In this document: piece by piece, positions 1 through 64,000 of the stretch
How positions within the stretch are numbered: position 1 is the first letter of the stretch
Layout: each line of letters begins with the position of its first letter
Assembly (NCBI GenBank): GCA_003598025.1
Contig: QZKH01000002.1
Coordinates: forward strand, 10,133 to 74,132
Source of the DNA: Candidatus Omnitrophota bacterium
GTDB lineage: Bacteria > Omnitrophota > Gorgyraeia > Gygaellales > Profunditerraquicolaceae
DNA: 64,000 nucleotides
Direction of reading: 5' to 3'
Position numbers and translations under genes: made by a program
The notes under the pieces: generated by a model
What the model saw: only the letters and a program-made list of their open reading frames with translations
Database searches by the model: none
Told to the model about the DNA's origin: nothing

Positions 1-668
1 TTGCTAAGCACATATTAACTAATTCTCATTTTTCCAGAAGCAATATAAATAAATGTTATGGCCGCCAGGCACAAGTTTGCTATCTTGGTGTAGATATGGA
101 ATTATTTAGGCCATTGAATTATGATAAGTCAAATTTTGTTATATCTGTAGGCAGGTGTACTCCGGCCAAAGGGTTTGATTTTATTATTAATTCCCTCGGT
201 TTAATAAAAAAAGAATACAGGCCCGATCTTATTATTGTATCGGATATAATAGCAGCATTTTGGAAAAAGTATTTAATAAGGCTTGCTGCAAAAAATAACG
301 TAAGTATTAAGATCAAAAGCAGGATCGGTGATTCAGAGCTTGTTAATCTTTATAACCGGGCAAGGTTATGCGTATATGCACCTTATCAGGAACCATTTGG
401 CTTAGCTCCTGTTGAAGCAATGGCTTGTGGTACGGCTGTTGTTGCAGTCAGAGAAGGCGGAGTCGCAGAAAGTATAATTAACGGCAAAACCGGATACCTT
501 GCTGAGCGCAATGAAAGTATTTTTGCTGACACAATTTTTAATGTTATTTCTGATTCCGGCCTTAGGGATAGGCTTGAAACCGCCGGCATCGCATCAGTAA
601 GAGAACGCTGGTCAAGTATTCATGCAGGCAGAAGAGTCGTTGAGTACGCCCAGGCTGCCTTTAAATAA
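1..668 (+). CDS. Glycosyltransferase family 4 (GT4/Glycos_transf_1), 5'-truncated at the window edge
   Basis: The reading frame stays open from the window start to the stop at 666-668. The translation has the GT4 C-terminal Rossmann region, including the EPFGLAPVEAMACGTAVVA (E-x7-E) signature and GRCTPAKGFD. The N-terminal half must lie upstream of the window. Confidence 0.7.
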   Translation, partial: AKHILTNSHFSRSNINKCYGRQAQVCYLGVDMELFRPLNYDKSNFVISVGRCTPAKGFDFIINSLGLIKKEYRPDLIIVSDIIAAFWKKYLIRLAAKNNVSIKIKSRIGDSELVNLYNRARLCVYAPYQEPFGLAPVEAMACGTAVVAVREGGVAESIINGKTGYLAERNESIFADTIFNVISDSGLRDRLETAGIASVRERWSSIHAGRRVVEYAQAAFK

Positions 669-684
669 ATAAGAGAACTATACC

Positions 685-1578
685 ATGTCTATATTCAAGC
701 CTTATATACCAAAAGTAAGCATTTGCATGCCTACTTACAACGGAGCCGAATATATTAACGAAGCCGTTAATTCTGTGTTGAATCAAAGTTTCGGGGATTT
801 CGAGCTGATAATAGTTGATGATGCCTCGCGGGATAATACGCTCGATATTTTAAATAAATATAAGGACCCGAGGATTCGTCTTTTTAGAAACAAAAAAAGG
901 GTCGGTCAGATTATGAATTATAATTTGAGCATTTCTCATTCAAGAGCAAAATATATAAAACCATTTCATCAGGATGATATCCTGGACAAAGAGAGTTTGT
1001 TGCTTAATACCCAGATAATGGATTCAAAGCCAGAGATAGGATTGGTTGTATCTCAAGCCTGCATTGTAGACAGCAATTCCGAAAAAGTGTCGTTAAGGCC
1101 GGTAACTTTTAAGCCGGGTATTATAGAAAAAAGAGCGATATTAAATAAATTCTTCTTTAATTTAAATTATAATTTTATCGGTGAGCCGTCTACGGTAATG
1201 TTAAGAAAAATAGCACTGCAAGAAATGGGGTATTTTGATGAGCGTATTCCCTCCAGCAATGATATAGAACTATGGAGCAGGATAAACACCAAATACAAAT
1301 GCTACTATATTGATAAGCCGTTAGCATCAATCAGGTATCATAGCAAGCAGGAGATGCATAAATACAGGAAAAGCTTAAAGTTGGCAATATGGGATCATTG
1401 CAGGTTGTTCTCTGCGTTGTCAAAATATAACAATCTTACAGTATTTTATAAATCAGCTTTGCTGGCTGAATTTATTTTCAGATTACCCATATTAGTGTTA
1501 GGCAGGTCGATAAAAAAGATATTAAATATACCTGATGAAAAATTAATAATAAATAATTATCTAAACCCAAGAGAATAA
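685..1578 (+). CDS. Glycosyltransferase family 2
   Basis: N-terminal GT-A motifs: ICMPTYNGAEYINEAVNSVLNQS...ELIIVDDASRDNT (DxD-like). It sits 17 nt after the previous stop, consistent with an operon. Confidence 0.8.
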   Translation: MSIFKPYIPKVSICMPTYNGAEYINEAVNSVLNQSFGDFELIIVDDASRDNTLDILNKYKDPRIRLFRNKKRVGQIMNYNLSISHSRAKYIKPFHQDDILDKESLLLNTQIMDSKPEIGLVVSQACIVDSNSEKVSLRPVTFKPGIIEKRAILNKFFFNLNYNFIGEPSTVMLRKIALQEMGYFDERIPSSNDIELWSRINTKYKCYYIDKPLASIRYHSKQEMHKYRKSLKLAIWDHCRLFSALSKYNNLTVFYKSALLAEFIFRLPILVLGRSIKKILNIPDEKLIINNYLNPRE

Positions 1579-1584
1579 GTTCAG

Positions 1585-2538
1585 ATGCCAAAAATATCCG
1601 CTTCCATAATTATCCCCACTTTTAATAAAGCAAATATTTTAAAGATGGTCTTATCAGGTTATCTTGCTCAGGCTAAAGATACTCCTGATTTTGAAATAAT
1701 TATATTGGATGATGCTTCAAAAGATAAAACAGGGGAAGTCGTGGCATGCTTTAGTGATAAGCTAAATATAAAATATATAAAACAAAGCCTCAACAGGGGG
1801 GCTAATTATAACAGAAATATCGGCATTGAGGCGGCAGTGGCAGAGTTGTTAATTTTTGCCGACCATGACCTTATTCCTTCTCCGGATATGGTCAAGCTGC
1901 ATGTTTATCAGCATGAATTGGATCCCTCCGAGTCTTTAGCTGTGTTAGGCAATGTAAAAACCCATCCTGAGATATCCGGGCACAAATTGAGTTTTCTTTT
2001 TATGGAAAGGGCGTGGCACGGGATTGATAATGTTACCCGCCTGACATGGAGGTATTTTATAACCTGCAATTTATCTATAAGAAAAAAATTTATAGAAGAA
2101 AATGGCAAATTTGACGAGAATGTCATGCATAATGATGATGTTGAGCTTGGATATAGATTGTTTAAGCACGGATTAGAGATTAAATATAATCCGGAGATAG
2201 CCGGATATCATTATCATCCTCTTGATTTTGACGAATATATGAATATTGCTCAGAGGGATGGGGCAGCCGTTGCTTATTGGCTGAAGAAATCACCGCAGGC
2301 CAAGGGCCAACTTCTTGATTATGGGATTTTTTCCTGGAGTAATAGGCCTGGAAAACTTATCAAGCACGCGCTGGTCATCGCTGTTTTTAACAAATTTACT
2401 TTCCGTTTTATGCGCAAGCTGGCGTTGCTATTAACCCCGCACGGGAATATCGCCAGGTATTTTTATGGCGGAATATATCTTCATAGAAGAAGAGAAACAA
2501 TAAAGAAATGTTTAAGGAATAATCAGACCTATGCCTAA
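1585..2538 (+). CDS. Glycosyltransferase family 2
   Basis: IIIPTFNKANILKMVLSGYLAQ...EIIILDDASKDKT, a GT-A fold. It overlaps the next GT by 8 nt. Confidence 0.75.
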   Translation: MPKISASIIIPTFNKANILKMVLSGYLAQAKDTPDFEIIILDDASKDKTGEVVACFSDKLNIKYIKQSLNRGANYNRNIGIEAAVAELLIFADHDLIPSPDMVKLHVYQHELDPSESLAVLGNVKTHPEISGHKLSFLFMERAWHGIDNVTRLTWRYFITCNLSIRKKFIEENGKFDENVMHNDDVELGYRLFKHGLEIKYNPEIAGYHYHPLDFDEYMNIAQRDGAAVAYWLKKSPQAKGQLLDYGIFSWSNRPGKLIKHALVIAVFNKFTFRFMRKLALLLTPHGNIARYFYGGIYLHRRRETIKKCLRNNQTYA

Positions 2539-3637
2539 AGTCGCGGTCATAGTCGTCAATTATAACGGGGCCAAGTTTTTAAAAGGGCTGATGAGCAGTA
2601 TCGAGAGCCAAACAATAACTCCTTCAAAGCTCATATTTGTTGATAATGGCTCTTCGGATAACTCGCTAGAGGTCTTGAAAGACTATCCCCATATAACAAT
2701 ATTGAACAACAGGGCTAATCTTGGATTTTCTGTTGCTAATAATCAGGCATTAGGCAGTATTTCCTCAGATATAGATTACGTATGCTTATTAAATAACGAC
2801 ACGAGAATTGAGCGCCGCTGTATCCAAAACATGATTTTCTGTGCAGAGAGCAATGTAAGGATAGGCGCGGTTGCGCCGCGGATACTTTTCTATAATCCAG
2901 TACTGGTCTTAAATACAGATAAGCCCGCAGAGAAAATCGAGATTAAATCAATCATAATAGATGGAGATGAGCCTTATAAGATAATACAGGACAAACAGGT
3001 ACGCAGCTTAGGAGAATTAAAATCATTAATGACCAAAATTTATGTTATGCCAAAAAGACCGGCTAAGACGGGGTCAATTGTGAAAATTGCTCTTGCTTCC
3101 GGCAATAAGCCGGTTGGGACGTTATTGCTTAATGGGAATAAGGCTGTTAAGCTCGAATATAAGCTTAAAATAACAGAGGCGTCTTTCGTACTGGATGAGC
3201 GATCTATACTGAACCAGAGATTCATAATAAATAATGCCGGTACTGATATCAGCCCTGCGGGATACCCTTTGGAATATGGTTTTGGAGAAGAAGATAGCGG
3301 AAAATATGATATGGCCAGGCATGTAAATGCATTTTGCGGTGCAGCGGTTCTAATCAAGAGGAAATTATTCAGCGATAAAATATTCGACGAGCGGTTTTTT
3401 GCTTATTATGAGGATATAGACTTATCAATCAGAATCAGGAAGAGCGGCTATAATATAATGTACTGTCCCGAAGCAGTTGCGTATCATTATCATACAGGAA
3501 GCAGCCTGACAAAAAAAGATGCGCTTAGTTTATTTAATAAAAGCAGGATAAAATTTTTATTCAAACATTACCCTTTCTGGTTCAGTTATATGGAATCGCT
3601 TAAATATGGCGTAAAGGCCTTCGTGTGCCGTAGTTAA
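2531..3637 (+). CDS. Glycosyltransferase family 2 (rhamnosyl/galactosyltransferase-like)
   Basis: VAVIVVNYNGAKFLKGLMSSIESQT...IFVDNGSSDNS..., and a C-terminal AYYEDIDLSIRIRKSGY motif typical of GT2 enzymes. Confidence 0.8.
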   Translation: MPKVAVIVVNYNGAKFLKGLMSSIESQTITPSKLIFVDNGSSDNSLEVLKDYPHITILNNRANLGFSVANNQALGSISSDIDYVCLLNNDTRIERRCIQNMIFCAESNVRIGAVAPRILFYNPVLVLNTDKPAEKIEIKSIIIDGDEPYKIIQDKQVRSLGELKSLMTKIYVMPKRPAKTGSIVKIALASGNKPVGTLLLNGNKAVKLEYKLKITEASFVLDERSILNQRFIINNAGTDISPAGYPLEYGFGEEDSGKYDMARHVNAFCGAAVLIKRKLFSDKIFDERFFAYYEDIDLSIRIRKSGYNIMYCPEAVAYHYHTGSSLTKKDALSLFNKSRIKFLFKHYPFWFSYMESLKYGVKAFVCRS

Positions 3638-3706
3638 ATCCGGCTAAAAGGCGTATAAATATTATCATCGGCAGAGCGTTAATCCGCTAAATAAAAAACA
3701 GGCAAT

Positions 3707-5647
3707 ATGTTAACCCTTCTATTTTTTTTGATACCATGCTTATTTAGTTTTTCTATGGCTTTTTGGCAGCCGCTGATCAGCGATGAATTTGAGACTTTGG
3801 CATCAGCAAAGATGATGTCTGACGGTAGTTTGATCTATAAGGATTTCTTCCAGCACCACGGGCCGCTCTCTTATTTGTTATACCTGCCGGTTTTTAAATA
3901 TATTAAAAGCATATTCCTGGCTCTTTTATTATCGAAACTGGTTGCCATATGCGTTCTTATCCTAATACTTTTATTGGTTTTTAAGATATCCGAGGCAATT
4001 ACTAAAAGTAAATTTATGGGCTTGTTGGGAGTGCTTATGGTAATCGCTGACCCATTATGGGCTCAATATGGAGCGCAGGTGCGTCCGGATGCAATAATGA
4101 CTGTTTTTGCGTTGGGTAGCTTGTATTTATTGCTTATTTACGATGAAGGCAAGCGTAATATGTTCTTATGCTGGGCAGGGGCCTGTTTTGGGCTAGCATT
4201 TTTTGCTAAACAGTCAGCAATAGTATCAATCTTTATCTTCGCGCTTATTTATTTACGGGGCAATTTTAGAAGATACCTGCATTACTTTTTGGGGTTTTTC
4301 ATAGTTGCCCTGCCGGTTTTTGTTTACTTCTTTGCGGCAAAAGCGGTAAATAATTTTTTGCGCTATTTTATCTTATTTAATTTAAGAGCACATCCTACGG
4401 CTGAATTTAATATCAGCGAGAGGCTATGGCTGTTTTTTTCGCCATTGATACCAGCAGGTTTAAGGATCTCATATGGGTTAATCACTTTTATCTTTATTTA
4501 TGCTGCTATAAGGGTTTACTTTGCAAAGGGTAAATCAGCCACGCGTTTTATAAACTCTCTTTTATTATCGTCATTAATCGGGATGTTTCTGACATTTCTA
4601 TACAAGACCCCATATCCTCAATACTATTTGGCAATCCATTTAATGTTTATAATTGTTATTATTTTTCACTTAAACGAGGCCCCTAAAAAATTAAAAAAAG
4701 CGATGATGTTTTTTCTGGCGGGGGTAAGCATTGTATTCGCTTTCGTGAAATTTGAAGCTATGATTAGAAAAAATGATTTCCTTGCGCAAAGCAGATGCCT
4801 CTCTTCAATATCGGATTTACTAAGATCTAAAAAAGCTATCGGGCCGAGTTACATGGTTTTGGCCGGAAATCGTGCCGGGTTCTATTGGTATTATCCACCT
4901 ATATTTTCCGATGTCGATTTGAAGCCTATGTTCAGAGCGTTAAAAGATGCCGATATTGTATTTTATGACCACTCGCTTTCTCTGCTGGCGCCGTTAGATT
5001 TTAAGAAAAAATTATTTACCGATTTTGAGTTTATTGGCAGGTACTCTCTGCCGTTTAATAATAATCTAAATTTTGATTATGTATCAGTATTCTCTAAAGA
5101 TAGGGATTTGGCTGAAAAAATGATAAGCCAGGATCGTTTGGCTTGCTGGAATTATGAAGACGGCGAAAGGGGGCTTCTTAAAGATCCGCTTTATATCCCT
5201 GTTTATTTTAAAGCCAGGCTGTCCGGCAATGGCGATTTAATAAACCTTCGGCCCGGCAAGAACTCATTTAGTTATAAGGTTAAGCAGGAGTTATATCTGA
5301 GTATGTTTATAAGCGCAAATAAGATGTTTTTTGATAGAAGCACGAACATCTTATACAACCTTAAGCCAAATATAAAATATTCAATAAAAAAAGCAGGTAT
5401 AGCTTTCGAATGCAGATATAGAGAGCCACTTTCCACAGATGGCTTATTAGGGCTAGGCTTAAGGACTCCCGGAGAAAACGGTGTAAATGTTAATGGGGTA
5501 ATCAGTATTAAATTCAGCCGCTATCCAGATAAAATTAAAATCCAAGAGGTCCCGGATGGGTATAAGGTAATGTCAGCGTTTAATACTGATAGCCTAACTA
5601 TAGATATTCATTGTTCGGAATCATTGTTAGGGCAGGCAAGCGATTAA
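3707..5647 (+). CDS. GT-C fold membrane glycosyltransferase (ArnT/PMT-like, GT39/GT83 family), with a C-terminal soluble domain
   Basis: The N-terminal ~330 aa are strongly hydrophobic with many predicted TM helices. The first loop has a DE..L..A..M..G motif (ISDEFETLASAKMMSDGSLIYKDFFQHHGPL) like PMT_2/ArnT. It ends a run of four GT genes. Confidence 0.55.
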   Translation: MLTLLFFLIPCLFSFSMAFWQPLISDEFETLASAKMMSDGSLIYKDFFQHHGPLSYLLYLPVFKYIKSIFLALLLSKLVAICVLILILLLVFKISEAITKSKFMGLLGVLMVIADPLWAQYGAQVRPDAIMTVFALGSLYLLLIYDEGKRNMFLCWAGACFGLAFFAKQSAIVSIFIFALIYLRGNFRRYLHYFLGFFIVALPVFVYFFAAKAVNNFLRYFILFNLRAHPTAEFNISERLWLFFSPLIPAGLRISYGLITFIFIYAAIRVYFAKGKSATRFINSLLLSSLIGMFLTFLYKTPYPQYYLAIHLMFIIVIIFHLNEAPKKLKKAMMFFLAGVSIVFAFVKFEAMIRKNDFLAQSRCLSSISDLLRSKKAIGPSYMVLAGNRAGFYWYYPPIFSDVDLKPMFRALKDADIVFYDHSLSLLAPLDFKKKLFTDFEFIGRYSLPFNNNLNFDYVSVFSKDRDLAEKMISQDRLACWNYEDGERGLLKDPLYIPVYFKARLSGNGDLINLRPGKNSFSYKVKQELYLSMFISANKMFFDRSTNILYNLKPNIKYSIKKAGIAFECRYREPLSTDGLLGLGLRTPGENGVNVNGVISIKFSRYPDKIKIQEVPDGYKVMSAFNTDSLTIDIHCSESLLGQASD

Positions 5648-5714
5648 AATTTATATAAGTCAATTTATTTGTCTGGAGGCCTAAATTATGTTAATATAAT
5701 TACTCAATCACTTT

Positions 5715-6050
5715 ATGTTTGGAGGAATTATGGCTACAATCGATGATTTTAAGAAGTTAGAGTTAAAAGTTGCTGAAATAAAAGAAGTTACAGATCATCC
5801 CAATGCAGATAAGCTATATGTCCTGACAGTAGATTTGGGGGATAAAACAAAACAACTTGTTGCGGGGATCAAGAGGTCTTACCAAAAAGAAGAGCTCATA
5901 GGTAAGCAGGTAATAGTTGTTGATAATCTGGAACCGGCGGTTCTAAGAGGTATCGAGAGCCAGGGGATGCTCTTGGCTGCTTCTGATGAAGACGGCGTAG
6001 CTATTATTTCCTGCCAGCGCAAAGTCAAGCTCGGCAGTATTGTTAAATAG
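5715..6050 (+). CDS. tRNA-binding domain protein (CsaA/EMAP-like OB fold)
   Basis: ELKVAEIKEVTDHPNADKLYVLTVDLGDKTKQLVAGIKRSY...GMLLAA is the tRNA_bind OB domain found in the CsaA/PheT N-terminus. It is a standalone 111-aa protein. Confidence 0.7.
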   Translation: MFGGIMATIDDFKKLELKVAEIKEVTDHPNADKLYVLTVDLGDKTKQLVAGIKRSYQKEELIGKQVIVVDNLEPAVLRGIESQGMLLAASDEDGVAIISCQRKVKLGSIVK

Positions 6051-6053
6051 CAT

Positions 6054-7358
6054 ATGAAAAATATTATAATCGGCGCAGGTTTATCGGGCCTATCCTGTGC
6101 ATACAAGCTCAAGGACGCAATAGTTTTAGAAAAGGATATCGCTATAGGCGGTTTATCTAAAACCTTGTCTTTTGAAGGTTTTAGTTTTGATATTGGAGGG
6201 CATAGATTTTTACCGGGTAAGCCGGGTATAGAAAAATTTATCCTTAGCCTTCTTGACGGCGAACTGATCAAGATGGAACGTAAGAGCCAGATATATAAGA
6301 ACAGAAGGTTTTTTAATTATCCTATAACTCCCGATATCGTTTTTCAGCTCAATCCTTTACAAATATTTGCTTCAGGCATGACCTTTTTATACCGTAAAGT
6401 AGCCGTCTTGGATGAAAATTCATTTAGAGAGAGGGTGATAAATAGATTTGGCGATTATCTATTCAATTATTTTTTTAAGGATTATACCGAAAAGGTATGG
6501 GGCAGGGATTGCTCTAATATATCGCTTGATTGGGTTGACGCTCGGATCGGCAATATGTCTTTATTTGACGTGGCTAGCTATATTTTTTCGAAGAAAAGCC
6601 GCCTTAAATCTTTCGCGGACATGTTTTATTATCCTAAAACCGGGATTGGTTCTATAGCGGGCAGATTGTCAAGCGGCATAGATGTAAGGACATCCAGCGC
6701 TGTCGTCGGACTGGGCTACTCGGGTGGCCATATAAATGAAGTTGTGACTGACGATAACAAACGATTGCCATGTGATAATCTTATTTCTACAATGCCTATA
6801 ACAGAATTGGCAAGCATGCTTAATCCTCCTGCCGATGTCAAAAGAGCAATTGATGCCCTTAGCTATAGGGACCTGATCTGCGTTTTTATAATTGTTGAAA
6901 AAAATAATTATTCTGATAACCATTGGATCTATTTTCCGAACAAGGAGGTATTTGGGCGTTTGGATGAGCCCAAGAATTGGAGCAGGATATTATCTTCTCA
7001 TCACCAAACTGGCCTTTGCCTTGAGATATTTACCGACAGAAACAGCGAATTGTGGCACAGGGATGATTTAGAGATCGCACATGCAGCCGTAAAAGATCTG
7101 CCTCTTATAAACGGAGTAGATATAAAAGACCATTATGTATTACGTGTCTTTGATGCTTATCCTGTATACGACCTCCATTATAAAAAGCATCTTGCCGTGG
7201 TCAGAAAATTCCTGTCCGGTTATAAAAACTTATATACATTGGGCAGGACAGGGGATTTTAAATATATGAATATGGATGATTGTATTGAGCAGGGGCTTAG
7301 CTTGGGGGAAAGATTACCCGGTTCCAGGGTCTTAGAGGAGGACCGTAAATGCAAATAA
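6054..7358 (+). CDS. FAD-dependent oxidoreductase (amine oxidase / UDP-galactopyranose mutase / protoporphyrinogen oxidase superfamily)
   Basis: N-terminal dinucleotide-binding motif IIIGAGLSGLSCAYKL...VLEKDIAIGG...GGHRF. It is 434 aa and adjacent to the glycosylation locus. Confidence 0.6.
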   Translation: MKNIIIGAGLSGLSCAYKLKDAIVLEKDIAIGGLSKTLSFEGFSFDIGGHRFLPGKPGIEKFILSLLDGELIKMERKSQIYKNRRFFNYPITPDIVFQLNPLQIFASGMTFLYRKVAVLDENSFRERVINRFGDYLFNYFFKDYTEKVWGRDCSNISLDWVDARIGNMSLFDVASYIFSKKSRLKSFADMFYYPKTGIGSIAGRLSSGIDVRTSSAVVGLGYSGGHINEVVTDDNKRLPCDNLISTMPITELASMLNPPADVKRAIDALSYRDLICVFIIVEKNNYSDNHWIYFPNKEVFGRLDEPKNWSRILSSHHQTGLCLEIFTDRNSELWHRDDLEIAHAAVKDLPLINGVDIKDHYVLRVFDAYPVYDLHYKKHLAVVRKFLSGYKNLYTLGRTGDFKYMNMDDCIEQGLSLGERLPGSRVLEEDRKCK

Positions 7359-7858
7359 AACAGTTTATTCCTCGCGATGTTTGTTTGTCCTGTAAAGGCT
7401 GCTGCAGGTTTTTACGGGCAGATTCAGTATGGTCGCCATGTCTTTTAGATGAAGAAATCCAGGACCTGCTGGGCAAAAATATCCCGGCGGCCAATATTTC
7501 TATCAACAAAAAACTGCTTCTCGTGCAAGCTCCTGATGGCCAGGGGTATTTATGCCCTTTTCTAAAGATAAAAGATAATAAGTGCAGTATTTATAATTTC
7601 AGGCCGTTTGAGTGTCAACTGTACCCTTTTTTGCTTAACCTGCGCCATGGTAAGATCATTTTAACAGTAGACCTTAATTGTCCTTACGTAAAAGAAAAAT
7701 TAAAAAGCAAGGAATTCAAAGAGTATGTTGATTATCTGAACGAGTTCCTTAATTCTCCTGCCCAATTGGAGATAATAAAGGATAACCCGCATATTCTTCA
7801 AACCTACGAAGAGGTCCTTGAGATAATCGAGCTTTCTCCTCCAGATGGAGCTAAATAA
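7349..7858 (+). CDS. YkgJ/UPF0153 family Cys-cluster (putative Fe-S/Zn) protein
   Basis: CLSCKGCCRF (CxxCxxCC) is the family hallmark. A second Cys pair lies near PFECQLYPF. Confidence 0.5.
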   Translation: MQIKQFIPRDVCLSCKGCCRFLRADSVWSPCLLDEEIQDLLGKNIPAANISINKKLLLVQAPDGQGYLCPFLKIKDNKCSIYNFRPFECQLYPFLLNLRHGKIILTVDLNCPYVKEKLKSKEFKEYVDYLNEFLNSPAQLEIIKDNPHILQTYEEVLEIIELSPPDGAK

Positions 7859-8735
7859 ACTAAGCATAAAAGATAAGCCGTTATTCAGCAAGTTTCTGAA
7901 GATTAAAAGGCATGAGCTTTCAGTTTATGCTTTTGAGAATATTTATCCCTGGTCCAGCTTATTTGAAATTAAATGGGGTATAATTAAGGGCAGCCTGTGT
8001 GTCTTCTTTTACGATAAGACAGGGTGTTTCTTATATATTGAGCCGTTAGCAAAAAATATCGATTACAAGGTCGTGGATAAATGTTTTGAGATCATGGATA
8101 GCCACAACAGGAATAAAGCGGTGTCCCGTATTGAGAATATAGAGCAGGACAACTGTAAGTTCTTTCATGACGCAGGCTACCGCCTCCTGGAAAAACCATG
8201 TGATTTTATTTTTCAGAAAAACAGTATCGCCGGGCTCAGAGGTAATGCCTATAAGTCAAAAAGAGCGAGCTTTAATTATTTTATTAAGCATTATAAATTT
8301 CATTCGCGGGATTTGGGAATAGAAGATATTGGCGCCTGCCTTAAGCTGTATTCCTCATGGGCTAAAAACAGAAGGCTCAGAGTTGAAGACCGGGCTTATC
8401 ATTGGATGATAGAAGATAGTTTTGCTTCCTTAAGGAGCGTATTGGAGAATTACCCATCTTTGGGTTATTCCGGCAGGGTAGTCGAGGTAGATGGTGATAT
8501 CCGGGCATTCACAATAGGGTACATGTTGAATAGCGATACCTTCTGTATATTCTTCGAGATAGCGGATCTGTCAATAAAAGGCCTGGCACAGTTTATTTTT
8601 AGTGATTTTTGTGCAGGGCTTAAGGCATATAAATATGTCAATGCGATGGATGATTCCGGGCTGGATAATTTAAGAAAAGTTAAGTATTCTTACCGGCCTC
8701 TAAAGCTGGTACCTGCGTACATCGCCGTCAGGTAA
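7845..8735 (+). CDS. Hypothetical protein, DUF2156-like (GNAT/FemABX-fold, possibly an aminoacyl-tRNA-dependent transferase domain)
   Basis: Size is ~296 aa. It has an SKRASFNYFIKHY motif resembling the K/R-x-x-x-N motif of the MprF C-terminal/FemX-like domain. I cannot assign it more firmly without an HMM search. Confidence 0.35.
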   Translation: MELNKLSIKDKPLFSKFLKIKRHELSVYAFENIYPWSSLFEIKWGIIKGSLCVFFYDKTGCFLYIEPLAKNIDYKVVDKCFEIMDSHNRNKAVSRIENIEQDNCKFFHDAGYRLLEKPCDFIFQKNSIAGLRGNAYKSKRASFNYFIKHYKFHSRDLGIEDIGACLKLYSSWAKNRRLRVEDRAYHWMIEDSFASLRSVLENYPSLGYSGRVVEVDGDIRAFTIGYMLNSDTFCIFFEIADLSIKGLAQFIFSDFCAGLKAYKYVNAMDDSGLDNLRKVKYSYRPLKLVPAYIAVR

Positions 8736-8743
8736 GGGTATTT

Positions 8744-9571
8744 TTGTTCATAGCTATGGATATAAATGATATAGAATTTACAATTTTTGATACCGAAACA
8801 ACCGGGCTTAACCCGCATTCCGGAGACAGGGTAGTTGAAATCGCCGCTGTCCGCATAAAGGGATTCCGGAAAATTTCAACATTTGAAAGCCTTATTAATC
8901 CAGGCAGAGGCGTATCTGAGGCGGCCTTTAATGTCAATCATATTGCTGAAAGCATGCTTCAAACAGCGCCGTTTCCGGAAAAAGTTTTTCCGGAATTCCT
9001 ATCGTTCATAAAAAACAGTTGCATCTGTTCATATAATGCAAGTTTTGATATTGCATTTTTGGATAAAGAGCTTGGATTGCTCGGCCAAAGATTAGACGAT
9101 AACGTTATTGTTATAGATATGCTGAAGATGGCCAGGCGCCTTTTGCCTGGTTTAGAGCGTTATGCCTTATGGTTTGTGGCAGACTATTTCGGCATAAAGC
9201 GCAAACAGGAACACAGGGCCTTAGCTGATGTGGAATTCAGCCTAGAGGTATTTTATAGGCTGATGAATATGTTAAAAGAAAGATCTATCGTAGAGATGGA
9301 TAATTTTATGCATCTTTTTGGAATAAGGTCTGAGGCGGTTTCCGGGATAAACAACGAAAAAATCGCCGAAATACAGGAAGCAATTGATCTTGGTGTTGAA
9401 ATAAAAATCAGATATATATCTGCGGTCAACGCTAAGGTTACAGAACGCAACGTCTTGCCGAAGCAGATTATACAGGATAAAGGGCAGGATTACCTGGTGG
9501 GGTATTGCAGCTTAAGGCAGGACCAGAGGACTTTTAGAATCGATGGCATACTGGATATCGAAATCTTATAA
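8744..9571 (+). CDS. DnaQ-like 3'-5' exonuclease (DEDDh) fused to a C-terminal WYL domain
   Basis: Exo I FDTETTG, Exo II YNASFDIAFL and Exo III HRALADV are present. The C-terminal 60 aa, IRYISAVNAKVTERNVLPKQIIQDKGQDYLVGYCSLRQDQRTFRIDGI, match the WYL-domain consensus (IxYxS...YLxGxC...RxFRxDRI). Confidence 0.7.
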   Translation: MFIAMDINDIEFTIFDTETTGLNPHSGDRVVEIAAVRIKGFRKISTFESLINPGRGVSEAAFNVNHIAESMLQTAPFPEKVFPEFLSFIKNSCICSYNASFDIAFLDKELGLLGQRLDDNVIVIDMLKMARRLLPGLERYALWFVADYFGIKRKQEHRALADVEFSLEVFYRLMNMLKERSIVEMDNFMHLFGIRSEAVSGINNEKIAEIQEAIDLGVEIKIRYISAVNAKVTERNVLPKQIIQDKGQDYLVGYCSLRQDQRTFRIDGILDIEIL

Positions 9572-10916
9572 ACTGGACTTTTCTTGCGCAGAGTTATTTT
9601 TGGCTCTGAGCCGGAAGAGGTCGCCGTTTTTCTTGGATAGCAGCCTTAATATGAATAATAAAGATGGGCGCTTTTCTTTCTTAGGTTGTGAGCCGTTTCA
9701 GTTTATCCAGGGAGATAAAATAAACCCTTTCCCGGCATTAAGGAAAATATTCCGCGATTACCGCATATCTGCCCCGGACATGAACGTGCCATTTTTCGCA
9801 GGAGCGGTCGGGTACTTTGCCTATGATTTGGGATTTGTTTTGGAAAAGAAAATTGCTTTAAATAAAAGAGCAGCAGGCAGTATCCCGCAGGTCTATTTTA
9901 ATTTTTATAATACCATTATTGCGATAGACCACATTAAGAATGAATTCCATATATTATCGGTCGGTTTTCCCGGGAGAAACTACCGGATGCAGAAAAAAAT
10001 AGCGACAGAGAATTTTAAGAATGCTTATAAAATGATACGGCGCGCTAAAGACGAGCGGGTTGACGATTGCCTTGGCATGAAACCAAAAAGAACAGATTTC
10101 CGTTCCGATTTTACTAAAAACAAATATATTGCGGCAGTCGTTAAAGCGAAGGATTATATTAAAAAAGGAGATATTTATCAGGTGAACCTTTCTCAGCGGT
10201 TGTCTTCTAAAAGCCGTGCCTCCGCGGTTAATATATATATGAATTTACGCAGGCTCAGCCCGAGTAATTTCTCTGCATATTTCGATACGGGAGATTTTCA
10301 GATTATTTCTTCTTCGCCGGAGAGATTCTTAAATTTATCCGGAGGACGTGTTGTAACAAAACCCATGAAAGGCACGCGAGCGCGCTCTTTAAATAGCGTA
10401 AAGGATATTAAGCTCAGAAATGAATTGATCCGCAGCCCTAAGGATAAGGCCGAGCTTTTAATGATAGTTGACCTGGAGAGGAATGATTTGGGCAGAGTTT
10501 GTGATTATGGTTCGGTAAAGGTCGATACTCTCAGGGAGATAGAAAAATATAATTCTGTCTTTCAGGCTACTTCCACAATAAGCGCTAAATTGCACCCTGG
10601 TAAAGACAGGTTTGATCTCCTGCAGGCATGTTTCCCAGGAGGTTCTATTACCGGTTGCCCTAAGATAAGGGCTATGGAGATAATCGATGAGCTTGAGCCG
10701 CTTGAGCGCTCCATTTATACCGGATGCCTGGGATATTTAAGTTTCTGCGGAAATATGGATTTTAATATTATGATACGCACCATACTTAAGCAAAAAGATA
10801 AGGTTTATTTGGGGGTTGGCGGAGGGATTGTAGCCGACTCAGAGCCTGTTAAGGAATATGAAGAAACTTTGGTTAAGGCCAAAGCTATGATTGAGGCTAT
10901 AGCTTATGCAGGGTAA
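9543..10916 (+). CDS. pabB: Aminodeoxychorismate synthase component I (chorismate-binding enzyme; PabB/TrpE family)
   Basis: Chorismate_bind motifs: SPERFL, KPMKGTRAR, DLERNDLGRVC, GAMEIIDELEP..RSIYTGCLGY. I call it pabB rather than trpE because a class IV aminotransferase-like lyase follows immediately and overlaps it. Confidence 0.7.
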   Translation: MAYWISKSYKLDFSCAELFLALSRKRSPFFLDSSLNMNNKDGRFSFLGCEPFQFIQGDKINPFPALRKIFRDYRISAPDMNVPFFAGAVGYFAYDLGFVLEKKIALNKRAAGSIPQVYFNFYNTIIAIDHIKNEFHILSVGFPGRNYRMQKKIATENFKNAYKMIRRAKDERVDDCLGMKPKRTDFRSDFTKNKYIAAVVKAKDYIKKGDIYQVNLSQRLSSKSRASAVNIYMNLRRLSPSNFSAYFDTGDFQIISSSPERFLNLSGGRVVTKPMKGTRARSLNSVKDIKLRNELIRSPKDKAELLMIVDLERNDLGRVCDYGSVKVDTLREIEKYNSVFQATSTISAKLHPGKDRFDLLQACFPGGSITGCPKIRAMEIIDELEPLERSIYTGCLGYLSFCGNMDFNIMIRTILKQKDKVYLGVGGGIVADSEPVKEYEETLVKAKAMIEAIAYAG

Positions 10917-11739
10917 AATGACGGTCTTTTTTAACGGTAAATTTGTAGACAGGCATGATCTGAAGGCTTCGGTCCTGGATGAAGGGTTTCTTTATGGATA
11001 CGGGCTATTTGAAACCATGCGTGCTTACAATAATAAAATATTATTATTAGACCAGCACATAGAAAGAATGTTTGTTTCTGCAGGATTGATATCTTTTGCA
11101 ATGCCTTATTCATCGGCAAAAACCAGGGATATAGTGGAATCAGCCGTTCTAAAATCCGGCTTAAAAGACGCCTTTGTAAGGTTGTCATGCTGGAGGTCAA
11201 AGAAGATAAACAGCATATTAGTCATTGCAAGAAAATACAAACCCTACTCTTCGAGGGTGTATAAAAAAGGTTTTTCTGCTATAATCTCAAGGTTTACTAA
11301 AGACCAGGATTCAATGTTAAGCAGAATAAAAAGCAATAACTATCTTTTATGCAGGTTGGCTTTTATGGAAGCCTTAAGCCTTAAGTCCGATGAAGCAATT
11401 TTGTTGAACAACGACGGATTAATCTGTGAAGGCAGCAGGTCGAATATTTTCTTTGTAAAAAACAGACGGATTTATACGCCTTCTTTAGAATGCGGCTGTT
11501 TATCCGGCATAACGAGGGAATTGATTATAAAGATGATTCTTAGATCAGGGCTGGATGTCAAAGAGGGTAAATTCGGGATTAACCAGTTATATGCAGCAGA
11601 TGAGGCTTTCTTTACCAATTCTTTGATGGGTGTTATGCCTTTAACTAAAATCGGCAAGCTCAGGATAAATAACTCTAATACCGGTAAGATAACCGAAAAA
11701 CTCATTTCCGATTACGATAACTTATTAAAAAACGCATGA
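10906..11739 (+). CDS. pabC: Aminodeoxychorismate lyase (class IV aminotransferase fold)
   Basis: GFLYGYGLFETMRAYNNK...LDQHIERM is a class IV (BCAT/ADCL) signature. The position after pabB and the size (277 aa) fit PabC. Confidence 0.6.
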   Translation: MQGKMTVFFNGKFVDRHDLKASVLDEGFLYGYGLFETMRAYNNKILLLDQHIERMFVSAGLISFAMPYSSAKTRDIVESAVLKSGLKDAFVRLSCWRSKKINSILVIARKYKPYSSRVYKKGFSAIISRFTKDQDSMLSRIKSNNYLLCRLAFMEALSLKSDEAILLNNDGLICEGSRSNIFFVKNRRIYTPSLECGCLSGITRELIIKMILRSGLDVKEGKFGINQLYAADEAFFTNSLMGVMPLTKIGKLRINNSNTGKITEKLISDYDNLLKNA

Positions 11740-12851
11740 CAATAATTAACCTTCCGTTTATTATGAAAAGTCCGGTGCTGGCTCTAGGCGCCAACAGCAA
11801 GAATAGAATCTGTTTTGCTAAAGGCAGTAAAGCATATTTAAGCAATATGCATGAGAATTTGGATAACATAGATGATCTATCCGAATTTGAAAAAAGTGCC
11901 AAGAGCGCATTAAGCAGAAAGCCAAAAATCATCGCCTGTGATCTGCACAGCGGATATTTATCCAGCAGATACGCTGATGAAATAAGCGAAGGCAATTTAT
12001 TAAAAAAGCCTATCCAGCACCATCACGCTCATATTGCTTCATGCATGGCCGAGAACCAATTTAAAAATGAATACGTTATAGGTGTTGCTTTCGACGGCAC
12101 GGGTTTAGGCGTTGACGGCAATATCTGGGGAGCAGAATTTCTTTTCTGTAATTATGCAAATTTCCAGAGGTTAATCCGCCTAGAATATATCCCGCTCCTG
12201 GGTTCGGAAAAGGCAATAACTGAACCGGCAAGATTAGCATATCTATGGTTGTACTTAATTTATAAAGATAGATTCTTGGATATAAAGATTAACCTGACCC
12301 AGGCTTTAAAGCCAAAGAAATGGGCGGTCTTTAAAAAGATGTATTCATCCGGCTTTAATTCTCCCAAAGCAAGCAGTATGGGACGTTTGTTTGATGCTGT
12401 CGCCAGCATAGTACTCGGCAAGCAAAAGGCAGAATTTGAGGCGGATTTAGCCATACAGCTTCAGAGGCTTGCTGAGAAAAGCAGTGATGTGCAGGCAGCT
12501 TATAAATTTTCATTTGTAAAACAGCCGCCTCTTTTTGTAATAGACCCAAGAGATATCTTTAAGGGTGTGGTTAAAGATACGACAAGCGGGCTGCCTGCCG
12601 GATATATTGCTAATCGGTTCCATTATACTATTGCCAGTATAATACTTGAGGGAGCAGAAAAAATAAGAAAGATAAAAAAGGCCAATAAAGTCGTGCTTTC
12701 AGGAGGGGTATTTCAAAATAGTCTTTTACTCCGCATGACTTTGGAATTATTATATAAGAAAGGCTTTAAAGTTTATACCCACAAGGCTTTATCCCCGAAT
12801 GACTCAAGTATAGCCTTGGGGCAGGCAGTAATAGCTAACTTCAAGGAATAA
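11736..12851 (+). CDS. hypF: HypF C-terminal Kae1/TsaD-like carbamoyltransferase domain, standalone (the acylphosphatase, Zn-finger and YrdC domains are absent)
   Basis: VLALGANSKNRICFAKGSKAYLSNMHENL...KIIACDLHSGYLSSRYA...IQHHHAHIASCMAEN...VIGVAFDGTGLGVDGNIWGAEF matches the HypF Kae1-like domain (HHHAH and DGTG(Y/L)G(D/V)DG motifs). At 371 aa it covers only about the C-terminal half of a canonical ~750-aa HypF. Confidence 0.7.
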   Translation: MTIINLPFIMKSPVLALGANSKNRICFAKGSKAYLSNMHENLDNIDDLSEFEKSAKSALSRKPKIIACDLHSGYLSSRYADEISEGNLLKKPIQHHHAHIASCMAENQFKNEYVIGVAFDGTGLGVDGNIWGAEFLFCNYANFQRLIRLEYIPLLGSEKAITEPARLAYLWLYLIYKDRFLDIKINLTQALKPKKWAVFKKMYSSGFNSPKASSMGRLFDAVASIVLGKQKAEFEADLAIQLQRLAEKSSDVQAAYKFSFVKQPPLFVIDPRDIFKGVVKDTTSGLPAGYIANRFHYTIASIILEGAEKIRKIKKANKVVLSGGVFQNSLLLRMTLELLYKKGFKVYTHKALSPNDSSIALGQAVIANFKE

Positions 12852-12852
12852 T

Positions 12853-13065
12853 ATGTGCTTAGCAGTCCCAATGAGAATAAAGAAGATTAATCAAAATTTC
12901 GCCAAGGTTGAAATCTCCGGTCTTATACGGCATGTAAACGTGCAGATGCTACCCGGGTTAAAAAAGGGAGATTATGTAATCGTGCATGCGGGTTTTGCGA
13001 TACAAAAAATAGACCCCCTGGAAGCCAAAAAAACATTAAAGGTGTTTAATGAAATATGTAGATGA
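12853..13065 (+). CDS. hypC: Hydrogenase maturation factor HypC/HupF
   Basis: The N-terminal MCLAVPMRI has the essential Cys2. The 70-aa OB-fold protein starts 2 nt after the hypF-like stop and overlaps hypD. Confidence 0.85.
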   Translation: MCLAVPMRIKKINQNFAKVEISGLIRHVNVQMLPGLKKGDYVIVHAGFAIQKIDPLEAKKTLKVFNEICR

Positions 13066-14152
13066 ATTCCGCAATAAAATACTTGTTGAGAAGATCGCAT
13101 CAGGGATCAAGGCCTTGAATATCGACGCAAAAGTTAACCTTATGGAAGTCTGCGGAACGCATACTCAAAGTTTTGCAAGGTTTGGCCTGAATAAATTCCT
13201 GCCTGAAAATATACGGCTTATACCGGGACCGGGATGCCCGGTTTGCGTTTCAAGCCCGCAGTATATAGATAGGGCGATTAGCTTGGCCAAAGACAAAAAC
13301 AATATAATTGTTACTTTCGGTGATATGCTGCGTGTCCCGGGTAGCGTATCATCTCTAGAAAAAGAAAGGATGCGTTTTGGCAATGTTATTGCCGTATATT
13401 CACCGCTGGATGCCTTAAGGATTGCCAAGGCGGATTCCGCAAAAAAAATATTTTTTCTTGCCGTTGGTTTTGAGACTACAGCCCCCACTATTGCTATAAC
13501 AGCAATGCTTGCCAAGAAGGAGAAAATAAACAATATTTTCTTTCTATCTTCCCTAAAGCTGATGCCGCCTGCGATGAGGTTTTTGTTAAAAGATAAGAGG
13601 CTTAATATAGATGGTTTTCTTTGCCCGGGGCATGTCTCCAGCATTATCGGTCTTAAGCCCTATGAATTTATACCGCGTAAGCATAAAATAGGTTGCTGTG
13701 TGGCAGGTTTTGAGCCGACGGATATCTTAGAAGGAATACTTATGCTTTGCCGGCAGATCGCAGACAATAAGCCCAGGGTAGATAATCAATACAGCAGGGT
13801 TGTAAAAAATAACGGCAACCCTAAAGCCCGGAAAATTATCCACAATGTATTTGAAACCTGCGATGCGCAGTGGAGAGGCTTAGGCGTGATTACAAATAGT
13901 GGCCTTAAATTAAGAAAAAAATACTCGGGTTTAGATGCCGAGTCAATCATGCATTTTGAGAGAAGAACAGTGTTCCATCCGGAAGAGTTTGCTAAGGGAT
14001 GCAAATGCGGCCAGGTTCTAAAAGGGCTGATTATGCCTAAAGACTGCCCGTTATTCTACGTGAAGTGCAAGCCGGATTCTCCCATTGGCCCATGTATGGT
14101 TTCCAGCGAAGGAGCATGCAATGCGTATTTCAGGTATAAAAGGCAGAAGTAA
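13049..14152 (+). CDS. hypD: Hydrogenase maturation factor HypD
   Basis: MKYVDEFRN N-terminus, the CGTHTQSF and PGPGCPVCV motifs, and the C-terminal Cys-rich CKCGQV...CPLFYVKC. Confidence 0.85.
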   Translation: MKYVDEFRNKILVEKIASGIKALNIDAKVNLMEVCGTHTQSFARFGLNKFLPENIRLIPGPGCPVCVSSPQYIDRAISLAKDKNNIIVTFGDMLRVPGSVSSLEKERMRFGNVIAVYSPLDALRIAKADSAKKIFFLAVGFETTAPTIAITAMLAKKEKINNIFFLSSLKLMPPAMRFLLKDKRLNIDGFLCPGHVSSIIGLKPYEFIPRKHKIGCCVAGFEPTDILEGILMLCRQIADNKPRVDNQYSRVVKNNGNPKARKIIHNVFETCDAQWRGLGVITNSGLKLRKKYSGLDAESIMHFERRTVFHPEEFAKGCKCGQVLKGLIMPKDCPLFYVKCKPDSPIGPCMVSSEGACNAYFRYKRQK

Positions 14153-14153
14153 A

Positions 14154-16523
14154 ATGCGTGGCAGCATTATTTTTATCCTTATCTTGTTTGGCGGAACGTT
14201 GTCGCTGTCATGCCAAAAGATAAGCGATTTTGATACAGCCAGGCATTATTCAGACCTTTCCGATATTTATTATCATCAGGCCGAACAAGGGTATAAGCGG
14301 CTTATAGAAAAAGAACCGGGTAACCAGGCAGTAAAGTTAGGCCTGGCAAAATTATACTATTCTCACGGCGAGTTAACCCTTGCTATAGATATACTGAAGA
14401 GCTTGAGCTTGCCGGAGGCAATGAAAATCCTGGCCATTTCTTATTATAAGTCAGGGGATTTTACCTTAGCCTTGGATGTATTCACTAAAAACAGTAAAAG
14501 TGCAGATGATGAATATTTATACTACTGGGGGTTAGTATGCGAGAACCTGAATCTTTTCGACCAGGCGCTTGATATATATTCGAAAGTAAGGGCCGGTGAG
14601 TTCTTACAACTGGCGCATAAACGTTTGCAACTAATCGAAAAAAGATCGCAAGCCGCAAATATAAAGGATTCCGACCCGAAATTATATAAAATACTTATAC
14701 AGAAAGCAAATCCGGATAAATACCCCCAGGCAGGTGCGCTGATCCTGCTTTCTGATGAGAAAGTAAAAATAAAAGAAGATAACAGCCAGTTAGAGGACTT
14801 ACATTACGTAATAAAGATTATTAATGAAAGGGGTAAAGAAACCTTTGCCGAGGCAAGCATTGATTATGATTCTACGTTTGAAAAAGTCGAGCTGGAATAT
14901 GCAAGGACCATAAAGCCAGATGGTAGCATAGTCGGGGTAGGCAGCCGCCATATTCGGGATGTATCAAAGTATCTTAATTTTCCTCTTTATAGCAATTCCA
15001 GGGTCTTTATAATATCTTTCCCCGAGGTTTCAGAAGGGTGTATTCTTGAATACAAGGTTAAAATACATAGCAGTAAGCTTATTAACGATAAAGATTTTGT
15101 TATCGCTTACCCTTTGCAAGCTCAGGAACCTATAGCAGAGGCAAGATTCCAGCTTAGCACTCCTTTGCGGCTTAAGCCCAACATTACTAAAATAAACGAG
15201 CAATATAACAATTTCTCGGCTAACCTTAATCCGGAAGTCACCCAGGCAGGCAATACAATGATTTATAGCTGGGTTTTTAAGGATATCCCCCAGTTGATTC
15301 CGGAAAATAATATGCCGGCAGTTGTTGATATTAATCCTGCTATTCTGCTCTCTACTTTTAATTCCTGGCAAAACGTCCATGAATGGTGGTGGAATTTGGC
15401 AAAAGATAAGATCGCCGCCGATAAAGATATAAAGCGGCAGGTCCGTTTGCTTACTAAAAGGTGTAAATCTGCCGAAGCCAAGGCCAGGGCAATTTATAAT
15501 TTCTGTGCGCAAAAGATCCGCTATGTTGCGGTTGAGTACGGCCAAGCCGGTTATGAACCGCACAGGGCAGAGGATATATACAGAAATAAATACGGTGATT
15601 GTAAAGACCAGGCTGTATTACTGGTGGCTATGTTAAAAGAAGCGGGTTTTGACGCCTGGCCGGTGCTTATTTCTACAAAAGGTTATTATAATCTGGATCC
15701 GGGCTTTGCTTCTTCTATGTTCAACCACTGTATAGCTGTATTGGAATTGCACGGTAAATTCATTTTTCTCGACCCGACTGCTGAAACCTGTTCATTCGGA
15801 GATCTGCCGGCAGTTGACCAGGAGAGAAAAGTTTTGATAATAAAACCGGACAAATACCAAATCGAGGATACTCCGTTATTTGACGCCGCACATAACCTGA
15901 TTCAGCAAAAGATAACAGCCAGGATAAACAAAAATGAGGGAATATCGGCAGAGAAAATAGTTGATACCCGCGGTATATATGACCAGCTGCAAAGGGCCTG
16001 GCTCTTATATACTCCCCCTGAAATGATATTGGATGCGATTAAGGAACGAATGCAGGATATTTCAATAGGAGCTAAATTGATTGATTATAAAATCCTTAAC
16101 GCAGATGATATTAACAAGCCGGTAGTATTATCTTATAAGTTCGAAGGCCCTGAGTACTTTACTCAGGCAGGCCCGCTTAGAGTTATGCCGCAGCTTGTAA
16201 GCCTTGATCCATCTCTTGTAGGCAAAGAAAAGCGTAAGTACCCCATAGAATTTCATATTTTAGACAAAAAAGAAATGGCATTTTATATTGAAATTCCGTA
16301 TAACTTTGTTATAAAATATGTTCCTGAAAGTATTATTGAAGACAGCCCCTGGATGAAATTACAGGTTGAGTACAGGGTCAATAAAAACAAGATATATGCC
16401 CGGCAACAGGTCGAGCTTAAGAAAAGGATTATACCTCAAGAAGATTATAATAAATTCCAATCTTTTTATACTAGTGTTGCTAAGAAGATTAAACAAAGGA
16501 TTATTTTGGAAAGGTTAAGATAA
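14154..16523 (+). CDS. Lipoprotein with TPR-like repeats, DUF3857 and a transglutaminase-like (Cys protease) domain
   Basis: I place the start at ATG 14154 (MRGSIIFILILFGGTLSLSC, a lipobox-like LSLSC) rather than the overlapping upstream ATG at 14085. The transglutaminase core YGDCKDQAVLLVAMLKEAGFDAWPVLIS is present, as is the DUF3857-like region. Confidence 0.65.
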   Translation: MRGSIIFILILFGGTLSLSCQKISDFDTARHYSDLSDIYYHQAEQGYKRLIEKEPGNQAVKLGLAKLYYSHGELTLAIDILKSLSLPEAMKILAISYYKSGDFTLALDVFTKNSKSADDEYLYYWGLVCENLNLFDQALDIYSKVRAGEFLQLAHKRLQLIEKRSQAANIKDSDPKLYKILIQKANPDKYPQAGALILLSDEKVKIKEDNSQLEDLHYVIKIINERGKETFAEASIDYDSTFEKVELEYARTIKPDGSIVGVGSRHIRDVSKYLNFPLYSNSRVFIISFPEVSEGCILEYKVKIHSSKLINDKDFVIAYPLQAQEPIAEARFQLSTPLRLKPNITKINEQYNNFSANLNPEVTQAGNTMIYSWVFKDIPQLIPENNMPAVVDINPAILLSTFNSWQNVHEWWWNLAKDKIAADKDIKRQVRLLTKRCKSAEAKARAIYNFCAQKIRYVAVEYGQAGYEPHRAEDIYRNKYGDCKDQAVLLVAMLKEAGFDAWPVLISTKGYYNLDPGFASSMFNHCIAVLELHGKFIFLDPTAETCSFGDLPAVDQERKVLIIKPDKYQIEDTPLFDAAHNLIQQKITARINKNEGISAEKIVDTRGIYDQLQRAWLLYTPPEMILDAIKERMQDISIGAKLIDYKILNADDINKPVVLSYKFEGPEYFTQAGPLRVMPQLVSLDPSLVGKEKRKYPIEFHILDKKEMAFYIEIPYNFVIKYVPESIIEDSPWMKLQVEYRVNKNKIYARQQVELKKRIIPQEDYNKFQSFYTSVAKKIKQRIILERLR

Positions 16524-16529
16524 GCCCCA

Positions 16530-18476
16530 ATGGCAAAAACAACTGATAATGAGCAAAACAGAAGAAGATATCATCGTATAAATACTGTATTACCGGTCCA
16601 ATTCAGGCTTGTTTCATTTGAAGGCAGGCATTTTTTATCTGGATGGCTCCAGGGTTTTACCAGCAACATCAGCAAGGGCGGGATTTGTCTGGCTGTCAAT
16701 AATCTTAATCCGGAGCTGGCGGCTTTGGTGATAAGCAAGGAGGTAAAAACCTCCATGGATATTGAGATGCCCGTATCAAGAAACCCTATATCTGCCTTGG
16801 CGCATATAGCATGGGTTAAAGAACAGATTTTGCCGACAGGTAATAAATACCTTATAGGATTAAGTTATGATGAAATAAACCCTGTCCACAACAGGCTGAT
16901 AATGCGTTATGTTTGGCTTAAAAAATTATTTTTTCCGATTTCCGCTTCCGTAATACTGTTGCTTGGCCTAGGCTTGGTTGTAAACAGCATAATGACTGCC
17001 AGGCTAATGGAGGGCAATAAATTACTTGTTGCTGAGCTATTAAAGAATGTGAATGATTCAAATTCTGCCAGGGCCAAAATTAAAGAAATGGATACCGAGA
17101 AATTAAAACTGGAATCCGAGTTAAGCCGGCTTCATGTGATGATAGGGTCTTTGGAGGCCGAAAGAGATTCATTAAACAGAAAAAATAATAAGGTTGAAGA
17201 GTTGGCATCACGTATTGAAGAGGTGACCCGCCAGAAAGAAGCATTACAAAAAGAACTTGCAGCCCTAAATAGCACCCAGAGTGCCGAAGTTAAGAAACTG
17301 GATTTATTAAGCAAGGAAAAATTAAAACTTGAAAAAGCCAATGTTTCTAAAATGTACGACTGGATTAGCGTACATCAAAACCCGAGCAATGGCCTGGTTA
17401 TGAGTTTTGAGGGCGATAGAGATATCCGCGGATGGTCGTTCATTTATGATCAGTCGCTGGCAGCGCAGGTTTTTATGATTTTTGCTGATTTTGACCGGGC
17501 AGCGATGATGTTGGATTTCTTCGATAGTAAAGCCCAAAGGATAGACGGCCTGTTTTTAAACGCCTATTATTTTAATGATGGTTCGCCGGCGGAATATACC
17601 GTTCATGCAGGGCCGAATATCTGGCTGGGTATAGCGGCATTGCAGTATACGCATAAGACAGGGGATACCAGTTTCCTGAGTATGGCTGAAGAGATAGCCA
17701 ACGGCATAATGCAATTACAAAATGAAGACGAAGAAGGAGGGATAAGGGGCGGACCGAATTTCGGCTGGTATTCAACTGAGCACAATCTTGATGCCTATGC
17801 ATTTTTTGATATGTTGCATATAATAACCGGAAAAGCTATTTATAAAACAGCCAGAGATAAAACATCTGCCTGGCTTAAAAAACATATTTATGATAAAGGA
17901 GATGTCCCCATAAGGCGCGGCAAAGGTGATTCGACGATCGCGACTGATACGTATGCCTGGGCAATAGCGTCATTCGGCCCTGAGACGCTGATAGATATGA
18001 AGATGGACCCGGACAAAATAATTGAATTTGCTGAAAATAACTGTGTGGTAGAAGTCCCCTTCTGCAGGTTAGACGGCCAAATAGTGAAAGTAAAGGGTTT
18101 TGATTTTGCTCCGGAAAGAGGCTTGGCAAGGGGAGGAGTGGTATCTGCGGAATGGACAGGACAGATGATTGTGACCATGAAGATTATGTCTGCGTATTAT
18201 TCTTCAAAAGGCATACCGGAAAAAGCAGCCCTTTATGCAAATAAGGCTGACGAATATTTGTCTGAACTCAGCAAAATGATAATTTCAAGCCCTTCTCCTT
18301 CTGGCCAGGGAGAAAGCTGCCTTCCTTACGCAACTCAGGATTTCGTTGATACAGGACACGGCTGGATGACACCTAAAGGTAAAGATACCGGTTCATTATC
18401 CGGTACTGCCTATGCTATATTCGCTTACTATAATCATAATCCTTTAAAGTTCAAGAAGGATGGCCAGAAAAATTAA
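16530..18476 (+). CDS. PilZ domain protein with a TM segment, a long coiled coil and a C-terminal ~380-aa α-rich domain (possible six-hairpin glycosidase-like)
   Basis: The N-terminus has the PilZ motifs RRRYHRI (RxxxR) and NISKGGICL (D/NxSxGG). There is a hydrophobic segment FFPISASVILLLGLGLVV. The repetitive LESELSRLH...LEAERDSL...EELASRIEEVTRQKEALQKELAAL stretch is coiled-coil. Confidence 0.6.
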   Translation: MAKTTDNEQNRRRYHRINTVLPVQFRLVSFEGRHFLSGWLQGFTSNISKGGICLAVNNLNPELAALVISKEVKTSMDIEMPVSRNPISALAHIAWVKEQILPTGNKYLIGLSYDEINPVHNRLIMRYVWLKKLFFPISASVILLLGLGLVVNSIMTARLMEGNKLLVAELLKNVNDSNSARAKIKEMDTEKLKLESELSRLHVMIGSLEAERDSLNRKNNKVEELASRIEEVTRQKEALQKELAALNSTQSAEVKKLDLLSKEKLKLEKANVSKMYDWISVHQNPSNGLVMSFEGDRDIRGWSFIYDQSLAAQVFMIFADFDRAAMMLDFFDSKAQRIDGLFLNAYYFNDGSPAEYTVHAGPNIWLGIAALQYTHKTGDTSFLSMAEEIANGIMQLQNEDEEGGIRGGPNFGWYSTEHNLDAYAFFDMLHIITGKAIYKTARDKTSAWLKKHIYDKGDVPIRRGKGDSTIATDTYAWAIASFGPETLIDMKMDPDKIIEFAENNCVVEVPFCRLDGQIVKVKGFDFAPERGLARGGVVSAEWTGQMIVTMKIMSAYYSSKGIPEKAALYANKADEYLSELSKMIISSPSPSGQGESCLPYATQDFVDTGHGWMTPKGKDTGSLSGTAYAIFAYYNHNPLKFKKDGQKN

Positions 18477-19092
18477 ACTTTTCTATAAGAAACTTTTTTC
18501 CGAATTTGGGCAGCAGTATTGGTGGCCTGCAGATTCGGCTTTTGAGGTAATGATAGGGGCTATCCTTACCCAGAATACCAGCTGGTCTAATGTAGAAAAA
18601 GCGATAGCAAATCTTAAGAAGAATAAACTGCTCTCCCCTAAGAAACTCCGCGCTCTTTCCAGGAAGAGGCTTGCTATTTTGATCAGGCCAGCAGGATATT
18701 TTAATCTTAAAGCAGCAAGGATATCAGCTTTCCTTGATTTTATCTTCAAAAGATACCGCGGCCAAATAAGCAAGATGCGGGCACAAAAAACCAGTGTTTT
18801 ACGAGATGAGCTGCTTGGGGTAAAAGGCATAGGCCCGGAAACAGCAGATTCAATGTTACTATATGCATTGAACAAGCCGGTATTCGTAGTTGATGCTTAT
18901 ACAAAGAGAATATTGCTTCGCCATGGCTTGATTTCCGACCAGTACACTTATGGGCAGATACAGGCTATGTTTATGAAAAACTTAAAACCAAGTTCAAAGC
19001 ACTTTAACGAATACCATGCCCTTTTGGTAAAGCTGGGAAAAGAATTCTGCCTAAAGTCGAGAAAAAAATGTATGATATGCCCGTTAAGATAA
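18460..19092 (+). CDS. HhH-GPD superfamily protein (endonuclease III / 3-methyladenine glycosylase-like)
   Basis: Helix-hairpin-helix motif LLGVKGIGPETADSMLLYALNKPVFVVDAYTKRIL. A partial C-terminal Cys cluster (C-x7-C-x2-C) is present. Confidence 0.6.
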   Translation: MARKIKLFYKKLFSEFGQQYWWPADSAFEVMIGAILTQNTSWSNVEKAIANLKKNKLLSPKKLRALSRKRLAILIRPAGYFNLKAARISAFLDFIFKRYRGQISKMRAQKTSVLRDELLGVKGIGPETADSMLLYALNKPVFVVDAYTKRILLRHGLISDQYTYGQIQAMFMKNLKPSSKHFNEYHALLVKLGKEFCLKSRKKCMICPLR

Positions 19093-19772
19093 TAAAGCCG
19101 GTATTTCTCAGTATCGTAGTCTGTCTTTTATGCCAGGGCAAAGCTGTAAGCGCACCTTGCTATGGAGCCAGAATGCCTAAAAAGAACGAGTTCCACGCGG
19201 GAGCCTCTAATTACTCAATACTGAAAAGGTATTTGGAGAATGAACAAGGCAAAATAAGAAGTTCTCAGAATTTTTTTGACCTCTCTTACGGTTTATATGA
19301 TTGGCTTTCTATCGATTTAAAAGGCGGCACAGGGAATATCAAACAGCATCCTGTGGGGGCCGATGAGCTTGATTATCCTTCGTCATTTGCTGGAGGGTAT
19401 GGTTTCAGGATAAAGTTTTTTGATAGAAATCAATTTAAAGCTGTCTGCGGATTCCAGCATATCAGCGTGCATCCGGAAAAAATTCGCGTCGGTCAAACAG
19501 GGCATGCTGCAATACTGGATGATTGGCAGTTTTCAGTATTAATATCCAGGCAGGTAGCAAATATTGATCCTTATATCGGTGTTAAATTATCAAGGACAGA
19601 TTATATACACAGGCAGGACGGCATAAGAGAGCGGTATATGTCAGACCTGACTAAGAATATCGGTCTTTTCTTAGGCATAGACCTGCCTATTACAGAAAGA
19701 TGCTGGTTTAATATTGAGGCGCAGTTTGTGGATGTCCAGGCATTTGCCGGCGGCATAAAATATTCCTTTTAA
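19068..19772 (+). CDS. Secreted protein, putative outer-membrane β-barrel
   Basis: An N-terminal signal peptide (VFLSIVVCLLCQGKAVSA), alternating hydrophobic β-strand patterns, and a C-terminal ...GGIKYSF ending in Phe. Confidence 0.4.
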   Translation: MYDMPVKIIKPVFLSIVVCLLCQGKAVSAPCYGARMPKKNEFHAGASNYSILKRYLENEQGKIRSSQNFFDLSYGLYDWLSIDLKGGTGNIKQHPVGADELDYPSSFAGGYGFRIKFFDRNQFKAVCGFQHISVHPEKIRVGQTGHAAILDDWQFSVLISRQVANIDPYIGVKLSRTDYIHRQDGIRERYMSDLTKNIGLFLGIDLPITERCWFNIEAQFVDVQAFAGGIKYSF

Positions 19773-19773
19773 G

Positions 19774-20907
19774 ATGATAAATAAAAAAAGAGTCGTAAAA
19801 TTATTGCGTGATTTAATCCGTATCGATTCGCAGAATCCGGGAAGCGATGAGCGCAGGATTGCATATTTCGTTAAGGGCCACCTTGACAAGCTTGGGTTTG
19901 TAACAAAAATATACGAGTTTAAGGGCAGGCGCTCTAATGTTATCGGGATTTTACGCTCCCAAAAGCCGGCAAAATCACTATTAATAACACCGCATTTAGA
20001 CACTGTCCCCTATGGCAAGAAATGGAAAGTCAATCCATTCGCCGGTTCCATAAAAAACGGCAGGATCTACGGGTTGGGTGCTACAGACTGTAAGGGCAAT
20101 TTGGCCTGTGCTTTAGAGGCAATAAGCAGCATTGTTGAAGAGAACGTAAAATTAGAATATAATTTGGTCTTTGCGGCTACTGCAGATGAAGAGTGCGGCT
20201 CAAGCCTTGGTTTATTGCCGTTATTAAATAAAGGCCTGCTTAGAAGTGATGCTGCTGTGATTCTTGATTCCGATGATTTCGGGATCGTAGTGGCACAAAA
20301 AGGATTGTTGCACCTGAAAATCAAGATTGAAGGCAGAAGGGCGCACGGCGCATATCCTTGGAGAGGCATTAATGCCATTGATCTATGTCTACAGGTGATT
20401 TCAGGTATAAAAAAGCATAAGTTTTCATACAAGAAAATAAAGTACCTCAGGCCGCCTACTGTAAATGTAGGCACGATAAATGGCGGGGATAAAGTAAATA
20501 TTGTGGCAGACTGGTGTGAATTTGAGCTGGATGTAAGGTTTTATCCGGGCATGTGTTCAGAGAGAGTGGTAAATGATATAAAGAAAATAATAGGATCCGT
20601 TTGCCCTAAATATATCTTTCAGATAGAGGCACTGCAGCAGCCATTTCAAATCAGCACCAAGCACAGCCTGGTTAATCATTTGAAGTCCGCTATGCTTAAG
20701 TCCGGTATTAAACCTGAATTCGTCGGCTCCGAAGGGGCGACGGTAATAACCTTTTTACATGAAAAGGGTATACCGGTTATTGCTACCGGATTTGGCGTAT
20801 CCGGTTGCGAACACACCTCTGATGAATATGTGACAATAAATAATTTACTCAAGGGAAGTTTAGTCATGGAATATTTTTTAAAAGATTTTAAATTCAACCA
20901 GCGATAA
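19774..20907 (+). CDS. M20 family metallopeptidase (ArgE/DapE-like deacylase)
   Basis: ITPHLDTVPYG, GRIYGLGATDCKGNLA and ATADEECGS are the M20 metal-binding and catalytic motifs. Confidence 0.75.
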   Translation: MINKKRVVKLLRDLIRIDSQNPGSDERRIAYFVKGHLDKLGFVTKIYEFKGRRSNVIGILRSQKPAKSLLITPHLDTVPYGKKWKVNPFAGSIKNGRIYGLGATDCKGNLACALEAISSIVEENVKLEYNLVFAATADEECGSSLGLLPLLNKGLLRSDAAVILDSDDFGIVVAQKGLLHLKIKIEGRRAHGAYPWRGINAIDLCLQVISGIKKHKFSYKKIKYLRPPTVNVGTINGGDKVNIVADWCEFELDVRFYPGMCSERVVNDIKKIIGSVCPKYIFQIEALQQPFQISTKHSLVNHLKSAMLKSGIKPEFVGSEGATVITFLHEKGIPVIATGFGVSGCEHTSDEYVTINNLLKGSLVMEYFLKDFKFNQR

Positions 20908-20927
20908 TAAATATAAGGAGAGCAATA

Positions 20928-21911
20928 ATGGCAAATAAAATAAAACTCTTAAAGAAACCAAAATTAAAAAACCCATACCTCATTGTGGCCTGGCCGGGTA
21001 TAGGGGAGGTAGCCTTTAAGGCGGCTACTTATCTTGTTGAACAGCTTAAAGCCACCGAGTTTGCAGAAATGGAGGCGGAGGAATTTTTTTATCTTACCGG
21101 CAGCGTAATACGTAACGGGATAATGGAGACGCCGCAGCTTCCTTACAATAAATTTTATTACTGGAAAAACAAAACAGGAAGTAACGACCTGATAATTTTT
21201 ATAAGCAATGCGCAACCCGACCTTTCCCGCGGGCAAGATTATTGCCAGGAAATAATTGACCTGGCCAAAAGTTTCAAGGTAAAAATGGTGATTGGCTTTG
21301 CCGCTATGCCCCAGCCCATAGAACACACCCAGCAGCCGGGTGTCCGTTTCGCCTGCACTTCCGCAAAATTGAACAATGAAATGAAAAAACACGGCTTTAC
21401 TACTTTGCCAGAAGGCCAAATAAGCGGGATGAACGGTTTATTTTTGGGGATCGCTAAAAGGGAAGGCTTAGAGGGGGTTTCATTTTTAGGAGAGGTACCC
21501 CTTTATACCATCCAGATTGAAAACCCCAAGGCCAGCTATGCAATATTAGATGCGTTAAACAGGATTTTAAGGATAAGCCTCGATTTCACCGCTTTAATCG
21601 AACAGATGCACGCCGTAGATGAGGAAATAAACAAACTCTTAGACTATCTTAAAATCGGCACGCAGGCTTCAGGCCCGATTAATGAAGACGAGATTGAAAA
21701 GATAAAAAAGACATTAGGCCAGCTTACAAAACTGCCTTTTTCCGTGAAGGAAAAAATAGATAAGTTATTCAGCTTGGCAAAAAATGATATTGCCAAGGCC
21801 CAGGAACTAAAGAATGAACTTGATAAGTGGAACGTCTATAAGGACTATGAAGACAGGTTTCTGGACCTGTTCAGGAAAGATTCGGGTGCAGATAAAGAGA
21901 AGGACAATTAA
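20928..21911 (+). CDS. PAC2 (proteasome assembly chaperone 2-like) family protein
   Basis: The N-terminal KKPKLKNPYLIVAWPGIGEVAFKAATYLVEQL matches the PAC2-family N-terminal consensus. The C-terminal half is coiled-coil-like. Confidence 0.45.
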   Translation: MANKIKLLKKPKLKNPYLIVAWPGIGEVAFKAATYLVEQLKATEFAEMEAEEFFYLTGSVIRNGIMETPQLPYNKFYYWKNKTGSNDLIIFISNAQPDLSRGQDYCQEIIDLAKSFKVKMVIGFAAMPQPIEHTQQPGVRFACTSAKLNNEMKKHGFTTLPEGQISGMNGLFLGIAKREGLEGVSFLGEVPLYTIQIENPKASYAILDALNRILRISLDFTALIEQMHAVDEEINKLLDYLKIGTQASGPINEDEIEKIKKTLGQLTKLPFSVKEKIDKLFSLAKNDIAKAQELKNELDKWNVYKDYEDRFLDLFRKDSGADKEKDN

Positions 21912-21913
21912 TC

Positions 21914-22528
21914 GTGATAAAAACAATAATATTTGACTTGGGCAGGGTGCTGGTAGATTTTAACCATCTGACTGCTGCCGATAAGATTTCAAAACTTTGC
22001 AAAAATAGCCCGCAGGAAATATTTGACCTTTTTTTTGATTCTCGCCTCACGGCAGATTTTGAGAGCGGGAAAATAAAGCCCCTTGAATTTTTTTCAGGAG
22101 TAAAAAATATTTTAAAGATTGATATCGGCTACGAGGAATTTAAGCAGATATGGAATGATATATTCTTCCGTACAGAAAGGAATATTGAAACATATGAATT
22201 AGCGCGTTATTTAAGAAGTAACTACAGGTTAGCCATGCTTTCCAATATAAATGTACTTCATTTTGAATATTTAAAAACCAGATTCCCTATTTTTGAAGCA
22301 TTTCATGATTTAATGCTTTCTTACGAGCTGGGTTTAAGAAAACCAGACCCCCGTATTTATAAAAAAGCCATAGAGATAGTCGCAGCTAGCTATCCGCATG
22401 AGATATTCTATACGGACGACAGGCCTGAGTTAATTGAGAGCGCAAGCTTATTAGGCATAAAAAGTTTCGTATTTGAGAATACAGAAAAACTAAAAAGCGA
22501 TCTTGCATCTTGCGGAGTGGTAGTTTAA
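21914..22528 (+). CDS. HAD-superfamily hydrolase (subfamily IA-like)
   Basis: Motif I IIFDLGRVLVDF and a distal TDD motif (IFYTDDRPE). Confidence 0.65.
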   Translation: MIKTIIFDLGRVLVDFNHLTAADKISKLCKNSPQEIFDLFFDSRLTADFESGKIKPLEFFSGVKNILKIDIGYEEFKQIWNDIFFRTERNIETYELARYLRSNYRLAMLSNINVLHFEYLKTRFPIFEAFHDLMLSYELGLRKPDPRIYKKAIEIVAASYPHEIFYTDDRPELIESASLLGIKSFVFENTEKLKSDLASCGVVV

Positions 22529-22576
22529 TCAAGGATGTAATCAGTTTTATGAAGTTATTAAAACTCAGAAGGGTTT

Positions 22577-23590
22577 ATGATTCTTAAAAATGACAAGATA
22601 ACTTTGGGCCACGGCGCCGGAGGAAGGCGCATGCACAGCCTTATAAGCGAACTCTTTCTCAAGGAGTTCAATAACCCTGTACTCTCTGAGTTAGGAGACA
22701 GTGCGTTAATTAATATCAAGGGCCGGATCGCTTTTTCCACAGATTCATTCGTTGTAGACCCGGTTATCTTTGAAGGCGGAGATATCGGTAAATTAAGCGT
22801 TTGCGGGACGATAAATGACCTTGTGGTGTCCGGGGCTATCCCTAAGTTTTTATCATTGGCTATCATAGCAGAGGAGGGCCTGGATATTCTATTGCTTAAA
22901 AGGATAGTTGCATCTATAAAAAAATCTTCCAAAGCAGCCGGCATTACGATAGTAACCGGTGATTTTAAAGTCGTGGAAAAGGGTGCCTGTGACAATATAT
23001 TTATCAATACTGCGGGGATAGGGATTTCGATTTCCGGCAGATTATTAGCTGCCGATAGGATAGTAAACGGCGACAAAATTATAGTCACCGGGAATATAGC
23101 CGAACACGGCTTAGCGGTATTAAGCAGAAGGATGGGTTTTTCTTTAGAAGGCCAGATAAGAAGCGATTGCGCAGCATTAAACGGCCTTATATTGCCTGTT
23201 TTAAGAAGGTTCAATAGCATAAAATTTATGCGCGACCCGACACGCGGCGGCCTGGCTACGACATTAAATGAGATTGCCAAATTGGCAAATGTAGGCTTAG
23301 TCATAAATGAAAAGGATATACCTGTCACCAGCAAGGTAAATGCCGGTTGCGAATTGCTGGGCATGGATCCTTTGTTTATTGCCAATGAAGGTAAAGCTGT
23401 AATAATAGCTGAGAGCAGGCAATCTTTGAGAATTGTGGATATGCTGCGCAGGCACCCTTTAGGCAAGAATGCAGCGATAATAGGCAGTGTTGTTAAAAAT
23501 CCGGCTCGAAAGGTTATAATAAAGACAATTACCGGTTCCAGGCGTGTATTAGATATGGCTCCGGATGAAATTACGCCAAGAATATGCTAG
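22577..23590 (+). CDS. hypE: Hydrogenase maturation protein HypE (AIR-synthase-related, carbamoyl dehydratase)
   Basis: N-terminal KITLGHGAGGRRMHSLI (HypE GHG(A/G)GG motif) and PurM-like N and C domains. It is 337 aa and ends in ...PRIC with the conserved terminal Cys. Confidence 0.8.
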   Translation: MILKNDKITLGHGAGGRRMHSLISELFLKEFNNPVLSELGDSALINIKGRIAFSTDSFVVDPVIFEGGDIGKLSVCGTINDLVVSGAIPKFLSLAIIAEEGLDILLLKRIVASIKKSSKAAGITIVTGDFKVVEKGACDNIFINTAGIGISISGRLLAADRIVNGDKIIVTGNIAEHGLAVLSRRMGFSLEGQIRSDCAALNGLILPVLRRFNSIKFMRDPTRGGLATTLNEIAKLANVGLVINEKDIPVTSKVNAGCELLGMDPLFIANEGKAVIIAESRQSLRIVDMLRRHPLGKNAAIIGSVVKNPARKVIIKTITGSRRVLDMAPDEITPRIC

Positions 23591-23748
23591 GGAGCAGATT
23601 AAAGCAAAGTTTTTGATAAAAATACCCCCAATTTTTAAAAAAACCTTGACAAACAAACAGCATTATGATTAAATTAATTAAATAGAAAAAAATTTTTAAT
23701 TTTTTTTGGAGGAAGAATAAAATAAATTGAAAAAAATAGTGTAAAACC

Positions 23749-23780
23749 AAGGGCTCTGATTTTACGGAGCCCTTTTTTAT
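23749..23780 (+). terminator. Intrinsic terminator-like hairpin (AAGGGCTC-N10-GAGCCCTT followed by a T6 run); possible attenuator in the leader of the ATP-grasp/kamA operon
   Basis: Directly visible: an 8-bp GC-containing stem 23749-23756 / 23767-23774, a 10-nt loop and a TTTTTT run. It lies only 10 nt upstream of the ATG at 23790 and about 100 nt downstream of a TTGACA box at 23646. Confidence 0.45.
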
Positions 23781-23789
23781 GTTTTTAAA

Positions 23790-24779
23790 ATGATATCCGT
23801 AGGATTAACATACGATTTAAAATCAGATTATACATTTAAAGAAGGCGACCCGCCCGACGCAAATGCCGAGTTTGACAGTCCTTCTACCGTTGACGTTATT
23901 GCAAATGCCATAAAGGCATGTGGGTTCAACGTTAAGAAGATCGGCAATGCCAGCAAGGTGCTGGAGAATTTCGGCAACCTCGATGTAGATATAGTGTTTA
24001 ATATTTCAGAAGGCCTTACCGGGCGCAATAGAGAATCCCAGGTACCTATACTTTTAGAGATGGCCGGCATTCCTTATGTGGGTTCCGATGCTTTTACTCT
24101 GGCACTTACATTGGATAAGGTAATGGCTAAGAAGATCTTTACTGCCGGAAATATACCCACCCCGAAATATTTCGAAATAAAAACCGAGGAAGAATTAATA
24201 AACCTTGACCATTGCAGGTTCCCCTTAATAGTGAAGCCGCGTTTTGAGGGCTCCTCAAAAGGATTAAGTGAAAACTCAAGAGTTGCAAATGAAAAAGAGC
24301 TTAAAGCCCAAGCCAGCCGTATAATAAATATTTACAAACAGCCGGCATTGGTAGAAGAATTTATAAGGGGTAAAGAGTTTACTGTGGCTGTCGTCGGTAA
24401 TGATAGTCCCGAGGTCCTGCCGGTTGTGCAGATAAAAATTGACGGCAACCTTGATTTAAAAGACCAGTTTTATACTTTTGCCCGTATAGCCAGCGATAAA
24501 CTTGAGTACGTTTGCCCGGCCAAAATAAGCAAAAAACTCGAGAATAAAATTTCTGAACTGGCCTTGATGACTTATAATGCGGTTGAATGCCGTGATTTTG
24601 GAAGAATTGATTTCCGGGTTGATGAAAAGGATAATCCCTATGTCTTAGAGATCAATCCTTTGCCGTCACTTTCCACCGAAGATGTATTTATGCTTCTTGC
24701 GCAGAATAAAGGCATGACTTATGCCCAGATGATCGGGAAAATACTTAACGGTGCATTTAAGAGGTACGGAATCGTATAG
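23790..24779 (+). CDS. D-alanine--D-alanine ligase family ATP-grasp enzyme (paralogue 1)
   Basis: Ddl N-domain (GIPYVGSDAFTLALTLDKVMAKKIF), a central ATP-grasp region (PLIVKPRFEGSSKGLS...ALVEEFIRGKEFTV) and a C-terminal EINPLPSLS. Confidence 0.75.
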   Translation: MISVGLTYDLKSDYTFKEGDPPDANAEFDSPSTVDVIANAIKACGFNVKKIGNASKVLENFGNLDVDIVFNISEGLTGRNRESQVPILLEMAGIPYVGSDAFTLALTLDKVMAKKIFTAGNIPTPKYFEIKTEEELINLDHCRFPLIVKPRFEGSSKGLSENSRVANEKELKAQASRIINIYKQPALVEEFIRGKEFTVAVVGNDSPEVLPVVQIKIDGNLDLKDQFYTFARIASDKLEYVCPAKISKKLENKISELALMTYNAVECRDFGRIDFRVDEKDNPYVLEINPLPSLSTEDVFMLLAQNKGMTYAQMIGKILNGAFKRYGIV

Positions 24780-25808
24780 ATGAAAATTGCGCTTGCGTGC
24801 AATTTGAAGAAGAAGGACAAGACTAAGCCGGTAGATTATTTCTCGGAATTTGACTCCGAGGAAACAGCGCAGGCGATAATTTCTGCTTTGGCTAAAAAGG
24901 GCCATAGCGTTGATTTTGTAGATTTGAATTATCCCGATATTTTGTCATATTTTCGGAAAAACAGGGTTGACATGGTATTTAATATCGCCGAAGGAAGATT
25001 CGGTAAATACCGTGAATCAGAGGTACCGGCAGTTTTGGATTATTTAAAGATCCCTTATACCGGTTCAAGGCCGTTTTCTCTGGCATTGGCGCTTAATAAA
25101 TCTCTGACAAAAAAGATACTTATTGCTGAAGGTATCCCTACTCCTAAATCACAGCTCTTTCTAAGAGGGGACGAGGAATTAAACCCGGAATTAAAATTCC
25201 CGTTGATTGTCAAACCTAATCGTGAGGGTTCGGGTAAAGGCATAGGTTTATCAAGCGTTTTTCTTAAAAGAGAGACGCTTTATGATAAGATTAGAGAGAT
25301 AATAAAAGTTTATAACCAGGAGGCACTGGTCGAAGAGTTTGTTGACGGCAAAGAATTGACCGTTGGTATATTGGGTAATAATAACCCGACGATCTTGCCT
25401 ATATTAGAAATAGATTTTTCTGATTGTGTTTCAAGCGGAGAATATTTTTACAGCTGGCGTATGAAAGAATTTCAGGGTAACAAAGATCTGGGGTTGACCC
25501 CGAAATTCTACTGCCCTGCAAGGTTAGACCAGGAAACGGCAAGCATAGTCAAGGCAGCTGCTTTAAAGACTCATAAAGCAATAGGGTGTTTTGATATATC
25601 GCGGACTGATATACGTTTAAATAAGGATAATACCCCTTATGTTTTAGAGATTAATCCTCTACCTGGGCTTAATCCCCGGGAATCAAACTTCCCGATGATG
25701 GCATATGCCGCAGGTATGAAGTATGAGGATATAATAGAGTCGATACTTATTAGCGCTTCAGAAAGAGAAAGGAGCAAAATTGGGCAACCAATTAGTAACC
25801 GAGAATAA
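24780..25808 (+). CDS. D-alanine--D-alanine ligase family ATP-grasp enzyme (paralogue 2)
   Basis: KIPYTGSRPFSLALALNKSLTKKIL, PLIVKPNREGSGKGIG, ALVEEFVDGKELTV and EINPLPGLN. It has the same architecture as the upstream gene and starts 1 nt after that gene's stop. Confidence 0.75.
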   Translation: MKIALACNLKKKDKTKPVDYFSEFDSEETAQAIISALAKKGHSVDFVDLNYPDILSYFRKNRVDMVFNIAEGRFGKYRESEVPAVLDYLKIPYTGSRPFSLALALNKSLTKKILIAEGIPTPKSQLFLRGDEELNPELKFPLIVKPNREGSGKGIGLSSVFLKRETLYDKIREIIKVYNQEALVEEFVDGKELTVGILGNNNPTILPILEIDFSDCVSSGEYFYSWRMKEFQGNKDLGLTPKFYCPARLDQETASIVKAAALKTHKAIGCFDISRTDIRLNKDNTPYVLEINPLPGLNPRESNFPMMAYAAGMKYEDIIESILISASERERSKIGQPISNRE

Positions 25809-26955
25809 AGCTGTAAATGAAGCTACCGCGCAGCCACGCTCTAGGAGATCGCAGGATTATCAGCAGATAAGCCTGTATAAAGACGTCAACCCTTTAGACT
25901 GGGAAGATTGGCATTGGCAACTCAAACACAGAATTTATTCCAAGGACGACCTTTCGCAAATAATAAAAATCACTTCAGAGGAAGAAGCGGCAATAAAAAA
26001 GGCTAGCGGCAGGTTATCTATGGCCATAACTCCTTATTGGGCTTCTCTAATCGACCCTGAAGACCCGGCATGCCCTTTAAGAAGGCAGGCAGTGCCAGTA
26101 TTGGCGGAATCAGAAATCGGCCCGCATGAAATGACTGATCCTTGCGCAGAAGACAGGGATTCACCTGCCCCGCACCTGGTACACAGGTACCCGGACAGGG
26201 TCCTGCTTTTAGCAACCGAGCATTGCGCTATGTATTGCCGTCATTGCACCCGACGCAGGCTAGTCGGCGAACATCCTGAGTCTAAAACCGATTCCAGGTT
26301 CGATCAGGCGATAGAGTATATAAAATCCAACCGTAAAATCAGGGATGTGCTTATATCGGGAGGGGATCCTTTGGTTATGGAAGACGAAGATATCGAGGAT
26401 CTGCTTAAAAAGATCCGCTCGATATCTCATGTAGAATTTGTCAGGATCGGCACGCGTGTGCCCGTGACCCTGCCTCAGAGGATAACGGAAAAATTAGTAA
26501 ATACCCTTAAAAAGTATTCTCCTGTTTGGATGAGCATACATTTCAATCATCCTAAAGAGATCACTAAACGTTGCAAGATGGCATGCGATATGCTTGCCGA
26601 TGCCGGTATACCGCTAGGCAGCCAGACAGTCCTGCTCAAGGGCATAAATGACAGGCCTTATATCATGCGTAAGCTTGTGCATGAACTCCTCAAAATAAGA
26701 GTCAGGCCGTATTATATATATCAATGCGACCCGGTAAAAGGCACTCAGCATTTCAGGACATCGGTCTCTGCCGGGATCAACATCATGGAGAAATTACGCG
26801 GGCATACCTCTGGATATGCTGTGCCGACTTATGTTATTGACGGGCCAGGAGGCGGAGGTAAGATCCCCGTCGGGCCTAATTATATCTTATCTCAGGCTAA
26901 AGGCAAGTTCGTCCTGAGAAATTACAAGGGCAAGATTTATACTTATTCAGAATAA
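25780..26955 (+). CDS. kamA: Lysine 2,3-aminomutase family radical SAM/PLP enzyme (KamA-like)
   Basis: Near-collinear with B. subtilis KamA: WEDWHWQLKHRI, ITPYWASLIDPEDPACPLRRQAVP, DSPAPHLVHRYPDRVLLLATEHCAMYCRHCTRRR (the CxxxCxxC radical SAM cluster). TTG start with an AAAGGAG RBS. Substrate (lysine, glutamate or another amino acid) is not resolvable by eye. Confidence 0.8.
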   Translation: MGNQLVTENKAVNEATAQPRSRRSQDYQQISLYKDVNPLDWEDWHWQLKHRIYSKDDLSQIIKITSEEEAAIKKASGRLSMAITPYWASLIDPEDPACPLRRQAVPVLAESEIGPHEMTDPCAEDRDSPAPHLVHRYPDRVLLLATEHCAMYCRHCTRRRLVGEHPESKTDSRFDQAIEYIKSNRKIRDVLISGGDPLVMEDEDIEDLLKKIRSISHVEFVRIGTRVPVTLPQRITEKLVNTLKKYSPVWMSIHFNHPKEITKRCKMACDMLADAGIPLGSQTVLLKGINDRPYIMRKLVHELLKIRVRPYYIYQCDPVKGTQHFRTSVSAGINIMEKLRGHTSGYAVPTYVIDGPGGGGKIPVGPNYILSQAKGKFVLRNYKGKIYTYSE

Positions 26956-27176
26956 TAAGTTATTTGTCTCCAGCCACATCCATTCCTCTTAAAATACTAT
27001 CTCCATATCTGTCCATTATATGGTGCTTTTAGCGCAGGATTATTAGTATGCCTGTTCATGATAGATTGTTAACCTATTAATAAATTTACAGAATTTTGCT
27101 GTTTAGAAGCGCTGGCTGATCTTTGCTAGGTTATGTGAACTGTGTTCTACGGGCTAAATCCACCCTTCTTTATTCC

Positions 27177-27205
27177 TTGACCCTTAAATAAGCCTATTAT
27201 ATAAT
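27177..27205 (+). promoter_or_regulatory. σ70-type promoter (TTGACC-N17-TATAAT)
   Basis: Read directly: TTGACC at 27177-27182, a 17-nt spacer, TATAAT at 27200-27205. It lies about 85 nt upstream of the EF-G-like ATG, which has the RBS AAAGGAG. Confidence 0.6.
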
Positions 27206-27291
27206 TCATATATTGCTTGATAAATCAGCTATGATCTTTGTCCTGCCTGCACAAGCCTTCTTTTTAAATATTTTAAAAAAGGAGTTGCGAT

Positions 27292-29247
27292 ATGGATGCA
27301 AAGAACAAGAGGAGTATTATCCTTTTAGGGCATGCTCAATCCGGTAAAACCAGCCTTGCCGAAAGCATGCTTTATTTTACCAAATCCAGCAGCAGAAAAG
27401 GCACAATAAATGACGGCACCACTGTCAGCGATTATAGCAGCGATGAGATCGAAAGAAAAAGTTCAATAAACTTAAGTTTCATGTTCTGTGATCATAAAGG
27501 GGTAAGGATCCAGATTGTTGATGCCCCTGGTTATGCCGATTTCCAAGGGGAAGTGTTTTCTGGAGTAAGGGCGGTAGATAATGCCGTTATAATAGTTGAT
27601 GCCTCTGGAGGGGTTGAGGTAGGGACAGAGAGGGCCTGGCAGCTGGCGGAAGAGTATGAGCTACCTGCCATTCTATTTATTAATAAGACAGATAAAGAAA
27701 ACTCCGGTCCGGAAAAGGTATTGACAGATATCCGTCAGAGGCTTTCTCCCAAGGCAATGGTTATAAATTCTTTGGAAGACCCTGAACTGGTTGAGGCGAT
27801 TGCAGAGAGCGATGATAAACTGCTGGAAAAATATCTTGAAGGCGCCAAGCTTACAAGTGAAGAATTGTCTTTAGGCCTTACCCTGGCAGTATCAAAAAGG
27901 AAAGTATTTCCCGTAATAGCAGGCTCAGCTTTGGCTGATAAAGGCATAGCAGAACTTTTAGATGCGGTTGTTAATTATTTGCCCAGCCCTTTAGAAAGAA
28001 AAGTAATGGCGCATGAGCCCTTAGGTAATACAGAAAAAGAAATCTCCTGTAAGCCCGATGAGCCGTTTTCTTCCTTTGTATTTAAAAGCTTTTCTGACCC
28101 GTATATAGGGCAATTAACGCTGTTAAGGGTTTTTTCGGGGGGGCTTGCTGCTAATACCGGATTTTATAATGTAAGCAAGAAGCTTAAAGAAAAAATCGGG
28201 CCTATTTATATGCTGCAGGGTAAAGAACAAAGGCCTGTTGATTCTGCTTCTTGCGGGGATATAGTTGCTATCGCTAAATTAAAAGATACCTTCACAAATG
28301 ATTCTTTGAGCGATGAGAAGCACCCCGTAGTATTTGATCCGATTGTTTTTCCCGAACCGGCGATATCAGCATCGGTTAAGCCAAAGACCAGCCATGATGA
28401 GGAAAAGATCTCCATAGCCCTGCATAAACTGGCAGCTGAGGACCCCACTTTTAAGTCAACGCATGACCCTCAGACGAAAGAATTGATTATTTCCGGATTA
28501 GGGGACCAGCATTTAGATGTAATGGTCGGGCGCATGAAAAAAAGGTTTCATGTTGAGGTAGATGTGGGCACTCCCAAAGTTTCCTACAGAGAGACGATTT
28601 CTAAGTCGGCTAAGGTACAAGGCAAATTTAAGCGTCAGTCAGGCGGCAGGGGCCAATATGGTGACGTATGGCTTGAGATACAGCCGCTTGAGAGAGGCGC
28701 GGGTTTTGAATTCGTTGATAAGATTTTCGGCGGAGCAATACCGAGAAATTATATCCCTTCGGTTGAAAAGGGCGTATTACAGGCTTGCCAGGAGGGAGCA
28801 ATAGCAGGGTATCCTATAGTTGACCTGCGTGTCATACTTTTTGACGGTTCCTATCATGAAGTAGACTCTTCTGATATGGCCTTTCAGATCGCCGGCTCCA
28901 TGGCTTTAAGGAAAGCAATACTGGCGGCAGGCCCGATTTTACTGGAGCCTTTTATGGATGCAGAGATTGTGATCCCCGAGGAATATTTAGGAGCGATATC
29001 CGGTGATATGAATTCACGGCGCGGCAGGATCATAGGCATGGAGATAAAAGGCAAGAAGCAAATAGTAAAGGCGCAAGTACCGCTTTCAGAGATGTTTAGG
29101 TATGCTAATGATCTGCGTTCAATTACCGGAGGAAGGGGCGTTTATACTATGCGCTTTTCGCATTATGGAGAAGTACCGCATAAAGTATCCGCTAATATAA
29201 TCGCACAATATCAGTCAACAAAGAAGCAGGAAGAAGCTACGGTTTGA
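27292..29247 (+). CDS. EF-G family translational GTPase paralogue with divergent G motifs
   Basis: EF-G five-domain architecture (651 aa), but G1 is [10 protein letters not shown] rather than AHIDAGKTT and G3 is DAPGYADF rather than DTPGHVDF. NKTD (G4) is conserved. The C-terminal domains IV/V are EF-G-like (e.g. GDQHLDV, GGRGQYG). Confidence 0.75.
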
Positions 29248-29257
29248 GGAGCCCTAC

Positions 29258-29959
29258 GTGAAAATATCTAACTTTTCAGTACCCAATATAAATATAGGTA
29301 AGCATAATATTAAAGACCAAAGGCTTGACCAGGTAGACAGTATTGTAAAAGCCAAGAAAAAAACGTATATACAGGTAGAGGTTATTGCCCCTGAGCTTAT
29401 GCTCGAGGCAGATGCTATAATTGTTCCCCGTGATCTTACAAGCGACCTTATATTAAAGGATTTGGAGTTCACTGAGACCAGGCTTTCAAGGAGCGCCGAC
29501 GAAAAAGAGAAGGCGCTGCTTGCTTTTATCAAGGCCCAGCTTGAGAAAGAAGTTTTTGTTTGTAACATGCAGCTGGATGCCGAACAGAAACAGCTTGTTT
29601 CAGGATACGGCTTGATTACAGGCAGGCCAGTAATCGTTGCAGAGAGCAGCGATTCGGATAACACCAACTCCTTTTTATCCAGGGCTGTTGCTGAAGGAGG
29701 CTTTATCAGCTTTTTTACTGCCGGAGAAAAAGATACCCGAGCATGGCTTATACGCAAGGGAACAACTGCCTGGCTTGCCGCAGGCGTAATCCATTCAGAT
29801 ATTCAGCGCGGATTCATACGCGCCGAGATAATAAGTTTCAATGATTTTATACAATTTGGCGGTGAGGTAAAAGCTAAACAGGCAGGTAAAATGAGGCTTG
29901 AGCAGAAGGATTATATTATGCAGGACGCAGATTTAGCAAATTTCCGTTTTAATAAATGA
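29258..29959 (+). CDS. YchF/OLA1-like protein lacking the P-loop G domain (helical and TGS domains retained)
   Basis: The C-terminal region [39 protein letters not shown]...[24 protein letters not shown] closely matches the YchF TGS/DUF933 domain. The N-terminus has no GxxxxGK[ST] motif and is only about 60 aa, where YchF has a ~150-aa G domain. GTG start with a GAGGAG RBS. Confidence 0.6.
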
Positions 29960-29981
29960 AATCGAAAGGAGAACATCAGCC

Positions 29982-31538
29982 ATGGCCCAGGTGAAGCGCG
30001 CTTTAATAAGTGTTTCCGATAAAACAGGCATATTGGATTTTGCAAAAGAGCTGGACAAAATGGGTATCGAGATTCTTTCTACGGGAGGGACAGCTAAACT
30101 CCTGCGCGAAAACAAAATATCCGTGAAAGATGTTTCGGATTATACGGGTTTTCCGGAAATACTTGATGGCAGGGTTAAGACATTGCATCCTAAGATCCAT
30201 GCCGGGCTTCTTGCATTAAGAGAGAACAGCCAGCATATGCTTACGTTAACTGACCTGGGTTTAGGATTGATAGACCTCGTAGTCGTAAATTTATATCCCT
30301 TTGAAAAAACAACCCAGAAGCCGGGTGTTACTATTGAAGAGGTAATCGAGAATATCGATATCGGCGGGCCGTCAATGCTTCGTTCCGCGGCTAAGAATGC
30401 CCATTCAGTAGTTGTGGTATGTAACCCCAGTCGTTATTCCCAGGTTATAAGTGAACTAAAGGCAAATAACGGCTCGATCCCGGAAGGGCTTATGCGCAGC
30501 CTGGGTGTAGAGGTATTCTTGCATACCAGCCGTTACGACAATGCGATATATAATTATCTGAGCAATTATTTTAGCGGTAAAACAGAAGATACCGCATTTC
30601 CTAGCGAAGTCAGTTTTACATTTGAGAAGATACAGGACCTAAGATATGGAGAAAACTCTCATCAAAAGGCAGCATTCTATAAGGAAAAAAACAAAAATAG
30701 GGGTATCATTAATTTAAAACAGCTCCAGGGCAAAGAGCTATCTTTCAATAATATCCTTGATTTAAACAGCTCATGGGAGCTTGTCAATGAATTTGAAAAT
30801 CCGGCAGCTGTAATAGTCAAGCATAATAATCCCTGTGGCGTTGCGCAAGATTATAGCCTTTCCAAGGCATATCTTAGCGCATGGAAATGCGACTCACTTT
30901 CGGCATTTGGCGGGATAGTGGCATTAAACAGAAAGCTTGATTTAACAACTGCGAAATTGATTGCAAAGAGCGGATTCCTGGAATGTATAATTGCCCCAGA
31001 TTATGATGAGCAGGCAAAAGGATATTTCAAGGATAAGAAAAATCTTAGGGTGCTTACGTTGAAGGATTCAGGCCCTATGCTTGATACCGATTTAAAAAGG
31101 GTCAGCGGAGGACTGCTTTTGCAGGATAAAGATGTAAAGACCATTGATTTGAAAGAGATTAAAATAGTTACTAAGAAAAAACCAAGCAAAGTTCAAATGC
31201 AGAGTTTAATTTTCGGATGGAAGGTGGCAAAGCACGTAAAATCAAATGCGATAGTCCTTACCAGGGGCAATAAAACCGTAGGCATAGGTGCCGGCCAAAT
31301 GTCCAGGGTAGATTCTGTTACTATAGCTAAAATTAAATCATCAGGCCAGATAAAGAACTCTTGTCTTGCTTCTGATGCCTTCTTTCCGAAGGCAGATGCC
31401 GTGGTGCTGGCGGCTAAATCAGGAGTGAAGGCGATAATACAGCCGGGCGGCTCGATTTCGGACAAGGAAATAATAAAAGCCTGCGATAAATATGGTATTT
31501 CTATGGTATTTACCGGTATCAGGCATTTCAGGCATTGA
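29982..31538 (+). CDS. purH: Bifunctional AICAR transformylase / IMP cyclohydrolase
   Basis: The MGS-like N-terminus MAQVKRALISVSDKTGILDFAKELDKMGIEILSTGGTAKLL and the AICARFT domain follow PurH over the full length (518 aa). Confidence 0.9.
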   Translation: MAQVKRALISVSDKTGILDFAKELDKMGIEILSTGGTAKLLRENKISVKDVSDYTGFPEILDGRVKTLHPKIHAGLLALRENSQHMLTLTDLGLGLIDLVVVNLYPFEKTTQKPGVTIEEVIENIDIGGPSMLRSAAKNAHSVVVVCNPSRYSQVISELKANNGSIPEGLMRSLGVEVFLHTSRYDNAIYNYLSNYFSGKTEDTAFPSEVSFTFEKIQDLRYGENSHQKAAFYKEKNKNRGIINLKQLQGKELSFNNILDLNSSWELVNEFENPAAVIVKHNNPCGVAQDYSLSKAYLSAWKCDSLSAFGGIVALNRKLDLTTAKLIAKSGFLECIIAPDYDEQAKGYFKDKKNLRVLTLKDSGPMLDTDLKRVSGGLLLQDKDVKTIDLKEIKIVTKKKPSKVQMQSLIFGWKVAKHVKSNAIVLTRGNKTVGIGAGQMSRVDSVTIAKIKSSGQIKNSCLASDAFFPKADAVVLAAKSGVKAIIQPGGSISDKEIIKACDKYGISMVFTGIRHFRH

Positions 31539-31583
31539 CAAGCCCGCTTTTTTAGTTTCCTGGCTGGAGAATAATCACAAGAA

Positions 31584-32936
31584 GTGACCTATCCCGAAGT
31601 TCTCAAGTATTTAGAATCCTTTATAAACTACGAAAAGATCCCGGTTTACCCGTATAAAGAATCTTGTAAACTTGAACGGGTCAAAGGCCTCTTGGATCTG
31701 ATCGGTAATCCCCAGCATAAATTAAGGTGTGTGCATGTTGCCGGTTCCAAGGGCAAGGGTTCGACTTGCTCTTTTGCCGCATATATTTTAAGGGCCTGCG
31801 GTTTTCAAGTAGGGCTATATACATCTCCGCATTTGAATGATTTTAGAGAAAGAATCAGAGTCTTAAGTTATCAGGCGTCAGCTTTCAGCCGCCAGTGTGA
31901 TTTTGAAGGGATGATAACTGAGCAGGAATTAACCGGGATAGTCACAGAATACAAAGCGGTTTTTGATGATTATTGCAGTAAATCGGAATATGGCCCGCTT
32001 TCTTTCTTTGAAGTCTATACTACGATAGCGTTTATTTATTATTTAAGGAAAAATGTGGATTTTGTCGTCCTTGAAACAGGGCTTGGAGGCAGGCTTGATG
32101 CTACTAATACGGTTTATTCTTTAGTCAGTGTAATCACCCCGATAAGTTATGAGCATACACAGAAATTAGGCAATACGCTTGGTGAAATTGCCTATGAAAA
32201 AGCTGGGATAATAAAAGGAATCAAGGAATCAAGGGGGCCGATAGTCATTTGTGCGCCTCAAGAAAAAGAAGTTACGGAAGTAATTAAGAAAAAATGCCAG
32301 GATACGGGGTCAAGGCTATACAGGGTAGGAGAGGATATCTTATATGGCCATAAGGCCGGGAAATTATGGATCAAAGGTATTTTCGGAGAATATCATGATT
32401 TGGAGATAAAGCTTGCCGGCGAACACCAATTAATGAATGCAGTTACTGCTGTTGCAGCAGTAGAAGCGCTGCATTTTCTTGGAATTCATTCCCGGCCTGA
32501 ATGCATAAGAGAAGGGTTAAAAAACACTTCTTGGCCAGGAAGGTGCGAGGTGGTCTCCAGGAAACCTCTTGTTGTCTTAGACGGAGCCCATAATGAAGCT
32601 TCGGCAAGAGCTCTCAGGGAGACGCTGTTAAATAACTTTAAATTTAAACGCGTGATCTCAGTGATAGGAATGTCCAATGACAAAGATATAGCAGGATTCT
32701 GCAGGGAGCTTGATAAAATTAGCGATATTGTAATTTTGACCAAAGCGGATAACCCCAGGGCAGTTGAACCTAACGAATTAAGCCTGTTTTTTAGGACACA
32801 ACACAAGTTTATTGCCTCCGATTTAAGATCCGCCAGACTTGAAGTTATCAATAACGCGGCTCAAGAAGACCTTGTAATTATAACCGGATCTTTATTTCTT
32901 GTTGGAGAGGCCAGGGTATTATCATGGGCAAGTTAA
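31584..32936 (+). CDS. folC: Folylpolyglutamate synthase / dihydrofolate synthase (Mur ligase family)
   Basis: P-loop VAGSKGKGSTC and the Mur ligase middle and C domains. GTG start. Confidence 0.8.
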   Translation: MTYPEVLKYLESFINYEKIPVYPYKESCKLERVKGLLDLIGNPQHKLRCVHVAGSKGKGSTCSFAAYILRACGFQVGLYTSPHLNDFRERIRVLSYQASAFSRQCDFEGMITEQELTGIVTEYKAVFDDYCSKSEYGPLSFFEVYTTIAFIYYLRKNVDFVVLETGLGGRLDATNTVYSLVSVITPISYEHTQKLGNTLGEIAYEKAGIIKGIKESRGPIVICAPQEKEVTEVIKKKCQDTGSRLYRVGEDILYGHKAGKLWIKGIFGEYHDLEIKLAGEHQLMNAVTAVAAVEALHFLGIHSRPECIREGLKNTSWPGRCEVVSRKPLVVLDGAHNEASARALRETLLNNFKFKRVISVIGMSNDKDIAGFCRELDKISDIVILTKADNPRAVEPNELSLFFRTQHKFIASDLRSARLEVINNAAQEDLVIITGSLFLVGEARVLSWAS

Positions 32937-34357
32937 AATATACCTCTGATACTATAGCAGCTATTTCTACTTCGTCGGGTGATTCGGGTATTGGAATAGT
33001 GCGTATAAGCGGTAGCGATGCTATCGCAATTGCCGATAGGATCTTTGTTTCCAAGGATAAGAAATTGCCCAGCGGTTTTAAGACATATACTATCCATTAT
33101 GGGTGGATAGTAGATAGTTCACAGTTAATAGTTCACAGTTCACAGAATAAAGAGAATGAGTTGCCTCGGAATAATATTGTGGATGAAGTCTTGCTTACTG
33201 TGATGCGTGCGCCCAGGTCTTTTACTAAAGAAGATATAATAGAAATAAATTGTCATGGCGGCCCAGTTGCTATGCGCGCAGTTTTAGATCTAGCCTTGGC
33301 TAATGGGGCAAGATTGGCTGAACCCGGCGAGTTTACAAAGCGCGCGTTTCTAAACGGCAGAATTGACCTGGCCCAGGCAGAAGCGGTGTTGGACGTTATC
33401 AGCGCAAAGACGGAGATGGCCCTTAGAGTAGGCGCCAGGCAGCTTGCCGGGGTTTTATCGGTCAAAATAGAGGACATAAGGAGCCGTATTTTAGAGATTT
33501 TGGCGTTGCTTGAGGCTAATATAGATTTTCCTGAAGAAGAGATTGGTTCGATTGATTTTGGCAGATTGTGCAAGGCAGCGGATGATATACGTTCACGCAT
33601 ATCCGGGATTCTCGACAGCGCAAATAAGGGTAAGATTATACGTGATGGAATAAAGGTTGTTATATGCGGCAAGGCTAATGTGGGTAAGTCTTCCCTTCTC
33701 AATGCATTATTAAAAGAAGAGAGGTCTATAGTCACTCATATTGCAGGTACGACCCGTGACACAATAGAAGAGATGATAGATATAAGAGGGATTCCTGTAT
33801 GCATAGTTGATACTGCAGGGATGCTGAAACCCAGGGATGTAATCGAAAAGAAAGCTTTGAAGCGCTCGAGAAAATATATACAATCAGCAGATTTATTATT
33901 GCTGTTATTTGATGCGGGAAAGAAATTGGATAAGCATGACAGGATGCTTATTAAAAAGCTTTCCAAAAAAGAATGCATTGCAGTAATAAATAAAATCGAC
34001 CTCAAGGCAAGGATCAGCAAGGAAGAGATAAAGAAGTATTTTGATAAAGTCATAGAAATATCAGTAAAGAAACACAAGAATATTAATATCCTTGAGGATA
34101 CTTTTACAGAATGGGCTTTTAAGGGTTCTTACGGTGCAGAATCTGTGCTAATCAGCAACCTCAGGCACATCGAAGCCTTAAAAAGCGCAAATAAACTTGT
34201 TGCTGAAGCCAGGGAATTAATGGATAATAAATTATCCGCAGAGTTGATTGCGCAAAGCCTTAGAGAGGCTATTTCCCAGTTGGACTTGATATTGGGGAAG
34301 AATTTTAACCAGGATTTAATAGATAAGATATTCAATGATTTCTGTATAGGTAAGTAG
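32924..34357 (+). CDS. mnmE: tRNA modification GTPase MnmE (TrmE)
   Basis: The N-domain, a G domain ([18 protein letters not shown]) and the C-terminal ...FCIGK tetrapeptide. It contains an in-frame low-complexity insert ([10 protein letters not shown]) encoded by a GTTCACAG tandem repeat. Confidence 0.85.
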
Positions 34358-34365
34358 GAGAGAAA

Positions 34366-34935
34366 ATGAAAGAAATGAATAAAAAGAAGATCGAAGATGC
34401 GGTAAGGCAGATACTGGAGGCAATAGGCGAGAACCCGCGTAAAAAAGATCTATTGGATACCCCCAGGAGAGTCGCCGAGATGTATGAAGAGATTTTTTCC
34501 GGTATAAGCCAGGACCCGAATAAAGAATTAGAAGTTATACTGGACCAGAAACATCATGAAATAATACTTCTCAAGAATGTGCCTTTATACAGCGTATGCG
34601 AGCATCATCTCTTGCCTTTTATAGGCAAAGCGCATATAGCCTACATACCGCGCAAGGGCAGAGTAACGGGGTTAAGTAAATTGGCAAGAGTGGTGGATAT
34701 TCTGGCAAGAAGGCCGCAGGTCCAGGAGAGGCTCACTACTCAAATAGTCGAGATCATTATGTCTAAATTGAGGCCTTTAGGAGCTATGGTAGTCATAGAG
34801 GCAGAGCATCTTTGTATGTCTATGCGTGGTGTAAGAAAGCCGGGTACACTTACTGTCACATCGGCAGTCAGGGGTATTTTTAAGGAAAACGAAAAGACTC
34901 GTGCAGAGACATTAGCGCTGATGAAAGATAGGTAA
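34366..34935 (+). CDS. folE: GTP cyclohydrolase I
   Basis: The CEHHLLPF active-site motif, the size (189 aa) and overall collinearity with FolE. Confidence 0.9.
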
Positions 34936-34967
34936 TAAGCGCAGAAAGCCATATCCAGGAGGGTAAA

Positions 34968-35516
34968 ATGAAGATAGAAGAAATTCAAATTAAGGCAAGG
35001 AGAGAATTTAATAATGCAATTTGCTTAATAGGCGTAATCCCGTTTTTGGTTTTTCTTTATTTATTGGTGGTGAAGGTCAGCTCGTTTAAAATACTCGTAG
35101 GCGATGTCGGTTATATAATGATTACCGCCATGGTTTTATTGCTTCTGGGTATTTTTATCGGCAGGAAGCTGCTTTGGGACCTGATATCTAATTTAATAGA
35201 GTTCAGCCGCCAGATAATGAATATGCAGCAGGAACTTGTAGAAAAGAAAAGATTGGCGGCGATAACAGAGACTGCCTTATCTTTGGGGCATGAAATAAAT
35301 AATCCTCTTTTAGTAATAAGGGGTAATTTGGAAATGCTTGAAAGCGATATGTCTCAATCTTCTTTCGATAATTCAATAAAAGAAAGATTGGTCCTGATCA
35401 AAAGTTATTTTAACCGCATAGGAGAAGTTACCCAGAAGATGAGCCGGCTTTCAAATCCTGTTTTGACTGATGTTTATGGCGATACAAATATGATAGATTT
35501 GGGCAATTCCGAATAA
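34968..35516 (+). CDS. Membrane protein with only a HisKA (DHp) domain: a histidine-kinase fragment lacking the catalytic ATP-binding domain
   Basis: Two hydrophobic TM segments, then the H-box LSLGHEINNPLLVIRGNLEML. The protein ends about 90 aa later with no N/G1/G2 boxes. Confidence 0.55.
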   Translation: MKIEEIQIKARREFNNAICLIGVIPFLVFLYLLVVKVSSFKILVGDVGYIMITAMVLLLLGIFIGRKLLWDLISNLIEFSRQIMNMQQELVEKKRLAAITETALSLGHEINNPLLVIRGNLEMLESDMSQSSFDNSIKERLVLIKSYFNRIGEVTQKMSRLSNPVLTDVYGDTNMIDLGNSE

Positions 35517-35528
35517 AAAGGAGATACC

Positions 35529-35738
35529 ATGAAATATTTGAGAAAAGACAAATTTAGCAAGCCTTTTACAGCAAGCGATATCCTGAATCTGGCGCTGGAA
35601 AAAGAAAAATCTTCCTATGAGTTCTACTCTAAGATTATAGAGCAGACAAAGAATGCATCCTTGCTTAAGCTTTTAAAACAGCTTAAAGATGCGGAGCTGG
35701 GCCATATACGCGCGATCAAGGCTTTAATCAGCAAGTAG
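35529..35738 (+). CDS. Small hypothetical protein (ferritin/rubrerythrin-like helix fragment?)
   Basis: A 69-aa ORF with a good RBS (AAAGGAG). ASDILNLALEKEKSSYEFYSKI weakly resembles the first helix of rubrerythrin-like proteins. It is weakly supported. Confidence 0.3.
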   Translation: MKYLRKDKFSKPFTASDILNLALEKEKSSYEFYSKIIEQTKNASLLKLLKQLKDAELGHIRAIKALISK

Positions 35739-35793
35739 CCTGAAACGAACTAAACACCCATTAAGCTAATTGAAAAGTTTTTGTCCGGAGATT

Positions 35794-35822
35794 TGACTTT
35801 TATCCCAAGGTTATGCTATATT
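35794..35822 (+). promoter_or_regulatory. σ70-type promoter (TTGACT-N17-TATATT)
   Basis: TTGACT at 35794-35799, a 17-nt spacer, TATATT at 35817-35822. It lies about 40 nt upstream of the PAS-GGDEF-HD-GYP ATG. Confidence 0.5.
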
Positions 35823-35860
35823 TTACTTACTGCTGCCGTTAAACCTAAATAGGGGTTTTT

Positions 35861-38383
35861 ATGGATAAACCTAAAGAAAAAACCGGATTATCTCTTCAAG
35901 AAAAGCTATTATCCTTCCAAAGTCTTATAAATAATTTCCCTATCCCAATATTTTACAAGGATTTAAAAGGCAATTATCTGGGTTGCAACCTGGCCTTTAA
36001 GCAATACCTCGGGTTGGATAAAAGCGATATTATAGGCAAGAGCGCATATGATATTTCTCCGGTTGATCTAGCGATTAACCATAAAGAGCGGGACCAGGAG
36101 TTATGTGAAAAAGGCGGGTCCCAGAAGTATGAAACAGCGGTTCTTGGCGCAGACGGCTTAAGGCATAATGTCGAATTCTATAAAGAGGTATTTTATGATG
36201 AAAAAGGGAATAAGGCCGGAATAATCGGGATAATATTTGATATAACCGAAAGAAAGAAGAAAGAAGAGTTATTAAAAGAGGCCCGCCAGGAATTAGAGAT
36301 AAGGGTTAAGGTGCGCACTGCAGAGATAGCCAAGATAAACGAGGATCTGCGTAAAGAAATCAATGAAAGGAAACGCGCAGAAGAAGCTCTGCGGGAAAGC
36401 GAAGAAACATACAGGGCGCTTGTTAATAACTCGCTGTTTGGTGCTTTTATTATTCAAGATGAGAAGATCGTATTTGTTAACCCAAAAATGATGGAGGTTA
36501 TGGGTTATTCCCAGCAGGAAGCGTTGAATGAGGATATTTTTGCATTTGTCCATCCCGAAGATAAAGAAAAGGTGAGAAATTATTATCACCTGCGTCTAAC
36601 GGGAAAAGATGCCCCGAGTGTTTATGAAGCCAGGGGTATAGCTAAAGATGGCAAGGTGATCTATTGGCAAGTGCAGGCATCGTTGATAAATTACCGGAAT
36701 AGGCCGGCGATTTTTGTGAACTTAGTAGATATAACGGCGAGAAAGGAATTCGAGGATAAGCTTGAAAAAAGCAAAGAAGAGATACGGATGTACCTGGATA
36801 TTGCGAATGTCATAATATTGATTATAGATAAAGATTCCAAAGTAAGATTGATAAATAAAAAGGGCTGCAACGTACTCGGCTATAATGATTATAAGGAGAT
36901 TATAGGCAAAGACTGGTTTAATACATTCTTGCCTAAGAAATACAGGAATAAGGTAAAAGAGGTCTTTGAGGAGCTGATGGCAGGCAAGGTTAAAGAATTC
37001 GGAGAGGCAGAGAATCCTGTTATAACCAGGGATGGCAAGGAAAAAGTTATACTTTGGCATAACAGCCTGATAAAAGATCCCGGAGGCAAGATAGTTGCCA
37101 CTATCAGTTCCGGGCAAGATATCACGGAGCGCAAAGCCGTAGAAAAGAAAATTGCCCATATGAACCTTGAACTCAATAGGACCAACAAGAAACTTAAACA
37201 GCTGGCTTTGCTTGACCTGGGTACAGGCGTATATAACCACCGTTATTTAACCGAAATTATCGAAGCTGAATTCTACCGCGCAAGAAGATATGCGCATCCT
37301 TTATCTGCGATAATGATGGACGTGGATTATTTTAAATCCATAAATGATGTGTACGGGCATAAATTTGGAGACATGGTCTTAAAACAGCTTGCAACCCAGC
37401 TTAAGAAGATGGTGCGTAAATATGATATCATCGTCAGGTTCGGCGGCGAGGAGTTTGTAATAATCTCTCCGGGGGCAGATAGGTCCACAGCCTTGGTTTT
37501 AGCACAAAGATTATTAGATGCTGTCAATTTGTATAATTTCGGCAACAAAATACATTCAGTTAAAATACGCATGAGTGTGGCTGTAGTCTCATACCCGGAA
37601 GATAAATCAGTAAAGGGGATGGACCTTATTGATGAAGCCGCAGAGATTGTAAATAAAATAAAAGAAAAAGGCGGTAATGCCGTTTCCTGCTCCCTGGATT
37701 TAAAAAAGGTAAAAACCAGGGTTAAGGTTAATCACAAGGCGCATGATAATGTCAAGTCTCTGCAGAGAAGGGTCAACCTTCTTAATAAAAGGTCCAAGGA
37801 AAATCTGATTGAAGCCGTTTTTGCTTTTGCTAAAACAATAGAAGTCAGGGATCATGGCACTGGTGAGCATACTGAGAGAACAGTAGGGTATGCCACGCAG
37901 ATAGCAAAGGCCATGAATCTGCCTCAGGAAGAAATCGAGCATATAAAACAGGCAGCGATACTGCATGATTTGGGAAAAATAGGCATAAGCGAGGACGTTT
38001 TAAACAAGAAAGATAAATTAACTAAGGAAGAATTTAAACAGATACAGAAGCATACCCAAATAGGCGTAGATATCATTCGCCCTATACAGTTCCTTCACCC
38101 CATAATCCCGCTGATACTTTACCATCATGAGAGATGGGATGGTAAGGGCTATCCGGGCGGTTTAAAGGGCGAAGAGATACCTGTAGGCGCAAGAATAGTC
38201 GCATTGGCAGATGTATACCAGGCTTTGACTTCGGACCGCCCTTACCGTAAGGCATTTTCTAAAGACAAAGCCATAGAAATCATCAAAAATGGCTCCGGAT
38301 CGCATTTTGACCCGCAGATTGTAAACATATTCCTGAATTTAATCAATATCAAAGAGAAAGTAACTAAGAAAAAGCGCCATTAG
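35861..38383 (+). CDS. Multi-PAS sensor with GGDEF diguanylate cyclase and HD-GYP phosphodiesterase domains
   Basis: At least three PAS-like repeats are present. The GGDEF active site is RFGGEEF. The HD-GYP motifs are ILHDLGKIGI and HHERWDGKGYPGG. Confidence 0.85.
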   Translation: MDKPKEKTGLSLQEKLLSFQSLINNFPIPIFYKDLKGNYLGCNLAFKQYLGLDKSDIIGKSAYDISPVDLAINHKERDQELCEKGGSQKYETAVLGADGLRHNVEFYKEVFYDEKGNKAGIIGIIFDITERKKKEELLKEARQELEIRVKVRTAEIAKINEDLRKEINERKRAEEALRESEETYRALVNNSLFGAFIIQDEKIVFVNPKMMEVMGYSQQEALNEDIFAFVHPEDKEKVRNYYHLRLTGKDAPSVYEARGIAKDGKVIYWQVQASLINYRNRPAIFVNLVDITARKEFEDKLEKSKEEIRMYLDIANVIILIIDKDSKVRLINKKGCNVLGYNDYKEIIGKDWFNTFLPKKYRNKVKEVFEELMAGKVKEFGEAENPVITRDGKEKVILWHNSLIKDPGGKIVATISSGQDITERKAVEKKIAHMNLELNRTNKKLKQLALLDLGTGVYNHRYLTEIIEAEFYRARRYAHPLSAIMMDVDYFKSINDVYGHKFGDMVLKQLATQLKKMVRKYDIIVRFGGEEFVIISPGADRSTALVLAQRLLDAVNLYNFGNKIHSVKIRMSVAVVSYPEDKSVKGMDLIDEAAEIVNKIKEKGGNAVSCSLDLKKVKTRVKVNHKAHDNVKSLQRRVNLLNKRSKENLIEAVFAFAKTIEVRDHGTGEHTERTVGYATQIAKAMNLPQEEIEHIKQAAILHDLGKIGISEDVLNKKDKLTKEEFKQIQKHTQIGVDIIRPIQFLHPIIPLILYHHERWDGKGYPGGLKGEEIPVGARIVALADVYQALTSDRPYRKAFSKDKAIEIIKNGSGSHFDPQIVNIFLNLINIKEKVTKKKRH

Positions 38384-38448
38384 TCCTTGCTTTTTTTATA
38401 AGTTAAAGTAGAATTAATTATAATAGTTTGTTAAAAAAGAGCTCAATT

Positions 38449-38772
38449 ATGACCGACAAAATTTATGTTGATATCGGGTATGGCCAGGGCAGTTATTGTA
38501 AGGGTTATATTCTGGATATCAGTAAGGCCGGAGCAGGGATCGCCTGCAGTTGCAGTATCCCTAAAGGAGAAAAAGTTGATCTTTTGCCTGCCGAGGGTTA
38601 TATTTTGCCTATGAAGGCAGAAGTTGTTTTCAGCGATAAACGTTCAGGCAGCCCTTATCCGTTTATTATCGGTGTAAAGTTTAATAAGCTGGATAAAGAG
38701 CAGAAGAATAAGCTTGAAAAGTTTATAGACGGCCTGGAGCAGAGAAAGATAAAACGCTTAAGTTTGACATAA
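38449..38772 (+). CDS. Small PilZ-like protein (degenerate)
   Basis: YILDISKAGAGIACS fits the DxSxxG PilZ motif, but the RxxxR motif is not evident. I prefer the ATG at 38449 over the TTG at 38428 used by the ORF track. Confidence 0.45.
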   Translation: MTDKIYVDIGYGQGSYCKGYILDISKAGAGIACSCSIPKGEKVDLLPAEGYILPMKAEVVFSDKRSGSPYPFIIGVKFNKLDKEQKNKLEKFIDGLEQRKIKRLSLT

Positions 38773-38774
38773 CT

Positions 38775-39164
38775 ATGGAAACAAGGATTACCCCCAGAGT
38801 AGATATAAATATTACCATTATTTCAACCATCCCTGCTGACCAGCAGCAAAAATTTGCTCTCACTTGCGGATCAAGGTTTGAAGCACACGCGCTGGATATA
38901 AGCGAGATGGGAATAGGGATAGTATCAAAGTATTACTTACCGAAGAAACTCATCATAGAGATGGAGATAGACGGAACGCTCTTCGGCTTAAAGGATAAAA
39001 TGATAACAATGGGGGAAATAAGGTATTGCGCTTTTGTCAGGACTCTGGGTTACAGGTGCGGAATAAAATTTGTTGACCCGCCGGAAGAATACAGAAAAGC
39101 AATCGCTAAATTTGTCTCCTTATATGAACGCAGGAAAGAACCGCGAGTAAGGCTAGCCGATTAA
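38775..39164 (+). CDS. Small PilZ domain protein
   Basis: The RITPR (RxxxR) and HALDISEMGIGIVS (DxSxxG) motifs are present. It lies 3 nt after the previous PilZ-like gene. Confidence 0.55.
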   Translation: METRITPRVDINITIISTIPADQQQKFALTCGSRFEAHALDISEMGIGIVSKYYLPKKLIIEMEIDGTLFGLKDKMITMGEIRYCAFVRTLGYRCGIKFVDPPEEYRKAIAKFVSLYERRKEPRVRLAD

Positions 39165-39268
39165 ACCCACCTCTTAAATAATTCAGGATTAAATAAAATA
39201 CCCGGTTAGATAATCATGTTTTTGGCGTCTTATATAGTGGTAATAAGACGTTAATGATAATTTAACCC

Positions 39269-40792
39269 ATGCTTTCAAAAGTATTTACATCTTATACATA
39301 TGGCACAGAAGCATCACTTCTTGAAGTCGAGGCTGATGTTTCCGGAGGGCTCCCTTGTTTTACTATAGTCGGCCTCCCTGATGAGTCTTTGAGGGAGAGC
39401 AGGGACAGAGTGAGGGCCGCGATAAGAAATTCAGGATATGATTTTCCCGTAAGCAGGATAACAATAAATCTGGCCCCAGCCTGCATTAAAAAAGAAGGTT
39501 CGTGTTTTGATTTACCAATTGCTTTAGGGATATTGGCTTCAAGCGGCCAGATACCCTTAGAACCCCTGGGAAGGTTTATGTTCCTTGGAGAGCTATCTTT
39601 AAATGGGTCGATCAAGCCGATAAAAGGAGCTTTGGCAATAGCTATGTTTTTAAAGAAGCTAAGCTCAGTGGATAATATAATCATACCTCCCGAAAATGCT
39701 TTTGAGGCAGCCTTAATAGAAGGGGTCAATGTTTACAAAGCAAGAGATTTAAAACAGGCAATAAACATATTATCTAATCCCGAGGTTATTGAACCCGTTA
39801 AGTCTGATTTGGATAAGTTTAATAAAAACAGTGATTACGGGCTGGATTTTTCTGAAGTAAAAGGGCAGTATTTCGCAAAAAGGGCTTTAGAAGTTGCAGC
39901 CTGCGGTTTTCATAATATTCTCATGTCCGGGCCTGCCGGTTCGGGAAAGACCATGCTTGCCAGAAGGTTGCCGACTATAATGCCATCCATGAGTAAAGAG
40001 GAGATTTTCGAGGTTACAAAGATCTATAGCGTACGGGGGTTATTGTCAATTGAAGACCCTTTGATTTCCAGGAGGCCGTTTCGTTCTGTGCACCACAGTG
40101 CTTCGGGAATTGCTCTTGTCGGTGGAGGCCAGGATCCTAAGCCGGGAGAAGTGAGTTTAGCACATAACGGAGTATTATTCCTTGATGAATTGTTGGAATT
40201 CCGCAGGGATGCCTTAGAGAGCCTTAGGGAGCCTTTGGAGGAAGGCAGGATTACCGTCGCCAGAGCAAATAATACGCTGACTTTCTTAAGCAGGTTTTTA
40301 CTTGTCTGCGCTATGAATCCCTGCCCCTGCGGTAATTTCGGAAACCCGGGCATTCCATGTACATGCACTTCATCAAGGATCGCGCATTATAGGGGCAAGA
40401 TGTCCGGGCCTCTGTTAGACAGGATAGATATATGTATTGATGTCCCAACGTTGCAATTTAACGAACTGGTTAAAAACAAACAAGCAGAGCCGTCTTCTGA
40501 GATAAAGAAGCGTGTTGAAGGCGCACGTTCTACGCAATTAGAGCGGTTTAAAAACGAAGGTATTTTTCATAATTCACAGATGAATGCCAAAATGATAAAT
40601 AAGTACTGCTATCTAGAAAAAGATGCTGAAGGCCTGCTTAAAACAGCTGTTTCGGAGCTGGCTTTATCCGGCAGGGCTTATGATAAAATATTAAGGGTCT
40701 CACGTACCATAGCTGATTTAGCGCAAGCAGAGGCTATTTCTTCAGAACACATATCCGAGGCTATCCAGTACAGGAGAATTGAAAGGCATTGA
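39269..40792 (+). CDS. yifB: YifB/ComM family Mg-chelatase-like AAA+ ATPase
   Basis: An N-terminal Lon-protease-like domain (ITINLAPACIKKEGSCFDLPIALGILAS), a Walker A GPAGSGKT motif, and the ChlI-like core VLFLDELLEFRRDALESLREPLEEGRITVARA. Confidence 0.85.
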   Translation: MLSKVFTSYTYGTEASLLEVEADVSGGLPCFTIVGLPDESLRESRDRVRAAIRNSGYDFPVSRITINLAPACIKKEGSCFDLPIALGILASSGQIPLEPLGRFMFLGELSLNGSIKPIKGALAIAMFLKKLSSVDNIIIPPENAFEAALIEGVNVYKARDLKQAINILSNPEVIEPVKSDLDKFNKNSDYGLDFSEVKGQYFAKRALEVAACGFHNILMSGPAGSGKTMLARRLPTIMPSMSKEEIFEVTKIYSVRGLLSIEDPLISRRPFRSVHHSASGIALVGGGQDPKPGEVSLAHNGVLFLDELLEFRRDALESLREPLEEGRITVARANNTLTFLSRFLLVCAMNPCPCGNFGNPGIPCTCTSSRIAHYRGKMSGPLLDRIDICIDVPTLQFNELVKNKQAEPSSEIKKRVEGARSTQLERFKNEGIFHNSQMNAKMINKYCYLEKDAEGLLKTAVSELALSGRAYDKILRVSRTIADLAQAEAISSEHISEAIQYRRIERH

Positions 40793-40894
40793 GAAACAAG
40801 GCTGCGGTTAAACCAATGCAAAATACATTTTCATTATTAGTTTTATTCCGGCGCGGATGAGCTGGATATTTTTACTTTAACCGGATTCTTGTGT

Positions 40895-41506
40895 TTAGGG
40901 AACAAAAGGAAGCCTTTCAAAAACAACAAATTTATTGTCACGGCATAATGCGTAGTTGTATTTTTTAAGCAGCATATCAAAAATATTACTGATTACTGTC
41001 TCTGAGCCAAGGAAGTTTTCTTCATAACAAAAGAGTATAATTTTGTTGCACTTATTTTTACTCAACAGCTTAATGATCAATGATTTGACCCTATCCCAAG
41101 GCTTATCGCTAGAAATAAATATAACTACCGTAGATATCTCCCTGATTTGAGTAAAATCAAACCTAAAGTAATCACCGTGAAAGAAATTAGCGCGGAATTT
41201 AGGATTGTTTTTTGCAGCCAAAGATATATTCTCCTGGCTTAAATCTATGCCGTAAGGGATTATTTTTGAAGGGGAGAATAAATAGATAAACTTACAGAGT
41301 ATCCCTGTACCGCATCCTAACTCAAAGTAATTTCCGCCTTCTATGTGCGGCAAAAGGGATAAGAAGATATTTATTATGTAAGGAAGGTCTTTTTTAGAAT
41401 GCCCGTTCATTCTCCATTCTTTTTCGGAGAAAGAGCCTAAAAATCTTAACATTCTTATTTTTACGGCTTCGGATATCCTCATAACATTATTTTGGCACCA
41501 TAACAA
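40895..41506 (-). CDS. Class I SAM-dependent methyltransferase
   Basis: Motif I ELGCGTGIL. This is the only convincing – strand gene in the window, and it is convergent with yifB. Confidence 0.6.
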   Translation of the reverse strand: MLWCQNNVMRISEAVKIRMLRFLGSFSEKEWRMNGHSKKDLPYIINIFLSLLPHIEGGNYFELGCGTGILCKFIYLFSPSKIIPYGIDLSQENISLAAKNNPKFRANFFHGDYFRFDFTQIREISTVVIFISSDKPWDRVKSLIIKLLSKNKCNKIILFCYEENFLGSETVISNIFDMLLKKYNYALCRDNKFVVFERLPFVP

Positions 41507-41695
41507 GTTACCAGTAAGCTATAACTATATCATATTTCTGTGTTCATAGGTAATCTTAAATAGACAGGTAAGCTTTTAATATTATGATAATAAATTTGAT
41601 TTTAACATCTAAAGATGCTTAAAATCGGGTTTATACCAAAAAAGCCTTGCTTTTTAGGTTGTCTATTATATAATCTTAATAATAAAGGGAGCTCC

Positions 41696-42301
41696 ATGAA
41701 ACGAGTTAATGGCGTTTTTTTTGCTTTTTTGGCAGGAATAATCCTCTTTGCCGCTTATAGGTATGTCGCCCTTTTTGTTGAGAACAGGCAACTGCATAAT
41801 ACTTTAGCAGAAAAAGAACAGCAGATAGTATCTCTTAATGAGGAGAAGCAAAACCTCTTGCAAACACTGGAGAAAGAAAAAGAAGCCAGAGAAAAGCTCA
41901 TTAAGGAAAGTGCAGGGCTAAGGGATTATCTAAGGGCTAGTAAACAGCGGCTTTCAAGATTATTCAGTGCTTATACTAAGAAAGAAAACGAATTAGATAC
42001 TCTTAGCTCGCAATTTTCCATTCTCAAGGTTGAAAGAGACGCTCTGCAGGCCAAGAACACGGAAATTATCTCTGAAAACAGCCAGCTCACGGCAAAATTA
42101 AGCTCAATAGTAGAGTTAAAAAAGGCTATCAGGGAATTAAAAAGGCATAGGCGTTTGTCGCGGAAATTAGGTAAGGACGCGTCTGTTAACAAGCAAACAG
42201 ATTCAGATGGCAACCAGGGGTTTGTAATAAAAGATGGGGTGCCTTCCGTAACTCAAAAGACCAGGGTGGAAGTATCGCCTGCGGCACAGGATAGTAGATG
42301 A
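41696..42301 (+). CDS. Membrane-anchored coiled-coil protein (hypothetical)
   Basis: ATG at 41696 preceded by GGGAG. An N-terminal TM helix (GVFFAFLAGIILFAAYRYVALFV) is followed by heptad-rich sequence. The annotated upstream start at 41615 lacks an RBS. Confidence 0.4.
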   Translation: MKRVNGVFFAFLAGIILFAAYRYVALFVENRQLHNTLAEKEQQIVSLNEEKQNLLQTLEKEKEAREKLIKESAGLRDYLRASKQRLSRLFSAYTKKENELDTLSSQFSILKVERDALQAKNTEIISENSQLTAKLSSIVELKKAIRELKRHRRLSRKLGKDASVNKQTDSDGNQGFVIKDGVPSVTQKTRVEVSPAAQDSR

Positions 42302-42747
42302 TAAAAGATATATTTTATGAATTTTTCAGTAACAAAATATTCATGACTACGCTTTCGGCCTGGGTAATCGCCCAGACTATAAAGGTCACAATCGGCGTGG
42401 TGCGTACAAGAAGATTTGATTTCCGGTGGTTCGTTGGTACCGGCGGCATGCCGTCAAGCCATGCCTGCGGGGCATCATGCCTTGCCACAGCCATAGGCTT
42501 GCAGTACGGTTTTAATAGTGTATTTTTTGCCTTAGCAGCTTCTTTTGCTGTAGTGGTGATGTTTGATGCGCAGGGAGTGCGCCGCTCTACAGGCAAGCAG
42601 GCGAGGATTTTAAACAAAATAATGGATGATATTTATTGGCAAGGAAGAATCCAAGAGATACGCCTACGTGAGTTAGTCGGGCATACCCCGGTAGAGGTAA
42701 TAGCCGGTTTTTTCCTTGGCATTGCTATAGCATTCGTAGCCAAATAG
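42298..42747 (+). CDS. Divergent PAP2 (DUF212) family membrane protein
   Basis: The GGMPSSHA motif and a multi-TM profile typical of the acid phosphatase / vanadium-haloperoxidase-related DUF212 family. Confidence 0.6.
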   Translation: MIKDIFYEFFSNKIFMTTLSAWVIAQTIKVTIGVVRTRRFDFRWFVGTGGMPSSHACGASCLATAIGLQYGFNSVFFALAASFAVVVMFDAQGVRRSTGKQARILNKIMDDIYWQGRIQEIRLRELVGHTPVEVIAGFFLGIAIAFVAK

Positions 42748-42759
42748 GAGGATAGATAC

Positions 42760-43581
42760 GTGAATAAGAAGTTAGTAATCAGTATATCTGTTGTTATAAT
42801 CTTGATAATTGCGATTATTTTCTTGCTGGCCAGAAAAGGCTCAGGAACAACACTCGGATTTAGGGGCAGGATATCGCCCCAGGCAGCATCATTGATAGCC
42901 CAGGCAAACGGCTTTGAAGCGGATAAAGATTTTGTTCAGGCAAAACTGATTTATCAAAAACTTATAGCTGATTTCCCCAGTTCCAGGGATTTGGCTGGCT
43001 GGCAGAGAAAAATAGACAGCCTTAATGTTGGAGCCATTGCTTCACCTAACCAGGTGGAAGGCTGGAGCGTTGCTTACGAGATTAAACCCGGAGACAGTTT
43101 GTTCAAAATAGCAAAAAAGTTTAATACTACAGTAGAGCTGATAAGAAAATGTAATAATTTCGCCTCGGACAGGATTGTCCCTGGGCAAAAGATCAAAGTA
43201 GTTAATATGCCTTTTAAAATATTTGTAGACAAGTCTCAGAATATACTGCTTTTAAAATCGAATGACGAAGTAATCAAAACCTATATTGTTTCTACTGGCA
43301 AGAATAATAGCTCGCCCGTCGGTACATTTAAAATAACCACCAAACTAGAAAATCCTACCTGGTTTAAGGCAGGAGCCGTAATACCAGCTGACAGCCCCGA
43401 AAATATACTGGGTTCCCGTTGGATGGGCTTTGATTTGGCCGGATACGGTATCCACGGCACTACCGAACCCAATAACCTCGGCAAACAGGTTACACAAGGG
43501 TGCGTCCGTATGGCTAATAGCGATGTTGAAGAGCTGTATATGATCGTACCTGCCGGAACCGAGGTCACAATAGTAGATTAA
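42760..43581 (+). CDS. LysM domain + L,D-transpeptidase (YkuD) protein
   Basis: LysM: [25 protein letters not shown]-transpeptidase catalytic region: [24 protein letters not shown] (His and Cys). N-terminal TM anchor. GTG start with an AGGAGG RBS. Confidence 0.75.
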
Positions 43582-43591
43582 TCCTTATAAG

Positions 43592-44542
43592 ATGAACGGA
43601 CTAGATTTTGAAAAACCGATTATCGAGTTAGAGAAAAAGATCCAGGAGTTAAGAAGCTTTAATTCCGGCAAGAAAGTCAATATATCTTCAGAGATAAAGC
43701 AGCTGGAAGATAAACTCGCTCATCTTAAGAAAGAAACTTACAGTAATTTATCAGCTTGGCAGAAAGTGCAGATAGCCAGGCACCCTCAAAGGCCTTACAC
43801 CCTGGATTATATAAGGATGATAGCCACCGATTTTATTGAGTTGCATGGTGACCGTTTATTCTCTGATGATAAGGCTTTAATCGCAGGGTTTGCTAAAATA
43901 GATAACTATAAAGTTATGGTTATGGGCCACCAGAAGGGCAGGGATACAAAAGAAAACCTTAAAAGGAACTTTGGTTGCGCTCATCCGGAGGGCTACCGTA
44001 AAGCCCTAAGGATCATGCAAATGGCAGAAAAATTCGGCTTGCCGGTTGTAATATTTATTGATACTCCTGGTGCATACCCAGGCATAGGGGCTGAAGAGCG
44101 GGGCCAGGCTCAGGCGATAGCTTTAAATTTAAGGGAGATGATGAATATAAATACCCCTTTAATTGCAACTGTTATAGGCGAAGGCGGTTCAGGAGGAGCC
44201 TTGGGCATAGGGATAGCCGACAGGGTTTTCGTGCTTGAGAATGCCTACTATTCAGTTATATCTCCTGAAGGGTGCGCTGCCATATTATGGAAAGACGGCT
44301 CAAAAGCGCCTCTTGCCGCAGAAGTGCTTAAACTTACTGCTCAGGATCTGTTGAGGATGGGATTGATCGACGATATAATCCCTGAACCTGTAGGCGGCGC
44401 CCATCGTGACCCGGGGAAAGCAGCAAAGGATATAAAAGACACACTGTTGAAAGCACTTAAAGAGCTAACCCAGGAAGATAATGCTCAGCTATTGAAAGAG
44501 CGCTATAAGAAATTTCGAAGTATCGGGGCGACAGAAAAATGA
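43592..44542 (+). CDS. accA: Acetyl-CoA carboxylase carboxyltransferase α subunit
   Basis: Full-length collinearity with AccA: [36 protein letters not shown] and [17 protein letters not shown]. Confidence 0.9.
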
Positions 44543-45063
44543 TAGAACAGGAATTACTATTATTAGGCCTCCTTAAAGAAAGGCCGAGGCATGGTTACGA
44601 AATAAAGACTAAGATAATAGAGCTGTTGAAATATTTCGCCGGAATTGATATCAAATCCATATATTACCCTCTCAGAGTCATGGAGAAGAAGGGCCTTTTA
44701 ACTAAGCATACCGATAAGCACGGGAAGCGTCCAGCCCGCATAATATATTCTCTTACCCCAAAGGGACAGCGCAGATTTGATGAGTTATTAGACAAAAGTT
44801 TCTTCCATTTTAAGAGGCCGCAGTTTAGTTCCGACGTGAGCCTGTATTTTTTAAATTATGCCCGGCCTGATACGGCAAAACGCAAATTAAGGGCAAGGCT
44901 TTTTATACTTAGGAAGATATCCAAAGAACTTAGCAATGTCCTCAAAAGCCAGGAATTAAGAAAACTTCCTGGTAACCTTTCTTTGATACTGAGGCATAAT
45001 TTGGAGATGCTGGAAGCAGAGTCTCAGTTTTTATCCAGCCTGATGTCCGCAGTAAAAACTTGA
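44539..45063 (+). CDS. PadR family transcriptional regulator
   Basis: The N-terminal winged helix [17 protein letters not shown] is the PadR signature. It overlaps the accA stop by 4 nt. Confidence 0.7.
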
Positions 45064-45181
45064 ATTCCCGCCCCCTTTTATTTTAGCCGATAAGTTATAG
45101 CATATTAACCCAAACAAATATTAAAAAAGCCGATTGACAGGCCCTATGAACAATGGGGTATGAACTACGAACTATTTTATA

Positions 45182-45241
45182 TTGACAAACCAGATTCTAA
45201 GATATATACTTTACTTAGTTAATAGTTAATATACTTAACTA
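45182..45241 (+). promoter_or_regulatory. σ70-like promoter (TTGACA-N17-TATACT) followed by a TAGTTAA direct/inverted-repeat operator, probably autoregulatory for the marR-efflux operon
   Basis: TTGACA at 45182-45187, a 17-nt spacer, TATACT at 45205-45210. Immediately downstream: TTAGTTAA / TAGTTAA direct repeats (45215-45229) and the inverted repeat TAGTTAA-N5-TTAACTA (45223-45241), ending 15 nt before the marR ATG. Confidence 0.5.
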
Positions 45242-45256
45242 TTTAGGAGGTAAGAT

Positions 45257-45706
45257 ATGCCTGATATATCAATCAACGAGTTTGCAGATAAAATAACGAA
45301 AATTATGCCGGTATTAGTCAGGGAGTTTTCCAGGCACAGCTCAGATGAATTAATGAAAGGCAAAGTCTCGCTGCCGCAGTTTTTAATTATGTGTTATCTT
45401 AACGAAGATAAAGAGGCTAAGATGAAAGATTTAGCCGCCTACATACATGTGACGACTGCCGCGACTACCGGTATAGTCCAGAGGCTGGTCAGGGAAGGAT
45501 ATGCCTTGAGGGTATATGAACCGAATGACAGGCGGATAATAAAGATCAGGCTCACTGATAAAGGCAGGGAGCTGGTAAAAAAAATCTCCGAGCAGCGCAA
45601 GAGGGCTGTAATAAGGGTATTCGGCAAAATCTCCGGTAGCGACCGGGGCCAATATTTAAAAATACTGGAGAAGATAAAATCAGCTGTTTTAAAGGACACA
45701 AGTTAA
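45257..45706 (+). CDS. MarR family transcriptional regulator
   Basis: Winged HTH: LPQFLIMCYLNEDKEAKMKDLAAYIHVTTAATTGIVQRLVREGYALRVYEPNDRRIIKIRLTDKG. It is the first gene of the efflux operon. Confidence 0.8.
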   Translation: MPDISINEFADKITKIMPVLVREFSRHSSDELMKGKVSLPQFLIMCYLNEDKEAKMKDLAAYIHVTTAATTGIVQRLVREGYALRVYEPNDRRIIKIRLTDKGRELVKKISEQRKRAVIRVFGKISGSDRGQYLKILEKIKSAVLKDTS

Positions 45707-45710
45707 TAAA

Positions 45711-46976
45711 ATGAAAAAAAGCTTATTAGTTATATTAATATTACTATCAGTTTTCTCTATGTCATACGCGCAGGGCATGGATTTAACTCTGGATGATGTT
45801 CTTGTTATTGCACTTCGCGATAATCCAGATATACTGCTTGGCATCGAGGATGTTAAAAAGGCGCAGGCTAAAGTGCGGGAGGCAAAAGCATCTCTTCTGC
45901 CGAGTGTTAATTTCTCAGGGACATGGTCTGACACAAGGGGGCTTTATTCAAAAGACATACCTCAAAATGCGACTCAAACTACCTTGAAGCAGTATTTATT
46001 TAAAGGAGGCAGAATACTTAATTCTATCGCTGAGAGCAAATATAATCTTGATTCGTCTGAGGCTGCATTAGATGTAGCCAGGCTGGAAGTCGGGCTAAGC
46101 GCAGAAAAAGCTTTCTATACTTTATTGCTGGCTAAAGAATTGGTCAGCCTTAACAGAATAATAGTTGATAACACCCAGGAACATTTAAATTACATAAAAG
46201 AGCGCTATAATAGCGGAGAGGCATCTGAATCAGATATGCTTAACCTGGAATCTTCCCTAGATTCTGTTAAACAGGCTTATGAAGAAACAATAAGCCAGTT
46301 TGAGGCAGCAGACATTTTATTAAAGGATATATTAAATATCGATAGAGATACAAATATAAATCCTGTAGGAGAATTTAGTTATTCACCGCAGGAGTTAGCT
46401 TACGATGAAGCCTTTGTCAAAGCCATGAAAGACAGGCCGGAAATCAGGGAATACGAGGCTAAGGTAAAAGCGAATGAGAAATCAGTTGCCATAGCAAAAG
46501 GGGAGAGTTTGCCTACTGTTTATGCCTCATGGGATTATTATACCAAGTCCACATCATCCTTAAGTTTTTCCCCCACAAAAGGATGGCAGGATTATAATAT
46601 CATAGGTCTTACCCTTTCCTGGCCGGTATTCGATGGGTGGGCGACTAAGGCCAAGGTCCAGCAGGCATTAGCAGATTTAAAGACAGCAAGAATAGAGAAA
46701 TCACGTATGATAAGTGACATAATTTCTGAAGTCAGGACTTCATATTTATCGCTTAAGGATTCTATGCTGCAGATAAAAACATCAGAGTCACAATTAGCAG
46801 TATTTAAGGATAATCTTTCAACAGCTCAGGATAAATTCGAACAGGGGATTGTAAGTTCCCTGGATTTAGATGATGCCAAATTGAAACACGATATATCAAT
46901 GTTTAATAAAAAACAATCTGTTTATGATTATTTTATGGCCAAGAGCAGTTTTGAGAAAGCAACAGGAGGAATATAA
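45711..46976 (+). CDS. TolC-like outer membrane efflux protein (OEP family)
   Basis: A signal peptide and two OEP repeats with typical LTLDDVLVIALRDNPD... / ...SLLPSV... patterns. 421 aa. Confidence 0.75.
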   Translation: MKKSLLVILILLSVFSMSYAQGMDLTLDDVLVIALRDNPDILLGIEDVKKAQAKVREAKASLLPSVNFSGTWSDTRGLYSKDIPQNATQTTLKQYLFKGGRILNSIAESKYNLDSSEAALDVARLEVGLSAEKAFYTLLLAKELVSLNRIIVDNTQEHLNYIKERYNSGEASESDMLNLESSLDSVKQAYEETISQFEAADILLKDILNIDRDTNINPVGEFSYSPQELAYDEAFVKAMKDRPEIREYEAKVKANEKSVAIAKGESLPTVYASWDYYTKSTSSLSFSPTKGWQDYNIIGLTLSWPVFDGWATKAKVQQALADLKTARIEKSRMISDIISEVRTSYLSLKDSMLQIKTSESQLAVFKDNLSTAQDKFEQGIVSSLDLDDAKLKHDISMFNKKQSVYDYFMAKSSFEKATGGI

Positions 46977-47869
46977 TGTTTAACATATTGAGGAGACCTT
47001 TAATAATTTCGATATTTGTTTTGTTTATATGCCTGCAGTTTATCACCGGGTGCAGAAGTAAGCCGAAGCAGGAAAAAATAAACGGGATCATCCCGGTAAA
47101 AATCAATAAGATAGAGTTAAAGAGCGTTAACGAGTCTATTGATTATGTGGGCGATATAAAAGCCAGGGATGAAGCGCTTATTTATCCCAAGGTAAGCGGT
47201 AAGATAGCTGAGAAGAAAATTGCCGAAGGCTCTAACGTAAAAAAAGGCGAAGCGATTGTTTATATTGACAGGGATGAAGTAGGCCTGAAATTCCAGAGCG
47301 CACCTGTTGAAAGCACAATAGATGGAGTTGTCGGAAGGGTATATGTAGATATAGGAGAGAACGTAGACCAGCAGACGCCTGTAGCTTTGGTAGTCAATAT
47401 GGATCAGGCAAAAATCAATCTTGACGTACCGGAAAAATATATATCCAGGATTTTGATAGAGCAGGAATCCAGTATAAAGGTCGATGCTTATCCGGATAAG
47501 GTATTTACCGGAAAAGTGACCAAGATCAGCCCAGTGGTAGACATTTCTACAAGGACAGCGCCCGTTGAAATTTTGGTGGATAACCCCGGACATGAATTAA
47601 AATCGGGGATGTTTGCCAGGGTAAACCTGGTAATAGACACAAAGGATAACGTGCCAGTGCTATTAAAGGAAGCGGTAATGGGTAAAGACCCCAATTTGTA
47701 TGTTTATATCATCGAGAACGGTAAAGCCGTACTAAAACAGGTCACAACAGGCATCAGGCATGGGCCATTTTATGAGATTAAGACCGGGTTAAAGGAGGGC
47801 GATTCAGTCGTTGTGGTTGGCCAACAAAAGTTGTATGAAGGGGCAAGCGTTGCAATAGAGAGGGAATAA
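46976..47869 (+). CDS. RND efflux periplasmic adaptor (membrane fusion protein)
   Basis: A lipobox-like N-terminus (FITGC), a biotin-lipoyl-like hairpin and a β-barrel pattern. It sits between the OEP and the RND pump. Confidence 0.75.
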   Translation: MFNILRRPLIISIFVLFICLQFITGCRSKPKQEKINGIIPVKINKIELKSVNESIDYVGDIKARDEALIYPKVSGKIAEKKIAEGSNVKKGEAIVYIDRDEVGLKFQSAPVESTIDGVVGRVYVDIGENVDQQTPVALVVNMDQAKINLDVPEKYISRILIEQESSIKVDAYPDKVFTGKVTKISPVVDISTRTAPVEILVDNPGHELKSGMFARVNLVIDTKDNVPVLLKEAVMGKDPNLYVYIIENGKAVLKQVTTGIRHGPFYEIKTGLKEGDSVVVVGQQKLYEGASVAIERE

Positions 47870-47870
47870 T

Positions 47871-50800
47871 ATGAAATTAGCTGAATTCGGAGTAAAAAGA
47901 CCGGTCGCAAACCTGATGATTTTTACAGCTATTATTGTATTGGCCTTTTACAGCCTTACCAGATTAGGCGTAGATTCCTTTCCCGAGATAGAGCCCCCGT
48001 CCATAAGCGTTATATCTTCTTATCCCGGGGCAAATCCTGAAGATGTGGAGATCAAAGTTACAGAAGTGCTTGAGAACCAGCTTGCCACTACCCCGGGAAT
48101 CGAAAAGATTACTTCGCACTCTTCAGAAGGTTCATCTGTTGTTACCTTAAAATTCAGCTGGGGCACAGATCTGGACGCTGCTTCTAATGATATACGAGAT
48201 CGTATAGAGATAGCCAAACGTTCTCTCCCCGATATACCTGATGAGATGGACAATCCATTTATATTTAAATTCAACACATCCAATATTCCCATATTGTTCA
48301 TGGGTATTACTGCCACACAATCTTATACCGAACTTTATGATTTGCTAGATGACAGGATTGCTGATCCTTTAAGGCAGTTGCCAGGTGTAGGCACTGTCCA
48401 GTTTCAGGGCGGAGGGTTAGAGAGGCAGATTAATGTATGGATAGACAGGGAAAGGCTCCAGGGGTATGGTTTTTCAATCCTTGATATTAAAAACGCAATC
48501 AAGGCTGAAAATATTACTCAGCCCGTCGGTAATATAAAAGTCGGACTCACCGATTATTCGATAAGGCTGCCCGGAGAATTTACAGACCCCGGGCAGATCA
48601 ATTCAGTTGTATTAGGCAAGCGTAACGGCAAGATAATTTATCTGAGGGATGTAGCACGGGTAGAAGATGGTTTCAAGGAAGTGACCACTATTGCCCGCGT
48701 GGACGAGGGCCGGGCAATAATAATGATGGTCCAGAAGCAGAGCGGAACTAACACCGTAGAAGTAGCAGACAGGGTCAAGAAAAAGCTGGAAGAATTAAGG
48801 TATACATTGCCGCCAGATGTCAAGATGAGGCTGATGTTCGATAACTCCGAAGATATCAAGACCTCTTTGAGTTCACTTAAGGCCACAACCTGGTTTGCGA
48901 TACTTTTAGTCATTGTTGTTGTATGGTTTTTCCTGAGGCAATTCGCAGCAAGCATGATTGTTGCTTTGACTATACCATTTTCGCTCTTGATAAGTTTCAT
49001 ATATTTATTTCTTAGCGGTAAGACTATAAATGTAATCAGCCTCTCTTCGTTAGCTATAGCCTCCGGAATGGTTGTGGATAATGCTATCGTTGTGGTTGAT
49101 AATGTCTGGCGCCGCATAGAACACGGGCAAAGGACAAGCGAAGCATCCATATTCGGGACATCGGAAATATTTTTAGCAATCGCCGCCTCGACCCTTACTA
49201 CAATAGTCGTGTTTATGCCGCTTTTGTTTCTAACCGGAGTAGTGGGGAAGCTCTTTGGCGAACTGGCAGCTATAATAATCGTAACATTGTCAGCCTCTCT
49301 TTTTACAGCAGTAACATTTAGCCCTATGCTTTGTTCCAAATGGCTAAAGCCGGATCACAAATCATTAAAGGCAGGATTATTTAACAGGATGTATGCAGTA
49401 TCTGAGCAATGGTTTAAAAGCATGGAGAATACATACTCGAATATGCTTGCCTGGTGCCTTAAGTATAAGAAAATGGTAATTTCCATCTCTTTAGGGATAC
49501 TTATCTTTGTAGGCTTACTTACACGTTTTGTAGGCAATGAATTTATACCTGAAGAAGATACGGGCGATTTGCGTATAAGCGCGCACCTTCCGATAGGAAC
49601 GCGCGTTGAGGAGACCGATGGTTTAGCTAGAAAGATTGAGCAGATTTTTAAAGATGAAATCCCCGAAGCGAAATATTTTTACGTTAGGAGCGGCCAGCTT
49701 TCCGGCATCGGCAGGGCTTTTGGGAATGTTTCCGGTACGCATATAGTCTCAGCCGGCATCAAATTAGTCCCTAAGACAGAAAGAAAGCTTTCGGTTAAAG
49801 AGACAGCGGAAGTTGTAAGAAATAGGATCACCGCAATACCCGGGGTAATGAAAGTTGATATTACAACAGGAAACCCTATGGGTCGGCTGATTACCGGAGG
49901 AGGCAAGAGCATACAGGTAGAAATTATCGGCCATTCCTTTGAAGAAACAGATGCATTGGCTTTAAAGATCAAGGGTCTTATAGAAGGAATACCCGGTGCT
50001 GTAGAGGTGAGTATTTCCCGCGAAGCAAACCGGCCCGAGCTTAAGATTGATGTTGACCGCCAAAAATCTTCGGCATTGGGATTAGATATGAGCACTATAG
50101 CAGATACGGTTAACACTTTTATCCAGGGATCAGTTGCCAGTAAGTATAGAGAATCCGGGGATACATATGATATTTATGTAAGGGCAGATGATTTTTCGCG
50201 TTCGGACATAGAAGATATCAAGAACATACCTGTAGTGCCAGCAGATTCCGCATTTTCATTATCTTCCGGTAGCAACCCCAGGTTATCTCAGGATCTGAGA
50301 AAAACACAGATTACTTTGTCAAATATTGCTGAGATACGGCAGGAAAATATCCCGCAGGAGATAGAGCGTAAAAACCGGGAAAGAATAGTCAAGGTTGAAT
50401 GTAATGCCTATCGCCGCTCGACTGGTAAGATAGTGGAAGATATAAATAAAGAACTTAAGAACATGATAATACCGGCAGGTATACAGGTTATTATCGGCGG
50501 TGAGGCTGAAGAACAGGCTAAAGCTTTTAAGGACTTGTTTTTGCTGCTGATATTGGGGATCTTGTTAGTTTATATGGTTATGGCTGCTCAATTTGAATCA
50601 TTACTGGATCCATTTATTATAATGTTTTCCATACCTTTTACTTTCATCGGAGTAATCCTGGCATTTATTATCACCGGTACTAACTTAAGCGTTATAAGTT
50701 TTCTGGGTATAGTTATGTTGATGGGTATAGTCGTCAATAATGCTATAGTACTTATCAGTTATATAAATATTCTGCGCGCCAGAGGTTATTCTATGCATGA

Positions 50801-51044
50801 AGCAGTAACAACCGGCGGCAGGGACCGCTTAAGACCTGTGTTAATGACTACTATTACTACTCTCGTAGGCCTTCTTCCGCTGGCTTTATTTCAGGGGGAA
50901 GGGTCTGAATCCTGGCAGCCTTTAGGTATTACCATGATAGGAGGCCTTACCGTTTCGACGCTGATTACGTTATTGTTTGTCCCGACGCTTTATGCTATAT
51001 TTGAATCCAGGGTCAAGAAGAATAAGAGGAAAACCAATGCATAA
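47871..51044 (+). CDS. RND superfamily efflux transporter (AcrB/HAE1-like)
   Basis: 1057 aa with a 12-TM, two-large-periplasmic-loop organisation. Conserved TM4 and TM10 regions are present (e.g. SLSSLAIASGMVVDNAIVVVDNV, GIVMLMGIVVNNAIVLI). Confidence 0.9.
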   Translation: MKLAEFGVKRPVANLMIFTAIIVLAFYSLTRLGVDSFPEIEPPSISVISSYPGANPEDVEIKVTEVLENQLATTPGIEKITSHSSEGSSVVTLKFSWGTDLDAASNDIRDRIEIAKRSLPDIPDEMDNPFIFKFNTSNIPILFMGITATQSYTELYDLLDDRIADPLRQLPGVGTVQFQGGGLERQINVWIDRERLQGYGFSILDIKNAIKAENITQPVGNIKVGLTDYSIRLPGEFTDPGQINSVVLGKRNGKIIYLRDVARVEDGFKEVTTIARVDEGRAIIMMVQKQSGTNTVEVADRVKKKLEELRYTLPPDVKMRLMFDNSEDIKTSLSSLKATTWFAILLVIVVVWFFLRQFAASMIVALTIPFSLLISFIYLFLSGKTINVISLSSLAIASGMVVDNAIVVVDNVWRRIEHGQRTSEASIFGTSEIFLAIAASTLTTIVVFMPLLFLTGVVGKLFGELAAIIIVTLSASLFTAVTFSPMLCSKWLKPDHKSLKAGLFNRMYAVSEQWFKSMENTYSNMLAWCLKYKKMVISISLGILIFVGLLTRFVGNEFIPEEDTGDLRISAHLPIGTRVEETDGLARKIEQIFKDEIPEAKYFYVRSGQLSGIGRAFGNVSGTHIVSAGIKLVPKTERKLSVKETAEVVRNRITAIPGVMKVDITTGNPMGRLITGGGKSIQVEIIGHSFEETDALALKIKGLIEGIPGAVEVSISREANRPELKIDVDRQKSSALGLDMSTIADTVNTFIQGSVASKYRESGDTYDIYVRADDFSRSDIEDIKNIPVVPADSAFSLSSGSNPRLSQDLRKTQITLSNIAEIRQENIPQEIERKNRERIVKVECNAYRRSTGKIVEDINKELKNMIIPAGIQVIIGGEAEEQAKAFKDLFLLLILGILLVYMVMAAQFESLLDPFIIMFSIPFTFIGVILAFIITGTNLSVISFLGIVMLMGIVVNNAIVLISYINILRARGYSMHEAVTTGGRDRLRPVLMTTITTLVGLLPLALFQGEGSESWQPLGITMIGGLTVSTLITLLFVPTLYAIFESRVKKNKRKTNA

Positions 51045-51048
51045 TAAA

Positions 51049-51333
51049 ATGTTGATGATAATATATAATGAGGCTTTGGATGAAGAAGTCATGGAATTAT
51101 TCCAGGGTTGCCAAGTGCAAAGCTACACCAAAGTAACCGGCGTATTCGGCAAAGGCGTACTTTCAGGCCCTCATCTTGGGAATGATATATGGCCCGGGAA
51201 AAACAATATACTTTATATAGTGAGTGATGATGAACAGTCAAAGTGTATGCTCGGCCGTGTAGCAGAACTAAGGAAGAAACTCGGGCATGAAGGTATCAAG
51301 GCCTTTGTTCTGCCGGTAGAATATACCACCTGA
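51049..51333 (+). CDS. Small protein downstream of the RND pump (possible GlnB/PII-like fold, DUF3240-like)
   Basis: About 95 aa, overlapping the RND stop. Small PII-like proteins often accompany RND operons. The start codon is ambiguous (ATG at 51037, 51049 or 51055). Low confidence. Confidence 0.3.
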   Translation: MLMIIYNEALDEEVMELFQGCQVQSYTKVTGVFGKGVLSGPHLGNDIWPGKNNILYIVSDDEQSKCMLGRVAELRKKLGHEGIKAFVLPVEYTT

Positions 51334-51351
51334 CATTAATAACCTTCCGTT

Positions 51352-52341
51352 ATGTTAATAATCAAAAACCTGAAACTTTCAAAGCCGTATATTTTGGCTC
51401 CTATGGCAGGGGTAAGCGATCTGCCGTTTAGGATGTTGAACCGAAAGTTTGGCTGCGAGCTGGCTTTTATTGAGATGATTAACTGCCGTTCTCTAACTCA
51501 CAAGAGCAAAAAAACCAAGCACATGCTATCAAGCAGCCAGAAAGACAGGCCTCTAGGTATACAGATACTTGGAAGCGATCAAAAGTTTATAATGCGTTCA
51601 TTGGACGTGCTTGCTGATTATAAATACGATCTTTTAGACTTTAATGCAGCGTGCCCGGCAAGAAAAGTCGTGCGCAGGGGCGAAGGTTCTGCCTTGTTGA
51701 AAGAACCCAAGAAATTGGAAAAGCTGCTCTCCGCTTTAGTTAAGAATTCCGATAAGCCGGTGAGCGTAAAAATAAGGATAGGGTGGGATAAGAATTCAAT
51801 AAATGCTGATGAGGTAGCTTGTATTGCTGAGCAGGCCGGCGTGAGTGCGGTCTTTATACACGGCAGGACTGCTTTGCAGGGATATGACGGAGATGTAAAC
51901 TATCCAGCCATACTAAAGGCCAAATTAAAAACCAGGATACCTATTATCGGTAGCGGAGATGTATTTAGCGCAGAGCTGGCTAAGAAAATGCTTGCCGAAA
52001 CAGGATGTGATTGCGTTGCTGTAGCCAGGGGTGCGATTGGCAATCCCTGGATATTTAAAGAGATAGATTCTTCTTTTGGCGTGTCAAAGATTTATAAACC
52101 TCCGAGCCCCGATGAAGTCTGTAAAGTCATGTTAGAGCATATGAAAATGTGTGTTGATTTTTACGGTGAGAGGGTCGGTGTGGTGATTTTCCGTAAATTC
52201 TTTTCTTGCTATACTAAAGGAATGCGTAAAGTAAGGCTGTTCCGCGAAAGGTTCTCTCGGGTAAAAACACTTATAGAGGCATCTCTCATAATTCAAGAAG
52301 CATTCTCTCCGGATCAACTAAGGAAAAGCCAGCGAAGGTAA
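51352..52341 (+). CDS. dus: tRNA-dihydrouridine synthase (Dus family, TIM-barrel flavoenzyme)
   Basis: ILAPMAGVSDLPFRML N-terminus. The catalytic Cys lies in the NAACPARKV context. The C-terminal helical domain is present. Confidence 0.8.
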   Translation: MLIIKNLKLSKPYILAPMAGVSDLPFRMLNRKFGCELAFIEMINCRSLTHKSKKTKHMLSSSQKDRPLGIQILGSDQKFIMRSLDVLADYKYDLLDFNAACPARKVVRRGEGSALLKEPKKLEKLLSALVKNSDKPVSVKIRIGWDKNSINADEVACIAEQAGVSAVFIHGRTALQGYDGDVNYPAILKAKLKTRIPIIGSGDVFSAELAKKMLAETGCDCVAVARGAIGNPWIFKEIDSSFGVSKIYKPPSPDEVCKVMLEHMKMCVDFYGERVGVVIFRKFFSCYTKGMRKVRLFRERFSRVKTLIEASLIIQEAFSPDQLRKSQRR

Positions 52342-52352
52342 GCTATTTTTTC

Positions 52353-52389
52353 TTGACAACAGTAAATTTTAATAGTAAAATTTTACTAT
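52353..52389 (+). promoter_or_regulatory. σ70-like promoter (TTGACA-N17-TAAAAT) whose -10 is overlapped by a perfect 16-bp palindrome TAGTAAAATTTTACTA, a putative operator at the head of the PKS cluster
   Basis: TTGACA at 52353-52358, a 17-nt spacer, TAAAAT at 52376-52381. The self-complementary 16-mer at 52374-52389 is read directly from the sequence. Confidence 0.5.
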
Positions 52390-52435
52390 ATTTTAATTTC
52401 AGAATATAACATACTATTAATATTGAGGTTAAGTT

Positions 52436-52738
52436 ATGGAATGGGATAAGAATACAGAAGATAAATTTAAACTTTTTATCTCAAAAATACCTATTTTTCA
52501 CCGCGGGATAACGGAGATAGCAGTAAGAAAGAGGGCTGAAGAAAACGCGATTTCCAGGAAATCAGCAATTATCCAGGAACAGGATGTATTAAGCGCTTTT
52601 TTTTCGGATGTTCCTTCGCCTTTCTACAGCATGATGGTCAGGGTTATGGAACAGTCGGGGTTTGATTACAAGAAATACGGTTTTCCCAAGAGTACTAATC
52701 CGTTGGTAGGCAATAGCAGCAATAAACCAATTAAATGA
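52436..52738 (+). CDS. PCP_red-like small protein (protochlorophyllide reductase 57-kDa subunit C-terminal domain family)
   Basis: KLFISKIPIFHRGITEIAVRKRAEENAI resembles the PCP_red motif (IPxFxR...E..A...G). It is 100 aa and the first gene after the cluster promoter. Confidence 0.4.
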   Translation: MEWDKNTEDKFKLFISKIPIFHRGITEIAVRKRAEENAISRKSAIIQEQDVLSAFFSDVPSPFYSMMVRVMEQSGFDYKKYGFPKSTNPLVGNSSNKPIK

Positions 52739-53739
52739 AAATTGCAGTTGTCGGCTCGGGAGCAATAGGCGGCCTGGTAGCCGGTTATTTGAGCCTTAAG
52801 GGCAAAGATGTAGTTCTTATCGGCCGCAGCAATTCCGTTGCAGCAATAAACAGCAAGGGTTTGTTTATAAGCGGGGTAAGGGGAGATTTCAAGGTTAATA
52901 TCCCTGTTAAGGATAAGCTAGTTTCGGATGTTGATTTAGCTATATTTTGCACAAAGAGCCAAGACCTGGAGCAATCGATATCACAGAACATAGATTTTAT
53001 TAAGCAAGCCCAGATTCTAACGACTCAGAACGGCATCCGTTCAGAGGGTATTGCGTTAAAGTACGCGGATAAAGCAAGTATCATCTCCAGCATTGTCATG
53101 TTTGGCTCTACAAATTTAGAGCCGGGCAGGATTGTACATAATTTCGAGGGTAATTGGATACTCGGCAGGCCTTTTATAGAAAACGACCGTACGCTTATAG
53201 ATGTTAGCCTGGTATTGAATGAAATATTTCCTACCGTAATAAGCCATAATATCAGGGCAATGAAGTTTTTAAAGATTTTTGTCAATGCTAATAATTGTAT
53301 CCCGGCGATACTGGGATTAAGCATGCAGGAAGCTTTTAGTGACACGGATACCAGCCGGATCAGTGTTGCCATCTGGCGCGAAGGTTTTGATATTGTCAAG
53401 AGGTCGGGCATCAATCTTGTATCTTTGCCTGATTTTCCTCTTGAGCGCTTGACCGGCATTATCAGCATGCCGATGGAAAGCGCTGCTAAAGTGATCTCAG
53501 GTATAATGTCCGGTTTAAGCAAAGAGCCATTATACGGCTCTATACTCCAGAGTATAAAAAGAGGCAAGGATACGGAGATAGATTATATTAACGGTGAATT
53601 TGTAAAGCTCGCTGCTGAAAACAAGCTCGCCGCACCGTTAAATAAACGCCTTGTTGAAATGGTGCATATAGTCGAAAAAAACGGAAAATTTTTTAGCAGA
53701 GAGCAGTTGATTGAGGAAACGAAAGGTTTGTTAGCTTGA
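52735..53739 (+). CDS. Ketopantoate reductase (ApbA/PanE) family NAD(P)H-dependent oxidoreductase
   Basis: MKIAVVGSGAIGGLVAGYL Rossmann N-terminus and the C-terminal SILQSIKRGKDTEIDYINGEF (ApbA_C signature). Its placement in the PKS cluster suggests a ketoreductase role rather than pantothenate synthesis. Confidence 0.7.
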   Translation: MKIAVVGSGAIGGLVAGYLSLKGKDVVLIGRSNSVAAINSKGLFISGVRGDFKVNIPVKDKLVSDVDLAIFCTKSQDLEQSISQNIDFIKQAQILTTQNGIRSEGIALKYADKASIISSIVMFGSTNLEPGRIVHNFEGNWILGRPFIENDRTLIDVSLVLNEIFPTVISHNIRAMKFLKIFVNANNCIPAILGLSMQEAFSDTDTSRISVAIWREGFDIVKRSGINLVSLPDFPLERLTGIISMPMESAAKVISGIMSGLSKEPLYGSILQSIKRGKDTEIDYINGEFVKLAAENKLAAPLNKRLVEMVHIVEKNGKFFSREQLIEETKGLLA

Positions 53740-53740
53740 T

Positions 53741-54340
53741 ATGGAAAACATAAATTCGCCGTTCCCACGCCTCAAATTAACCGTGATGAATGTTTATGGG
53801 CATTGTTATCACGGATATAAGAAAGGTGACGAATTAATTTTAGAAGATTTTACCCATCCTCCAAAATTTTTCTGCCTAGGCCTGGCGCATGCGCTTTTTC
53901 CTGTCATATATGCATTAAGTTTCGGGGCAAAGTTTCCATTTAGAGATAACCAGCGTTCACTGCTGGTAACCTGTCCTGACGGAGGGAAGTTAGAATTTAT
54001 GGCCGAGGTGCTTGATAAGCAGGGCAAAATTGAGAAGTTACCTAAAGCCCCTGATTTTAAAGGGCCTAACCCTAAAAAGATGGTTATAGAAGTAGTGCAG
54101 GCAAAAGGTAAATGTACCTTTGGTTATAAGGTAGGGGATAAATGGGAGACAAGCGGCTTGAAATGCATCCCCGGTTTTTGCGGCGCAGCTTTTCATTGTG
54201 CGTTTCCTGCGCTTTTTGCTTTAAATTTCGGCGCAAAGTTTTTATTTATGGAAAATCCGGATTCAATCGATACTGTTACTTGCCCGGATGGCGGCAATAT
54301 AGTATTTAAGGTTTCGCGGGTTAAGGAGAATAAGAAATAA
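53741..54340 (+). CDS. Tandem duplicated Cys/His-rich domain protein, TIGR04076-like (two ~90-aa repeats)
   Basis: Two repeats are visible directly. Repeat 1: GHCYHGYKKGDEL...FCLGLAHALFPVIYALSFGAKFPF...TCPDGG. Repeat 2: GKCTFGYKVGDKW...FCGAAFHCAFPALFALNFGAKFLF...TCPDGG. From memory, this motif set matches the TIGR04076 family of ~90-aa proteins, some of which are duplicated. Confidence 0.5.
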   Translation: MENINSPFPRLKLTVMNVYGHCYHGYKKGDELILEDFTHPPKFFCLGLAHALFPVIYALSFGAKFPFRDNQRSLLVTCPDGGKLEFMAEVLDKQGKIEKLPKAPDFKGPNPKKMVIEVVQAKGKCTFGYKVGDKWETSGLKCIPGFCGAAFHCAFPALFALNFGAKFLFMENPDSIDTVTCPDGGNIVFKVSRVKENKK

Positions 54341-54341
54341 T

Positions 54342-55604
54342 ATGAAAAAGAGAAGGGTAGTTATTACCGGCGTAGGGGTAATTTCGCCTAACGGCATAGG
54401 CAAAGAAAATGCATGGAAAGCTTTCACCGGCGGAAAATCAGGAGTAAAAAGGGTTGATGGTTTTGATGTGTCGGTATTTAATACTAAGATCGCCGCCGAA
54501 GTGAGAGATTTCAATCCGTTTAAGCTTGGGTTGACTCATGAAGAAGCTACGCGCATGGATAGGTATGTCCAATTTGGAGTGGTTGCCGCAGATATGGCTT
54601 TTAAGGACAGCGGGCTTGTGCTTTTAAACGAGGACCCTGAGCGTATCGGGGTATGCCTTGCAAACGCTATATGCGGCACAAAGTATATGGAGGAAGAATT
54701 TGCCCTTGTCACCGAAGACGGAAAGAAGCCGATTGACCCTTCAAAGGTCAGGCCGGATCTTTATGATGCTGCAATGTTTAATACCCCTTCGATTGAAATA
54801 TCTGCGAAATATAAATTGAGAGGGATCTGCGATACTTTATCTACGGGATGCACCGCAGGCACTGATTCACTTGGTTTCGGGCTTGAAACTATACAGGATA
54901 ATGGACACGATATAATGGTCTGCGGAGCTGCAGAAGCGCCAATTACGCCGATAACATTCGGGGCATTCGATGTGGTCAGTGTCTTATCAGCCAGAAACGA
55001 TGAGCCTGAACGGGCCAGCCGGCCGTTTGATAAAAAAAGAGACGGTTTTGTCCTGTCTGAAGGAGCAGGTATCTTGATCCTGGAAGAATTGGAGCATGCG
55101 CGCAGGCGCAATGCGAGGATCTACTGCGAAGTGTTGGGTTTCGGTACCAGCTGTAATGCCTATCATATGACAGACCTTCCTTCCGACGGCGCTGCCATGG
55201 CCAGATGTATAAGCCTGGCACTCTCCGACGCTTATTTAAAGCCCAAAGATATAGACCATATTAACGCGCACGGTTCATCGACGCGTATGAACGATATATT
55301 TGAGACAAATGCCTACAAGACCATATTCGGCGATTATGCATATAAACTACCCATCAGTTCCTTAAAGTCTATGATCGGGCATCCTTTGGCTGCTGCGAAT
55401 GCGGTTGAGCTTACGATGTGTTCGCTGATGTTCCAGTATAATATTTTACCACCAACGATAAATCAAGAAGAGAAAGACCCTTTGTGCGACTTAGACTATA
55501 TTCCTAACGTTGCGCGCAGCAAGAAAATAAACACAATATTAAAAACCAGCAGCGGTTTCTCGGGGATCCATTCTTCATTGGTATTAAGGAGATTCGATGA
55601 ATAA
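54342..55604 (+). CDS. Type II polyketide synthase ketosynthase α (KSα)
   Basis: RRVVITGVGVISPNGIGKENAWKAFTGGKSGVKRVDGFDVSVFNTKIAAEVRDFNP is close to the actinomycete KSα N-terminus (e.g. TcmK/ActI-ORF1). The active-site Cys is in STGCTAG. Both His are present (AYHMTD, NAHGSST), as is the GHPL motif. Confidence 0.8.
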   Translation: MKKRRVVITGVGVISPNGIGKENAWKAFTGGKSGVKRVDGFDVSVFNTKIAAEVRDFNPFKLGLTHEEATRMDRYVQFGVVAADMAFKDSGLVLLNEDPERIGVCLANAICGTKYMEEEFALVTEDGKKPIDPSKVRPDLYDAAMFNTPSIEISAKYKLRGICDTLSTGCTAGTDSLGFGLETIQDNGHDIMVCGAAEAPITPITFGAFDVVSVLSARNDEPERASRPFDKKRDGFVLSEGAGILILEELEHARRRNARIYCEVLGFGTSCNAYHMTDLPSDGAAMARCISLALSDAYLKPKDIDHINAHGSSTRMNDIFETNAYKTIFGDYAYKLPISSLKSMIGHPLAAANAVELTMCSLMFQYNILPPTINQEEKDPLCDLDYIPNVARSKKINTILKTSSGFSGIHSSLVLRRFDE

Positions 55605-56826
55605 GATCGCGATCACAGGATTAGGGATAGTCAGCCCTTCAGGGATAGGCAAGCGCCAGTTTTGGGCCAATGTTAAATCCGCAAGGTCATTTGTCAAAAA
55701 GATCACCCGTTTCGACGCTTCCAGGTACCCGTCGCATATCGCCGGCCAGATTGACGACCTTGATAAATACAGTAATTTTTCTGAGAGGCTGCTTAAGAAG
55801 ATTGATGCATTTTCGCATATGGCTTTAGTCGCCTCTGAAATGGCGATGCAGGATGCCGGTATAGATATAAAGAATGAAGACCCGAACTTAGTAGGTATAT
55901 TCTTAGGTAATGCTATCGGCGGCTGGCTTTATGCGGAGACCGAATTACGCGACCTATATATTGAAGGAAGGGAAGGAGTCTCTCCATATATGGCTTCAGC
56001 ATGGTTTCCTGCTGCGCCTCAAGGTCAGGTCTCCATTTATTATGGAATAAAAGGTTTCAGTAAAACTGTCGTTGCTGACAGGGCAAGCTCTTTGATGGCT
56101 TTAGGCTATGCCAGGAGCACTTTAGCCAAGAATAAATTAAATATGATTATTTCCGGAGGCATGGAAGCACCGGTTACGCCTTATGCGCTTCTCTGTTGTA
56201 ATACCTATGGAGCGCTCTCTAGAAATAATGAGCGTCCTGAAACTGCCTACAGGCCTTTTGACAGAGATAGGTCCGGTTTTGTTATCGGCGAAGGCGCAGG
56301 TATCGTAGTTATGGAGCCTATTGAACGGGCAAAAAAGCGAAATGCCAATATAATGGCCTTAATTTCAGGATACGGCACAACCTGTGACGGTTTTGACAGG
56401 ATAAATCCATCTTCCGATGGCAGAGAGTTAGCCCGGGCGATAAATATGGCTTTGGAAGATGCGCAAATCAGCGCCGACGAAATTGATTATATAAGCTTAG
56501 ATGGTTTAGGAGTAAGTTTATGGGATGATAGCGAAGTAAGGGCGATAAAAACCGTTTTCAAAGATAATGCGGCAAGAATACCCGCCAGCTGTCCTAAGTC
56601 GATGTTCGGTAATTTATTAGGCGCCTCCGGGGCAGTGGATTTGATAGCAACAGTTCTTAGCATGGAGAATAATTTGATCCCGCCTATACTTAACCTGGAA
56701 AACCCCGATCCCAAAGGTTTAAATTACGTACAGGGGCAGGCAAAGGACTATAAGGTCGGCAGGGCGCTGGTAATTTCACGCGGCAGGGGCGGGATTAACT
56801 CAGCGCTTGTTGTAGAGAAGCCGTAA
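55597..56826 (+). CDS. Ketosynthase β / chain-length factor (catalytically inactive KS partner)
   Basis: Overlaps the KSα stop (ATGA coupling). KS fold, but the active-site Cys position reads VVADRASS (Arg, not Cys or Gln). Both catalytic His positions are lost (GTTCDGFD, ISLDGLGV). Confidence 0.7.
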   Translation: MNKIAITGLGIVSPSGIGKRQFWANVKSARSFVKKITRFDASRYPSHIAGQIDDLDKYSNFSERLLKKIDAFSHMALVASEMAMQDAGIDIKNEDPNLVGIFLGNAIGGWLYAETELRDLYIEGREGVSPYMASAWFPAAPQGQVSIYYGIKGFSKTVVADRASSLMALGYARSTLAKNKLNMIISGGMEAPVTPYALLCCNTYGALSRNNERPETAYRPFDRDRSGFVIGEGAGIVVMEPIERAKKRNANIMALISGYGTTCDGFDRINPSSDGRELARAINMALEDAQISADEIDYISLDGLGVSLWDDSEVRAIKTVFKDNAARIPASCPKSMFGNLLGASGAVDLIATVLSMENNLIPPILNLENPDPKGLNYVQGQAKDYKVGRALVISRGRGGINSALVVEKP

Positions 56827-56861
56827 TAAGGCAAGCCAATGAAAATAACAACGGAGGATTT

Positions 56862-58322
56862 ATGAAAATATTATTTGTTATGCCTAAGGTGGGTGCGTGG
56901 GCAACCCATGGAATACACAGGTCGCCAAACCAGCTTTATGCACATTGGGCTGCCTATGTGCGCCAGAGAGGTTATGAAGATGTGGCTGTAATTGACGGAA
57001 AAGCCGACCAGATTTCTATGGACCAGTTGATTGAGCTTGTCAAAGAGAGAAATCCGGATGTCGTGGTAATGGGGGAGCAGCTGCATGGTTATGGCGGATA
57101 TGGTGTGTTACGCCATTTCAAAGATGCCGCAGCAGGAATAAAGAAGGCGCTTCCCGGCACAAAGATAATCCTCGGCGGGTTGTGGTATTCGGCAATGCCG
57201 GTCCCCACATTAGAAGAGAATCCGGGGGTCGATTTTGTGGTTATGGGGGAAGAGGAATCATTCGGAGATCTGATAGAAGCAATAGATAAAAATAAGCCAG
57301 TCAAAGACGTAGGAGGAGTGGCTAGCCGTATTGATGGTAAGGCTGTAATGGGGCCGCATAAGCCGTTATTGAAAGATTTGGATTTGTTGCCGTTACCGGC
57401 ATACGATCTTTTTCCAATGGATAAATATGTGGGCCATACTTATTGGAAACCATTTGTTGATATGGTTACATCACGCGGGTGCCCTTCGGCATGCACATTC
57501 TGTTACGAGTGGGATCAGTATGATCCGCGCCACCCCGGGGATTTTCTTACCTGGAGGGCGAAATCACCTGAAAGGGTAATGGAAGAGTTGAATCTCTTGC
57601 ATAATAAGTATGGAGTAAAAGTAGTGGTTATTCAGGACGATAATTTTAATGTTGACCCCGAGCGGGTGCAGAAATTTTGCGAACTTAAAAAAGCATCAAA
57701 CAACCCTATTAAATGGGTCTCTTTGGGCCGGGCAATAGACTGGGTGAATTGCGAATCCATTCTGCCGTTAATGAAAGAAAACGGCCTGTTTATGGGTGTT
57801 TTCGGGATTGAGGTTACGACACAGTCGGAGCTTAAGAAAATAGCCAAAGGCATAACCATCGAACAGATCCAGAAAACAATCGATATCCTGCGTAAAAATG
57901 ATATCGCCATTGTTGCCGATATAATGATGGGTTTTGATTATGATACCGAGGCAATCATAAAGCAGAGATTTGAGTTTACCGATGCTGTAGACCCGGATAT
58001 CCTTTGGGTCGGCTATGTTACTCCTGCGCCTAATTCACCGATGTGGAGGATCTCTATGAAGAAGGGATGGATTGATCCAAAAAAAGTAGATTTTAGCACT
58101 TGGGATTTTTTGCATCCAGTTATACCTACCGACCACCTTAGTATCGAAGATCTGGGGAGGTTAGGATCATGGTGCATGCGCGAATTCTTCTCTAAACCAG
58201 GGAGGATCAACAGGATTATGGAAAGTAATTTTGATACCCTGGCTAAACTCTGCTTTCAGGATGTTATGGCAGGCATCAATAAATGGGAAGCAGCCGCGAC
58301 TAAGGGAGAAGTACAGATATAA
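56862..58322 (+). CDS. B12-binding class B radical SAM enzyme
   Basis: An N-terminal cobalamin-binding-like domain, then SRGCPSACTFC (CxxxCxxC). The 486-aa size is typical of BchE/HpnP-like class B radical SAM methyltransferases and cyclases. Confidence 0.8.
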   Translation: MKILFVMPKVGAWATHGIHRSPNQLYAHWAAYVRQRGYEDVAVIDGKADQISMDQLIELVKERNPDVVVMGEQLHGYGGYGVLRHFKDAAAGIKKALPGTKIILGGLWYSAMPVPTLEENPGVDFVVMGEEESFGDLIEAIDKNKPVKDVGGVASRIDGKAVMGPHKPLLKDLDLLPLPAYDLFPMDKYVGHTYWKPFVDMVTSRGCPSACTFCYEWDQYDPRHPGDFLTWRAKSPERVMEELNLLHNKYGVKVVVIQDDNFNVDPERVQKFCELKKASNNPIKWVSLGRAIDWVNCESILPLMKENGLFMGVFGIEVTTQSELKKIAKGITIEQIQKTIDILRKNDIAIVADIMMGFDYDTEAIIKQRFEFTDAVDPDILWVGYVTPAPNSPMWRISMKKGWIDPKKVDFSTWDFLHPVIPTDHLSIEDLGRLGSWCMREFFSKPGRINRIMESNFDTLAKLCFQDVMAGINKWEAAATKGEVQI

Positions 58323-58403
58323 ATTAGTTCATAGTTCATGGAAAACTGGGACACAAAGACACACGTCACAAGGTCACAAGAGAATCAAGTTCATGGTTCA
58401 TGG
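58323..58403 (+). repeat. Two copies of the short element (A)TTAGTTCAT(A/G)GTTCATGG, flanking a GACACA/GTCACAAG low-complexity tract, in the radical-SAM/ACP intergenic region
   Basis: Copy 1 at 58323-58341 begins immediately after the TAA stop. Copy 2 is at 58388-58403. Between them lies GACACAAAGACACACGTCACAAGGTCACAAG. The same element recurs at 59785-59802. Confidence 0.5.
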
Positions 58404-58423
58404 TAATGATGGAGGATAAATAA

Positions 58424-58660
58424 ATGGAGACGAAGGCAAAAATAAAGGAAGTTATAGTAAATCTGCTCAGGATCAAACCCGAAGAGCTTAAAGACGGAAT
58501 GAGCCTGCAGGATAGTATCGGCGTTGATTCTACAGAGATGGTCGAAGCCGTAATTGCCCTTGAAAAGGCTTTTGGCGTAAAGTTAAGCGCTAAGGAAATA
58601 ACAAAAAGCTTGACCCTGGATGAGATCAGCAGCATCGTCGATTCTAAAATAGGCAAATAA
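58424..58660 (+). CDS. Acyl carrier protein
   Basis: A 78-aa protein with the GVDSTEMVE phosphopantetheine-attachment motif (Ser in DS) on a four-helix ACP scaffold. RBS GGAGG. Confidence 0.8.
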   Translation: METKAKIKEVIVNLLRIKPEELKDGMSLQDSIGVDSTEMVEAVIALEKAFGVKLSAKEITKSLTLDEISSIVDSKIGK

Positions 58661-59457
58661 TGAAGATAGTCGATTTAAGTTTACCAATTGATGAGAAGGC
58701 ATTTGAAGTCCATCATGTTGATATTGAGCGCATAACTCATGCTGGAGGGGTGGAAAAGTTTAACCGTGTTATTATGGGCAAGACCTTGTCTGGGAAGATA
58801 AAATATGCCCTAGGCGTGCGCTTAGTAAAAAAAGAAGATTTGCCGGATAAGGAATTTTTATCGCTTGAGATAGTGCATGCGCCGGTACATGTAGGCACAC
58901 ACCTGGATTATTCCTTTCATTACGGCTCAAAGTCAGAAAATCGTCCCTCCAAAACCGCAGAGGAGATCCCTCTTGAGTGGTGTTATTCGGAGGGAGTCAA
59001 ATTAGACCTGACCTACAAAAAGCCCAATGAAGTAATTGCAAGGCAGGATATTGAAGAGGCTCTGCGCAAAATAAATTACGCGCTTAAACCAGGTAATATC
59101 GTGTTTTTACAAACAGGGGCTGATAAATTATACGGTTCTCCCGGGTATTTTACTGATTATCCAGGAGTTGATATTTCAGCAATCGATTATTTGCTGGATA
59201 AGGGGATAAAAGTTTTTGGCACAGATACTATGGGCATTGACCGTCCGTATAGATTTATGCTCAAAGAATTTTTGGATACAAAAGACCCTAAAAAATTATA
59301 CCCTGCCCATTTCTACGGCAGGATAAGAGAATTTATTCATATTGAACGGCTGGCGAACCTGGATAAACTTCCTGGCTTCGGATTCAAGGTATCATGTTTT
59401 CCGGTTAAGATTAAGAAAACCGGAGCCGCCTGGGCCAGGGTAGTTGCTTTTGTTTGA
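58660..59457 (+). CDS. Cyclase family protein (PF04199-type metal-dependent hydrolase/cyclase fold)
   Basis: The HAPVHVGTHLDYSFH (HxGTHxD) signature, GTDTMGID, and the 265-aa size. Confidence 0.7.
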   Translation: MKIVDLSLPIDEKAFEVHHVDIERITHAGGVEKFNRVIMGKTLSGKIKYALGVRLVKKEDLPDKEFLSLEIVHAPVHVGTHLDYSFHYGSKSENRPSKTAEEIPLEWCYSEGVKLDLTYKKPNEVIARQDIEEALRKINYALKPGNIVFLQTGADKLYGSPGYFTDYPGVDISAIDYLLDKGIKVFGTDTMGIDRPYRFMLKEFLDTKDPKKLYPAHFYGRIREFIHIERLANLDKLPGFGFKVSCFPVKIKKTGAAWARVVAFV

Positions 59458-59469
59458 AAGGAGCAATTT

Positions 59470-59784
59470 ATGAGCCTTCCTTTATGGAAAGATTTGGAAG
59501 GGATGATGGAATTCCCCAGAGAAGGAGTTTTTAGCAAGGTTTTAGTTAAAACTCCCGAATCTAATCATACCCTGATGTGCCTTGCGCGGGGTAGCGATAT
59601 TTCAGAACATACATCTACGCGGGAAGCAGTGGTTACTGTATTAAAAGGCGAAGGTATTTTTATCCTTGAGGGTAAAGAAATAAAAATGAAGCCGGGAGTG
59701 TTTATATATATGCCGAAGAATGCCCCGCATTCATTAAGCGCAGATTCGGACTTAGCGATATTATTGAGTTTGTTTGGAAAATAA
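59470..59784 (+). CDS. Cupin domain protein (TcmJ-like, single cupin)
   Basis: 104 aa. Cupin motifs G(x)5HxH/E...G and PKNAPHSL. Its position between the cyclase and the ARO/CYC genes matches tetracenomycin-type clusters. Confidence 0.6.
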   Translation: MSLPLWKDLEGMMEFPREGVFSKVLVKTPESNHTLMCLARGSDISEHTSTREAVVTVLKGEGIFILEGKEIKMKPGVFIYMPKNAPHSLSADSDLAILLSLFGK

Positions 59785-59802
59785 TTAGTTCATGGTTCAT
59801 GG
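59785..59802 (+). repeat. Third copy of the TTAGTTCATGGTTCATGG element, immediately after the cupin TAA stop
   Basis: Exact match to copy 2 at 58388-58403 over 16 nt. The element appears to be confined to the PKS cluster. Confidence 0.5.
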
Positions 59803-59837
59803 TTTGCGGTCAGTAACCTTTATTACAGGAGGGATCC

Positions 59838-60278
59838 ATGGGGCACACATGTAATTCTATAGTTATCAATGCTCCTTACGAGCTGGTATTTGATATCTCT
59901 AATGATATCCCGAGATGGACAGAGTTATTCGGCGGCGAATACAAGAAGGCAGAAGTTGTAAAAAAAGAAGCAAATAAAATCATATTCCGCTTAACTGACG
60001 ATGAAGATAAGAGCTGGCAGTCGTGGAGGCTGTTATTTAAGGACAAATATTTTGCTTACGCAGAGCGCGAAGAACCGAAATTCCCTTTTAAGTTTATGAA
60101 AATAATCTGGCTTTATACGCCAAGGGGCAGGGGCGTTGAACTTACCTGGATACAGCATTTTGAAATGGATGAAAAAGCAAAATTTAACGACCAGCAGGTA
60201 GAAGGCTTTATTAATAAACATTCCAAAGATAACTTGGAGATTTTTAAGCGTATCATTGAAAAAGAAGCGGGCAAGTGA
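59838..60278 (+). CDS. SRPBCC polyketide aromatase/cyclase (TcmN N-terminal-domain-like ARO/CYC)
   Basis: From memory, NSIVINAPYELVFDISNDIPRWTELFG...WIQHFEMDEKAKFNDQQ...IFKRIIE aligns with the TcmN ARO/CYC domain ([25 protein letters not shown]...WVQEFDM...FDN...IKKIIE). Confidence 0.75.
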   Translation: MGHTCNSIVINAPYELVFDISNDIPRWTELFGGEYKKAEVVKKEANKIIFRLTDDEDKSWQSWRLLFKDKYFAYAEREEPKFPFKFMKIIWLYTPRGRGVELTWIQHFEMDEKAKFNDQQVEGFINKHSKDNLEIFKRIIEKEAGK

Positions 60279-61396
60279 AGAAACTGACTTTTTTCCTCCT
60301 TTGTCTGGAGGGTGCAGTGTTATCATTCAATGTGGCGGCAACCGCGGCGATCGTGCCGTCTGTTGCTAAAGATTTTGCTCTTTCTCAATTCTTAGCAGGT
60401 AAAATAGTCTGGCTCTATATGCTCCCTTATGGGCTGGCGGCACTTATTTACGGTCCTCTAGTCAGGCTCATCGATGCAAAAAAGATAGAGTTGTTCTGCC
60501 TTTTCTTTTTTTCGCTGGCAAATTTGCTCGCAGGCCTCTCCGGGAGTATATACATGCTTTTTGCCTGCAGGTTGATGATGGGGATTTTTGGCGCATCTGT
60601 TATACCATTGGCTTTAATACTCATTGCCAGGCATATTGAACCGGATAAACGAGGCAGGCTTATCGGTATTTTTTTTAGCGCAACCTTTATCGCTTCGCTT
60701 TTAGGCCTGCTTTTAAGCGCTGTTATTCCCTGGAGGATGATTTATATTATCCCCGCAATTTTAGGGTTTATTACATGGGGGATTGTTTATTTTTATTTAC
60801 CGAGCTTTAAAACGGACGTTTCAAAATTCCAGCTAAGTTATATTGCTGCCTTTAAGGACAAAGCAGTATTATTTATATTCCTTTATATATTTTTAGTGAG
60901 TTTTATTTACCATGGGATACAGCAGTGGCTGGGGGTATATTTCTCGACACAGTATTCGTTTACCCAGTTTGTGATAAGCATGCTTATCACGCTGACCAGT
61001 TTAAGCGGGATTTTTGGAGAAGTTATCGGCGGAAGGCTTGCAGATAAGCTTGGCAGAATAAAGACTATAGACATAGGCTTAATTCTGATGCTGATTATAG
61101 TTTTAGGGCTGATTGCCAGGACGAATTTATTTGTTTTGGCTTTACTTATGATTGCCTGGGGTTTTGGCTGGACTTTAAACCATGCAGGCCTGTCAACCGC
61201 CCTTACTGATTTACCGGATAAATTCTTAAATGAAGCTGCAAGCCTTAACAGCTCGGTCCGTTTTCTTTCAGGCGGCATAGGTGCAGCAGCCGGCGGCGCC
61301 CTGATGCAGAGAAGCTTTAATTTCGGTTTCATAGTCTTTGCTATCGGCCTTATAGCATTGCTTTTTTTAAGCAGGGAAATTATAATTTCAAAGTAG
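60275..61396 (+). CDS. MFS transporter
   Basis: 373 aa and about 12 predicted TM helices. The conserved loop 2-3 motif is GPLVRLIDAKK and there is a DKxGR-like motif (ADKLGRIK). GTG start overlapping the previous stop. Confidence 0.7.
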   Translation: MKKLTFFLLCLEGAVLSFNVAATAAIVPSVAKDFALSQFLAGKIVWLYMLPYGLAALIYGPLVRLIDAKKIELFCLFFFSLANLLAGLSGSIYMLFACRLMMGIFGASVIPLALILIARHIEPDKRGRLIGIFFSATFIASLLGLLLSAVIPWRMIYIIPAILGFITWGIVYFYLPSFKTDVSKFQLSYIAAFKDKAVLFIFLYIFLVSFIYHGIQQWLGVYFSTQYSFTQFVISMLITLTSLSGIFGEVIGGRLADKLGRIKTIDIGLILMLIIVLGLIARTNLFVLALLMIAWGFGWTLNHAGLSTALTDLPDKFLNEAASLNSSVRFLSGGIGAAAGGALMQRSFNFGFIVFAIGLIALLFLSREIIISK

Positions 61397-61408
61397 AGGA
61401 GGTAACAG

Positions 61409-62182
61409 ATGTCAGATTTAAAGGGAAAAGTAGCAATTGTAACTGGGGCCAGCCGTGGCATAGGCAAGGCGCTTGCATCCACAGCAGCATCTTTGGGGAT
61501 AAACTTGGCTATTGCAGCAAGAAACGAAGCGCCCCTGAAAGAGACAGCAGAAGAATTGTCAAAAAAATATAAGGTTCAAATCTTGCCTGTTGCCTGTGAC
61601 GTTACAAAGCTTTCGGACCTTGAAAACCTGGTAAATAAAACAAAGTCTAAATTCGGTGGAATAGACATTCTTATTAATAATGCCGGAGTGTCGAGCCAAT
61701 ACCCTTTTGAGAAACAGCCGATCGAGGATTTTGAGAAGCTTGCGCATACCAATTATCTGGGTTATGTGCGCCTAATACGACTTGTGATAAATGATATGAT
61801 AAATAATAAATACGGAGCAATAATCAATATGGTTTCAGGCTCAACATTGGTTGACCCTGTTCCAAGAAGCTTTATAGTCTACAGTTCATTAAAAGTCGGT
61901 TTGCGTGCTTTTTCAAAAGGTCTGTTTTGGGAGCTGCGTGATTACGGGATCAAAGTCACTTCAATATTACCGGGAGTGACCGATACTGATTTAACCGGTA
62001 AATTGGATAATATAACGGGGGACACATCGCGCCTTATGACAACAGAGGCTATTGAAAATGCCCTTAAATTTGCTTTAACTGTTCCGGCAAATGTATGTCC
62101 GCTGGAAATTTCAGTTATTAACCAGCAGACGCCGTGGGTTAAGCCGGTGATTCCGTTTAAGCAGGAGCATCCGAACAAATAG
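61409..62182 (+). CDS. Short-chain dehydrogenase/reductase (polyketide ketoreductase-like)
   Basis: KVAIVTGASRGIGKALA (TGxxxGxG), NNAG, the catalytic S...YSSLK (YxxxK), and the 257-aa size. Confidence 0.85.
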   Translation: MSDLKGKVAIVTGASRGIGKALASTAASLGINLAIAARNEAPLKETAEELSKKYKVQILPVACDVTKLSDLENLVNKTKSKFGGIDILINNAGVSSQYPFEKQPIEDFEKLAHTNYLGYVRLIRLVINDMINNKYGAIINMVSGSTLVDPVPRSFIVYSSLKVGLRAFSKGLFWELRDYGIKVTSILPGVTDTDLTGKLDNITGDTSRLMTTEAIENALKFALTVPANVCPLEISVINQQTPWVKPVIPFKQEHPNK

Positions 62183-62187
62183 AATTA

Positions 62188-62214
62188 GTTTACAGTGCAC
62201 AGCGCACTGTAAAC
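62188..62214 (+). other. Perfect 11-bp stem / 5-nt loop hairpin (GTTTACAGTGC-acagc-GCACTGTAAAC) right after the SDR stop, related to the TTAGTTCA element
   Basis: Read directly. The preceding AATTAGTTTACAGTGCACAG resembles the AATTAGTTCATAGTTCATGG element. It is followed by AGAAAAAGGAG (the RBS of the next gene), not a T-run, so it is not a classical terminator. Confidence 0.45.
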
Positions 62215-62231
62215 AGAAAAAGGAGAAGAAG

Positions 62232-62831
62232 ATGAAAAAAACAATATTGTTTGCTGTGGCGTTTGCCGTGTTTTTTACAGGGATTTCTTACGCGGAAAGC
62301 TTGTTGATCGATGATTTTGAGGGTGTTATTTCCGGCGGGGCGCAAGGTACGGTTGATTTTGGTTCAGGCAACGGTTCAAGCCTGAATGTAAGCGCTTCCA
62401 CAGGCACAAAGTATTCTGGTAACCAATCTTTAGAGCTTAAATATGATGCGATTAGCGGTGGATATATGTGGGCTGCCCGCGGTTCCAGTTTAGACGCAGC
62501 TGGCGCCGGATGGTTGATTAAACCCGAAGATATTGAATGGGGTGGTTACAGCAAAATAAGTTTTTATATGTTCGGCAGCAATTCCGGGGCAATGGTTGCT
62601 TTTGATATAAAGGATAGCGGCAGTGAAATCTGGAGATTCCTGATTGAAGATAATTTTACAGGCTGGAAGCAGATAGTCTGCGAGTTTAATAAGTTTATGG
62701 CAAGGGATGATTGGCAGCCGCAGGATGCAGATAATAACTTGGAGCTTGATTTTCCTCTAAAGAGCTTTCAGTTTGAGGTTTTGCCTGAAGCAAAAGGCAC
62801 GGTCTATTTTGATAAGGTTGAGCTGGAATAA
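62232..62831 (+). CDS. Secreted protein, possibly CIA30/CBM11-like β-sandwich
   Basis: Signal peptide (ILFAVAFAVFFTGISYA), then LLIDDFEG, which resembles the start of CIA30/carbohydrate-binding β-sandwich domains. Weak support. Confidence 0.35.
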   Translation: MKKTILFAVAFAVFFTGISYAESLLIDDFEGVISGGAQGTVDFGSGNGSSLNVSASTGTKYSGNQSLELKYDAISGGYMWAARGSSLDAAGAGWLIKPEDIEWGGYSKISFYMFGSNSGAMVAFDIKDSGSEIWRFLIEDNFTGWKQIVCEFNKFMARDDWQPQDADNNLELDFPLKSFQFEVLPEAKGTVYFDKVELE

Positions 62832-62905
62832 ATAATAATGGGGGGCACTTCTCTGGTCAATGAGAGAAACGGTCCCTGATGAGTTGAAGAAACGGACCTA
62901 AAGAT

Positions 62906-63298
62906 ATGGATAAGAAGGATATTCGTAATTTGAAAAAAAGGTATCTTATCTGGTTTTATAAAATGGCTAAAGAAGCCTTAGATAAGGTGGAGAGGAAGTT
63001 TACCCAGCTTGAGGTTGACGGTATCGTTCTTAGAGAGTTAAAGATGCTGGACAAGGGCAGAATGGTCCAAACTAAGATCGCTGAGTTTGAAAAATACATT
63101 GATAATAAGAAGAAGGACGGGATAGGCCTTAAATACAACGGCAAGGAATTGCGGGATGAGTATTTATATCTGGTTTTAAGGTTAAAGGCTGTAGAAAAAA
63201 CAATAGTAATAGAGTTGGGCAAGAAGGCCCTTAGCGAAATAAAAAGCTTATATGAAGACGAAATGACTGAACGCATCATAAAAAGCACAGAGCATTAA
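62906..63298 (+). CDS. Hypothetical protein
   Basis: A 130-aa basic, helical ORF in the + strand operon context. No motif recognised. Confidence 0.35.
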   Translation: MDKKDIRNLKKRYLIWFYKMAKEALDKVERKFTQLEVDGIVLRELKMLDKGRMVQTKIAEFEKYIDNKKKDGIGLKYNGKELRDEYLYLVLRLKAVEKTIVIELGKKALSEIKSLYEDEMTERIIKSTEH

Positions 63299-64000
63299 TA
63301 TGATTATCGACGCACACAGCCACTGGTTGCCGGAAGAGATTATAAACAACGCCCATTTTTTCCATAAGGGATGGGGCGATATTGAATCCCAGCTTAAGAT
63401 GATGGATGAAGCGGGGATTAAGAAGTCAGTGCTTACATATCCTACCTCTGATGCTCATCTTAAGCTTGGCAGCATCAGCGAGGTAGCGCATATCTATAAT
63501 GATAATGTAGGTAAGATCATTAAGAGATATCCGGGAAGATTTATCGGCGCAGCGATATTGCCCGTCGACAACAGCCAGGATACCCTTGATGAATTAAAGC
63601 GCGCCAGGGAAAAACTTGGGTTTAGAGCGATTTCATTGGCTTCAAGTTATAACGGCCATTATTTGGATGAAAGTATATTCATCCCGGTTTATAAGACAGC
63701 GCAAAAAGAAAATATTCCTATCTTTATTCATTCCCAGATTGTGCATCCTATCGGGTTTGAGAGAGTAAATGACCCGCTCCTTACCCCGGTAATAGAATAT
63801 GTCTTTGATTCCACGATATCTGTCGGTAAATTACTTATGTCAGGTATTTTAAAGGATTTTGCGGATGTAAAATTTATCTTCGCGCATTTTGCCGGAGTAA
63901 TACCGTTTTTAAAACATCGTTTTGACACGACTTATGCTATGCTGCGCGGTATGGATTTCGTCAAAGATTTAGGGAGCGCACCTTCAGAATTGCTTAGAAA
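63299..64000 (+). CDS. Amidohydrolase-2 family (ACMSD-like metal-dependent hydrolase/decarboxylase), 3'-truncated at the window end
   Basis: ATG at 63299 overlaps the previous stop. The translation MIIDAHSHWLPEE... carries the amidohydrolase_2 N-terminal HxH-like motif. The frame stays open to the end of the window. Confidence 0.6.

Follow-up and report, generated by a model that had tools for sequence, protein, structure and literature searches.

The region studied here, part of a 64-kb (64,000-nucleotide) stretch of DNA from a Candidatus Omnitrophota bacterium (hereafter the window), probably encodes the cyanide-ligand and iron-scaffold branch of [NiFe]-hydrogenase maturation in the minimal form of an Omnitrophota clade, set amid compact housekeeping genes; we put the probability of this reading at about 0.7. 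The genes are arranged head to tail in the order pabB, a pabC-like gene, a gene for a 371-aa HypF with the Kae1-like domain only (hereafter HypF'), hypC, and hypD, while hypE lies 8.4 kb downstream of hypD. The reading builds on the domain content and intact motifs of the encoded proteins, on the clade-wide occurrence of the short HypF and its adjacency to group 4g hydrogenase genes in relatives, and on conserved synteny. Judging from sequence comparison, the short HypF appears to be the normal form for the whole Omnitrophota clade, and since it also stands beside hydrogenase genes in relatives, the region would be largely ordinary.

The proposed mechanism is taken from the canonical pathway, and its chemistry and target in this genome are accordingly worded as predictions. 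HypF', by means of its Kae1-like domain alone, would carbamoylate the C-terminal Cys of HypE with carbamoyl-adenylate as the donor, a step that we infer because the Kae1 domain is intact, HypE ends in PRIC, and the genes are linked. HypE would then dehydrate the carbamoyl group to thiocyanate in an ATP-dependent reaction, the CN would be handed to the iron that HypC (Cys2) and HypD hold, and the Fe(CN)2CO unit would be delivered to the large subunit of a hydrogenase whose gene lies elsewhere.

The short HypF and its partners HypC, HypD, and HypE

The hypF' gene (11736 to 12851, + strand) encodes a Kae1-like carbamoyltransferase domain alone, matching only HypF_C and HypF_C_2 in Pfam, as a first-pass annotation of the sequence had claimed. 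Its match to TIGR00143 covers model positions 382 to 740 of 741 and scores 241.8 bits, below the cut-off of 466.1. No Pfam match in HypF' was obtained for the acylphosphatase domain PF00708 (the TIGR00143 alignment begins at model position 382), for the two zinc fingers of zf-HYPF PF07503, or for the YrdC-like domain PF01300, and tblastn found no match to the zinc fingers in the window or to the YrdC-like domain in the window or 332 kb of related loci. The remainder of the window likewise yielded none of these three domains by Pfam or tblastn. HypF' aligns to residues 398 to 746 of the HypF structure 3VTH (E 4.5e-71), with 39% identity over 369 columns and a TM score of 0.91. Its AF2 model (pLDDT 91.4) reaches TM scores of 0.91 to 0.92 to 3VTH/3VTI, and on the HypE-HypF complex 3VTI this predicted structure gives a TM score of 0.92 with an rmsd of 1.7 Å. 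In an alignment of 26 homologues, 73 columns are invariant, the HHHAH, DGTG, and ND motifs show no variation, and the metal-site residues H95 to H99, D120, and D356 are likewise unchanged. Sequence and model point to a complete Kae1-like domain, with its metal site and the ASKHA nucleotide motifs.

HypF' resembles the canonical four-domain HypF (that of E. coli and that of Caldanaerobacter subterraneus, 3VTH/3VTI) in its complete Kae1-like domain, in its conserved nucleotide-binding motifs and HHHAH/Asp site, in the location of its gene beside those for HypC and HypD, and in having a canonical HypE to pair with. It differs from it in lacking the acylphosphatase, the two zinc fingers, and the YrdC-like domain, about 380 residues, and would therefore be incapable of carbamoyl-phosphate hydrolysis or adenylation in the canonical style.

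The hypC gene (12853 to 13065, +) encodes a 70-aa Fe(CN)2CO scaffold chaperone that matches Pfam HupF_HypC (1.9e-26), passes TIGR00074 (73.6 bits; cut-off, 48), and begins with MCLAVP, the essential Cys2 being present. The hypD gene (13049 to 14152, +) encodes a 367-aa Fe-S scaffold protein with a Pfam HypD match of 4.4e-141 and a passing TIGR00075 score (448.7 bits; cut-off, 192.8), whose alignment retains CGxH, GPGCPVC, GFETT, PGHVS, and the C-terminal Cys cluster. The hypE gene (22577 to 23590, +) encodes the carbamoyl dehydratase and thiocyanate carrier (337 aa; Pfam AIRS and AIRS_C), which passes TIGR02124 (416.2 bits; cut-off, 251.6) and ends in PRIC. All three proteins exceed their curated NCBIfam cut-offs and retain their hallmark residues.

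Kae1-only HypF in Omnitrophota and in Cupriavidus necator

The best 120 homologues of HypF' are all 362 to 417 aa long and carry HypF_C and HypF_C_2, and none of them has an acylphosphatase, zf-HYPF, or YrdC domain, aside from a few weak matches of related families that overlap within that stretch. Their identity to HypF' is 50 to 58%, the window's own protein aside, and those labeled with an organism belong to Omnitrophota/Omnitrophica. Among the nearest 50%-identity representatives, 43 of 150 are Kae1-only, and in neighbor-joining trees, built without support values, one clade of 34 leaves (30 of these representatives plus the window, L009, L033, and L092) is entirely Kae1-only, with zero full-length members. 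HypF' matches this type in its length class (about 370 to 400 aa), in having HypF_C and HypF_C_2 only, and in adjoining hypC-hypD. Within or near the Omnitrophota hyp and hydrogenase clusters examined, no HypF other than the short form was seen.

To our knowledge, the only known domain-stripped HypF is C. necator HypF1, which coexists with a full-length HypF2 and whose activity is disputed. HypF1 of strain H16 (plasmid pHG1, 394 aa) has an identical Pfam architecture of HypF_C and HypF_C_2 only, aligns end to end with HypF' at 28% identity, and is encoded directly upstream of hypC-hypD-hypE within the cluster hypA1B1F1C1D1E1X. In contrast to the homologues above, it lies outside the Omnitrophota clade in the neighbor-joining tree, and because it branches apart, the truncations in C. 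necator and in Omnitrophota appear to be independent. HypF1 is described as a protein that "likely requires carbamoyl adenylate," its activity being debated (PMC9100943). Since HypF1 showed no activity in a complementation test in E. coli (PMC5350229), the sufficiency of a Kae1-only HypF is only putative. A further difference is that C. necator has one or more full-length copies, HypF2 among them; pHG1 shows three matching places.

Source of carbamoyl-adenylate

In maturation models, the acylphosphatase, zinc-finger, and YrdC-like domains of HypF are the source of carbamoyl-adenylate. As HypF' is devoid of all of them, we infer that its carbamoyl-adenylate comes from an enzyme acting in trans or is made by the Kae1 domain itself. 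One form of the former would be a split HypF, with a separate acylphosphatase/zinc-finger/YrdC protein, encoded elsewhere in the genome, feeding HypF' in trans. We regard this as possible, although unlikely; it bears on the carbamoyl-adenylate step alone and is compatible with the main explanation. A precedent is offered by the homologous t6A system, which runs on two separate proteins, TsaC/Sua5 with the YrdC-like domain and TsaD/Kae1 with the Kae1-like domain, and in which a stand-alone Kae1-type transferase can work with diffusible adenylate. Like the TobZ-type carbamoyltransferases, this pair makes an acyl-adenylate at one site and transfers it at the other, and Kae1/TsaD structures are the next-best fold matches to the HypF' model. 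However, the sequence similarity between TsaD and HypF' is marginal (E 3.5e-4), and the substrate of HypF', unlike those of the t6A and TobZ systems, would be a protein cysteine.

In favor of a split HypF are also the requirement of the canonical chemistry for carbamoyl-adenylate (PMC9100943) and the existence in the database of proteins with only acylphosphatase, zf-HYPF, and YrdC domains on long contigs (e.g., P0256, P0288, and P0335), although most such N-terminal-only matches are contig-end partials or come from long-read assemblies, where frameshifts are common. Our searches speak against it. With eight N-terminal modules as queries, tblastn returned nothing at E ≤ 0.1 over 332 kb drawn from the window, every Kae1-only locus, and three clusters of 4g hydrogenase genes; the positive control was matched by 8 of 8. 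The two complete hyp-hydrogenase superclusters have no acylphosphatase/zinc-finger/YrdC gene, and among the best 120 N-terminal module matches, none lies on a contig carrying a window-type block. Neither a source of carbamoyl-adenylate nor a dedicated YrdC partner for HypF' was identified in the loci searched.

The hydrogenase target

In agreement with the first-pass annotation, Pfam and tblastn detected no [NiFe]-hydrogenase subunit and neither of the nickel-insertion genes hypA and hypB in the 64-kb window, and the window plus 10 kb upstream holds no gene for a [NiFe]-hydrogenase, hypA, hypB, or an endopeptidase. A noncanonical target had been considered as one of two alternatives. In L033 and L092, however, a group 4g Mbh-Mrp [NiFe]-hydrogenase comes after the run hypF' (375 and 367 aa, respectively)-hypC-hypD-hypE-hypA, with HycI additionally present in L092 and no hypB seen beside the Kae1-only HypF in either; the hyp part of L095 is the same. 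Like the window, these superclusters combine a HypF of the all-Kae1-only clade with canonical HypC, HypD, and HypE and show neither an N-terminal module nor hypB. They differ in that their hyp genes form one unbroken run next to the hydrogenase, whereas in the window's family the hyp genes are embedded among housekeeping genes, seven genes set hypE apart, and hypA and the hydrogenase lie at other locations. Because the same short HypF adjoins a group 4g hydrogenase in relatives, a noncanonical target is unlikely for the clade, and the expected target of HypF'CDE in the window's family would be a group 4g Mbh-Mrp enzyme encoded elsewhere. L009 is from GCA_002771995.1, the type genome of Sherwoodlollariibacterium unditelluris, which is described with a group 4g [NiFe]-hydrogenase, and L088, which represents a different genus of this family, carries a 4g cluster without adjoining hyp genes.

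It is rather improbable that the genome has no [NiFe]-hydrogenase at all, the Hyp set being the relic of a lost enzyme or furnishing an Fe-CN/CO unit or thiocyanate to some other target. The source genome of the window is probably SURF_18, "Profunditerraquicola sanfordiae," for which the accessible part of the protologue lists a group A3 [FeFe]-hydrogenase as the sole hydrogenase of a 95%-complete, 10-contig MAG. Undivivens industriae, of the same family, is likewise described, the 74 kb around the genes contain no hydrogenase, hypA, or hypB, and none of the 20 Omnitrophota large-subunit matches with accessions that we checked is from the SURF_18 assembly. Nevertheless, the same HypF' clade is physically linked to 4g hydrogenases, the same gene block and a 4g hydrogenase occur together in the genome of S. 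unditelluris, and the catalytic motifs of HypC, HypD, HypE, and HypF' are all canonical, with no hint of a new substrate. The assignment to SURF_18 is, moreover, indirect, and, going by the same part of the protologue, 5% of that genome is missing. We know of no use of Fe(CN)2CO outside [NiFe]-hydrogenases. Taken as a single proposition, the retention of HypF'CDE without [NiFe]-hydrogenase, HypA, or HypB, with the Fe-CN/CO unit or protein-bound thiocyanate passing to a non-hydrogenase acceptor and with a Kae1-only HypF needing neither the acylphosphatase nor the YrdC module, strikes us as decidedly improbable.

Gene order, overlaps, and the pab genes

Our ORF check exactly reproduced the coordinates previously given for the five genes from pabB to hypD, all on the + strand. 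All of them had been said to overlap, which is correct for pabB/pabC (11 nt), pabC/hypF' (4 nt, ATGA, with the hypF' start overlapping the pabC stop), and hypC/hypD (17 nt) but not for hypF'/hypC, where TAA is followed by a single base and then ATG. Overlap is nothing particular to the pab and hyp genes, as it is the norm in the window: of 50 consecutive gene pairs, 15 overlap and 28 lie no more than 10 nt apart.

Also hypE, which had been described as lying behind unrelated genes, is separated from hypD but does not form a unit of its own; it is the last gene of a gap-free codirectional array spanning 6054 to 23590. A terminator-like hairpin with a T-run (23749 to 23774, +; 10-bp stem with 6 G-C pairs, a consensus match only) lies inside the 199-nt gap after hypE, is the best + strand match in a scan of 5000 to 24500, and is the probable end of the array. 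The seven genes between hypD and hypE (14085 to 22528, +) encode, in order of their Pfam-based assignments, a TPR-DUF3857-transglutaminase protein, a PilZ-containing 648-aa protein, an HhH-GPD glycosylase, a 234-aa unknown protein, an M20 peptidase, a PAC2 protein, and an HAD protein. No connection of these genes to Hyp function was found, and they do not occur in hyp loci of other phyla, barring two distant chance-level matches. Their order is the same in L002 to L009, where the window-type block is kept, and the whole arrangement, spacer genes included, recurs with every gene in place in no fewer than seven other Profunditerraquicolaceae assemblies.

The pabB gene (9543 to 10916, +) encodes aminodeoxychorismate synthase component I (457 aa; Pfam Chorismate_bind, 8.8e-91, and Anth_synt_I_N). 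Among the equivalog models for the MST family, its product reaches the cut-off of the pabB model TIGR00553 alone, and narrowly (339.7 bits; cut-off, 328.4), scoring 388 against 518 on trpE_most and staying below the cut-offs of the TrpE, isochorismate synthase, and salicylate synthase models. The pabC-like gene (10906 to 11739, +) encodes a fold-type IV PLP enzyme (277 aa; Pfam Aminotran_4, 3.4e-56) that reaches no NCBIfam cut-off for BCAT, DAAT, or PabC; its best PabC model, NF005800, scores 186.7 against 308, and the BCAT models score higher, also under their cut-offs. Its position beside pabB, which it follows and overlaps in the window and in L002 to L008, suggests that it may be an aminodeoxychorismate lyase.

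A functional pabBC-hyp operon tying folate/pABA metabolism to cofactor synthesis, e.g., through a folate-derived CO ligand by the HypX route, is very unlikely. The pab genes do overlap the hyp genes, the pair precedes hypF' in the window and in five other distinct arrangements (L002, L003/L004, L005, L006/L007, and L008), and N10-formyl-THF supplies CO under aerobic conditions (PMC9100943). This reading is, however, largely refuted by L009 and L012, where hypF' directly follows LPG_synthase_C or RNaseT/WYL and pabBC is missing; the hydrogenase-linked clusters L033, L092, and L095 are also without pabBC, no HypX homologue was matched in any locus examined, and the overlaps, as seen above, are generic. 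Given that 15 of 50 gene pairs overlap and that two relatives lack pabBC here, the linkage reflects genome compaction, and pabB and the pabC-like gene would be ordinary genes of folate-precursor synthesis that simply happen to adjoin the hyp genes.

That the short HypF is an artifact or a pseudogene, born of a frameshift, a misassembly, or the decay of a full-length gene, can practically be dismissed: public data do contain many truncated HypF entries that are contig-end or frameshift products, but pabC ends 4 nt into hypF' with its Aminotran_4 match at residues 33 to 249 of 277, so that neither space nor residual similarity is left upstream for a frameshifted 380-aa N terminus, the same gene recurs in at least 10 independent assemblies and the same 362- to 417-aa protein in more than 100 clusters (NCBI, JGI, ENA, and Logan assemblies), and the 73 invariant columns, together with a short form kept in a large conserved clade with every catalytic motif intact, contradict a degraded paralogue.

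Implications for [NiFe]-hydrogenase maturation in Omnitrophota

Annotation pipelines that demand a full-length TIGR00143 match will miss or misjudge the HypF of Omnitrophota, and in metabolic reconstructions the finding of no hydrogenase nearby should not be taken as absence. The puzzle of HypF1 becomes open to comparative genomics and to a HypF'/HypE assay. An Omnitrophota clade of at least 30 clusters at 50% identity carries the Kae1-like domain only, and in two members its gene lies next to those of a group 4g hydrogenase. Should active [NiFe]-hydrogenase be made in these organisms, either carbamoyl-adenylate would be supplied in trans or the Kae1 domain would be more self-sufficient than thought.

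Gene content of the hyp region

The five open reading frames that the first-pass annotation described as an overlapping pabB-pabC-hypF-hypC-hypD operon were recovered at its coordinates, all on the + strand. pabB (9543 to 10916, +) encodes a protein with the Pfam domains Chorismate_bind and Anth_synt_I_N, for which pabB is the only equivalog cutoff reached (339.7 versus 328.4), while the pabC-like gene (10906 to 11739, +) encodes an Aminotran_4 protein scoring below the cutoffs of the BCAT, DAAT, and PabC models. The short hypF gene, here hypF′ (11736 to 12851, +), encodes a 371-amino-acid (aa) protein in which only HypF_C and HypF_C_2 are detected and whose alignment with TIGR00143 covers positions 382 to 740 of 741 (241.8, against a cutoff of 466.1), in agreement with the earlier view that it consists of the Kae1-like carbamoyltransferase domain only. 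It is followed by hypC (12853 to 13065, +; HupF_HypC, N terminus MCLAVP), hypD (13049 to 14152, +; Pfam HypD, all motifs conserved), and, farther downstream, hypE (22577 to 23590, +; TIGR02124, 416 versus 252, C terminus PRIC). HypC, HypD, and HypE pass the curated cutoffs and keep their hallmark residues.

The supposed overlap of hypF′ and hypC is actually a 1-nucleotide (nt) gap, and overlaps are no special mark of the genes from pabB to hypD, since, of 50 consecutive gene pairs in the window, 15 overlap and 28 are no more than 10 nt apart. As had been noticed before, the window holds no hydrogenase, hypA, or hypB: Pfam scans of every large open reading frame detected no hydrogenase subunit and neither of these genes, nor any acylphosphatase, zf-HYPF, or YrdC domain, and tblastn with the N-terminal modules of eight full-length HypFs found no match in the window. 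HypF′ has exactly the sequence of RJP29464.1, recorded as [quoted passage not shown] and identical genes are present on a 57-kb contig of a second assembly, GCA_020060685.1. In their supplementary data, Seymour et al. 2023 (PMC10066038) give GCA_003598025.1 (QZKH01) as SURF_18, "Profunditerraquicola sanfordiae," with 10 contigs, an N50 of 408,832, 41.02% GC, and 95% completeness; the GC content of the window is about 41%.

Conserved gene order around the hyp genes

Nine loci, representing seven or more assemblies, have the same gene order, with HypF′ 49 to 58% identical to that of the window: (tRNA_bind)-CxxCxxCC-LPG_synthase_C-RNaseT/WYL-pabB-pabC-hypF′-hypC-hypD-TPR/DUF3857/transglutaminase-~650 aa-HhH-GPD-~235 aa-M20-PAC2-(HAD)-hypE. 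SURF_18 and two of these loci, L008 and L009, belong to the Profunditerraquicolaceae. In the window, the array (6054 to 23590) contains no gap longer than 48 nt, is preceded by a gap of 406 nt, and is followed by one of 199 nt; the highest-ranking terminator-like hairpin found in the region lies in this last gap (23749 to 23774). We infer that the array is cotranscribed. hypE, described earlier as distant, is indeed separated from hypD, but it closes this same compact array, in an order conserved in the relatives. The coupling to pabBC, regarded earlier as unusual, loses its significance, since overlap is generic in the window and pabBC are missing at the hypF′ site in L009 and L012, so that the linkage is not obligatory. 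Conserved, compact gene order, and not a functional tie, accounts for both the position of pabBC next to the hyp genes and the displacement of hypE. The spacer genes (PAC2, M20, and others) were rejected as Hyp accessories, since the 150 other hyp loci yielded just two co-occurrences, both distant and at the level of chance.

The synteny of these approximately 17 mixed housekeeping genes (6054 to 23590; L002 to L009) is unusually rigid for their divergence, their order being constant across Profunditerraquicolaceae genera while the proteins are only 40 to 67% identical. L012 (CAYOMI010000028.1) comes from a metagenome-assembled genome labeled "uncultured Planctomycetales," which is probably mislabeled; its CxxCxxCC-LPG_synthase_C-RNaseT/WYL-hypF′ context is of the Omnitrophota type (48 to 62% identity to the window). 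Directly after the terminator-like site that follows hypE, two tandem d-Ala-d-Ala-ligase-like ATP-grasp genes and a lysine-2,3-aminomutase-like radical SAM gene (23790 to 26955, +) possibly encode β-lysine-related chemistry. A YchF-like open reading frame of 233 aa (29258 to 29959, +), starting 10 nt past the EF-G stop, has the C-terminal YchF-GTPase_C domain only and no P-loop N terminus, and could represent a truncated or split YchF. Across the window (1 to 64000), all large genes but one lie on the + strand and every 2-kb bin has a positive GC skew, indicating very strong strand bias and compaction.

The short HypF is a genuine protein

The start of hypF′ overlaps the pabC stop (ATGA), which leaves no space for the approximately 380 residues that the protein lacks. 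The 120 best homologues of its product in the database, drawn from NCBI, JGI, ENA, and Logan assemblies, are all 362 to 417 aa long and all contain HypF_C and HypF_C_2, whereas acylphosphatase, zf-HYPF, and YrdC occur in none of them; a few weak matches to related families overlap the same stretch. Their identity to the window protein, that protein itself excepted, is 50 to 58%, and organism names, where given, are all Omnitrophota or Omnitrophica. Across 26 aligned sequences, 73 columns do not vary, among them those of QHHHAH, FDGxGLG, and the C-terminal Asp. The AlphaFold model of HypF′ (pLDDT 91.4) can be superposed on the Kae1-like domain of two HypF structures, 3VTH and 3VTI (the latter a HypE-HypF complex), with TM scores of 0.91 to 0.92 and rmsd values of 1.7 to 1.9 Å over 369 to 371 columns. 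A degraded paralogue, one of the two cases that were to undo the first-pass reading, is ruled out by the conservation of the motifs and the size of the clade; the other, a frameshift or assembly error, is ruled out by the abutting pabC, the lack of residual similarity to the N-terminal module, and the concurrence of many independent assemblies. Judged by its sequence, the short hypF′ is a real gene.

Distribution and origin of Kae1-only HypF

A full HMMER scan over 1.84 billion representatives returned 10,043 matches, the best 150 of which were classified: 68 are full length, 43 are Kae1-only, with the domain beginning at their own N terminus, 34 are intermediate or partial, and 5 are fragments. 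In a neighbor-joining tree of Kae1 domains, 30 Kae1-only representatives form one clade of 34 leaves with the sequences of the window, L009, and two hydrogenase-linked Omnitrophota loci (L033 and L092), with zero full-length or partial members, while the other Kae1-only representatives are interspersed with full-length HypFs. The Omnitrophota clade is therefore likely to have a single origin, although this is not proven, because the trees carry no support values. The matches listed in genome and metagenome scans are mostly full-length HypFs from other phyla; among them, at least 385 in-frame codons precede the Kae1 domain in 70 of 80 loci from GTDB species, and Kae1-only forms account for 4 of these 80, three in a window-type Omnitrophota context, and for 1 of 80 metagenome loci. 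A further HypF architecture may be represented by approximately 14 of the 150 nearest representatives, in which the Kae1 domain is preceded by 200 to 243 residues: they may combine YrdC with Kae1 and lack acylphosphatase and Zn fingers.

HypF1 of Cupriavidus necator H16 (394 aa) shares its Pfam architecture with the window HypF′, with which it aligns end to end at 28% identity. Its gene lies within hypA1B1F1C1D1E1X, beside the membrane-bound hydrogenase, and the protein was described as "unusually truncated" and inactive in Escherichia coli (PMC5350229). HypF1 branches away from the Omnitrophota Kae1-only clade, and hence the two truncations appear to be independent. The architecture is thus already known from one studied precedent, and what is new is its clade-wide occurrence: a Kae1-only HypF is typical of a large Omnitrophota clade, whose members appear to have no other HypF.

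Association with [NiFe]-hydrogenases

Surveys of the Omnitrophota describe group 3b, 3d, and 4g [NiFe]- and A3 [FeFe]-hydrogenases, usually one per genome (PMC8542988; PMC10066038). In L033, from an Omnitrophota species representative, hypF′ (375 aa, Kae1-only) is followed by hypC, hypD, hypE, and hypA and then by genes for electron transfer subunits and for a hydrogenase of group 4 (NADHdh, Oxidored_q6, and a large subunit carrying Complex1_49kDa and NiFeSe_Hases). L092, from a different assembly, contains the entire supercluster through Mbh-Mrp and HycI, and L095 contains its hyp part; neither the N-terminal HypF module nor hypB is present in these three loci. The [NiFe] large subunit is 72 to 90% identical across more than 120 Omnitrophota clusters. 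An AbpE_bact protein occupies the place expected for hypB in the three loci. Directly upstream of hypF′ in them (L033, 8868 to 9902; L092, 1 to 886; L095) lies a conserved 344-aa protein, which was rejected as the adenylating enzyme because it matched no Pfam family and neither the window nor the window-type loci contain a homologue.

For the window-type block, the hydrogenase link is drawn from the literature via L009 (contig PCRK01000096.1, GCA_002771995.1), which is part of the genome serving as type for "Sherwoodlollariibacterium unditelluris," an organism described as encoding a group 4g [NiFe]-hydrogenase. In L088, which represents another genus of this family (UBA1562), the 4g Mbh-Mrp-HycI cluster is complete but 16 kb of sequence contain no hyp genes, which fits hyp genes kept elsewhere in Profunditerraquicolaceae genomes, and the descriptions of Amyimicrobium and Fontincolimonas, also of this family, include 4g enzymes (PMC10066038). 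At the family level, the hyp block is expected to serve the 4g hydrogenase. Alternatively, the genome of the window might possess a Hyp set but no [NiFe]-hydrogenase: only an A3 [FeFe]-hydrogenase is mentioned for P. sanfordiae (SURF_18) and for Undivivens (PMC10066038), no long contig was common to the match lists of HypF′ and the large subunit, the three large-subunit gene contexts examined were all from assemblies other than window-type ones, and none of the 20 large-subunit matches whose accessions were checked belonged to the RJP series. A literature search on orphan hyp genes found nothing relevant, and we consider this alternative improbable.

Source of the carbamoyl-adenylate

The window encodes a lineage-typical, domain-stripped HypF in an otherwise canonical HypCDE set, with the Kae1-type transferase, HypE with its acceptor cysteine, and the HypC/HypD scaffold intact. 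Following the canonical pathway (PMC9100943), the carbamoyl group would be transferred to HypE and dehydrated there to a thiocyanate in an ATP-dependent reaction, the CN would pass to the iron bound by HypCD, and the iron unit would be inserted into the hydrogenase large subunit. The most natural answer for the carbamoyl-adenylate, by analogy with TsaC/TsaD, would be a trans-acting YrdC-family enzyme. tblastn detected no such enzyme or N-terminal module partner in 332 kb of relevant sequence (positive control, 8/8), and a Ratteibacteria N-terminal module used as the database query matched mainly contig-end partials, none on block-carrying contigs. Four HypFs (P0256, P0288, P0335, and P0337; 395 to 444 aa, on contigs between 79 kb and 2.1 Mb long) consist of the N-terminal acylphosphatase, Zn-finger, and YrdC modules only and may represent either true split HypFs from lineages other than this one or the products of frameshifts in assemblies of long reads. 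The interest of the window's HypF′ rests on this question of the carbamoyl-adenylate and on the possible Hyp set without a [NiFe]-hydrogenase.

Follow-up and report, generated by a model that had tools for sequence, protein, structure and literature searches.

The gene described here encodes exo-WYL, a protein in which a DnaQ-type DEDDh 3'-5' exonuclease is joined to a C-terminal WYL domain. In the best available explanation, for which the balance of probability is even, exo-WYL is a stand-alone chromosomal exonuclease of the DnaQ/PolC type that uses its WYL domain to bind single-stranded nucleic acid, ssDNA being likelier than RNA. We infer its substrate, tethering role and cellular pathway as follows. 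The conserved arginine surface of the WYL barrel would grip a single strand, and the rigidly attached DEDDh domain would strip nucleotides off the 3' end by two-metal catalysis. The WYL domain may serve as a tether of the enzyme to its substrate, or as an on-switch that responds to the substrate. The likely role would be in housekeeping DNA maintenance: during repair, recombination or the restart of replication, exo-WYL would trim 3' tails or ends with mismatches.

A sequence-only reading of the same DNA had noticed the fusion and proposed a ligand-gated nuclease for DNA or RNA end processing or phage defence. Its observation is confirmed and its interpretation is partly supported: end processing is still a reasonable reading, but a role in phage defence is without backing.

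Gene and domain architecture

The exo-WYL gene lies in a window (the whole stretch of DNA analysed, 64 kb in length) that has the character of an ordinary housekeeping chromosome. The features of the gene and its neighbours are listed in Table 1; residue numbers refer to the 271-aa form of the protein, except for the Pfam domain bounds, which refer to the 275-aa ORF.

Table 1. Coordinates of exo-WYL, its parts and its neighbours within the window
Feature	Position	Strand	Remarks
tRNA_bind gene	5715..6050	+	first gene of the conserved Omnitrophota block
CxxCxxCC (YkgJ-like) gene	7349..7858	+	second gene of the block
LPG_synthase_C / DUF2156 gene	7845..8735	+	third gene of the block, immediately upstream of exo-WYL
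Shine-Dalgarno-like sequence AGGTAAGGG	8730..8738	+	read directly from the sequence
exo-WYL ORF	8744..9571	+	275 aa from TTG 8744; stop codon 9569-9571
DnaQ-type DEDDh 3'-5' exonuclease domain	8783..9253	+	Pfam RNase_T, PF00929, residues 14-170 (275-aa ORF)
Exo I motif DTETTGL	8789..8809	+	catalytic D12, E14
Exo II motif YNASFD	9032..9049	+	catalytic D98
Exo III motif HRALAD	9212..9229	+	H153, D158; define the DEDDh subtype
Folded linker	9284..9391	+	short helix 181-188 (NFxxLF), then long helix 193-212 into the WYL barrel
WYL domain, Sm-like five-strand barrel	9359..9565	+	PF13280, residues 206-274 (275-aa ORF)
pabB (aminodeoxychorismate synthase component I)	9543..10916	+	shares its first 29 nt with the 3' end of exo-WYL

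The identical protein in the databases (P0001) has 271 aa, which corresponds to a start at ATG 8756. The putative ribosome-binding site of exo-WYL, AGGTAAGGG, runs across the stop codon of the DUF2156 gene upstream; since it lies 5 nt upstream of the TTG and 17 nt upstream of the ATG, the start is ambiguous by four residues. Two antisense ORFs of 65-69 aa are found inside the gene on the minus strand (8728-8937 and 9253-9450).

Membership of the DnaQ-like DEDDh 3'-5' exonuclease superfamily is confirmed by the matches to PF00929 (E=9.6e-33, 114.5 bits against a cut-off of 24) and to TIGR00573, a broad ‘epsilon subunit family’ domain model (99.2 bits against 71.5). The three exonuclease motifs are intact, as had been read from the sequence: all five DEDDh catalytic residues are present, and in a diverse set of 99 family members each of them recurs in 97-99. 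In Exo I the aspartate and the glutamate are each found in 98 of the 99; in Exo II D98 is found in 97 and N94 in 94; in Exo III H153 is found in 98 and D158 in all 99.

In the PDB, the exonuclease part matches the Thermotoga maritima PolC exonuclease (2p1j, E=1.6e-26). exo-WYL is 37% identical to this domain and 31-32% identical to Escherichia coli epsilon, with an rmsd of about 1.8-2 Å over about 172 residues, and shares with both the DEDDh fold and the three motifs. Foldseek searches with the AlphaFold2 model return PolC, epsilon, DinG and ExoX; the matches to epsilon, PolC and ExoX (E=1e-12 to 1e-14, rmsd about 1.8-2.2 Å) indicate an RNase H-like alpha/beta fold. Among NCBIfam models the best matches are those for the PRK07883 DEDD exonuclease, PolC and dnaQ. 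The top one, PRK07883.1-4, reaches 150 bits against an equivalog cut-off of 495. Unlike the PolC exonuclease, exo-WYL is not inserted in a polymerase and scores below the PolC equivalog cut-offs. PRK07883 (exonuclease plus GIY-YIG), Staphylococcus aureus DinG and Cas2-DEDDh, the last two of which are among the PDB matches of exo-WYL, likewise combine a DnaQ-like exonuclease with a second domain that handles nucleic acid, although in each the fused partner is other than WYL. The characterised proteins to which the exonuclease domain is most closely related (the PolC exonuclease domain, E. coli epsilon, DinG, Cas2-DEDDh and ExoX) all act on DNA.

The fusion to WYL is equally real, the same HMM search giving a PF13280 match (E=5.7e-14, 52.3 bits against a cut-off of 21.8) that covers positions 2-70 of the 70 in the profile. 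The WYL models of PADLOC also recognise the domain (E=5e-15). The typical motifs are found as Y246-L247 and R258-T-F-R-I-D-G-I, and the protein ends one residue past the WYL match, with no WCX extension. The assignment of the last 60 residues to a WYL domain thus stands as to the domain, the full profile being covered, but not as to its length, which is closer to 69 residues and is preceded by the long helix 193-212.

The AlphaFold2 model, built with 99 sequences, has a pLDDT of 95.9 and a pTM of 0.89; the latter indicates that the two domains are held in a fixed arrangement. The strands of the WYL barrel are predicted at residues 216-221, 228-241, 244-251, 256-261 and 265-270, and the linker is modelled as helical with a pLDDT of 82-93. 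Mean pairwise identity of the WYL domain is 66.0% among Omnitrophota orthologues, compared with 66.4% for the exonuclease, and 32.8% across the whole family, compared with 37.1%. As the WYL domain is conserved to the same degree as the exonuclease, it is a selected domain rather than a chance or generic beta-hairpin, an alternative that the sequence-only reading had itself raised.

Predicted nucleic acid binding by the WYL domain

The closest solved WYL sequences are those of bacterial Pif1 helicases (TePif1, DdPif1 and SsPif1, 8bns), and the match takes in the preceding helix. The first is that of Deferribacter desulfuricans Pif1 (8bnv, E=3.7e-6), followed by PafBC (6sj9, E=9.3e-6). Pif1 and exo-WYL are alike in that WYL is attached to the C-terminus of an enzyme that processes DNA, without HTH or WCX. 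They differ in the partner, which is an SF1B helicase in Pif1 and a 3'-5' exonuclease in exo-WYL, and in that ssDNA binding by exo-WYL is predicted from alignment.

Five arginines of DdPif1, R464, R491, R495, R498 and R501, are predicted ssDNA contacts, and mutagenesis of TePif1 and the structure of DriD with ssDNA are reported to support such contact residues (PMC9964779). In our alignment they correspond to R231, R254, R258, R261 and G264 of exo-WYL, so that four of the five are kept; the fifth is glycine in exo-WYL and in 16 of 16 aligned Omnitrophota orthologues. Among 99 family members, arginine is found in 87 at position 231, in 71 at position 254 (with lysine in a further 10), in 88 at position 258, in 67 at position 261 (lysine in a further 9) and in 73 at position 264.

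Taken with the alignment, this conservation suggests that the WYL domain of exo-WYL most likely binds single-stranded nucleic acid, more likely DNA. WYL domains can also bind c-di-GMP (PMC11880434). Nevertheless, gating of exo-WYL by a small molecule appears less parsimonious, because the closest WYL relatives, Pif1 and PafBC, bind ssDNA and the predicted contact arginines are conserved. Binding of RNA by a WYL domain has a precedent in WYL1 of Cas13d, which can bind ssRNA.

The WYL barrel is also homologous to that of the wHTH-WYL-WCX proteins PafBC, DriD, BrxR and CapW, of which PafBC and DriD respond to ssDNA. Unlike these, exo-WYL has an exonuclease at its N-terminus; no HTH family was found in it, and there is no WCX. 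It is therefore an enzyme and not a regulator. The statement that WYL domains usually regulate defence systems is too narrow, as DNA-damage responses are under the control of PafBC and DriD, and in Pif1 the WYL domain is a plain accessory for ssDNA binding.

Genomic context and competing explanations

In the window, exo-WYL is the fourth gene of a block formed with the tRNA_bind, CxxCxxCC and DUF2156 genes, and each of the 10 further Omnitrophota loci examined has the same block. Contigs that encode the database protein P0001 itself were looked for and not found, and the context beyond the window comes from orthologues. The four genes adjoin on a single strand even where protein identity falls to 35-39%, with start and stop codons overlapping in several loci, whereas the genes downstream vary. 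The overlap of exo-WYL with pabB is also present in loci L002 and L004.

This invariant link to a tRNA_bind gene and an aminoacyl-tRNA-transferase-like gene speaks against the DNA reading and points towards RNA. In the alternative that it suggests, exo-WYL would be an exoribonuclease with an ssRNA-binding WYL domain, which in Omnitrophota would process RNA 3' ends and work with the tRNA_bind, CxxCxxCC and DUF2156 products on tRNA or aminoacyl-tRNA. LPG_synthase_C, the domain encoded by the third gene of the block, is known from MprF, where it carries out aminoacyl-tRNA-dependent transfer. RNase T, which trims tRNA 3' ends, is moreover itself a DEDDh enzyme. A further point in the same direction is that a 2014 survey by Makarova et al. 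calls the domain fused to WYL a 3'-5' exoRNase (PMC4012209). The exonuclease domain of exo-WYL is, however, far closer to DNA proofreading exonucleases, RNase T being only a fold match at 19-21% identity, and the block neighbours are absent in 6 of 6 members examined from other phyla. Their adjacency in Omnitrophota may merely reflect a conserved mixed operon, since the unrelated housekeeping genes pabB, pabC, hypF, hypC and hypD are in the same operon. RNA 3'-end processing is, on this evidence, unlikely. A narrower form of it is still less probable. Here the Omnitrophota protein would be an obligate fourth member of the operon, and its WYL domain would guide a 3' exoribonuclease to the 3' ends of tRNA, to trim or check them in an uncharacterised pathway of aminoacyl-tRNA-dependent transfer. 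If true, this would give WYL its first enzymatic role in RNA metabolism outside CRISPR.

Replicative proofreading is the other role to be weighed. Here exo-WYL would be the Omnitrophota equivalent of the Pol III epsilon subunit, with WYL in place of the C-terminal segment by which E. coli epsilon binds alpha. This would fit with the passing of the broad TIGR00573 model, with the JGI automatic annotation of the protein as Pol III epsilon subunit, and with its constant length and fixed gene order across a great many Omnitrophota clusters. No other DnaQ-like ORF was found within the 64-kb window. All epsilon equivalog models, by contrast, are far under their cut-offs (TIGR01406, 112 against 222.7; NF004316, 109 against 196; NF004964, 105 against 236; NF004963, 79 against 245), which supports the earlier judgement that this is not a Pol III epsilon subunit. 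An epsilon-like alpha-binding tail was looked for and not found: PDB matches to epsilon end at query residue 169, and the C-terminal 69 residues are WYL.

The proofreading proposal also draws on the NFxxLF segment at residues 183-188, which is invariant among Omnitrophota orthologues (F184, L187 and F188 in 16 of 16). It occupies the same relative place as the clamp-binding motif of E. coli epsilon, reportedly QTSMAF at residues 182-187. In the model, however, the segment is a folded helix (pLDDT around 93) and no disordered peptide, and the broad family reads D-L-L-x-L-Q-G at this position, a packing-helix pattern. Because the segment forms an ordered helix, with a motif that the wider family does not share, its reading as a beta-clamp-binding peptide was rejected as the leading one. 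The same architecture occurs, moreover, in Deltaproteobacteria and Chloroflexi, phyla expected to have canonical replicase proofreaders, and in an Ignavibacteriales locus there are additional DEDD exonucleases close to exo-WYL. Proofreading is unlikely, slightly more so than the general form of RNA processing. The automatic name ‘DNA polymerase III epsilon/alpha subunit’, given by JGI, should be avoided for these proteins.

Outside Omnitrophota the contexts are varied and of a housekeeping kind, and no partner gene shared among them was found. In keeping with a role on DNA, exo-WYL in the Ignavibacteriales locus lies 3.1 kb downstream of recX (in a recA-recX arrangement) and overlaps a PolB-exo-like gene.

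A ligand-gated defence nuclease, in which WYL would sense a small molecule or phage-derived nucleic acid and switch on the exonuclease in anti-phage immunity, is very improbable: WYL domains do regulate CBASS, BREX and CRISPR loci, PADLOC models for Cas-associated DEDDh and WYL domains match, and in one WOR-3 locus an Mrr_N protein is encoded two genes upstream, but there are no recurrent defence genes in 17 contexts (16 loci and the window), the Omnitrophota gene is in a conserved core-gene block and not a variable island, the window is housekeeping chromosome, and neither PLSDB plasmids nor INPHARED phage genomes hold a confirmed full-length copy. The PADLOC matches are at the domain level only; they comprise generic DEDDh and WYL models, candidate PDC-S48 in the exonuclease part (residues 7-176) and RTasWYL-YodC in the WYL-containing C-terminal part, and no defence model matches the full length. 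The survey of neighbourhoods for defence genes suggested by the sequence-only reading gave a housekeeping picture. With hundreds of Omnitrophota clusters and an invariant housekeeping block, the architecture is largely that of a standard housekeeping exonuclease of the phylum, and the presence of WYL and DEDDh domains alone is no reason to count exo-WYL as a defence gene.

Distribution and prior knowledge

The exo-WYL fusion is common, not rare, and is an already catalogued chromosomal protein. A search of 1.84 billion proteins, clustered at 50% identity, gave more than 100 full-length copies of 255-315 aa among the 150 best representatives, and in Omnitrophota hundreds of clusters carry the architecture at 271-280 aa. 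The members identified by name belong to Omnitrophota, Chloroflexi, Deltaproteobacteria, WOR-3 and Ignavibacteriales; the other phyla emerged with a profile made from sequences of non-Omnitrophota type, as a broader profile was dominated by Omnitrophota. A search of genome contigs with one of the alignments gave, among the matches listed, 5 Omnitrophota loci and 75 generic DnaQ domains.

A WYL domain fused to a 3'-5' exonuclease, the same architecture as that of exo-WYL, is already an entry in the survey of Makarova et al. (PMC4012209), and NCBI names the protein ‘WYL domain-containing protein’ or ‘exonuclease domain-containing protein’. These sources give a listing or a name only, and neither a function or structure for exo-WYL nor a survey of its genomic context was found. 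Literature searches likewise found no characterised exonuclease-WYL protein and no biochemical data for any member. The family, with thousands of sequences in at least five phyla, has apparently never been studied experimentally. As a compact single chain of 270 aa with a confidently predicted structure, exo-WYL could serve as a model for deciding what a WYL domain does for the enzyme that carries it: simple tethering of the substrate, the Pif1 case, or allosteric switching of the kind seen with PafBC and DriD.

Two plasmid records matched exo-WYL with more than 80% coverage. The Allochromatium match was rejected: it is a 205-aa exonuclease, and the tblastn alignment runs into the next gene. 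The other, from Fusobacterium, is a record without annotation. One distant copy of exo-WYL is present on a prophage-like viral contig of IMG/VR, where it lies within an early DNA-metabolism region.

Domain composition and predicted structure

As claimed from the sequence alone, exo-WYL encodes a fusion of a DnaQ-type exonuclease with a WYL domain. Both domains are supported by Pfam, the C-terminal match covers almost the whole WYL profile, and all five DEDDh residues (D12, E14, D98, H153 and D158) are intact, being conserved in 97-99 of 99 diverse relatives.

Features of exo-WYL and its surroundings in the window. Domain boundaries are residues of the 275-aa ORF; residue numbers in the text refer to the 271-aa form.
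Feature	Position	Strand	Details
exo-WYL ORF	8744-9571	+	275 aa from TTG start
RNase_T/DnaQ exonuclease domain	ORF residues 14-170		Pfam E=9.6e-33
WYL domain	ORF residues 206-274		Pfam E=5.7e-14, profile positions 2-70 of 70
Upstream block	5715-8735	+	tRNA_bind (PF01588), CxxCxxCC (PF03692), LPG_synthase_C/DUF2156 (PF09924)
FAD amine-oxidase / UDP-galactopyranose-mutase-like gene	6054-7358		between tRNA_bind and CxxCxxCC
Shortened HypF, hypC, hypD	11736-14152		HypF_C plus HypF_C_2, 371 aa
Signalling protein	35861-38383		three PAS, GGDEF, HD-GYP-type HD_5

The true start is uncertain by four residues, since a Shine-Dalgarno-like AGGTAAGGG lies 5 nt 5' of TTG 8744 and 17 nt 5' of ATG 8756, whereas the identical database entry is a 271-aa protein matching a start at the latter. 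This choice has no bearing on the other results.

An AlphaFold2 model built on a 99-sequence alignment (pLDDT 95.9, pTM 0.89) predicts an RNase H-like exonuclease fold followed by a short helix (181-188), a long helix (193-212) and a five-strand barrel (216-270), the two domains being held in a fixed arrangement. Judged by mean pairwise identity, the WYL part matches the catalytic part in conservation, at 66.0% versus 66.4% among Omnitrophota orthologues and 32.8% versus 37.1% across the whole family.

Distribution of the architecture

In a word-indexed search, 1416 relatives turned up among 5.8 billion proteins. PF00929 and PF13280 occur together in each of the top 120, which are 271-280 aa long and, the 100%-identical twin aside, share 56-63% identity with exo-WYL; every taxon named among them is Omnitrophota or Omnitrophica. 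Exhaustive phmmer against 1.84 billion cluster representatives gave 151 matches at E<=1e-30, and 102 of the best 150 are full-length exonuclease-WYL proteins (255-315 aa, identity down to ~30%). A profile built from non-Omnitrophota-type sequences found at least 7592 matches among 8000 candidate sequences, with both domains in all of the best 120; named members belong to Chloroflexi/Anaerolineae, Deltaproteobacteria and candidate division WOR-3, and one additional member is from Ignavibacteriales. WYL fused to a '3'->5' exoRNase' was listed by Makarova et al. 2014 (PMC4012209). Thus, the fusion is a populous, multi-phylum and already catalogued architecture. A literature search found no characterised member.

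Four metagenomic proteins of 190-220 aa (P0130, P0138, P0140 and P0153), complete or contig-end fragments, consist of the exonuclease only; they are 46-52% identical to this domain and reach into the first linker helix, without a WYL domain.

Genomic neighbourhoods

The window is ordinary chromosome, encoding EF-G, PurH, a Mur-ligase-type protein, MnmE, an AcrB-type pump and hydrogenase maturation proteins, and no second DnaQ or WYL ORF occurs within its 64 kb. It holds 62 ORFs of >=150 aa; essentially all plausible genes lie on the + strand, an extreme orientation bias, and start/stop codon overlaps are numerous. The DUF2156/LPG_synthase_C gene ends at 8735, directly upstream of exo-WYL, and the 3' end of exo-WYL and the start of pabB share 29 nt.

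The genes for tRNA_bind, CxxCxxCC, LPG_synthase_C and exo-WYL are contiguous on one strand in the window and in 10/10 other Omnitrophota loci, an order retained even where the orthologues are only 35-39% identical. The 3' neighbours differ, being pabB-pabC, HypF_C-HypC-HypD or others. The fusion is largely what the sequence-only reading would have counted against itself, the standard housekeeping architecture in the phylum.

The upstream block was noted directly 5' of exo-WYL in the window and at loci L001-L010, L088 and L090, and may constitute an uncharacterised aminoacyl-tRNA-dependent transferase module. In L090, CxxCxxCC and LPG_synthase_C/DUF2156 are fused into a single 476-aa protein. 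The FAD amine-oxidase-like insertion occurs in this genome only among the Omnitrophota loci; in L088 a small YjbQ gene takes this place. Two MAGs labelled 'uncultured Planctomycetales' (L006 and L008) carry the complete block and an Omnitrophota-type exo-WYL (51-55% identity), and these labels are probably wrong. HypF consists solely of its C-terminal Kae1-like half in the window, L001, L004 and L009, with hypC and hypD next in order; no N-terminal part (acylphosphatase, zinc finger or YrdC) lies adjacent. The domains of the large signalling protein suggest c-di-GMP turnover.

The six loci from other phyla show neither Omnitrophota-type neighbours nor a partner gene common to them. In an Ignavibacteriales contig (L087, 3093-14893), recA, recX, two AI-2E transporter genes and a PolB-exo2-like gene accompany exo-WYL, whose start is overlapped by the PolB-exo2-like gene and which lies 3.1 kb downstream of recX. 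Farther downstream are a regulator of the PafBC/DriD-like HTH_11-WCX type, another RNase_T gene (164 aa) and an AAA ATPase; the set may be a DNA-damage cluster.

No confirmed full-length exonuclease-WYL was found in PLSDB plasmids or INPHARED phage genomes, where only the exonuclease domain matched, and IMG/VR holds no close relative. A distant 262-aa RNase_T plus WYL protein (WYL 26.8 bits) is encoded at 5989-6777 of UViG_3300020202_000104 (L098), a high-GC prophage-like contig with an integrase and a DNA methyltransferase. The gene adjoins phrog_10477 'exonuclease' in an early DNA-metabolism region; the architecture is therefore present also in a temperate-phage early region.

Proposed role and competing readings

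The nearest relatives of the exonuclease part are DNA proofreading enzymes; its sequence matches are led by the T. maritima PolC exonuclease domain (E=1.6e-26), with E. coli epsilon (E about 1e-17), DinG, Cas2-DEDDh and ExoX following. A Foldseek search of the model is consistent with this; RNase T and TREX are fold matches only (18-21% identity), and no solved structure spans both domains (TM-score normalised to query <=0.61). The WYL part and preceding helix most resemble the C-terminal WYL of Deferribacter Pif1 helicase (8bnv, E=3.7e-6), then PafBC (E=9.3e-6). Lacking both HTH and WCX, exo-WYL falls outside the PafBC/DriD/BrxR/CapW regulator class. In Pif1, ssDNA contacts have been predicted for R464, R491, R495, R498 and R501, backed by TePif1 mutagenesis and a DriD-ssDNA structure (PMC9964779). 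These align (HMMER) with R231, R254, R258, R261 and G264 of exo-WYL, and arginine occupies the five positions in 87, 71 (plus 10 Lys), 88, 67 (plus 9 Lys) and 73 of 99 family members, forming a conserved surface.

There is roughly an even chance that exo-WYL is a stand-alone housekeeping 3'-5' exonuclease whose WYL barrel binds single strands. ssDNA is favoured because the affinities of both domains point there. The bound barrel would anchor the DEDDh domain, to which it is rigidly joined, at 3' ends or switch it on there, for trimming in repair, recombination or replication restart. The recA-recX and PolB-exo-like surroundings in L087 and the early-region copy in L098 lend weak circumstantial support to such a DNA-maintenance role.

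An enzyme acting on RNA or tRNA 3' ends is suggested by the striking, invariant Omnitrophota block with its tRNA-binding protein and aminoacyl-tRNA-transferase-like DUF2156; however, members of other phyla lack this association and both the sequence and the fold of the exonuclease domain look like those of DNA-type enzymes, making this reading unlikely. A replicative proofreader is a doubtful candidate. E. coli epsilon binds the clamp through QTSMAF at residues 182-187, and exo-WYL, near-ubiquitous in the Omnitrophota data, has an invariant NFxxLF in a similar position (183-188). Yet this segment is a well-ordered helix in the model, and the wider family reads D-L-L-x-L-Q-G there, as a packing helix. 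Furthermore, although exo-WYL passes the broad 'epsilon family' model TIGR00573, it falls far below every epsilon, PolC and PRK07883 equivalog cut-off, which upholds the earlier view that it is not a canonical epsilon. The ligand-gated defence nuclease of the sequence-only reading is highly improbable, as no defence gene recurs in 17 contexts (16 loci and the window) and PADLOC matches are limited to generic models of the DEDDh and WYL domains, besides part-protein matches of the exonuclease part to candidate PDC-S48 and of the WYL-containing C-terminal part to RTasWYL-YodC; the end processing also proposed there stays plausible.

For a specialist the architecture is unsurprising; exo-WYL adds a member to a family that is known and catalogued but experimentally untouched. 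It nevertheless offers a tractable model for the role of enzyme-fused WYL domains, and draws attention to a so far unexplained tRNA-linked Omnitrophota operon. It also allows automatic annotations to be corrected: the identical protein, encoded on a 409-kb contig, is named 'MAG: WYL domain-containing protein [Candidatus Omnitrophota bacterium]' by NCBI and a 'DNA polymerase III epsilon' family protein by JGI.

Follow-up and report, generated by a model that had tools for sequence, protein, structure and literature searches.

A conserved Omnitrophota operon of two Ddl-like ATP-grasp ligases and a lysine 2,3-aminomutase, a candidate route to beta-lysine conjugates

The window analysed here is a 64,000-nt stretch of contig QZKH01000002.1 from a Candidatus Omnitrophota bacterium (assembly GCA_003598025.1). 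It contains a compact three-gene locus, preceded by a promoter-like site and a short leader, with the following features (window positions):

23646..23675, + strand: promoter-like site, TTGACA-18 nt-TAAATT, with 10 of 12 consensus matches
23708..23744, + strand: conserved leader segment, GGAGG (23708-23712) followed by the motif AAATTG[A/G]AAAAA
23749..23780, + strand: terminator-like hairpin, AAGGGCTCT-loop-GGAGCCCTT, of 10 pairs (6 G-C), followed by a T-run
23790..24779, + strand: AG1, Ddl-fold ATP-grasp ligase, 329 aa, ATG start (ORF list and sequence)
24780..25808, + strand: AG2, paralogous Ddl-fold ATP-grasp ligase, 342 aa, ATG start (ORF list and sequence)
25780..26955, + strand: KamA/AblA-type lysine 2,3-aminomutase (radical SAM and PLP enzyme), short form, 391 aa, TTG start

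An earlier reading of this DNA, made from the sequence only (hereafter the sequence-only reading), had described two full-length Ddl-family paralogues in tandem followed by KamA, and the three + strand ORFs were indeed found in that order. The 29-nt overlap that it gave for AG2 and KamA corresponds to positions 25780-25808, whereas the 1-nt gap that it placed between AG1 and AG2 had to be corrected to 0 nt, as the AG1 stop codon TAG (24777-24779) directly abuts the ATG of AG2 (24780). Inspection of the sequence revealed an AGGAG at 25770-25774, 5 nt 5′ of the KamA TTG, and orthologues align with KamA from the first residues, which supports the TTG start. A homologue search returned hundreds of proteins at 70-80% identity, indicating that AG1, AG2 and KamA are real genes and not chance ORFs. 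No third Ddl homologue was found in the 64-kb window, and no mur or fts gene either there or in about 170 related loci.

The region in front of AG1 is itself conserved. In a leader alignment of 22 loci the −35 element CTTGACA is invariant and the −10 region is conserved as a TGTGATAAAAA-like sequence. The downstream motif can be read in the window as a mini-ORF, TTG AAA AAA ATA GTG TAA (23727-23744), the length of which varies between loci; the spacing from GGAGG to TTG is 14 nt, long for a ribosome-binding site. The hairpin ends about 10 nt 5′ of the AG1 ATG, and its motif is seen once in the 64 kb, against 0.08 expected. In a per-locus scan, 66 of 125 loci had a comparable hairpin, conserved in its stem sequence and variable in its loop. 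RNAalifold recovered only 4 pairs from the leader alignment because the 3′ arm is misaligned there, and it is thus the per-locus scan that provides the evidence for the hairpin. Rfam gave no match in the window, nor in the leader of a related locus (L028). We regard the hairpin as a candidate attenuator or leader element, and read AG1, AG2 and KamA as a single dedicated transcription unit served by this conserved promoter and leader.

KamA shares 57% identity over 362 ungapped positions with the lysine 2,3-aminomutase of Clostridium subterminale (PDB 2A5H; gap-free match, E 3e-146) and matches the LAM_C and Radical_SAM domains. The cysteines of its CxxxCxxC motif, C149, C153 and C156 (Cys125, Cys129 and Cys132 of 2A5H), are invariant in 125 orthologues, and both the PLP-binding Lys337 (K361) and the alpha-carboxylate-binding Arg134 (R158) are kept. 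The sequence-only reading had singled out Asp293 and Asp330 as the specificity positions to check. These residues, which bind the lysine epsilon-ammonium and are replaced by Lys and Asn in glutamate 2,3-aminomutase, are present in KamA as D317 and D354, so the enzyme should be lysine-specific; all 119 Omnitrophota-type orthologues have Asp at the two positions. More generally, the equivalents of the Cys cluster, Arg134, Asp293, Asp330 and Lys337 are invariant in the approximately 119 Omnitrophota-type orthologues that cover them. KamA passes the AblA equivalog model TIGR03820 narrowly (532.1 bits, cut-off 525.4), whereas it fails the glutamate (488 versus 650 bits) and arginine (413 versus 600 bits) aminomutase models as well as the EpmB model TIGR03821 (251 bits, cut-off 369). 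It ends at the equivalent of residue 367 and thus does without the C-terminal zinc region (Cys375, Cys377 and Cys380), and the clostridial zinc ligand Cys268 is replaced by Arg292; given this short form, the quaternary structure may differ. Judged by these residues, KamA should convert free L-lysine to beta-lysine by radical SAM/PLP chemistry.

AG1 and AG2 share 39% identity (E 2e-68), and both match the Pfam domain Dala_Dala_lig_C (E 6e-40 and 4e-36, respectively). The AlphaFold model of AG1 (pLDDT 91.6) was compared with the PDB using Foldseek, and all 50 of the 50 matches listed (TM 0.69-0.80) were Ddl, Ddl-type D-Ala:D-lactate or Van-type ligases, the best being Ddl structures with TM 0.77-0.80 at about 25% identity. 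The PDB sequence matches of AG2 were likewise all Ddl or Van ligases. Both proteins are therefore predicted to have the full three-domain ATP-grasp fold of Ddl, AG1 from its model and AG2 from its sequence matches. Alignment to E. coli DdlB, which is uncertain towards the N-terminus and around the omega loop (the placement of K215/Y216 differed between two alignments), showed that the equivalents of K97, K144, E180, E187, R255, D257, E270 and N272 vary little or not at all across 164 AG1 and 130 AG2 sequences; by these ATP-, Mg- and catalytic-site residues, the two ligases should be catalytically intact. The substrate side is another matter. That is, His63 is replaced by Glu in all 164 AG1 and 130 AG2 sequences, Ser281/Leu282, which belong to the D-Ala2 site in Ddl, give way to Asp-Val in AG1 and to Ser-Asn in AG2, and Gly276 is Ser in AG1. 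The signature following ExNPLP reads S-L-S-T-E-D-V-F in AG1 and G-L-N-P-R-E-S-N-F-P in AG2. Moreover, both proteins score below the NCBIfam cut-offs for Ddl, with 189.9 (AG1) and 195.4 (AG2) bits against 243 for NF002378, and 168.9 and 160.5 bits against 245.65 for TIGR01205. The low scores and the altered D-Ala-binding positions bear out the earlier suggestion that these are not housekeeping Ddl enzymes. AG1-type and AG2-type proteins form separate clades, AG1-type being the core partner of KamA.

The gene triad is conserved across the phylum. The sequence-only reading had asked for its conservation in related genomes to be checked, and all 83 of the 83 loci in which AG1 is at least 68% identical carry the three genes. 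At 50-67% AG1 identity, KamA is still the neighbour of AG1 in 19 of 19 loci, with just one ligase in 7 of these. Around AG1-type proteins at 40-42% identity there is no KamA; gene contexts at these distances were taken from a 50%-identity cluster library and individual look-ups. Gene fusions were also found. AG-KamA fusion proteins of 690-718 aa, 47-100% identical to the fusion protein P0219, make up at least 10 distinct clusters, KamA-AG fusions in the reverse order also occur, and double-ligase fusions are common. An apparent 838-aa AG2-KamA fusion at locus L093 was rejected as an open frame in a GC-rich contig. Taken together, the close loci, the distant loci and the fusions in both orders substantiate the functional link between KamA and the ligases that had been proposed. 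In the AG-KamA fusion clade Asp293 is replaced by Gln, and these proteins probably use another amino acid, so that they support a general module, not beta-lysine specifically.

Across 80 species-level loci the median identities were 73% for AG1, 71% for AG2 and 80% for KamA, compared with 70% for EF-G and PurH and 51-56% for FolC, HAD and M20. The neighbours are conserved too, with M20-PAC2-HAD upstream and PurH-FolC downstream. A large part of this synteny lies within a single phylum and takes in these neighbours, so gene order alone could reflect inheritance. The upstream M20 gene was considered as a recycling hydrolase and dismissed: it encodes an ArgE/DapE-type deacylase and is absent upstream in most loci at 50-60% AG1 identity, and was therefore left out of the module, although it is present upstream at one locus (L157) with an AG1 identity of 61%. 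Similarly, an EF-G paralogue and HypE come and go between loci and are not parts of the module.

AG1 and AG2 belong to a large unnamed Ddl-like family comprising more than 1,000 clusters at 50% identity. Some sister branches have S58 (DmpA/BapA-type) aminopeptidases as partners, others are fused to or adjoin GNAT acetyltransferases, and some relatives have a further ligase with a fused GNAT domain. A PTPS gene lies directly 5′ of one AG-KamA fusion, and an AG-KamA fusion gene is followed by one for a DUF2156/LPG_synthase_C protein; the window has a homologue of the latter at 7845-8735, 15 kb off with unrelated genes between, which makes it no more than a lead. A 305-aa protein encoded upstream of two fusions was considered as a DUF2156 protein and turned out not to be one.

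From these data we propose that the operon probably makes beta-lysine and ligates it, in an ATP-dependent manner, into a small conjugate. KamA would convert free L-lysine to beta-lysine; AG1 and AG2 would then turn a carboxylate into an acyl phosphate at the expense of ATP and couple it to an amine, beta-lysine being one of the two partners. With its different acceptor pocket, AG2 could carry out a further ligation step or act as a heterodimer with AG1, and the product(s) would be small conjugates that hold beta-lysine in amide linkage, for example a di- or tripeptide or a beta-lysyl amine. The S58 and GNAT partners of the sister branches would, by analogy, argue for such a small molecule. On the other hand, accessory metabolite pathways are not usually as conserved as EF-G, which counts against this explanation.

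That same conservation is what one would expect if the ligases instead attached beta-lysine to a macromolecule as a housekeeping modification, for example to a translation factor or ribosomal protein, in the manner of EF-P beta-lysylation, or to the side chain of a peptidoglycan precursor, in the manner of the ATP-grasp D-aspartate ligase. There are precedents for ATP-grasp enzymes acting on proteins or on precursors of the cell wall (RimK, LysX and Asl), the triad sits among core genes, and the EF-G paralogue follows 3′ of KamA in about half of the loci. This paralogue is missing from many loci, however, and no efp, EpmA-like or aaRS-like gene is found in the 64-kb window. KamA is AblA/KamA-like and not EpmB-like, the closest structures are Ddl enzymes acting on small substrates, and the sister branches partner an aminopeptidase or acetyltransferases, so that a macromolecular target, argued here by analogy, seems unlikely. 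It is improbable that the order of steps is reversed, a ligated lysine peptide being isomerised afterwards, or that the aminomutase substrate is not lysine. The fusions are silent on the order of steps, and the Gln of the AG-KamA fusion clade indicates that specificity varies in the wider family, but KamA closely resembles an enzyme of free lysine (57% identity) and has kept both R158, the ligand of a free alpha-carboxylate, and the two aspartates for the epsilon-ammonium.

The location of the module raises the idea that beta-lysine is added to the tail of a folate or pterin cofactor, much as other ATP-grasp enzymes add glutamate to methanopterin and F420. Down to 50% AG1 identity, purH-folC always follows the module on the same strand at a distance of 0.8-5 kb, with pabB-pabC inserted between the two in some lineages; pabB, pabC and folE are all in the window, and there is the PTPS gene that precedes one AG-KamA fusion. 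Yet synteny is the sole support here, and its constancy may mean no more than that purH-folC is a housekeeping block that stays together in Omnitrophota. Members of the family in Bacillota have no consistent folate context, and we know of no folate or pterin cofactor with a beta-lysine tail, which makes this analogy-based reading very doubtful. Still less probable is that AG1 and/or AG2 are ordinary D-Ala-D-Ala ligases next to kamA by mere inheritance of gene order. Ddl enzymes are their closest characterised relatives and the JGI annotation is D-alanine-D-alanine ligase, but both fall short of every NCBIfam Ddl cut-off, their D-Ala-binding positions have changed and then been strongly conserved, they have no mur/fts neighbours, they occur fused to the aminomutase in both orders, and GNAT and S58 partners in the family would make no sense for a Ddl.

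If the synthesis of a small beta-lysine conjugate is confirmed, an ATP-grasp route would be a fifth fate of beta-lysine besides the four known to us, i.e. its fermentation, its N-acetylation (yielding an osmolyte), its transfer to EF-P and its use as a building block of NRPS antibiotics. It would also supply a very large family, now labelled "D-alanine--D-alanine ligase", with its first function, and may reveal a core metabolite of Omnitrophota, an abundant and largely uncultivated phylum of ultra-small, host-dependent bacteria. The module consists of a few conserved, soluble enzymes and is therefore directly testable in vitro. The Ddl label can inflate inferences of peptidoglycan synthesis in uncultured phyla, and Omnitrophota may be one such case: according to a preprint, K01921 is present in 176 of 176 complete genomes of this phylum, and these calls could be AG1 or AG2 themselves.

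More speculatively, the observations may be combined into a single picture, to which we give limited credence, in which Omnitrophota and relatives such as some Elusimicrobiota need a new housekeeping beta-lysine molecule under the control of the leader, and the wider family is a ligation toolbox. The Ddl-like ligases would then make a housekeeping component (a modification of a protein, an envelope precursor or a cofactor tail) and not an accessory solute, while the promoter, conserved motif and sequence-conserved terminator hairpin would together be a new controlling leader element. The wider family would ligate beta- or other non-standard amino acids with lineage-specific partners, namely 2,3-aminomutases of differing specificity, GNAT acetyltransferases and S58 beta-aminopeptidases.

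The sequence-only reading is thus supported in part. It stands as regards the non-housekeeping ligases, the lysine-type KamA and the functional link between them, with a correction to the size of the AG1-AG2 gap; the beta-lysyl di- or tripeptide, compatible solute or cell-wall precursor that it suggested are candidate products only, and some lineages do with one ligase. It stands also in being aware of no described pathway of this kind, as full-text literature searches retrieved none that pairs an aminomutase with ATP-grasp/Ddl ligases, and the Omnitrophota overview papers make no mention of the AG1, AG2 and KamA genes. Several known systems do share parts of the arrangement. The AblA/AblB system for N-epsilon-acetyl-beta-lysine (methanogens; kamA-yodP in Bacillus) likewise combines, in one operon, an aminomutase and an enzyme forming an amide of beta-lysine; there, however, the partner is the GNAT protein AblB in place of an ATP-grasp pair (no GNAT is encoded in the window), and the window KamA lacks the C-terminal region. 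The EpmB/EpmA system of EF-P also couples a KamA-family aminomutase to ATP-dependent amide formation with beta-lysine, and EpmB and the window KamA are both short forms without the clostridial C-terminus. EpmA differs in being a lysyl-tRNA-synthetase paralogue and not an ATP-grasp enzyme, and the window has a KamA that fails the EpmB model and no efp nearby.

On the ligase side, DdlA, DdlB and VanA-type enzymes have the same three-domain fold and the same ATP/Mg2+ catalytic residues as AG1 and AG2, so the acyl-phosphate mechanism is presumably the same; AG1 and AG2 are set apart by their D-Ala-site changes, by tandem or fused doublets and by aminomutase or GNAT fusions. ATP-grasp ligases of small peptides include carnosine synthase (beta-alanyl-histidine), Ngg (GNAT plus ATP-grasp, N-acetylglutaminylglutamine amide) and the RizA/RizB tandem. 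They resemble the present module in joining free amino acids, including beta-amino acids, in the use of sequential ligases and in GNAT-ligase fusion, but belong to other ATP-grasp families and, to our knowledge, none is coupled to a 2,3-aminomutase. In the blasticidin S pathway the amide-forming ligase is an ATP-grasp enzyme. As in the present operon, a KamA-family aminomutase, the arginine 2,3-aminomutase BlsG (PMC5572114), feeds a beta-amino acid to a dedicated ligase. That pathway, however, is encoded by a large Streptomyces secondary-metabolite cluster and uses beta-arginine and a nucleoside acceptor, whereas the genes described here form a three-gene core operon conserved throughout a phylum.

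Two Ddl-fold ATP-grasp ligases (AG1 and AG2) followed by a lysine 2,3-aminomutase (KamA) had been proposed from the sequence alone as a candidate β-amino-acid peptide cassette. The three ORFs were found exactly at the positions then proposed, and both the ORF list and the sequence place them in the same direction:

23790-24779, + strand: AG1, ORF of 329 aa
24780-25808, + strand: AG2, ORF of 342 aa
25780-26955, + strand: KamA, ORF of 391 aa with a TTG start

The ligase genes are indeed back to back, except that the 1-nt gap described between them does not exist: the TAG stop codon of AG1 directly abuts the ATG of AG2, with 0 nt between. The 29-nt overlap of KamA with AG2 was confirmed, and the ribosome-binding site attributed to KamA is present as an AGGAG motif located 5 nt upstream of its TTG. 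The base composition of the triad is like that of the surrounding sequence, and the best database match, at 100% identity, is from a Candidatus Omnitrophota MAG.

The functional coupling of the ligases and KamA supposed in the sequence-only reading is borne out, being strongly supported by three lines of evidence, namely conservation, gene fusions and selection. Among loci (from 80 species-representative genomes and metagenome contigs) in which AG1 is at least 68% identical and enough downstream sequence is available, AG2 and KamA follow in the same order and with tight spacing in 83 of 83; at 50-67% AG1 identity, KamA adjoins AG1 in all 19 loci, 12 of which carry AG2 and 7 a single ligase, with the synteny evidence coming mostly from one phylum. 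In the 80 species-level genomes, the triad is conserved to the level of EF-G and PurH, and far above FolC, HAD and the M20 deacylase. No aminomutase was found near AG1-type proteins at 40-42% identity, and the KamA link is therefore clade-specific rather than family-wide.

Against 2A5H, the structure of lysine 2,3-aminomutase from Clostridium subterminale, KamA aligns without gaps (E 3e-146; 57% identity over 362 positions). In this alignment the Fe-S cysteines (C149, C153 and C156), the arginine binding the substrate carboxylate (R158) and the PLP lysine (K361) are all kept. The substrate-specificity check suggested earlier gave a positive answer, as both aspartates for the lysine ε-ammonium group are present (D317 and D354). 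These key residues are invariant in the approximately 119 orthologues covering them. KamA narrowly passes the NCBIfam AblA equivalog model (532.1 versus a cut-off of 525.4) and falls below the cut-offs of the NCBIfam glutamate, arginine and EpmB models. In clostridial numbering KamA stops at position 367, and its residue 292 is an Arg where the clostridial zinc ligand Cys268 stands, the cysteine being retained in none of the 123 orthologues covering the position; the zinc site and the C-terminal region are therefore missing. From its sequence we read KamA as a true lysine 2,3-aminomutase of the short form, which would use free lysine as substrate.

AG1 and AG2 share 39% identity with each other and about 30% each with E. 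coli DdlB, and all solved relatives found for them by sequence are Ddl or Van-type ligases. The confident AlphaFold model of AG1 (pLDDT 91.6) superposes over its full length on Ddl structures, with TM scores of 0.77-0.80. Both proteins are well short of the NCBI Ddl cut-off of 243 bits (190 for AG1 and 195 for AG2). When the DdlB residues were mapped onto 164 AG1-type and 130 AG2-type sequences, those serving ATP, Mg2+ and catalysis (K97, K144, E180, E187, R255, D257, E270 and N272) proved essentially invariant in both types, so that AG1 and AG2 should both be active ligases. His63 is replaced by Glu in every sequence of either type. Ser281-Leu282 of DdlB are the positions holding the carboxylate of the second D-alanine; their equivalents are Asp-Val in AG1 and Ser-Asn in AG2, and the motif after ExNPLP is strongly conserved and distinct in each paralogue. 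This would give AG1 and AG2 different acceptor pockets, neither of which looks D-Ala-like, and the acidic residues in these places would be well matched to a positively charged substrate. In a neighbour-joining tree read together with the key residues, every ligase that accompanies KamA alone or as the first of two falls into a single AG1-type clade, with AG2 in a clade of its own. The JGI label on AG1 homologues is D-alanine-D-alanine ligase. K01921 is reported from all 176 Omnitrophota genomes in a preprint (10.64898/2026.06.07.730766), a count that may therefore be confounded by AG1/AG2-type genes and partly reflect a non-Ddl family.

The 200 nt before AG1 include a leader with conserved elements (23646-23789). 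In sequence order, the -35 box CTTGACA is invariant and is accompanied by an extended -10-like element; GGAGG and the motif AAATTG[A/G]AAAAA come next, both conserved; last is a hairpin with the stem AAGGGCTCT ... AGAGCCCTT and a T-run, ending about 10 nt before the AG1 start codon. No Shine-Dalgarno sequence was seen at that start. The stem sequence is conserved across species and the loop is variable. The window (64 kb) contains the hairpin motif a single time, and no Rfam family matches it; about half of the close loci have the hairpin, and the distant ones lack it. The leader supports an autonomous transcription unit for the triad, and suggests a candidate attenuation or termination-reinitiation device. 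In HypE-bearing loci an extra 245-aa ORF lies between HypE and the leader (e.g. L028, 5061-5798), which is absent from the window.

Other genes of the window are the following:

9543-11739, 29982-32936 and 34366-34935: folate-related genes pabB, pabC, purH, folC and folE, and mnmE, around the triad
11736-14152 and 22577-23590: scattered hydrogenase maturation genes (HypF C-terminal-only protein, HypD, HypE)
20928-21911: bacterial PAC2 (proteasome assembly chaperone-like) protein, with an ArgE/DapE-type M20 deacylase on one side and a HAD hydrolase on the other
27292-29247: EF-G paralogue, 651 aa, passing the NF009381 EF-G subfamily model
29258-29959: 233-aa protein after the EF-G paralogue, with a YchF C-terminal domain as its only recognisable domain
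54342-58322: two tandem β-ketoacyl synthase genes, then a B12-binding radical SAM protein

The upstream M20-PAC2-HAD block is kept in most close loci. HypE and the EF-G paralogue are variably present beside the triad, the latter following KamA in about half of related loci. No GTPase domain was detected in the N-terminal ~150 residues of the 233-aa protein. Together with the cyclase, polyketide-cyclase-like, MFS and SDR genes downstream of it, the β-ketoacyl synthase region could be a cluster of lipid or polyketide-like type.

The wider ligase family, surveyed through a 50%-identity cluster library (1,116 representatives at E < 1e-30), is unnamed and matched by Ddl models only. It spreads over Omnitrophota, Elusimicrobiota, Bacillota, Anaerolineae and Myxococcota, with partners that vary by branch. 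Fused double ligases are many among the representatives. P0219 is a ligase-aminomutase fusion with at least 9 more full-length relatives (47-78% identical), and the opposite order is found in P0248 and one protein of L091. Loci with such fusions include:

L083 5022-9258, L174 4959-9157 and L175 2136-5808: members of the ligase-aminomutase fusion clade
L085 195-3873: aminomutase-ligase fusion, then ligase-GNAT fusion
L091 1078-6026: aminomutase-ligase fusion, stand-alone AG1-type ligase, ligase-GNAT fusion
L084 8001-11432: fused double Ddl-like ligase (724 aa), then Peptidase_S58 (DmpA/BapA-type)
L089 8001-10938: fused double Ddl-like ligase (598 aa), then Peptidase_S58 (DmpA/BapA-type)

In the ligase-aminomutase fusion clade, Gln takes the place of the first lysine-specifying aspartate (Asp293), and a module for amino acids other than lysine may therefore also exist. 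Two of the three listed fusions have upstream a class I/II aminotransferase and a conserved 305-aa protein (65% identity between its two loci; no Pfam match), and one has PTPS and a DUF2156/LPG_synthase_C protein as its flanking neighbours. The window itself encodes a stand-alone LPG_synthase_C protein (DUF2156, MprF C-terminal-like; 296 aa, 7845-8735) among glycosyltransferase genes 15 kb from the triad; the LPG_synthase_C protein after the fusion in L175 is its homologue (21% identity, E 5e-15).

We consider it probable that β-lysine made by KamA from lysine is ligated by AG1/AG2 into a small conjugate. AG1 would be the core partner, coupling β-lysine via acyl-phosphate chemistry, and AG2 would perform a second, different ligation or form a heterodimer with AG1. 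The heterodimer option has parallels in the dimeric state of Ddl enzymes and in the many fused doublets of this family. An ordinary Ddl function, against the pocket residues described, seems very improbable. The main rival, β-lysine modification of a macromolecule, would fit the housekeeping-level conservation of the triad and is a distinctly less likely reading. In L084 and L089, which are unrelated contigs, the S58 peptidase comes directly after the ligase (peptidases 44% identical), and the two may be a synthesis/degradation pair for some peptide. S58 enzymes cleave N-terminal D- or β-amino acids off small peptides. The GNAT domains of the L085 and L091 fusions are homologous to stand-alone GNATs near Bacillota members (L087, L088), and the osmolyte dipeptide synthase Ngg is a precedent for a GNAT-ATP-grasp fusion. 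By analogy, because of the S58 activity and the Ngg-type fusion, these partners point to small unusual peptides, not proteins, as family products.

More speculatively, the module could be linked to folate, the basis here being synteny alone: purH-folC is always just downstream (within 0.8-5 kb of KamA, the most distant loci included), pabB-pabC is inserted between KamA and purH-folC in some of the most distant lineages (L093, L117), and pabB, pabC and folE also lie within the window. As for the favoured small β-lysine conjugate, the triad would represent aminomutase-fed ATP-grasp ligation, which is partly supported as a variant of a known scheme.
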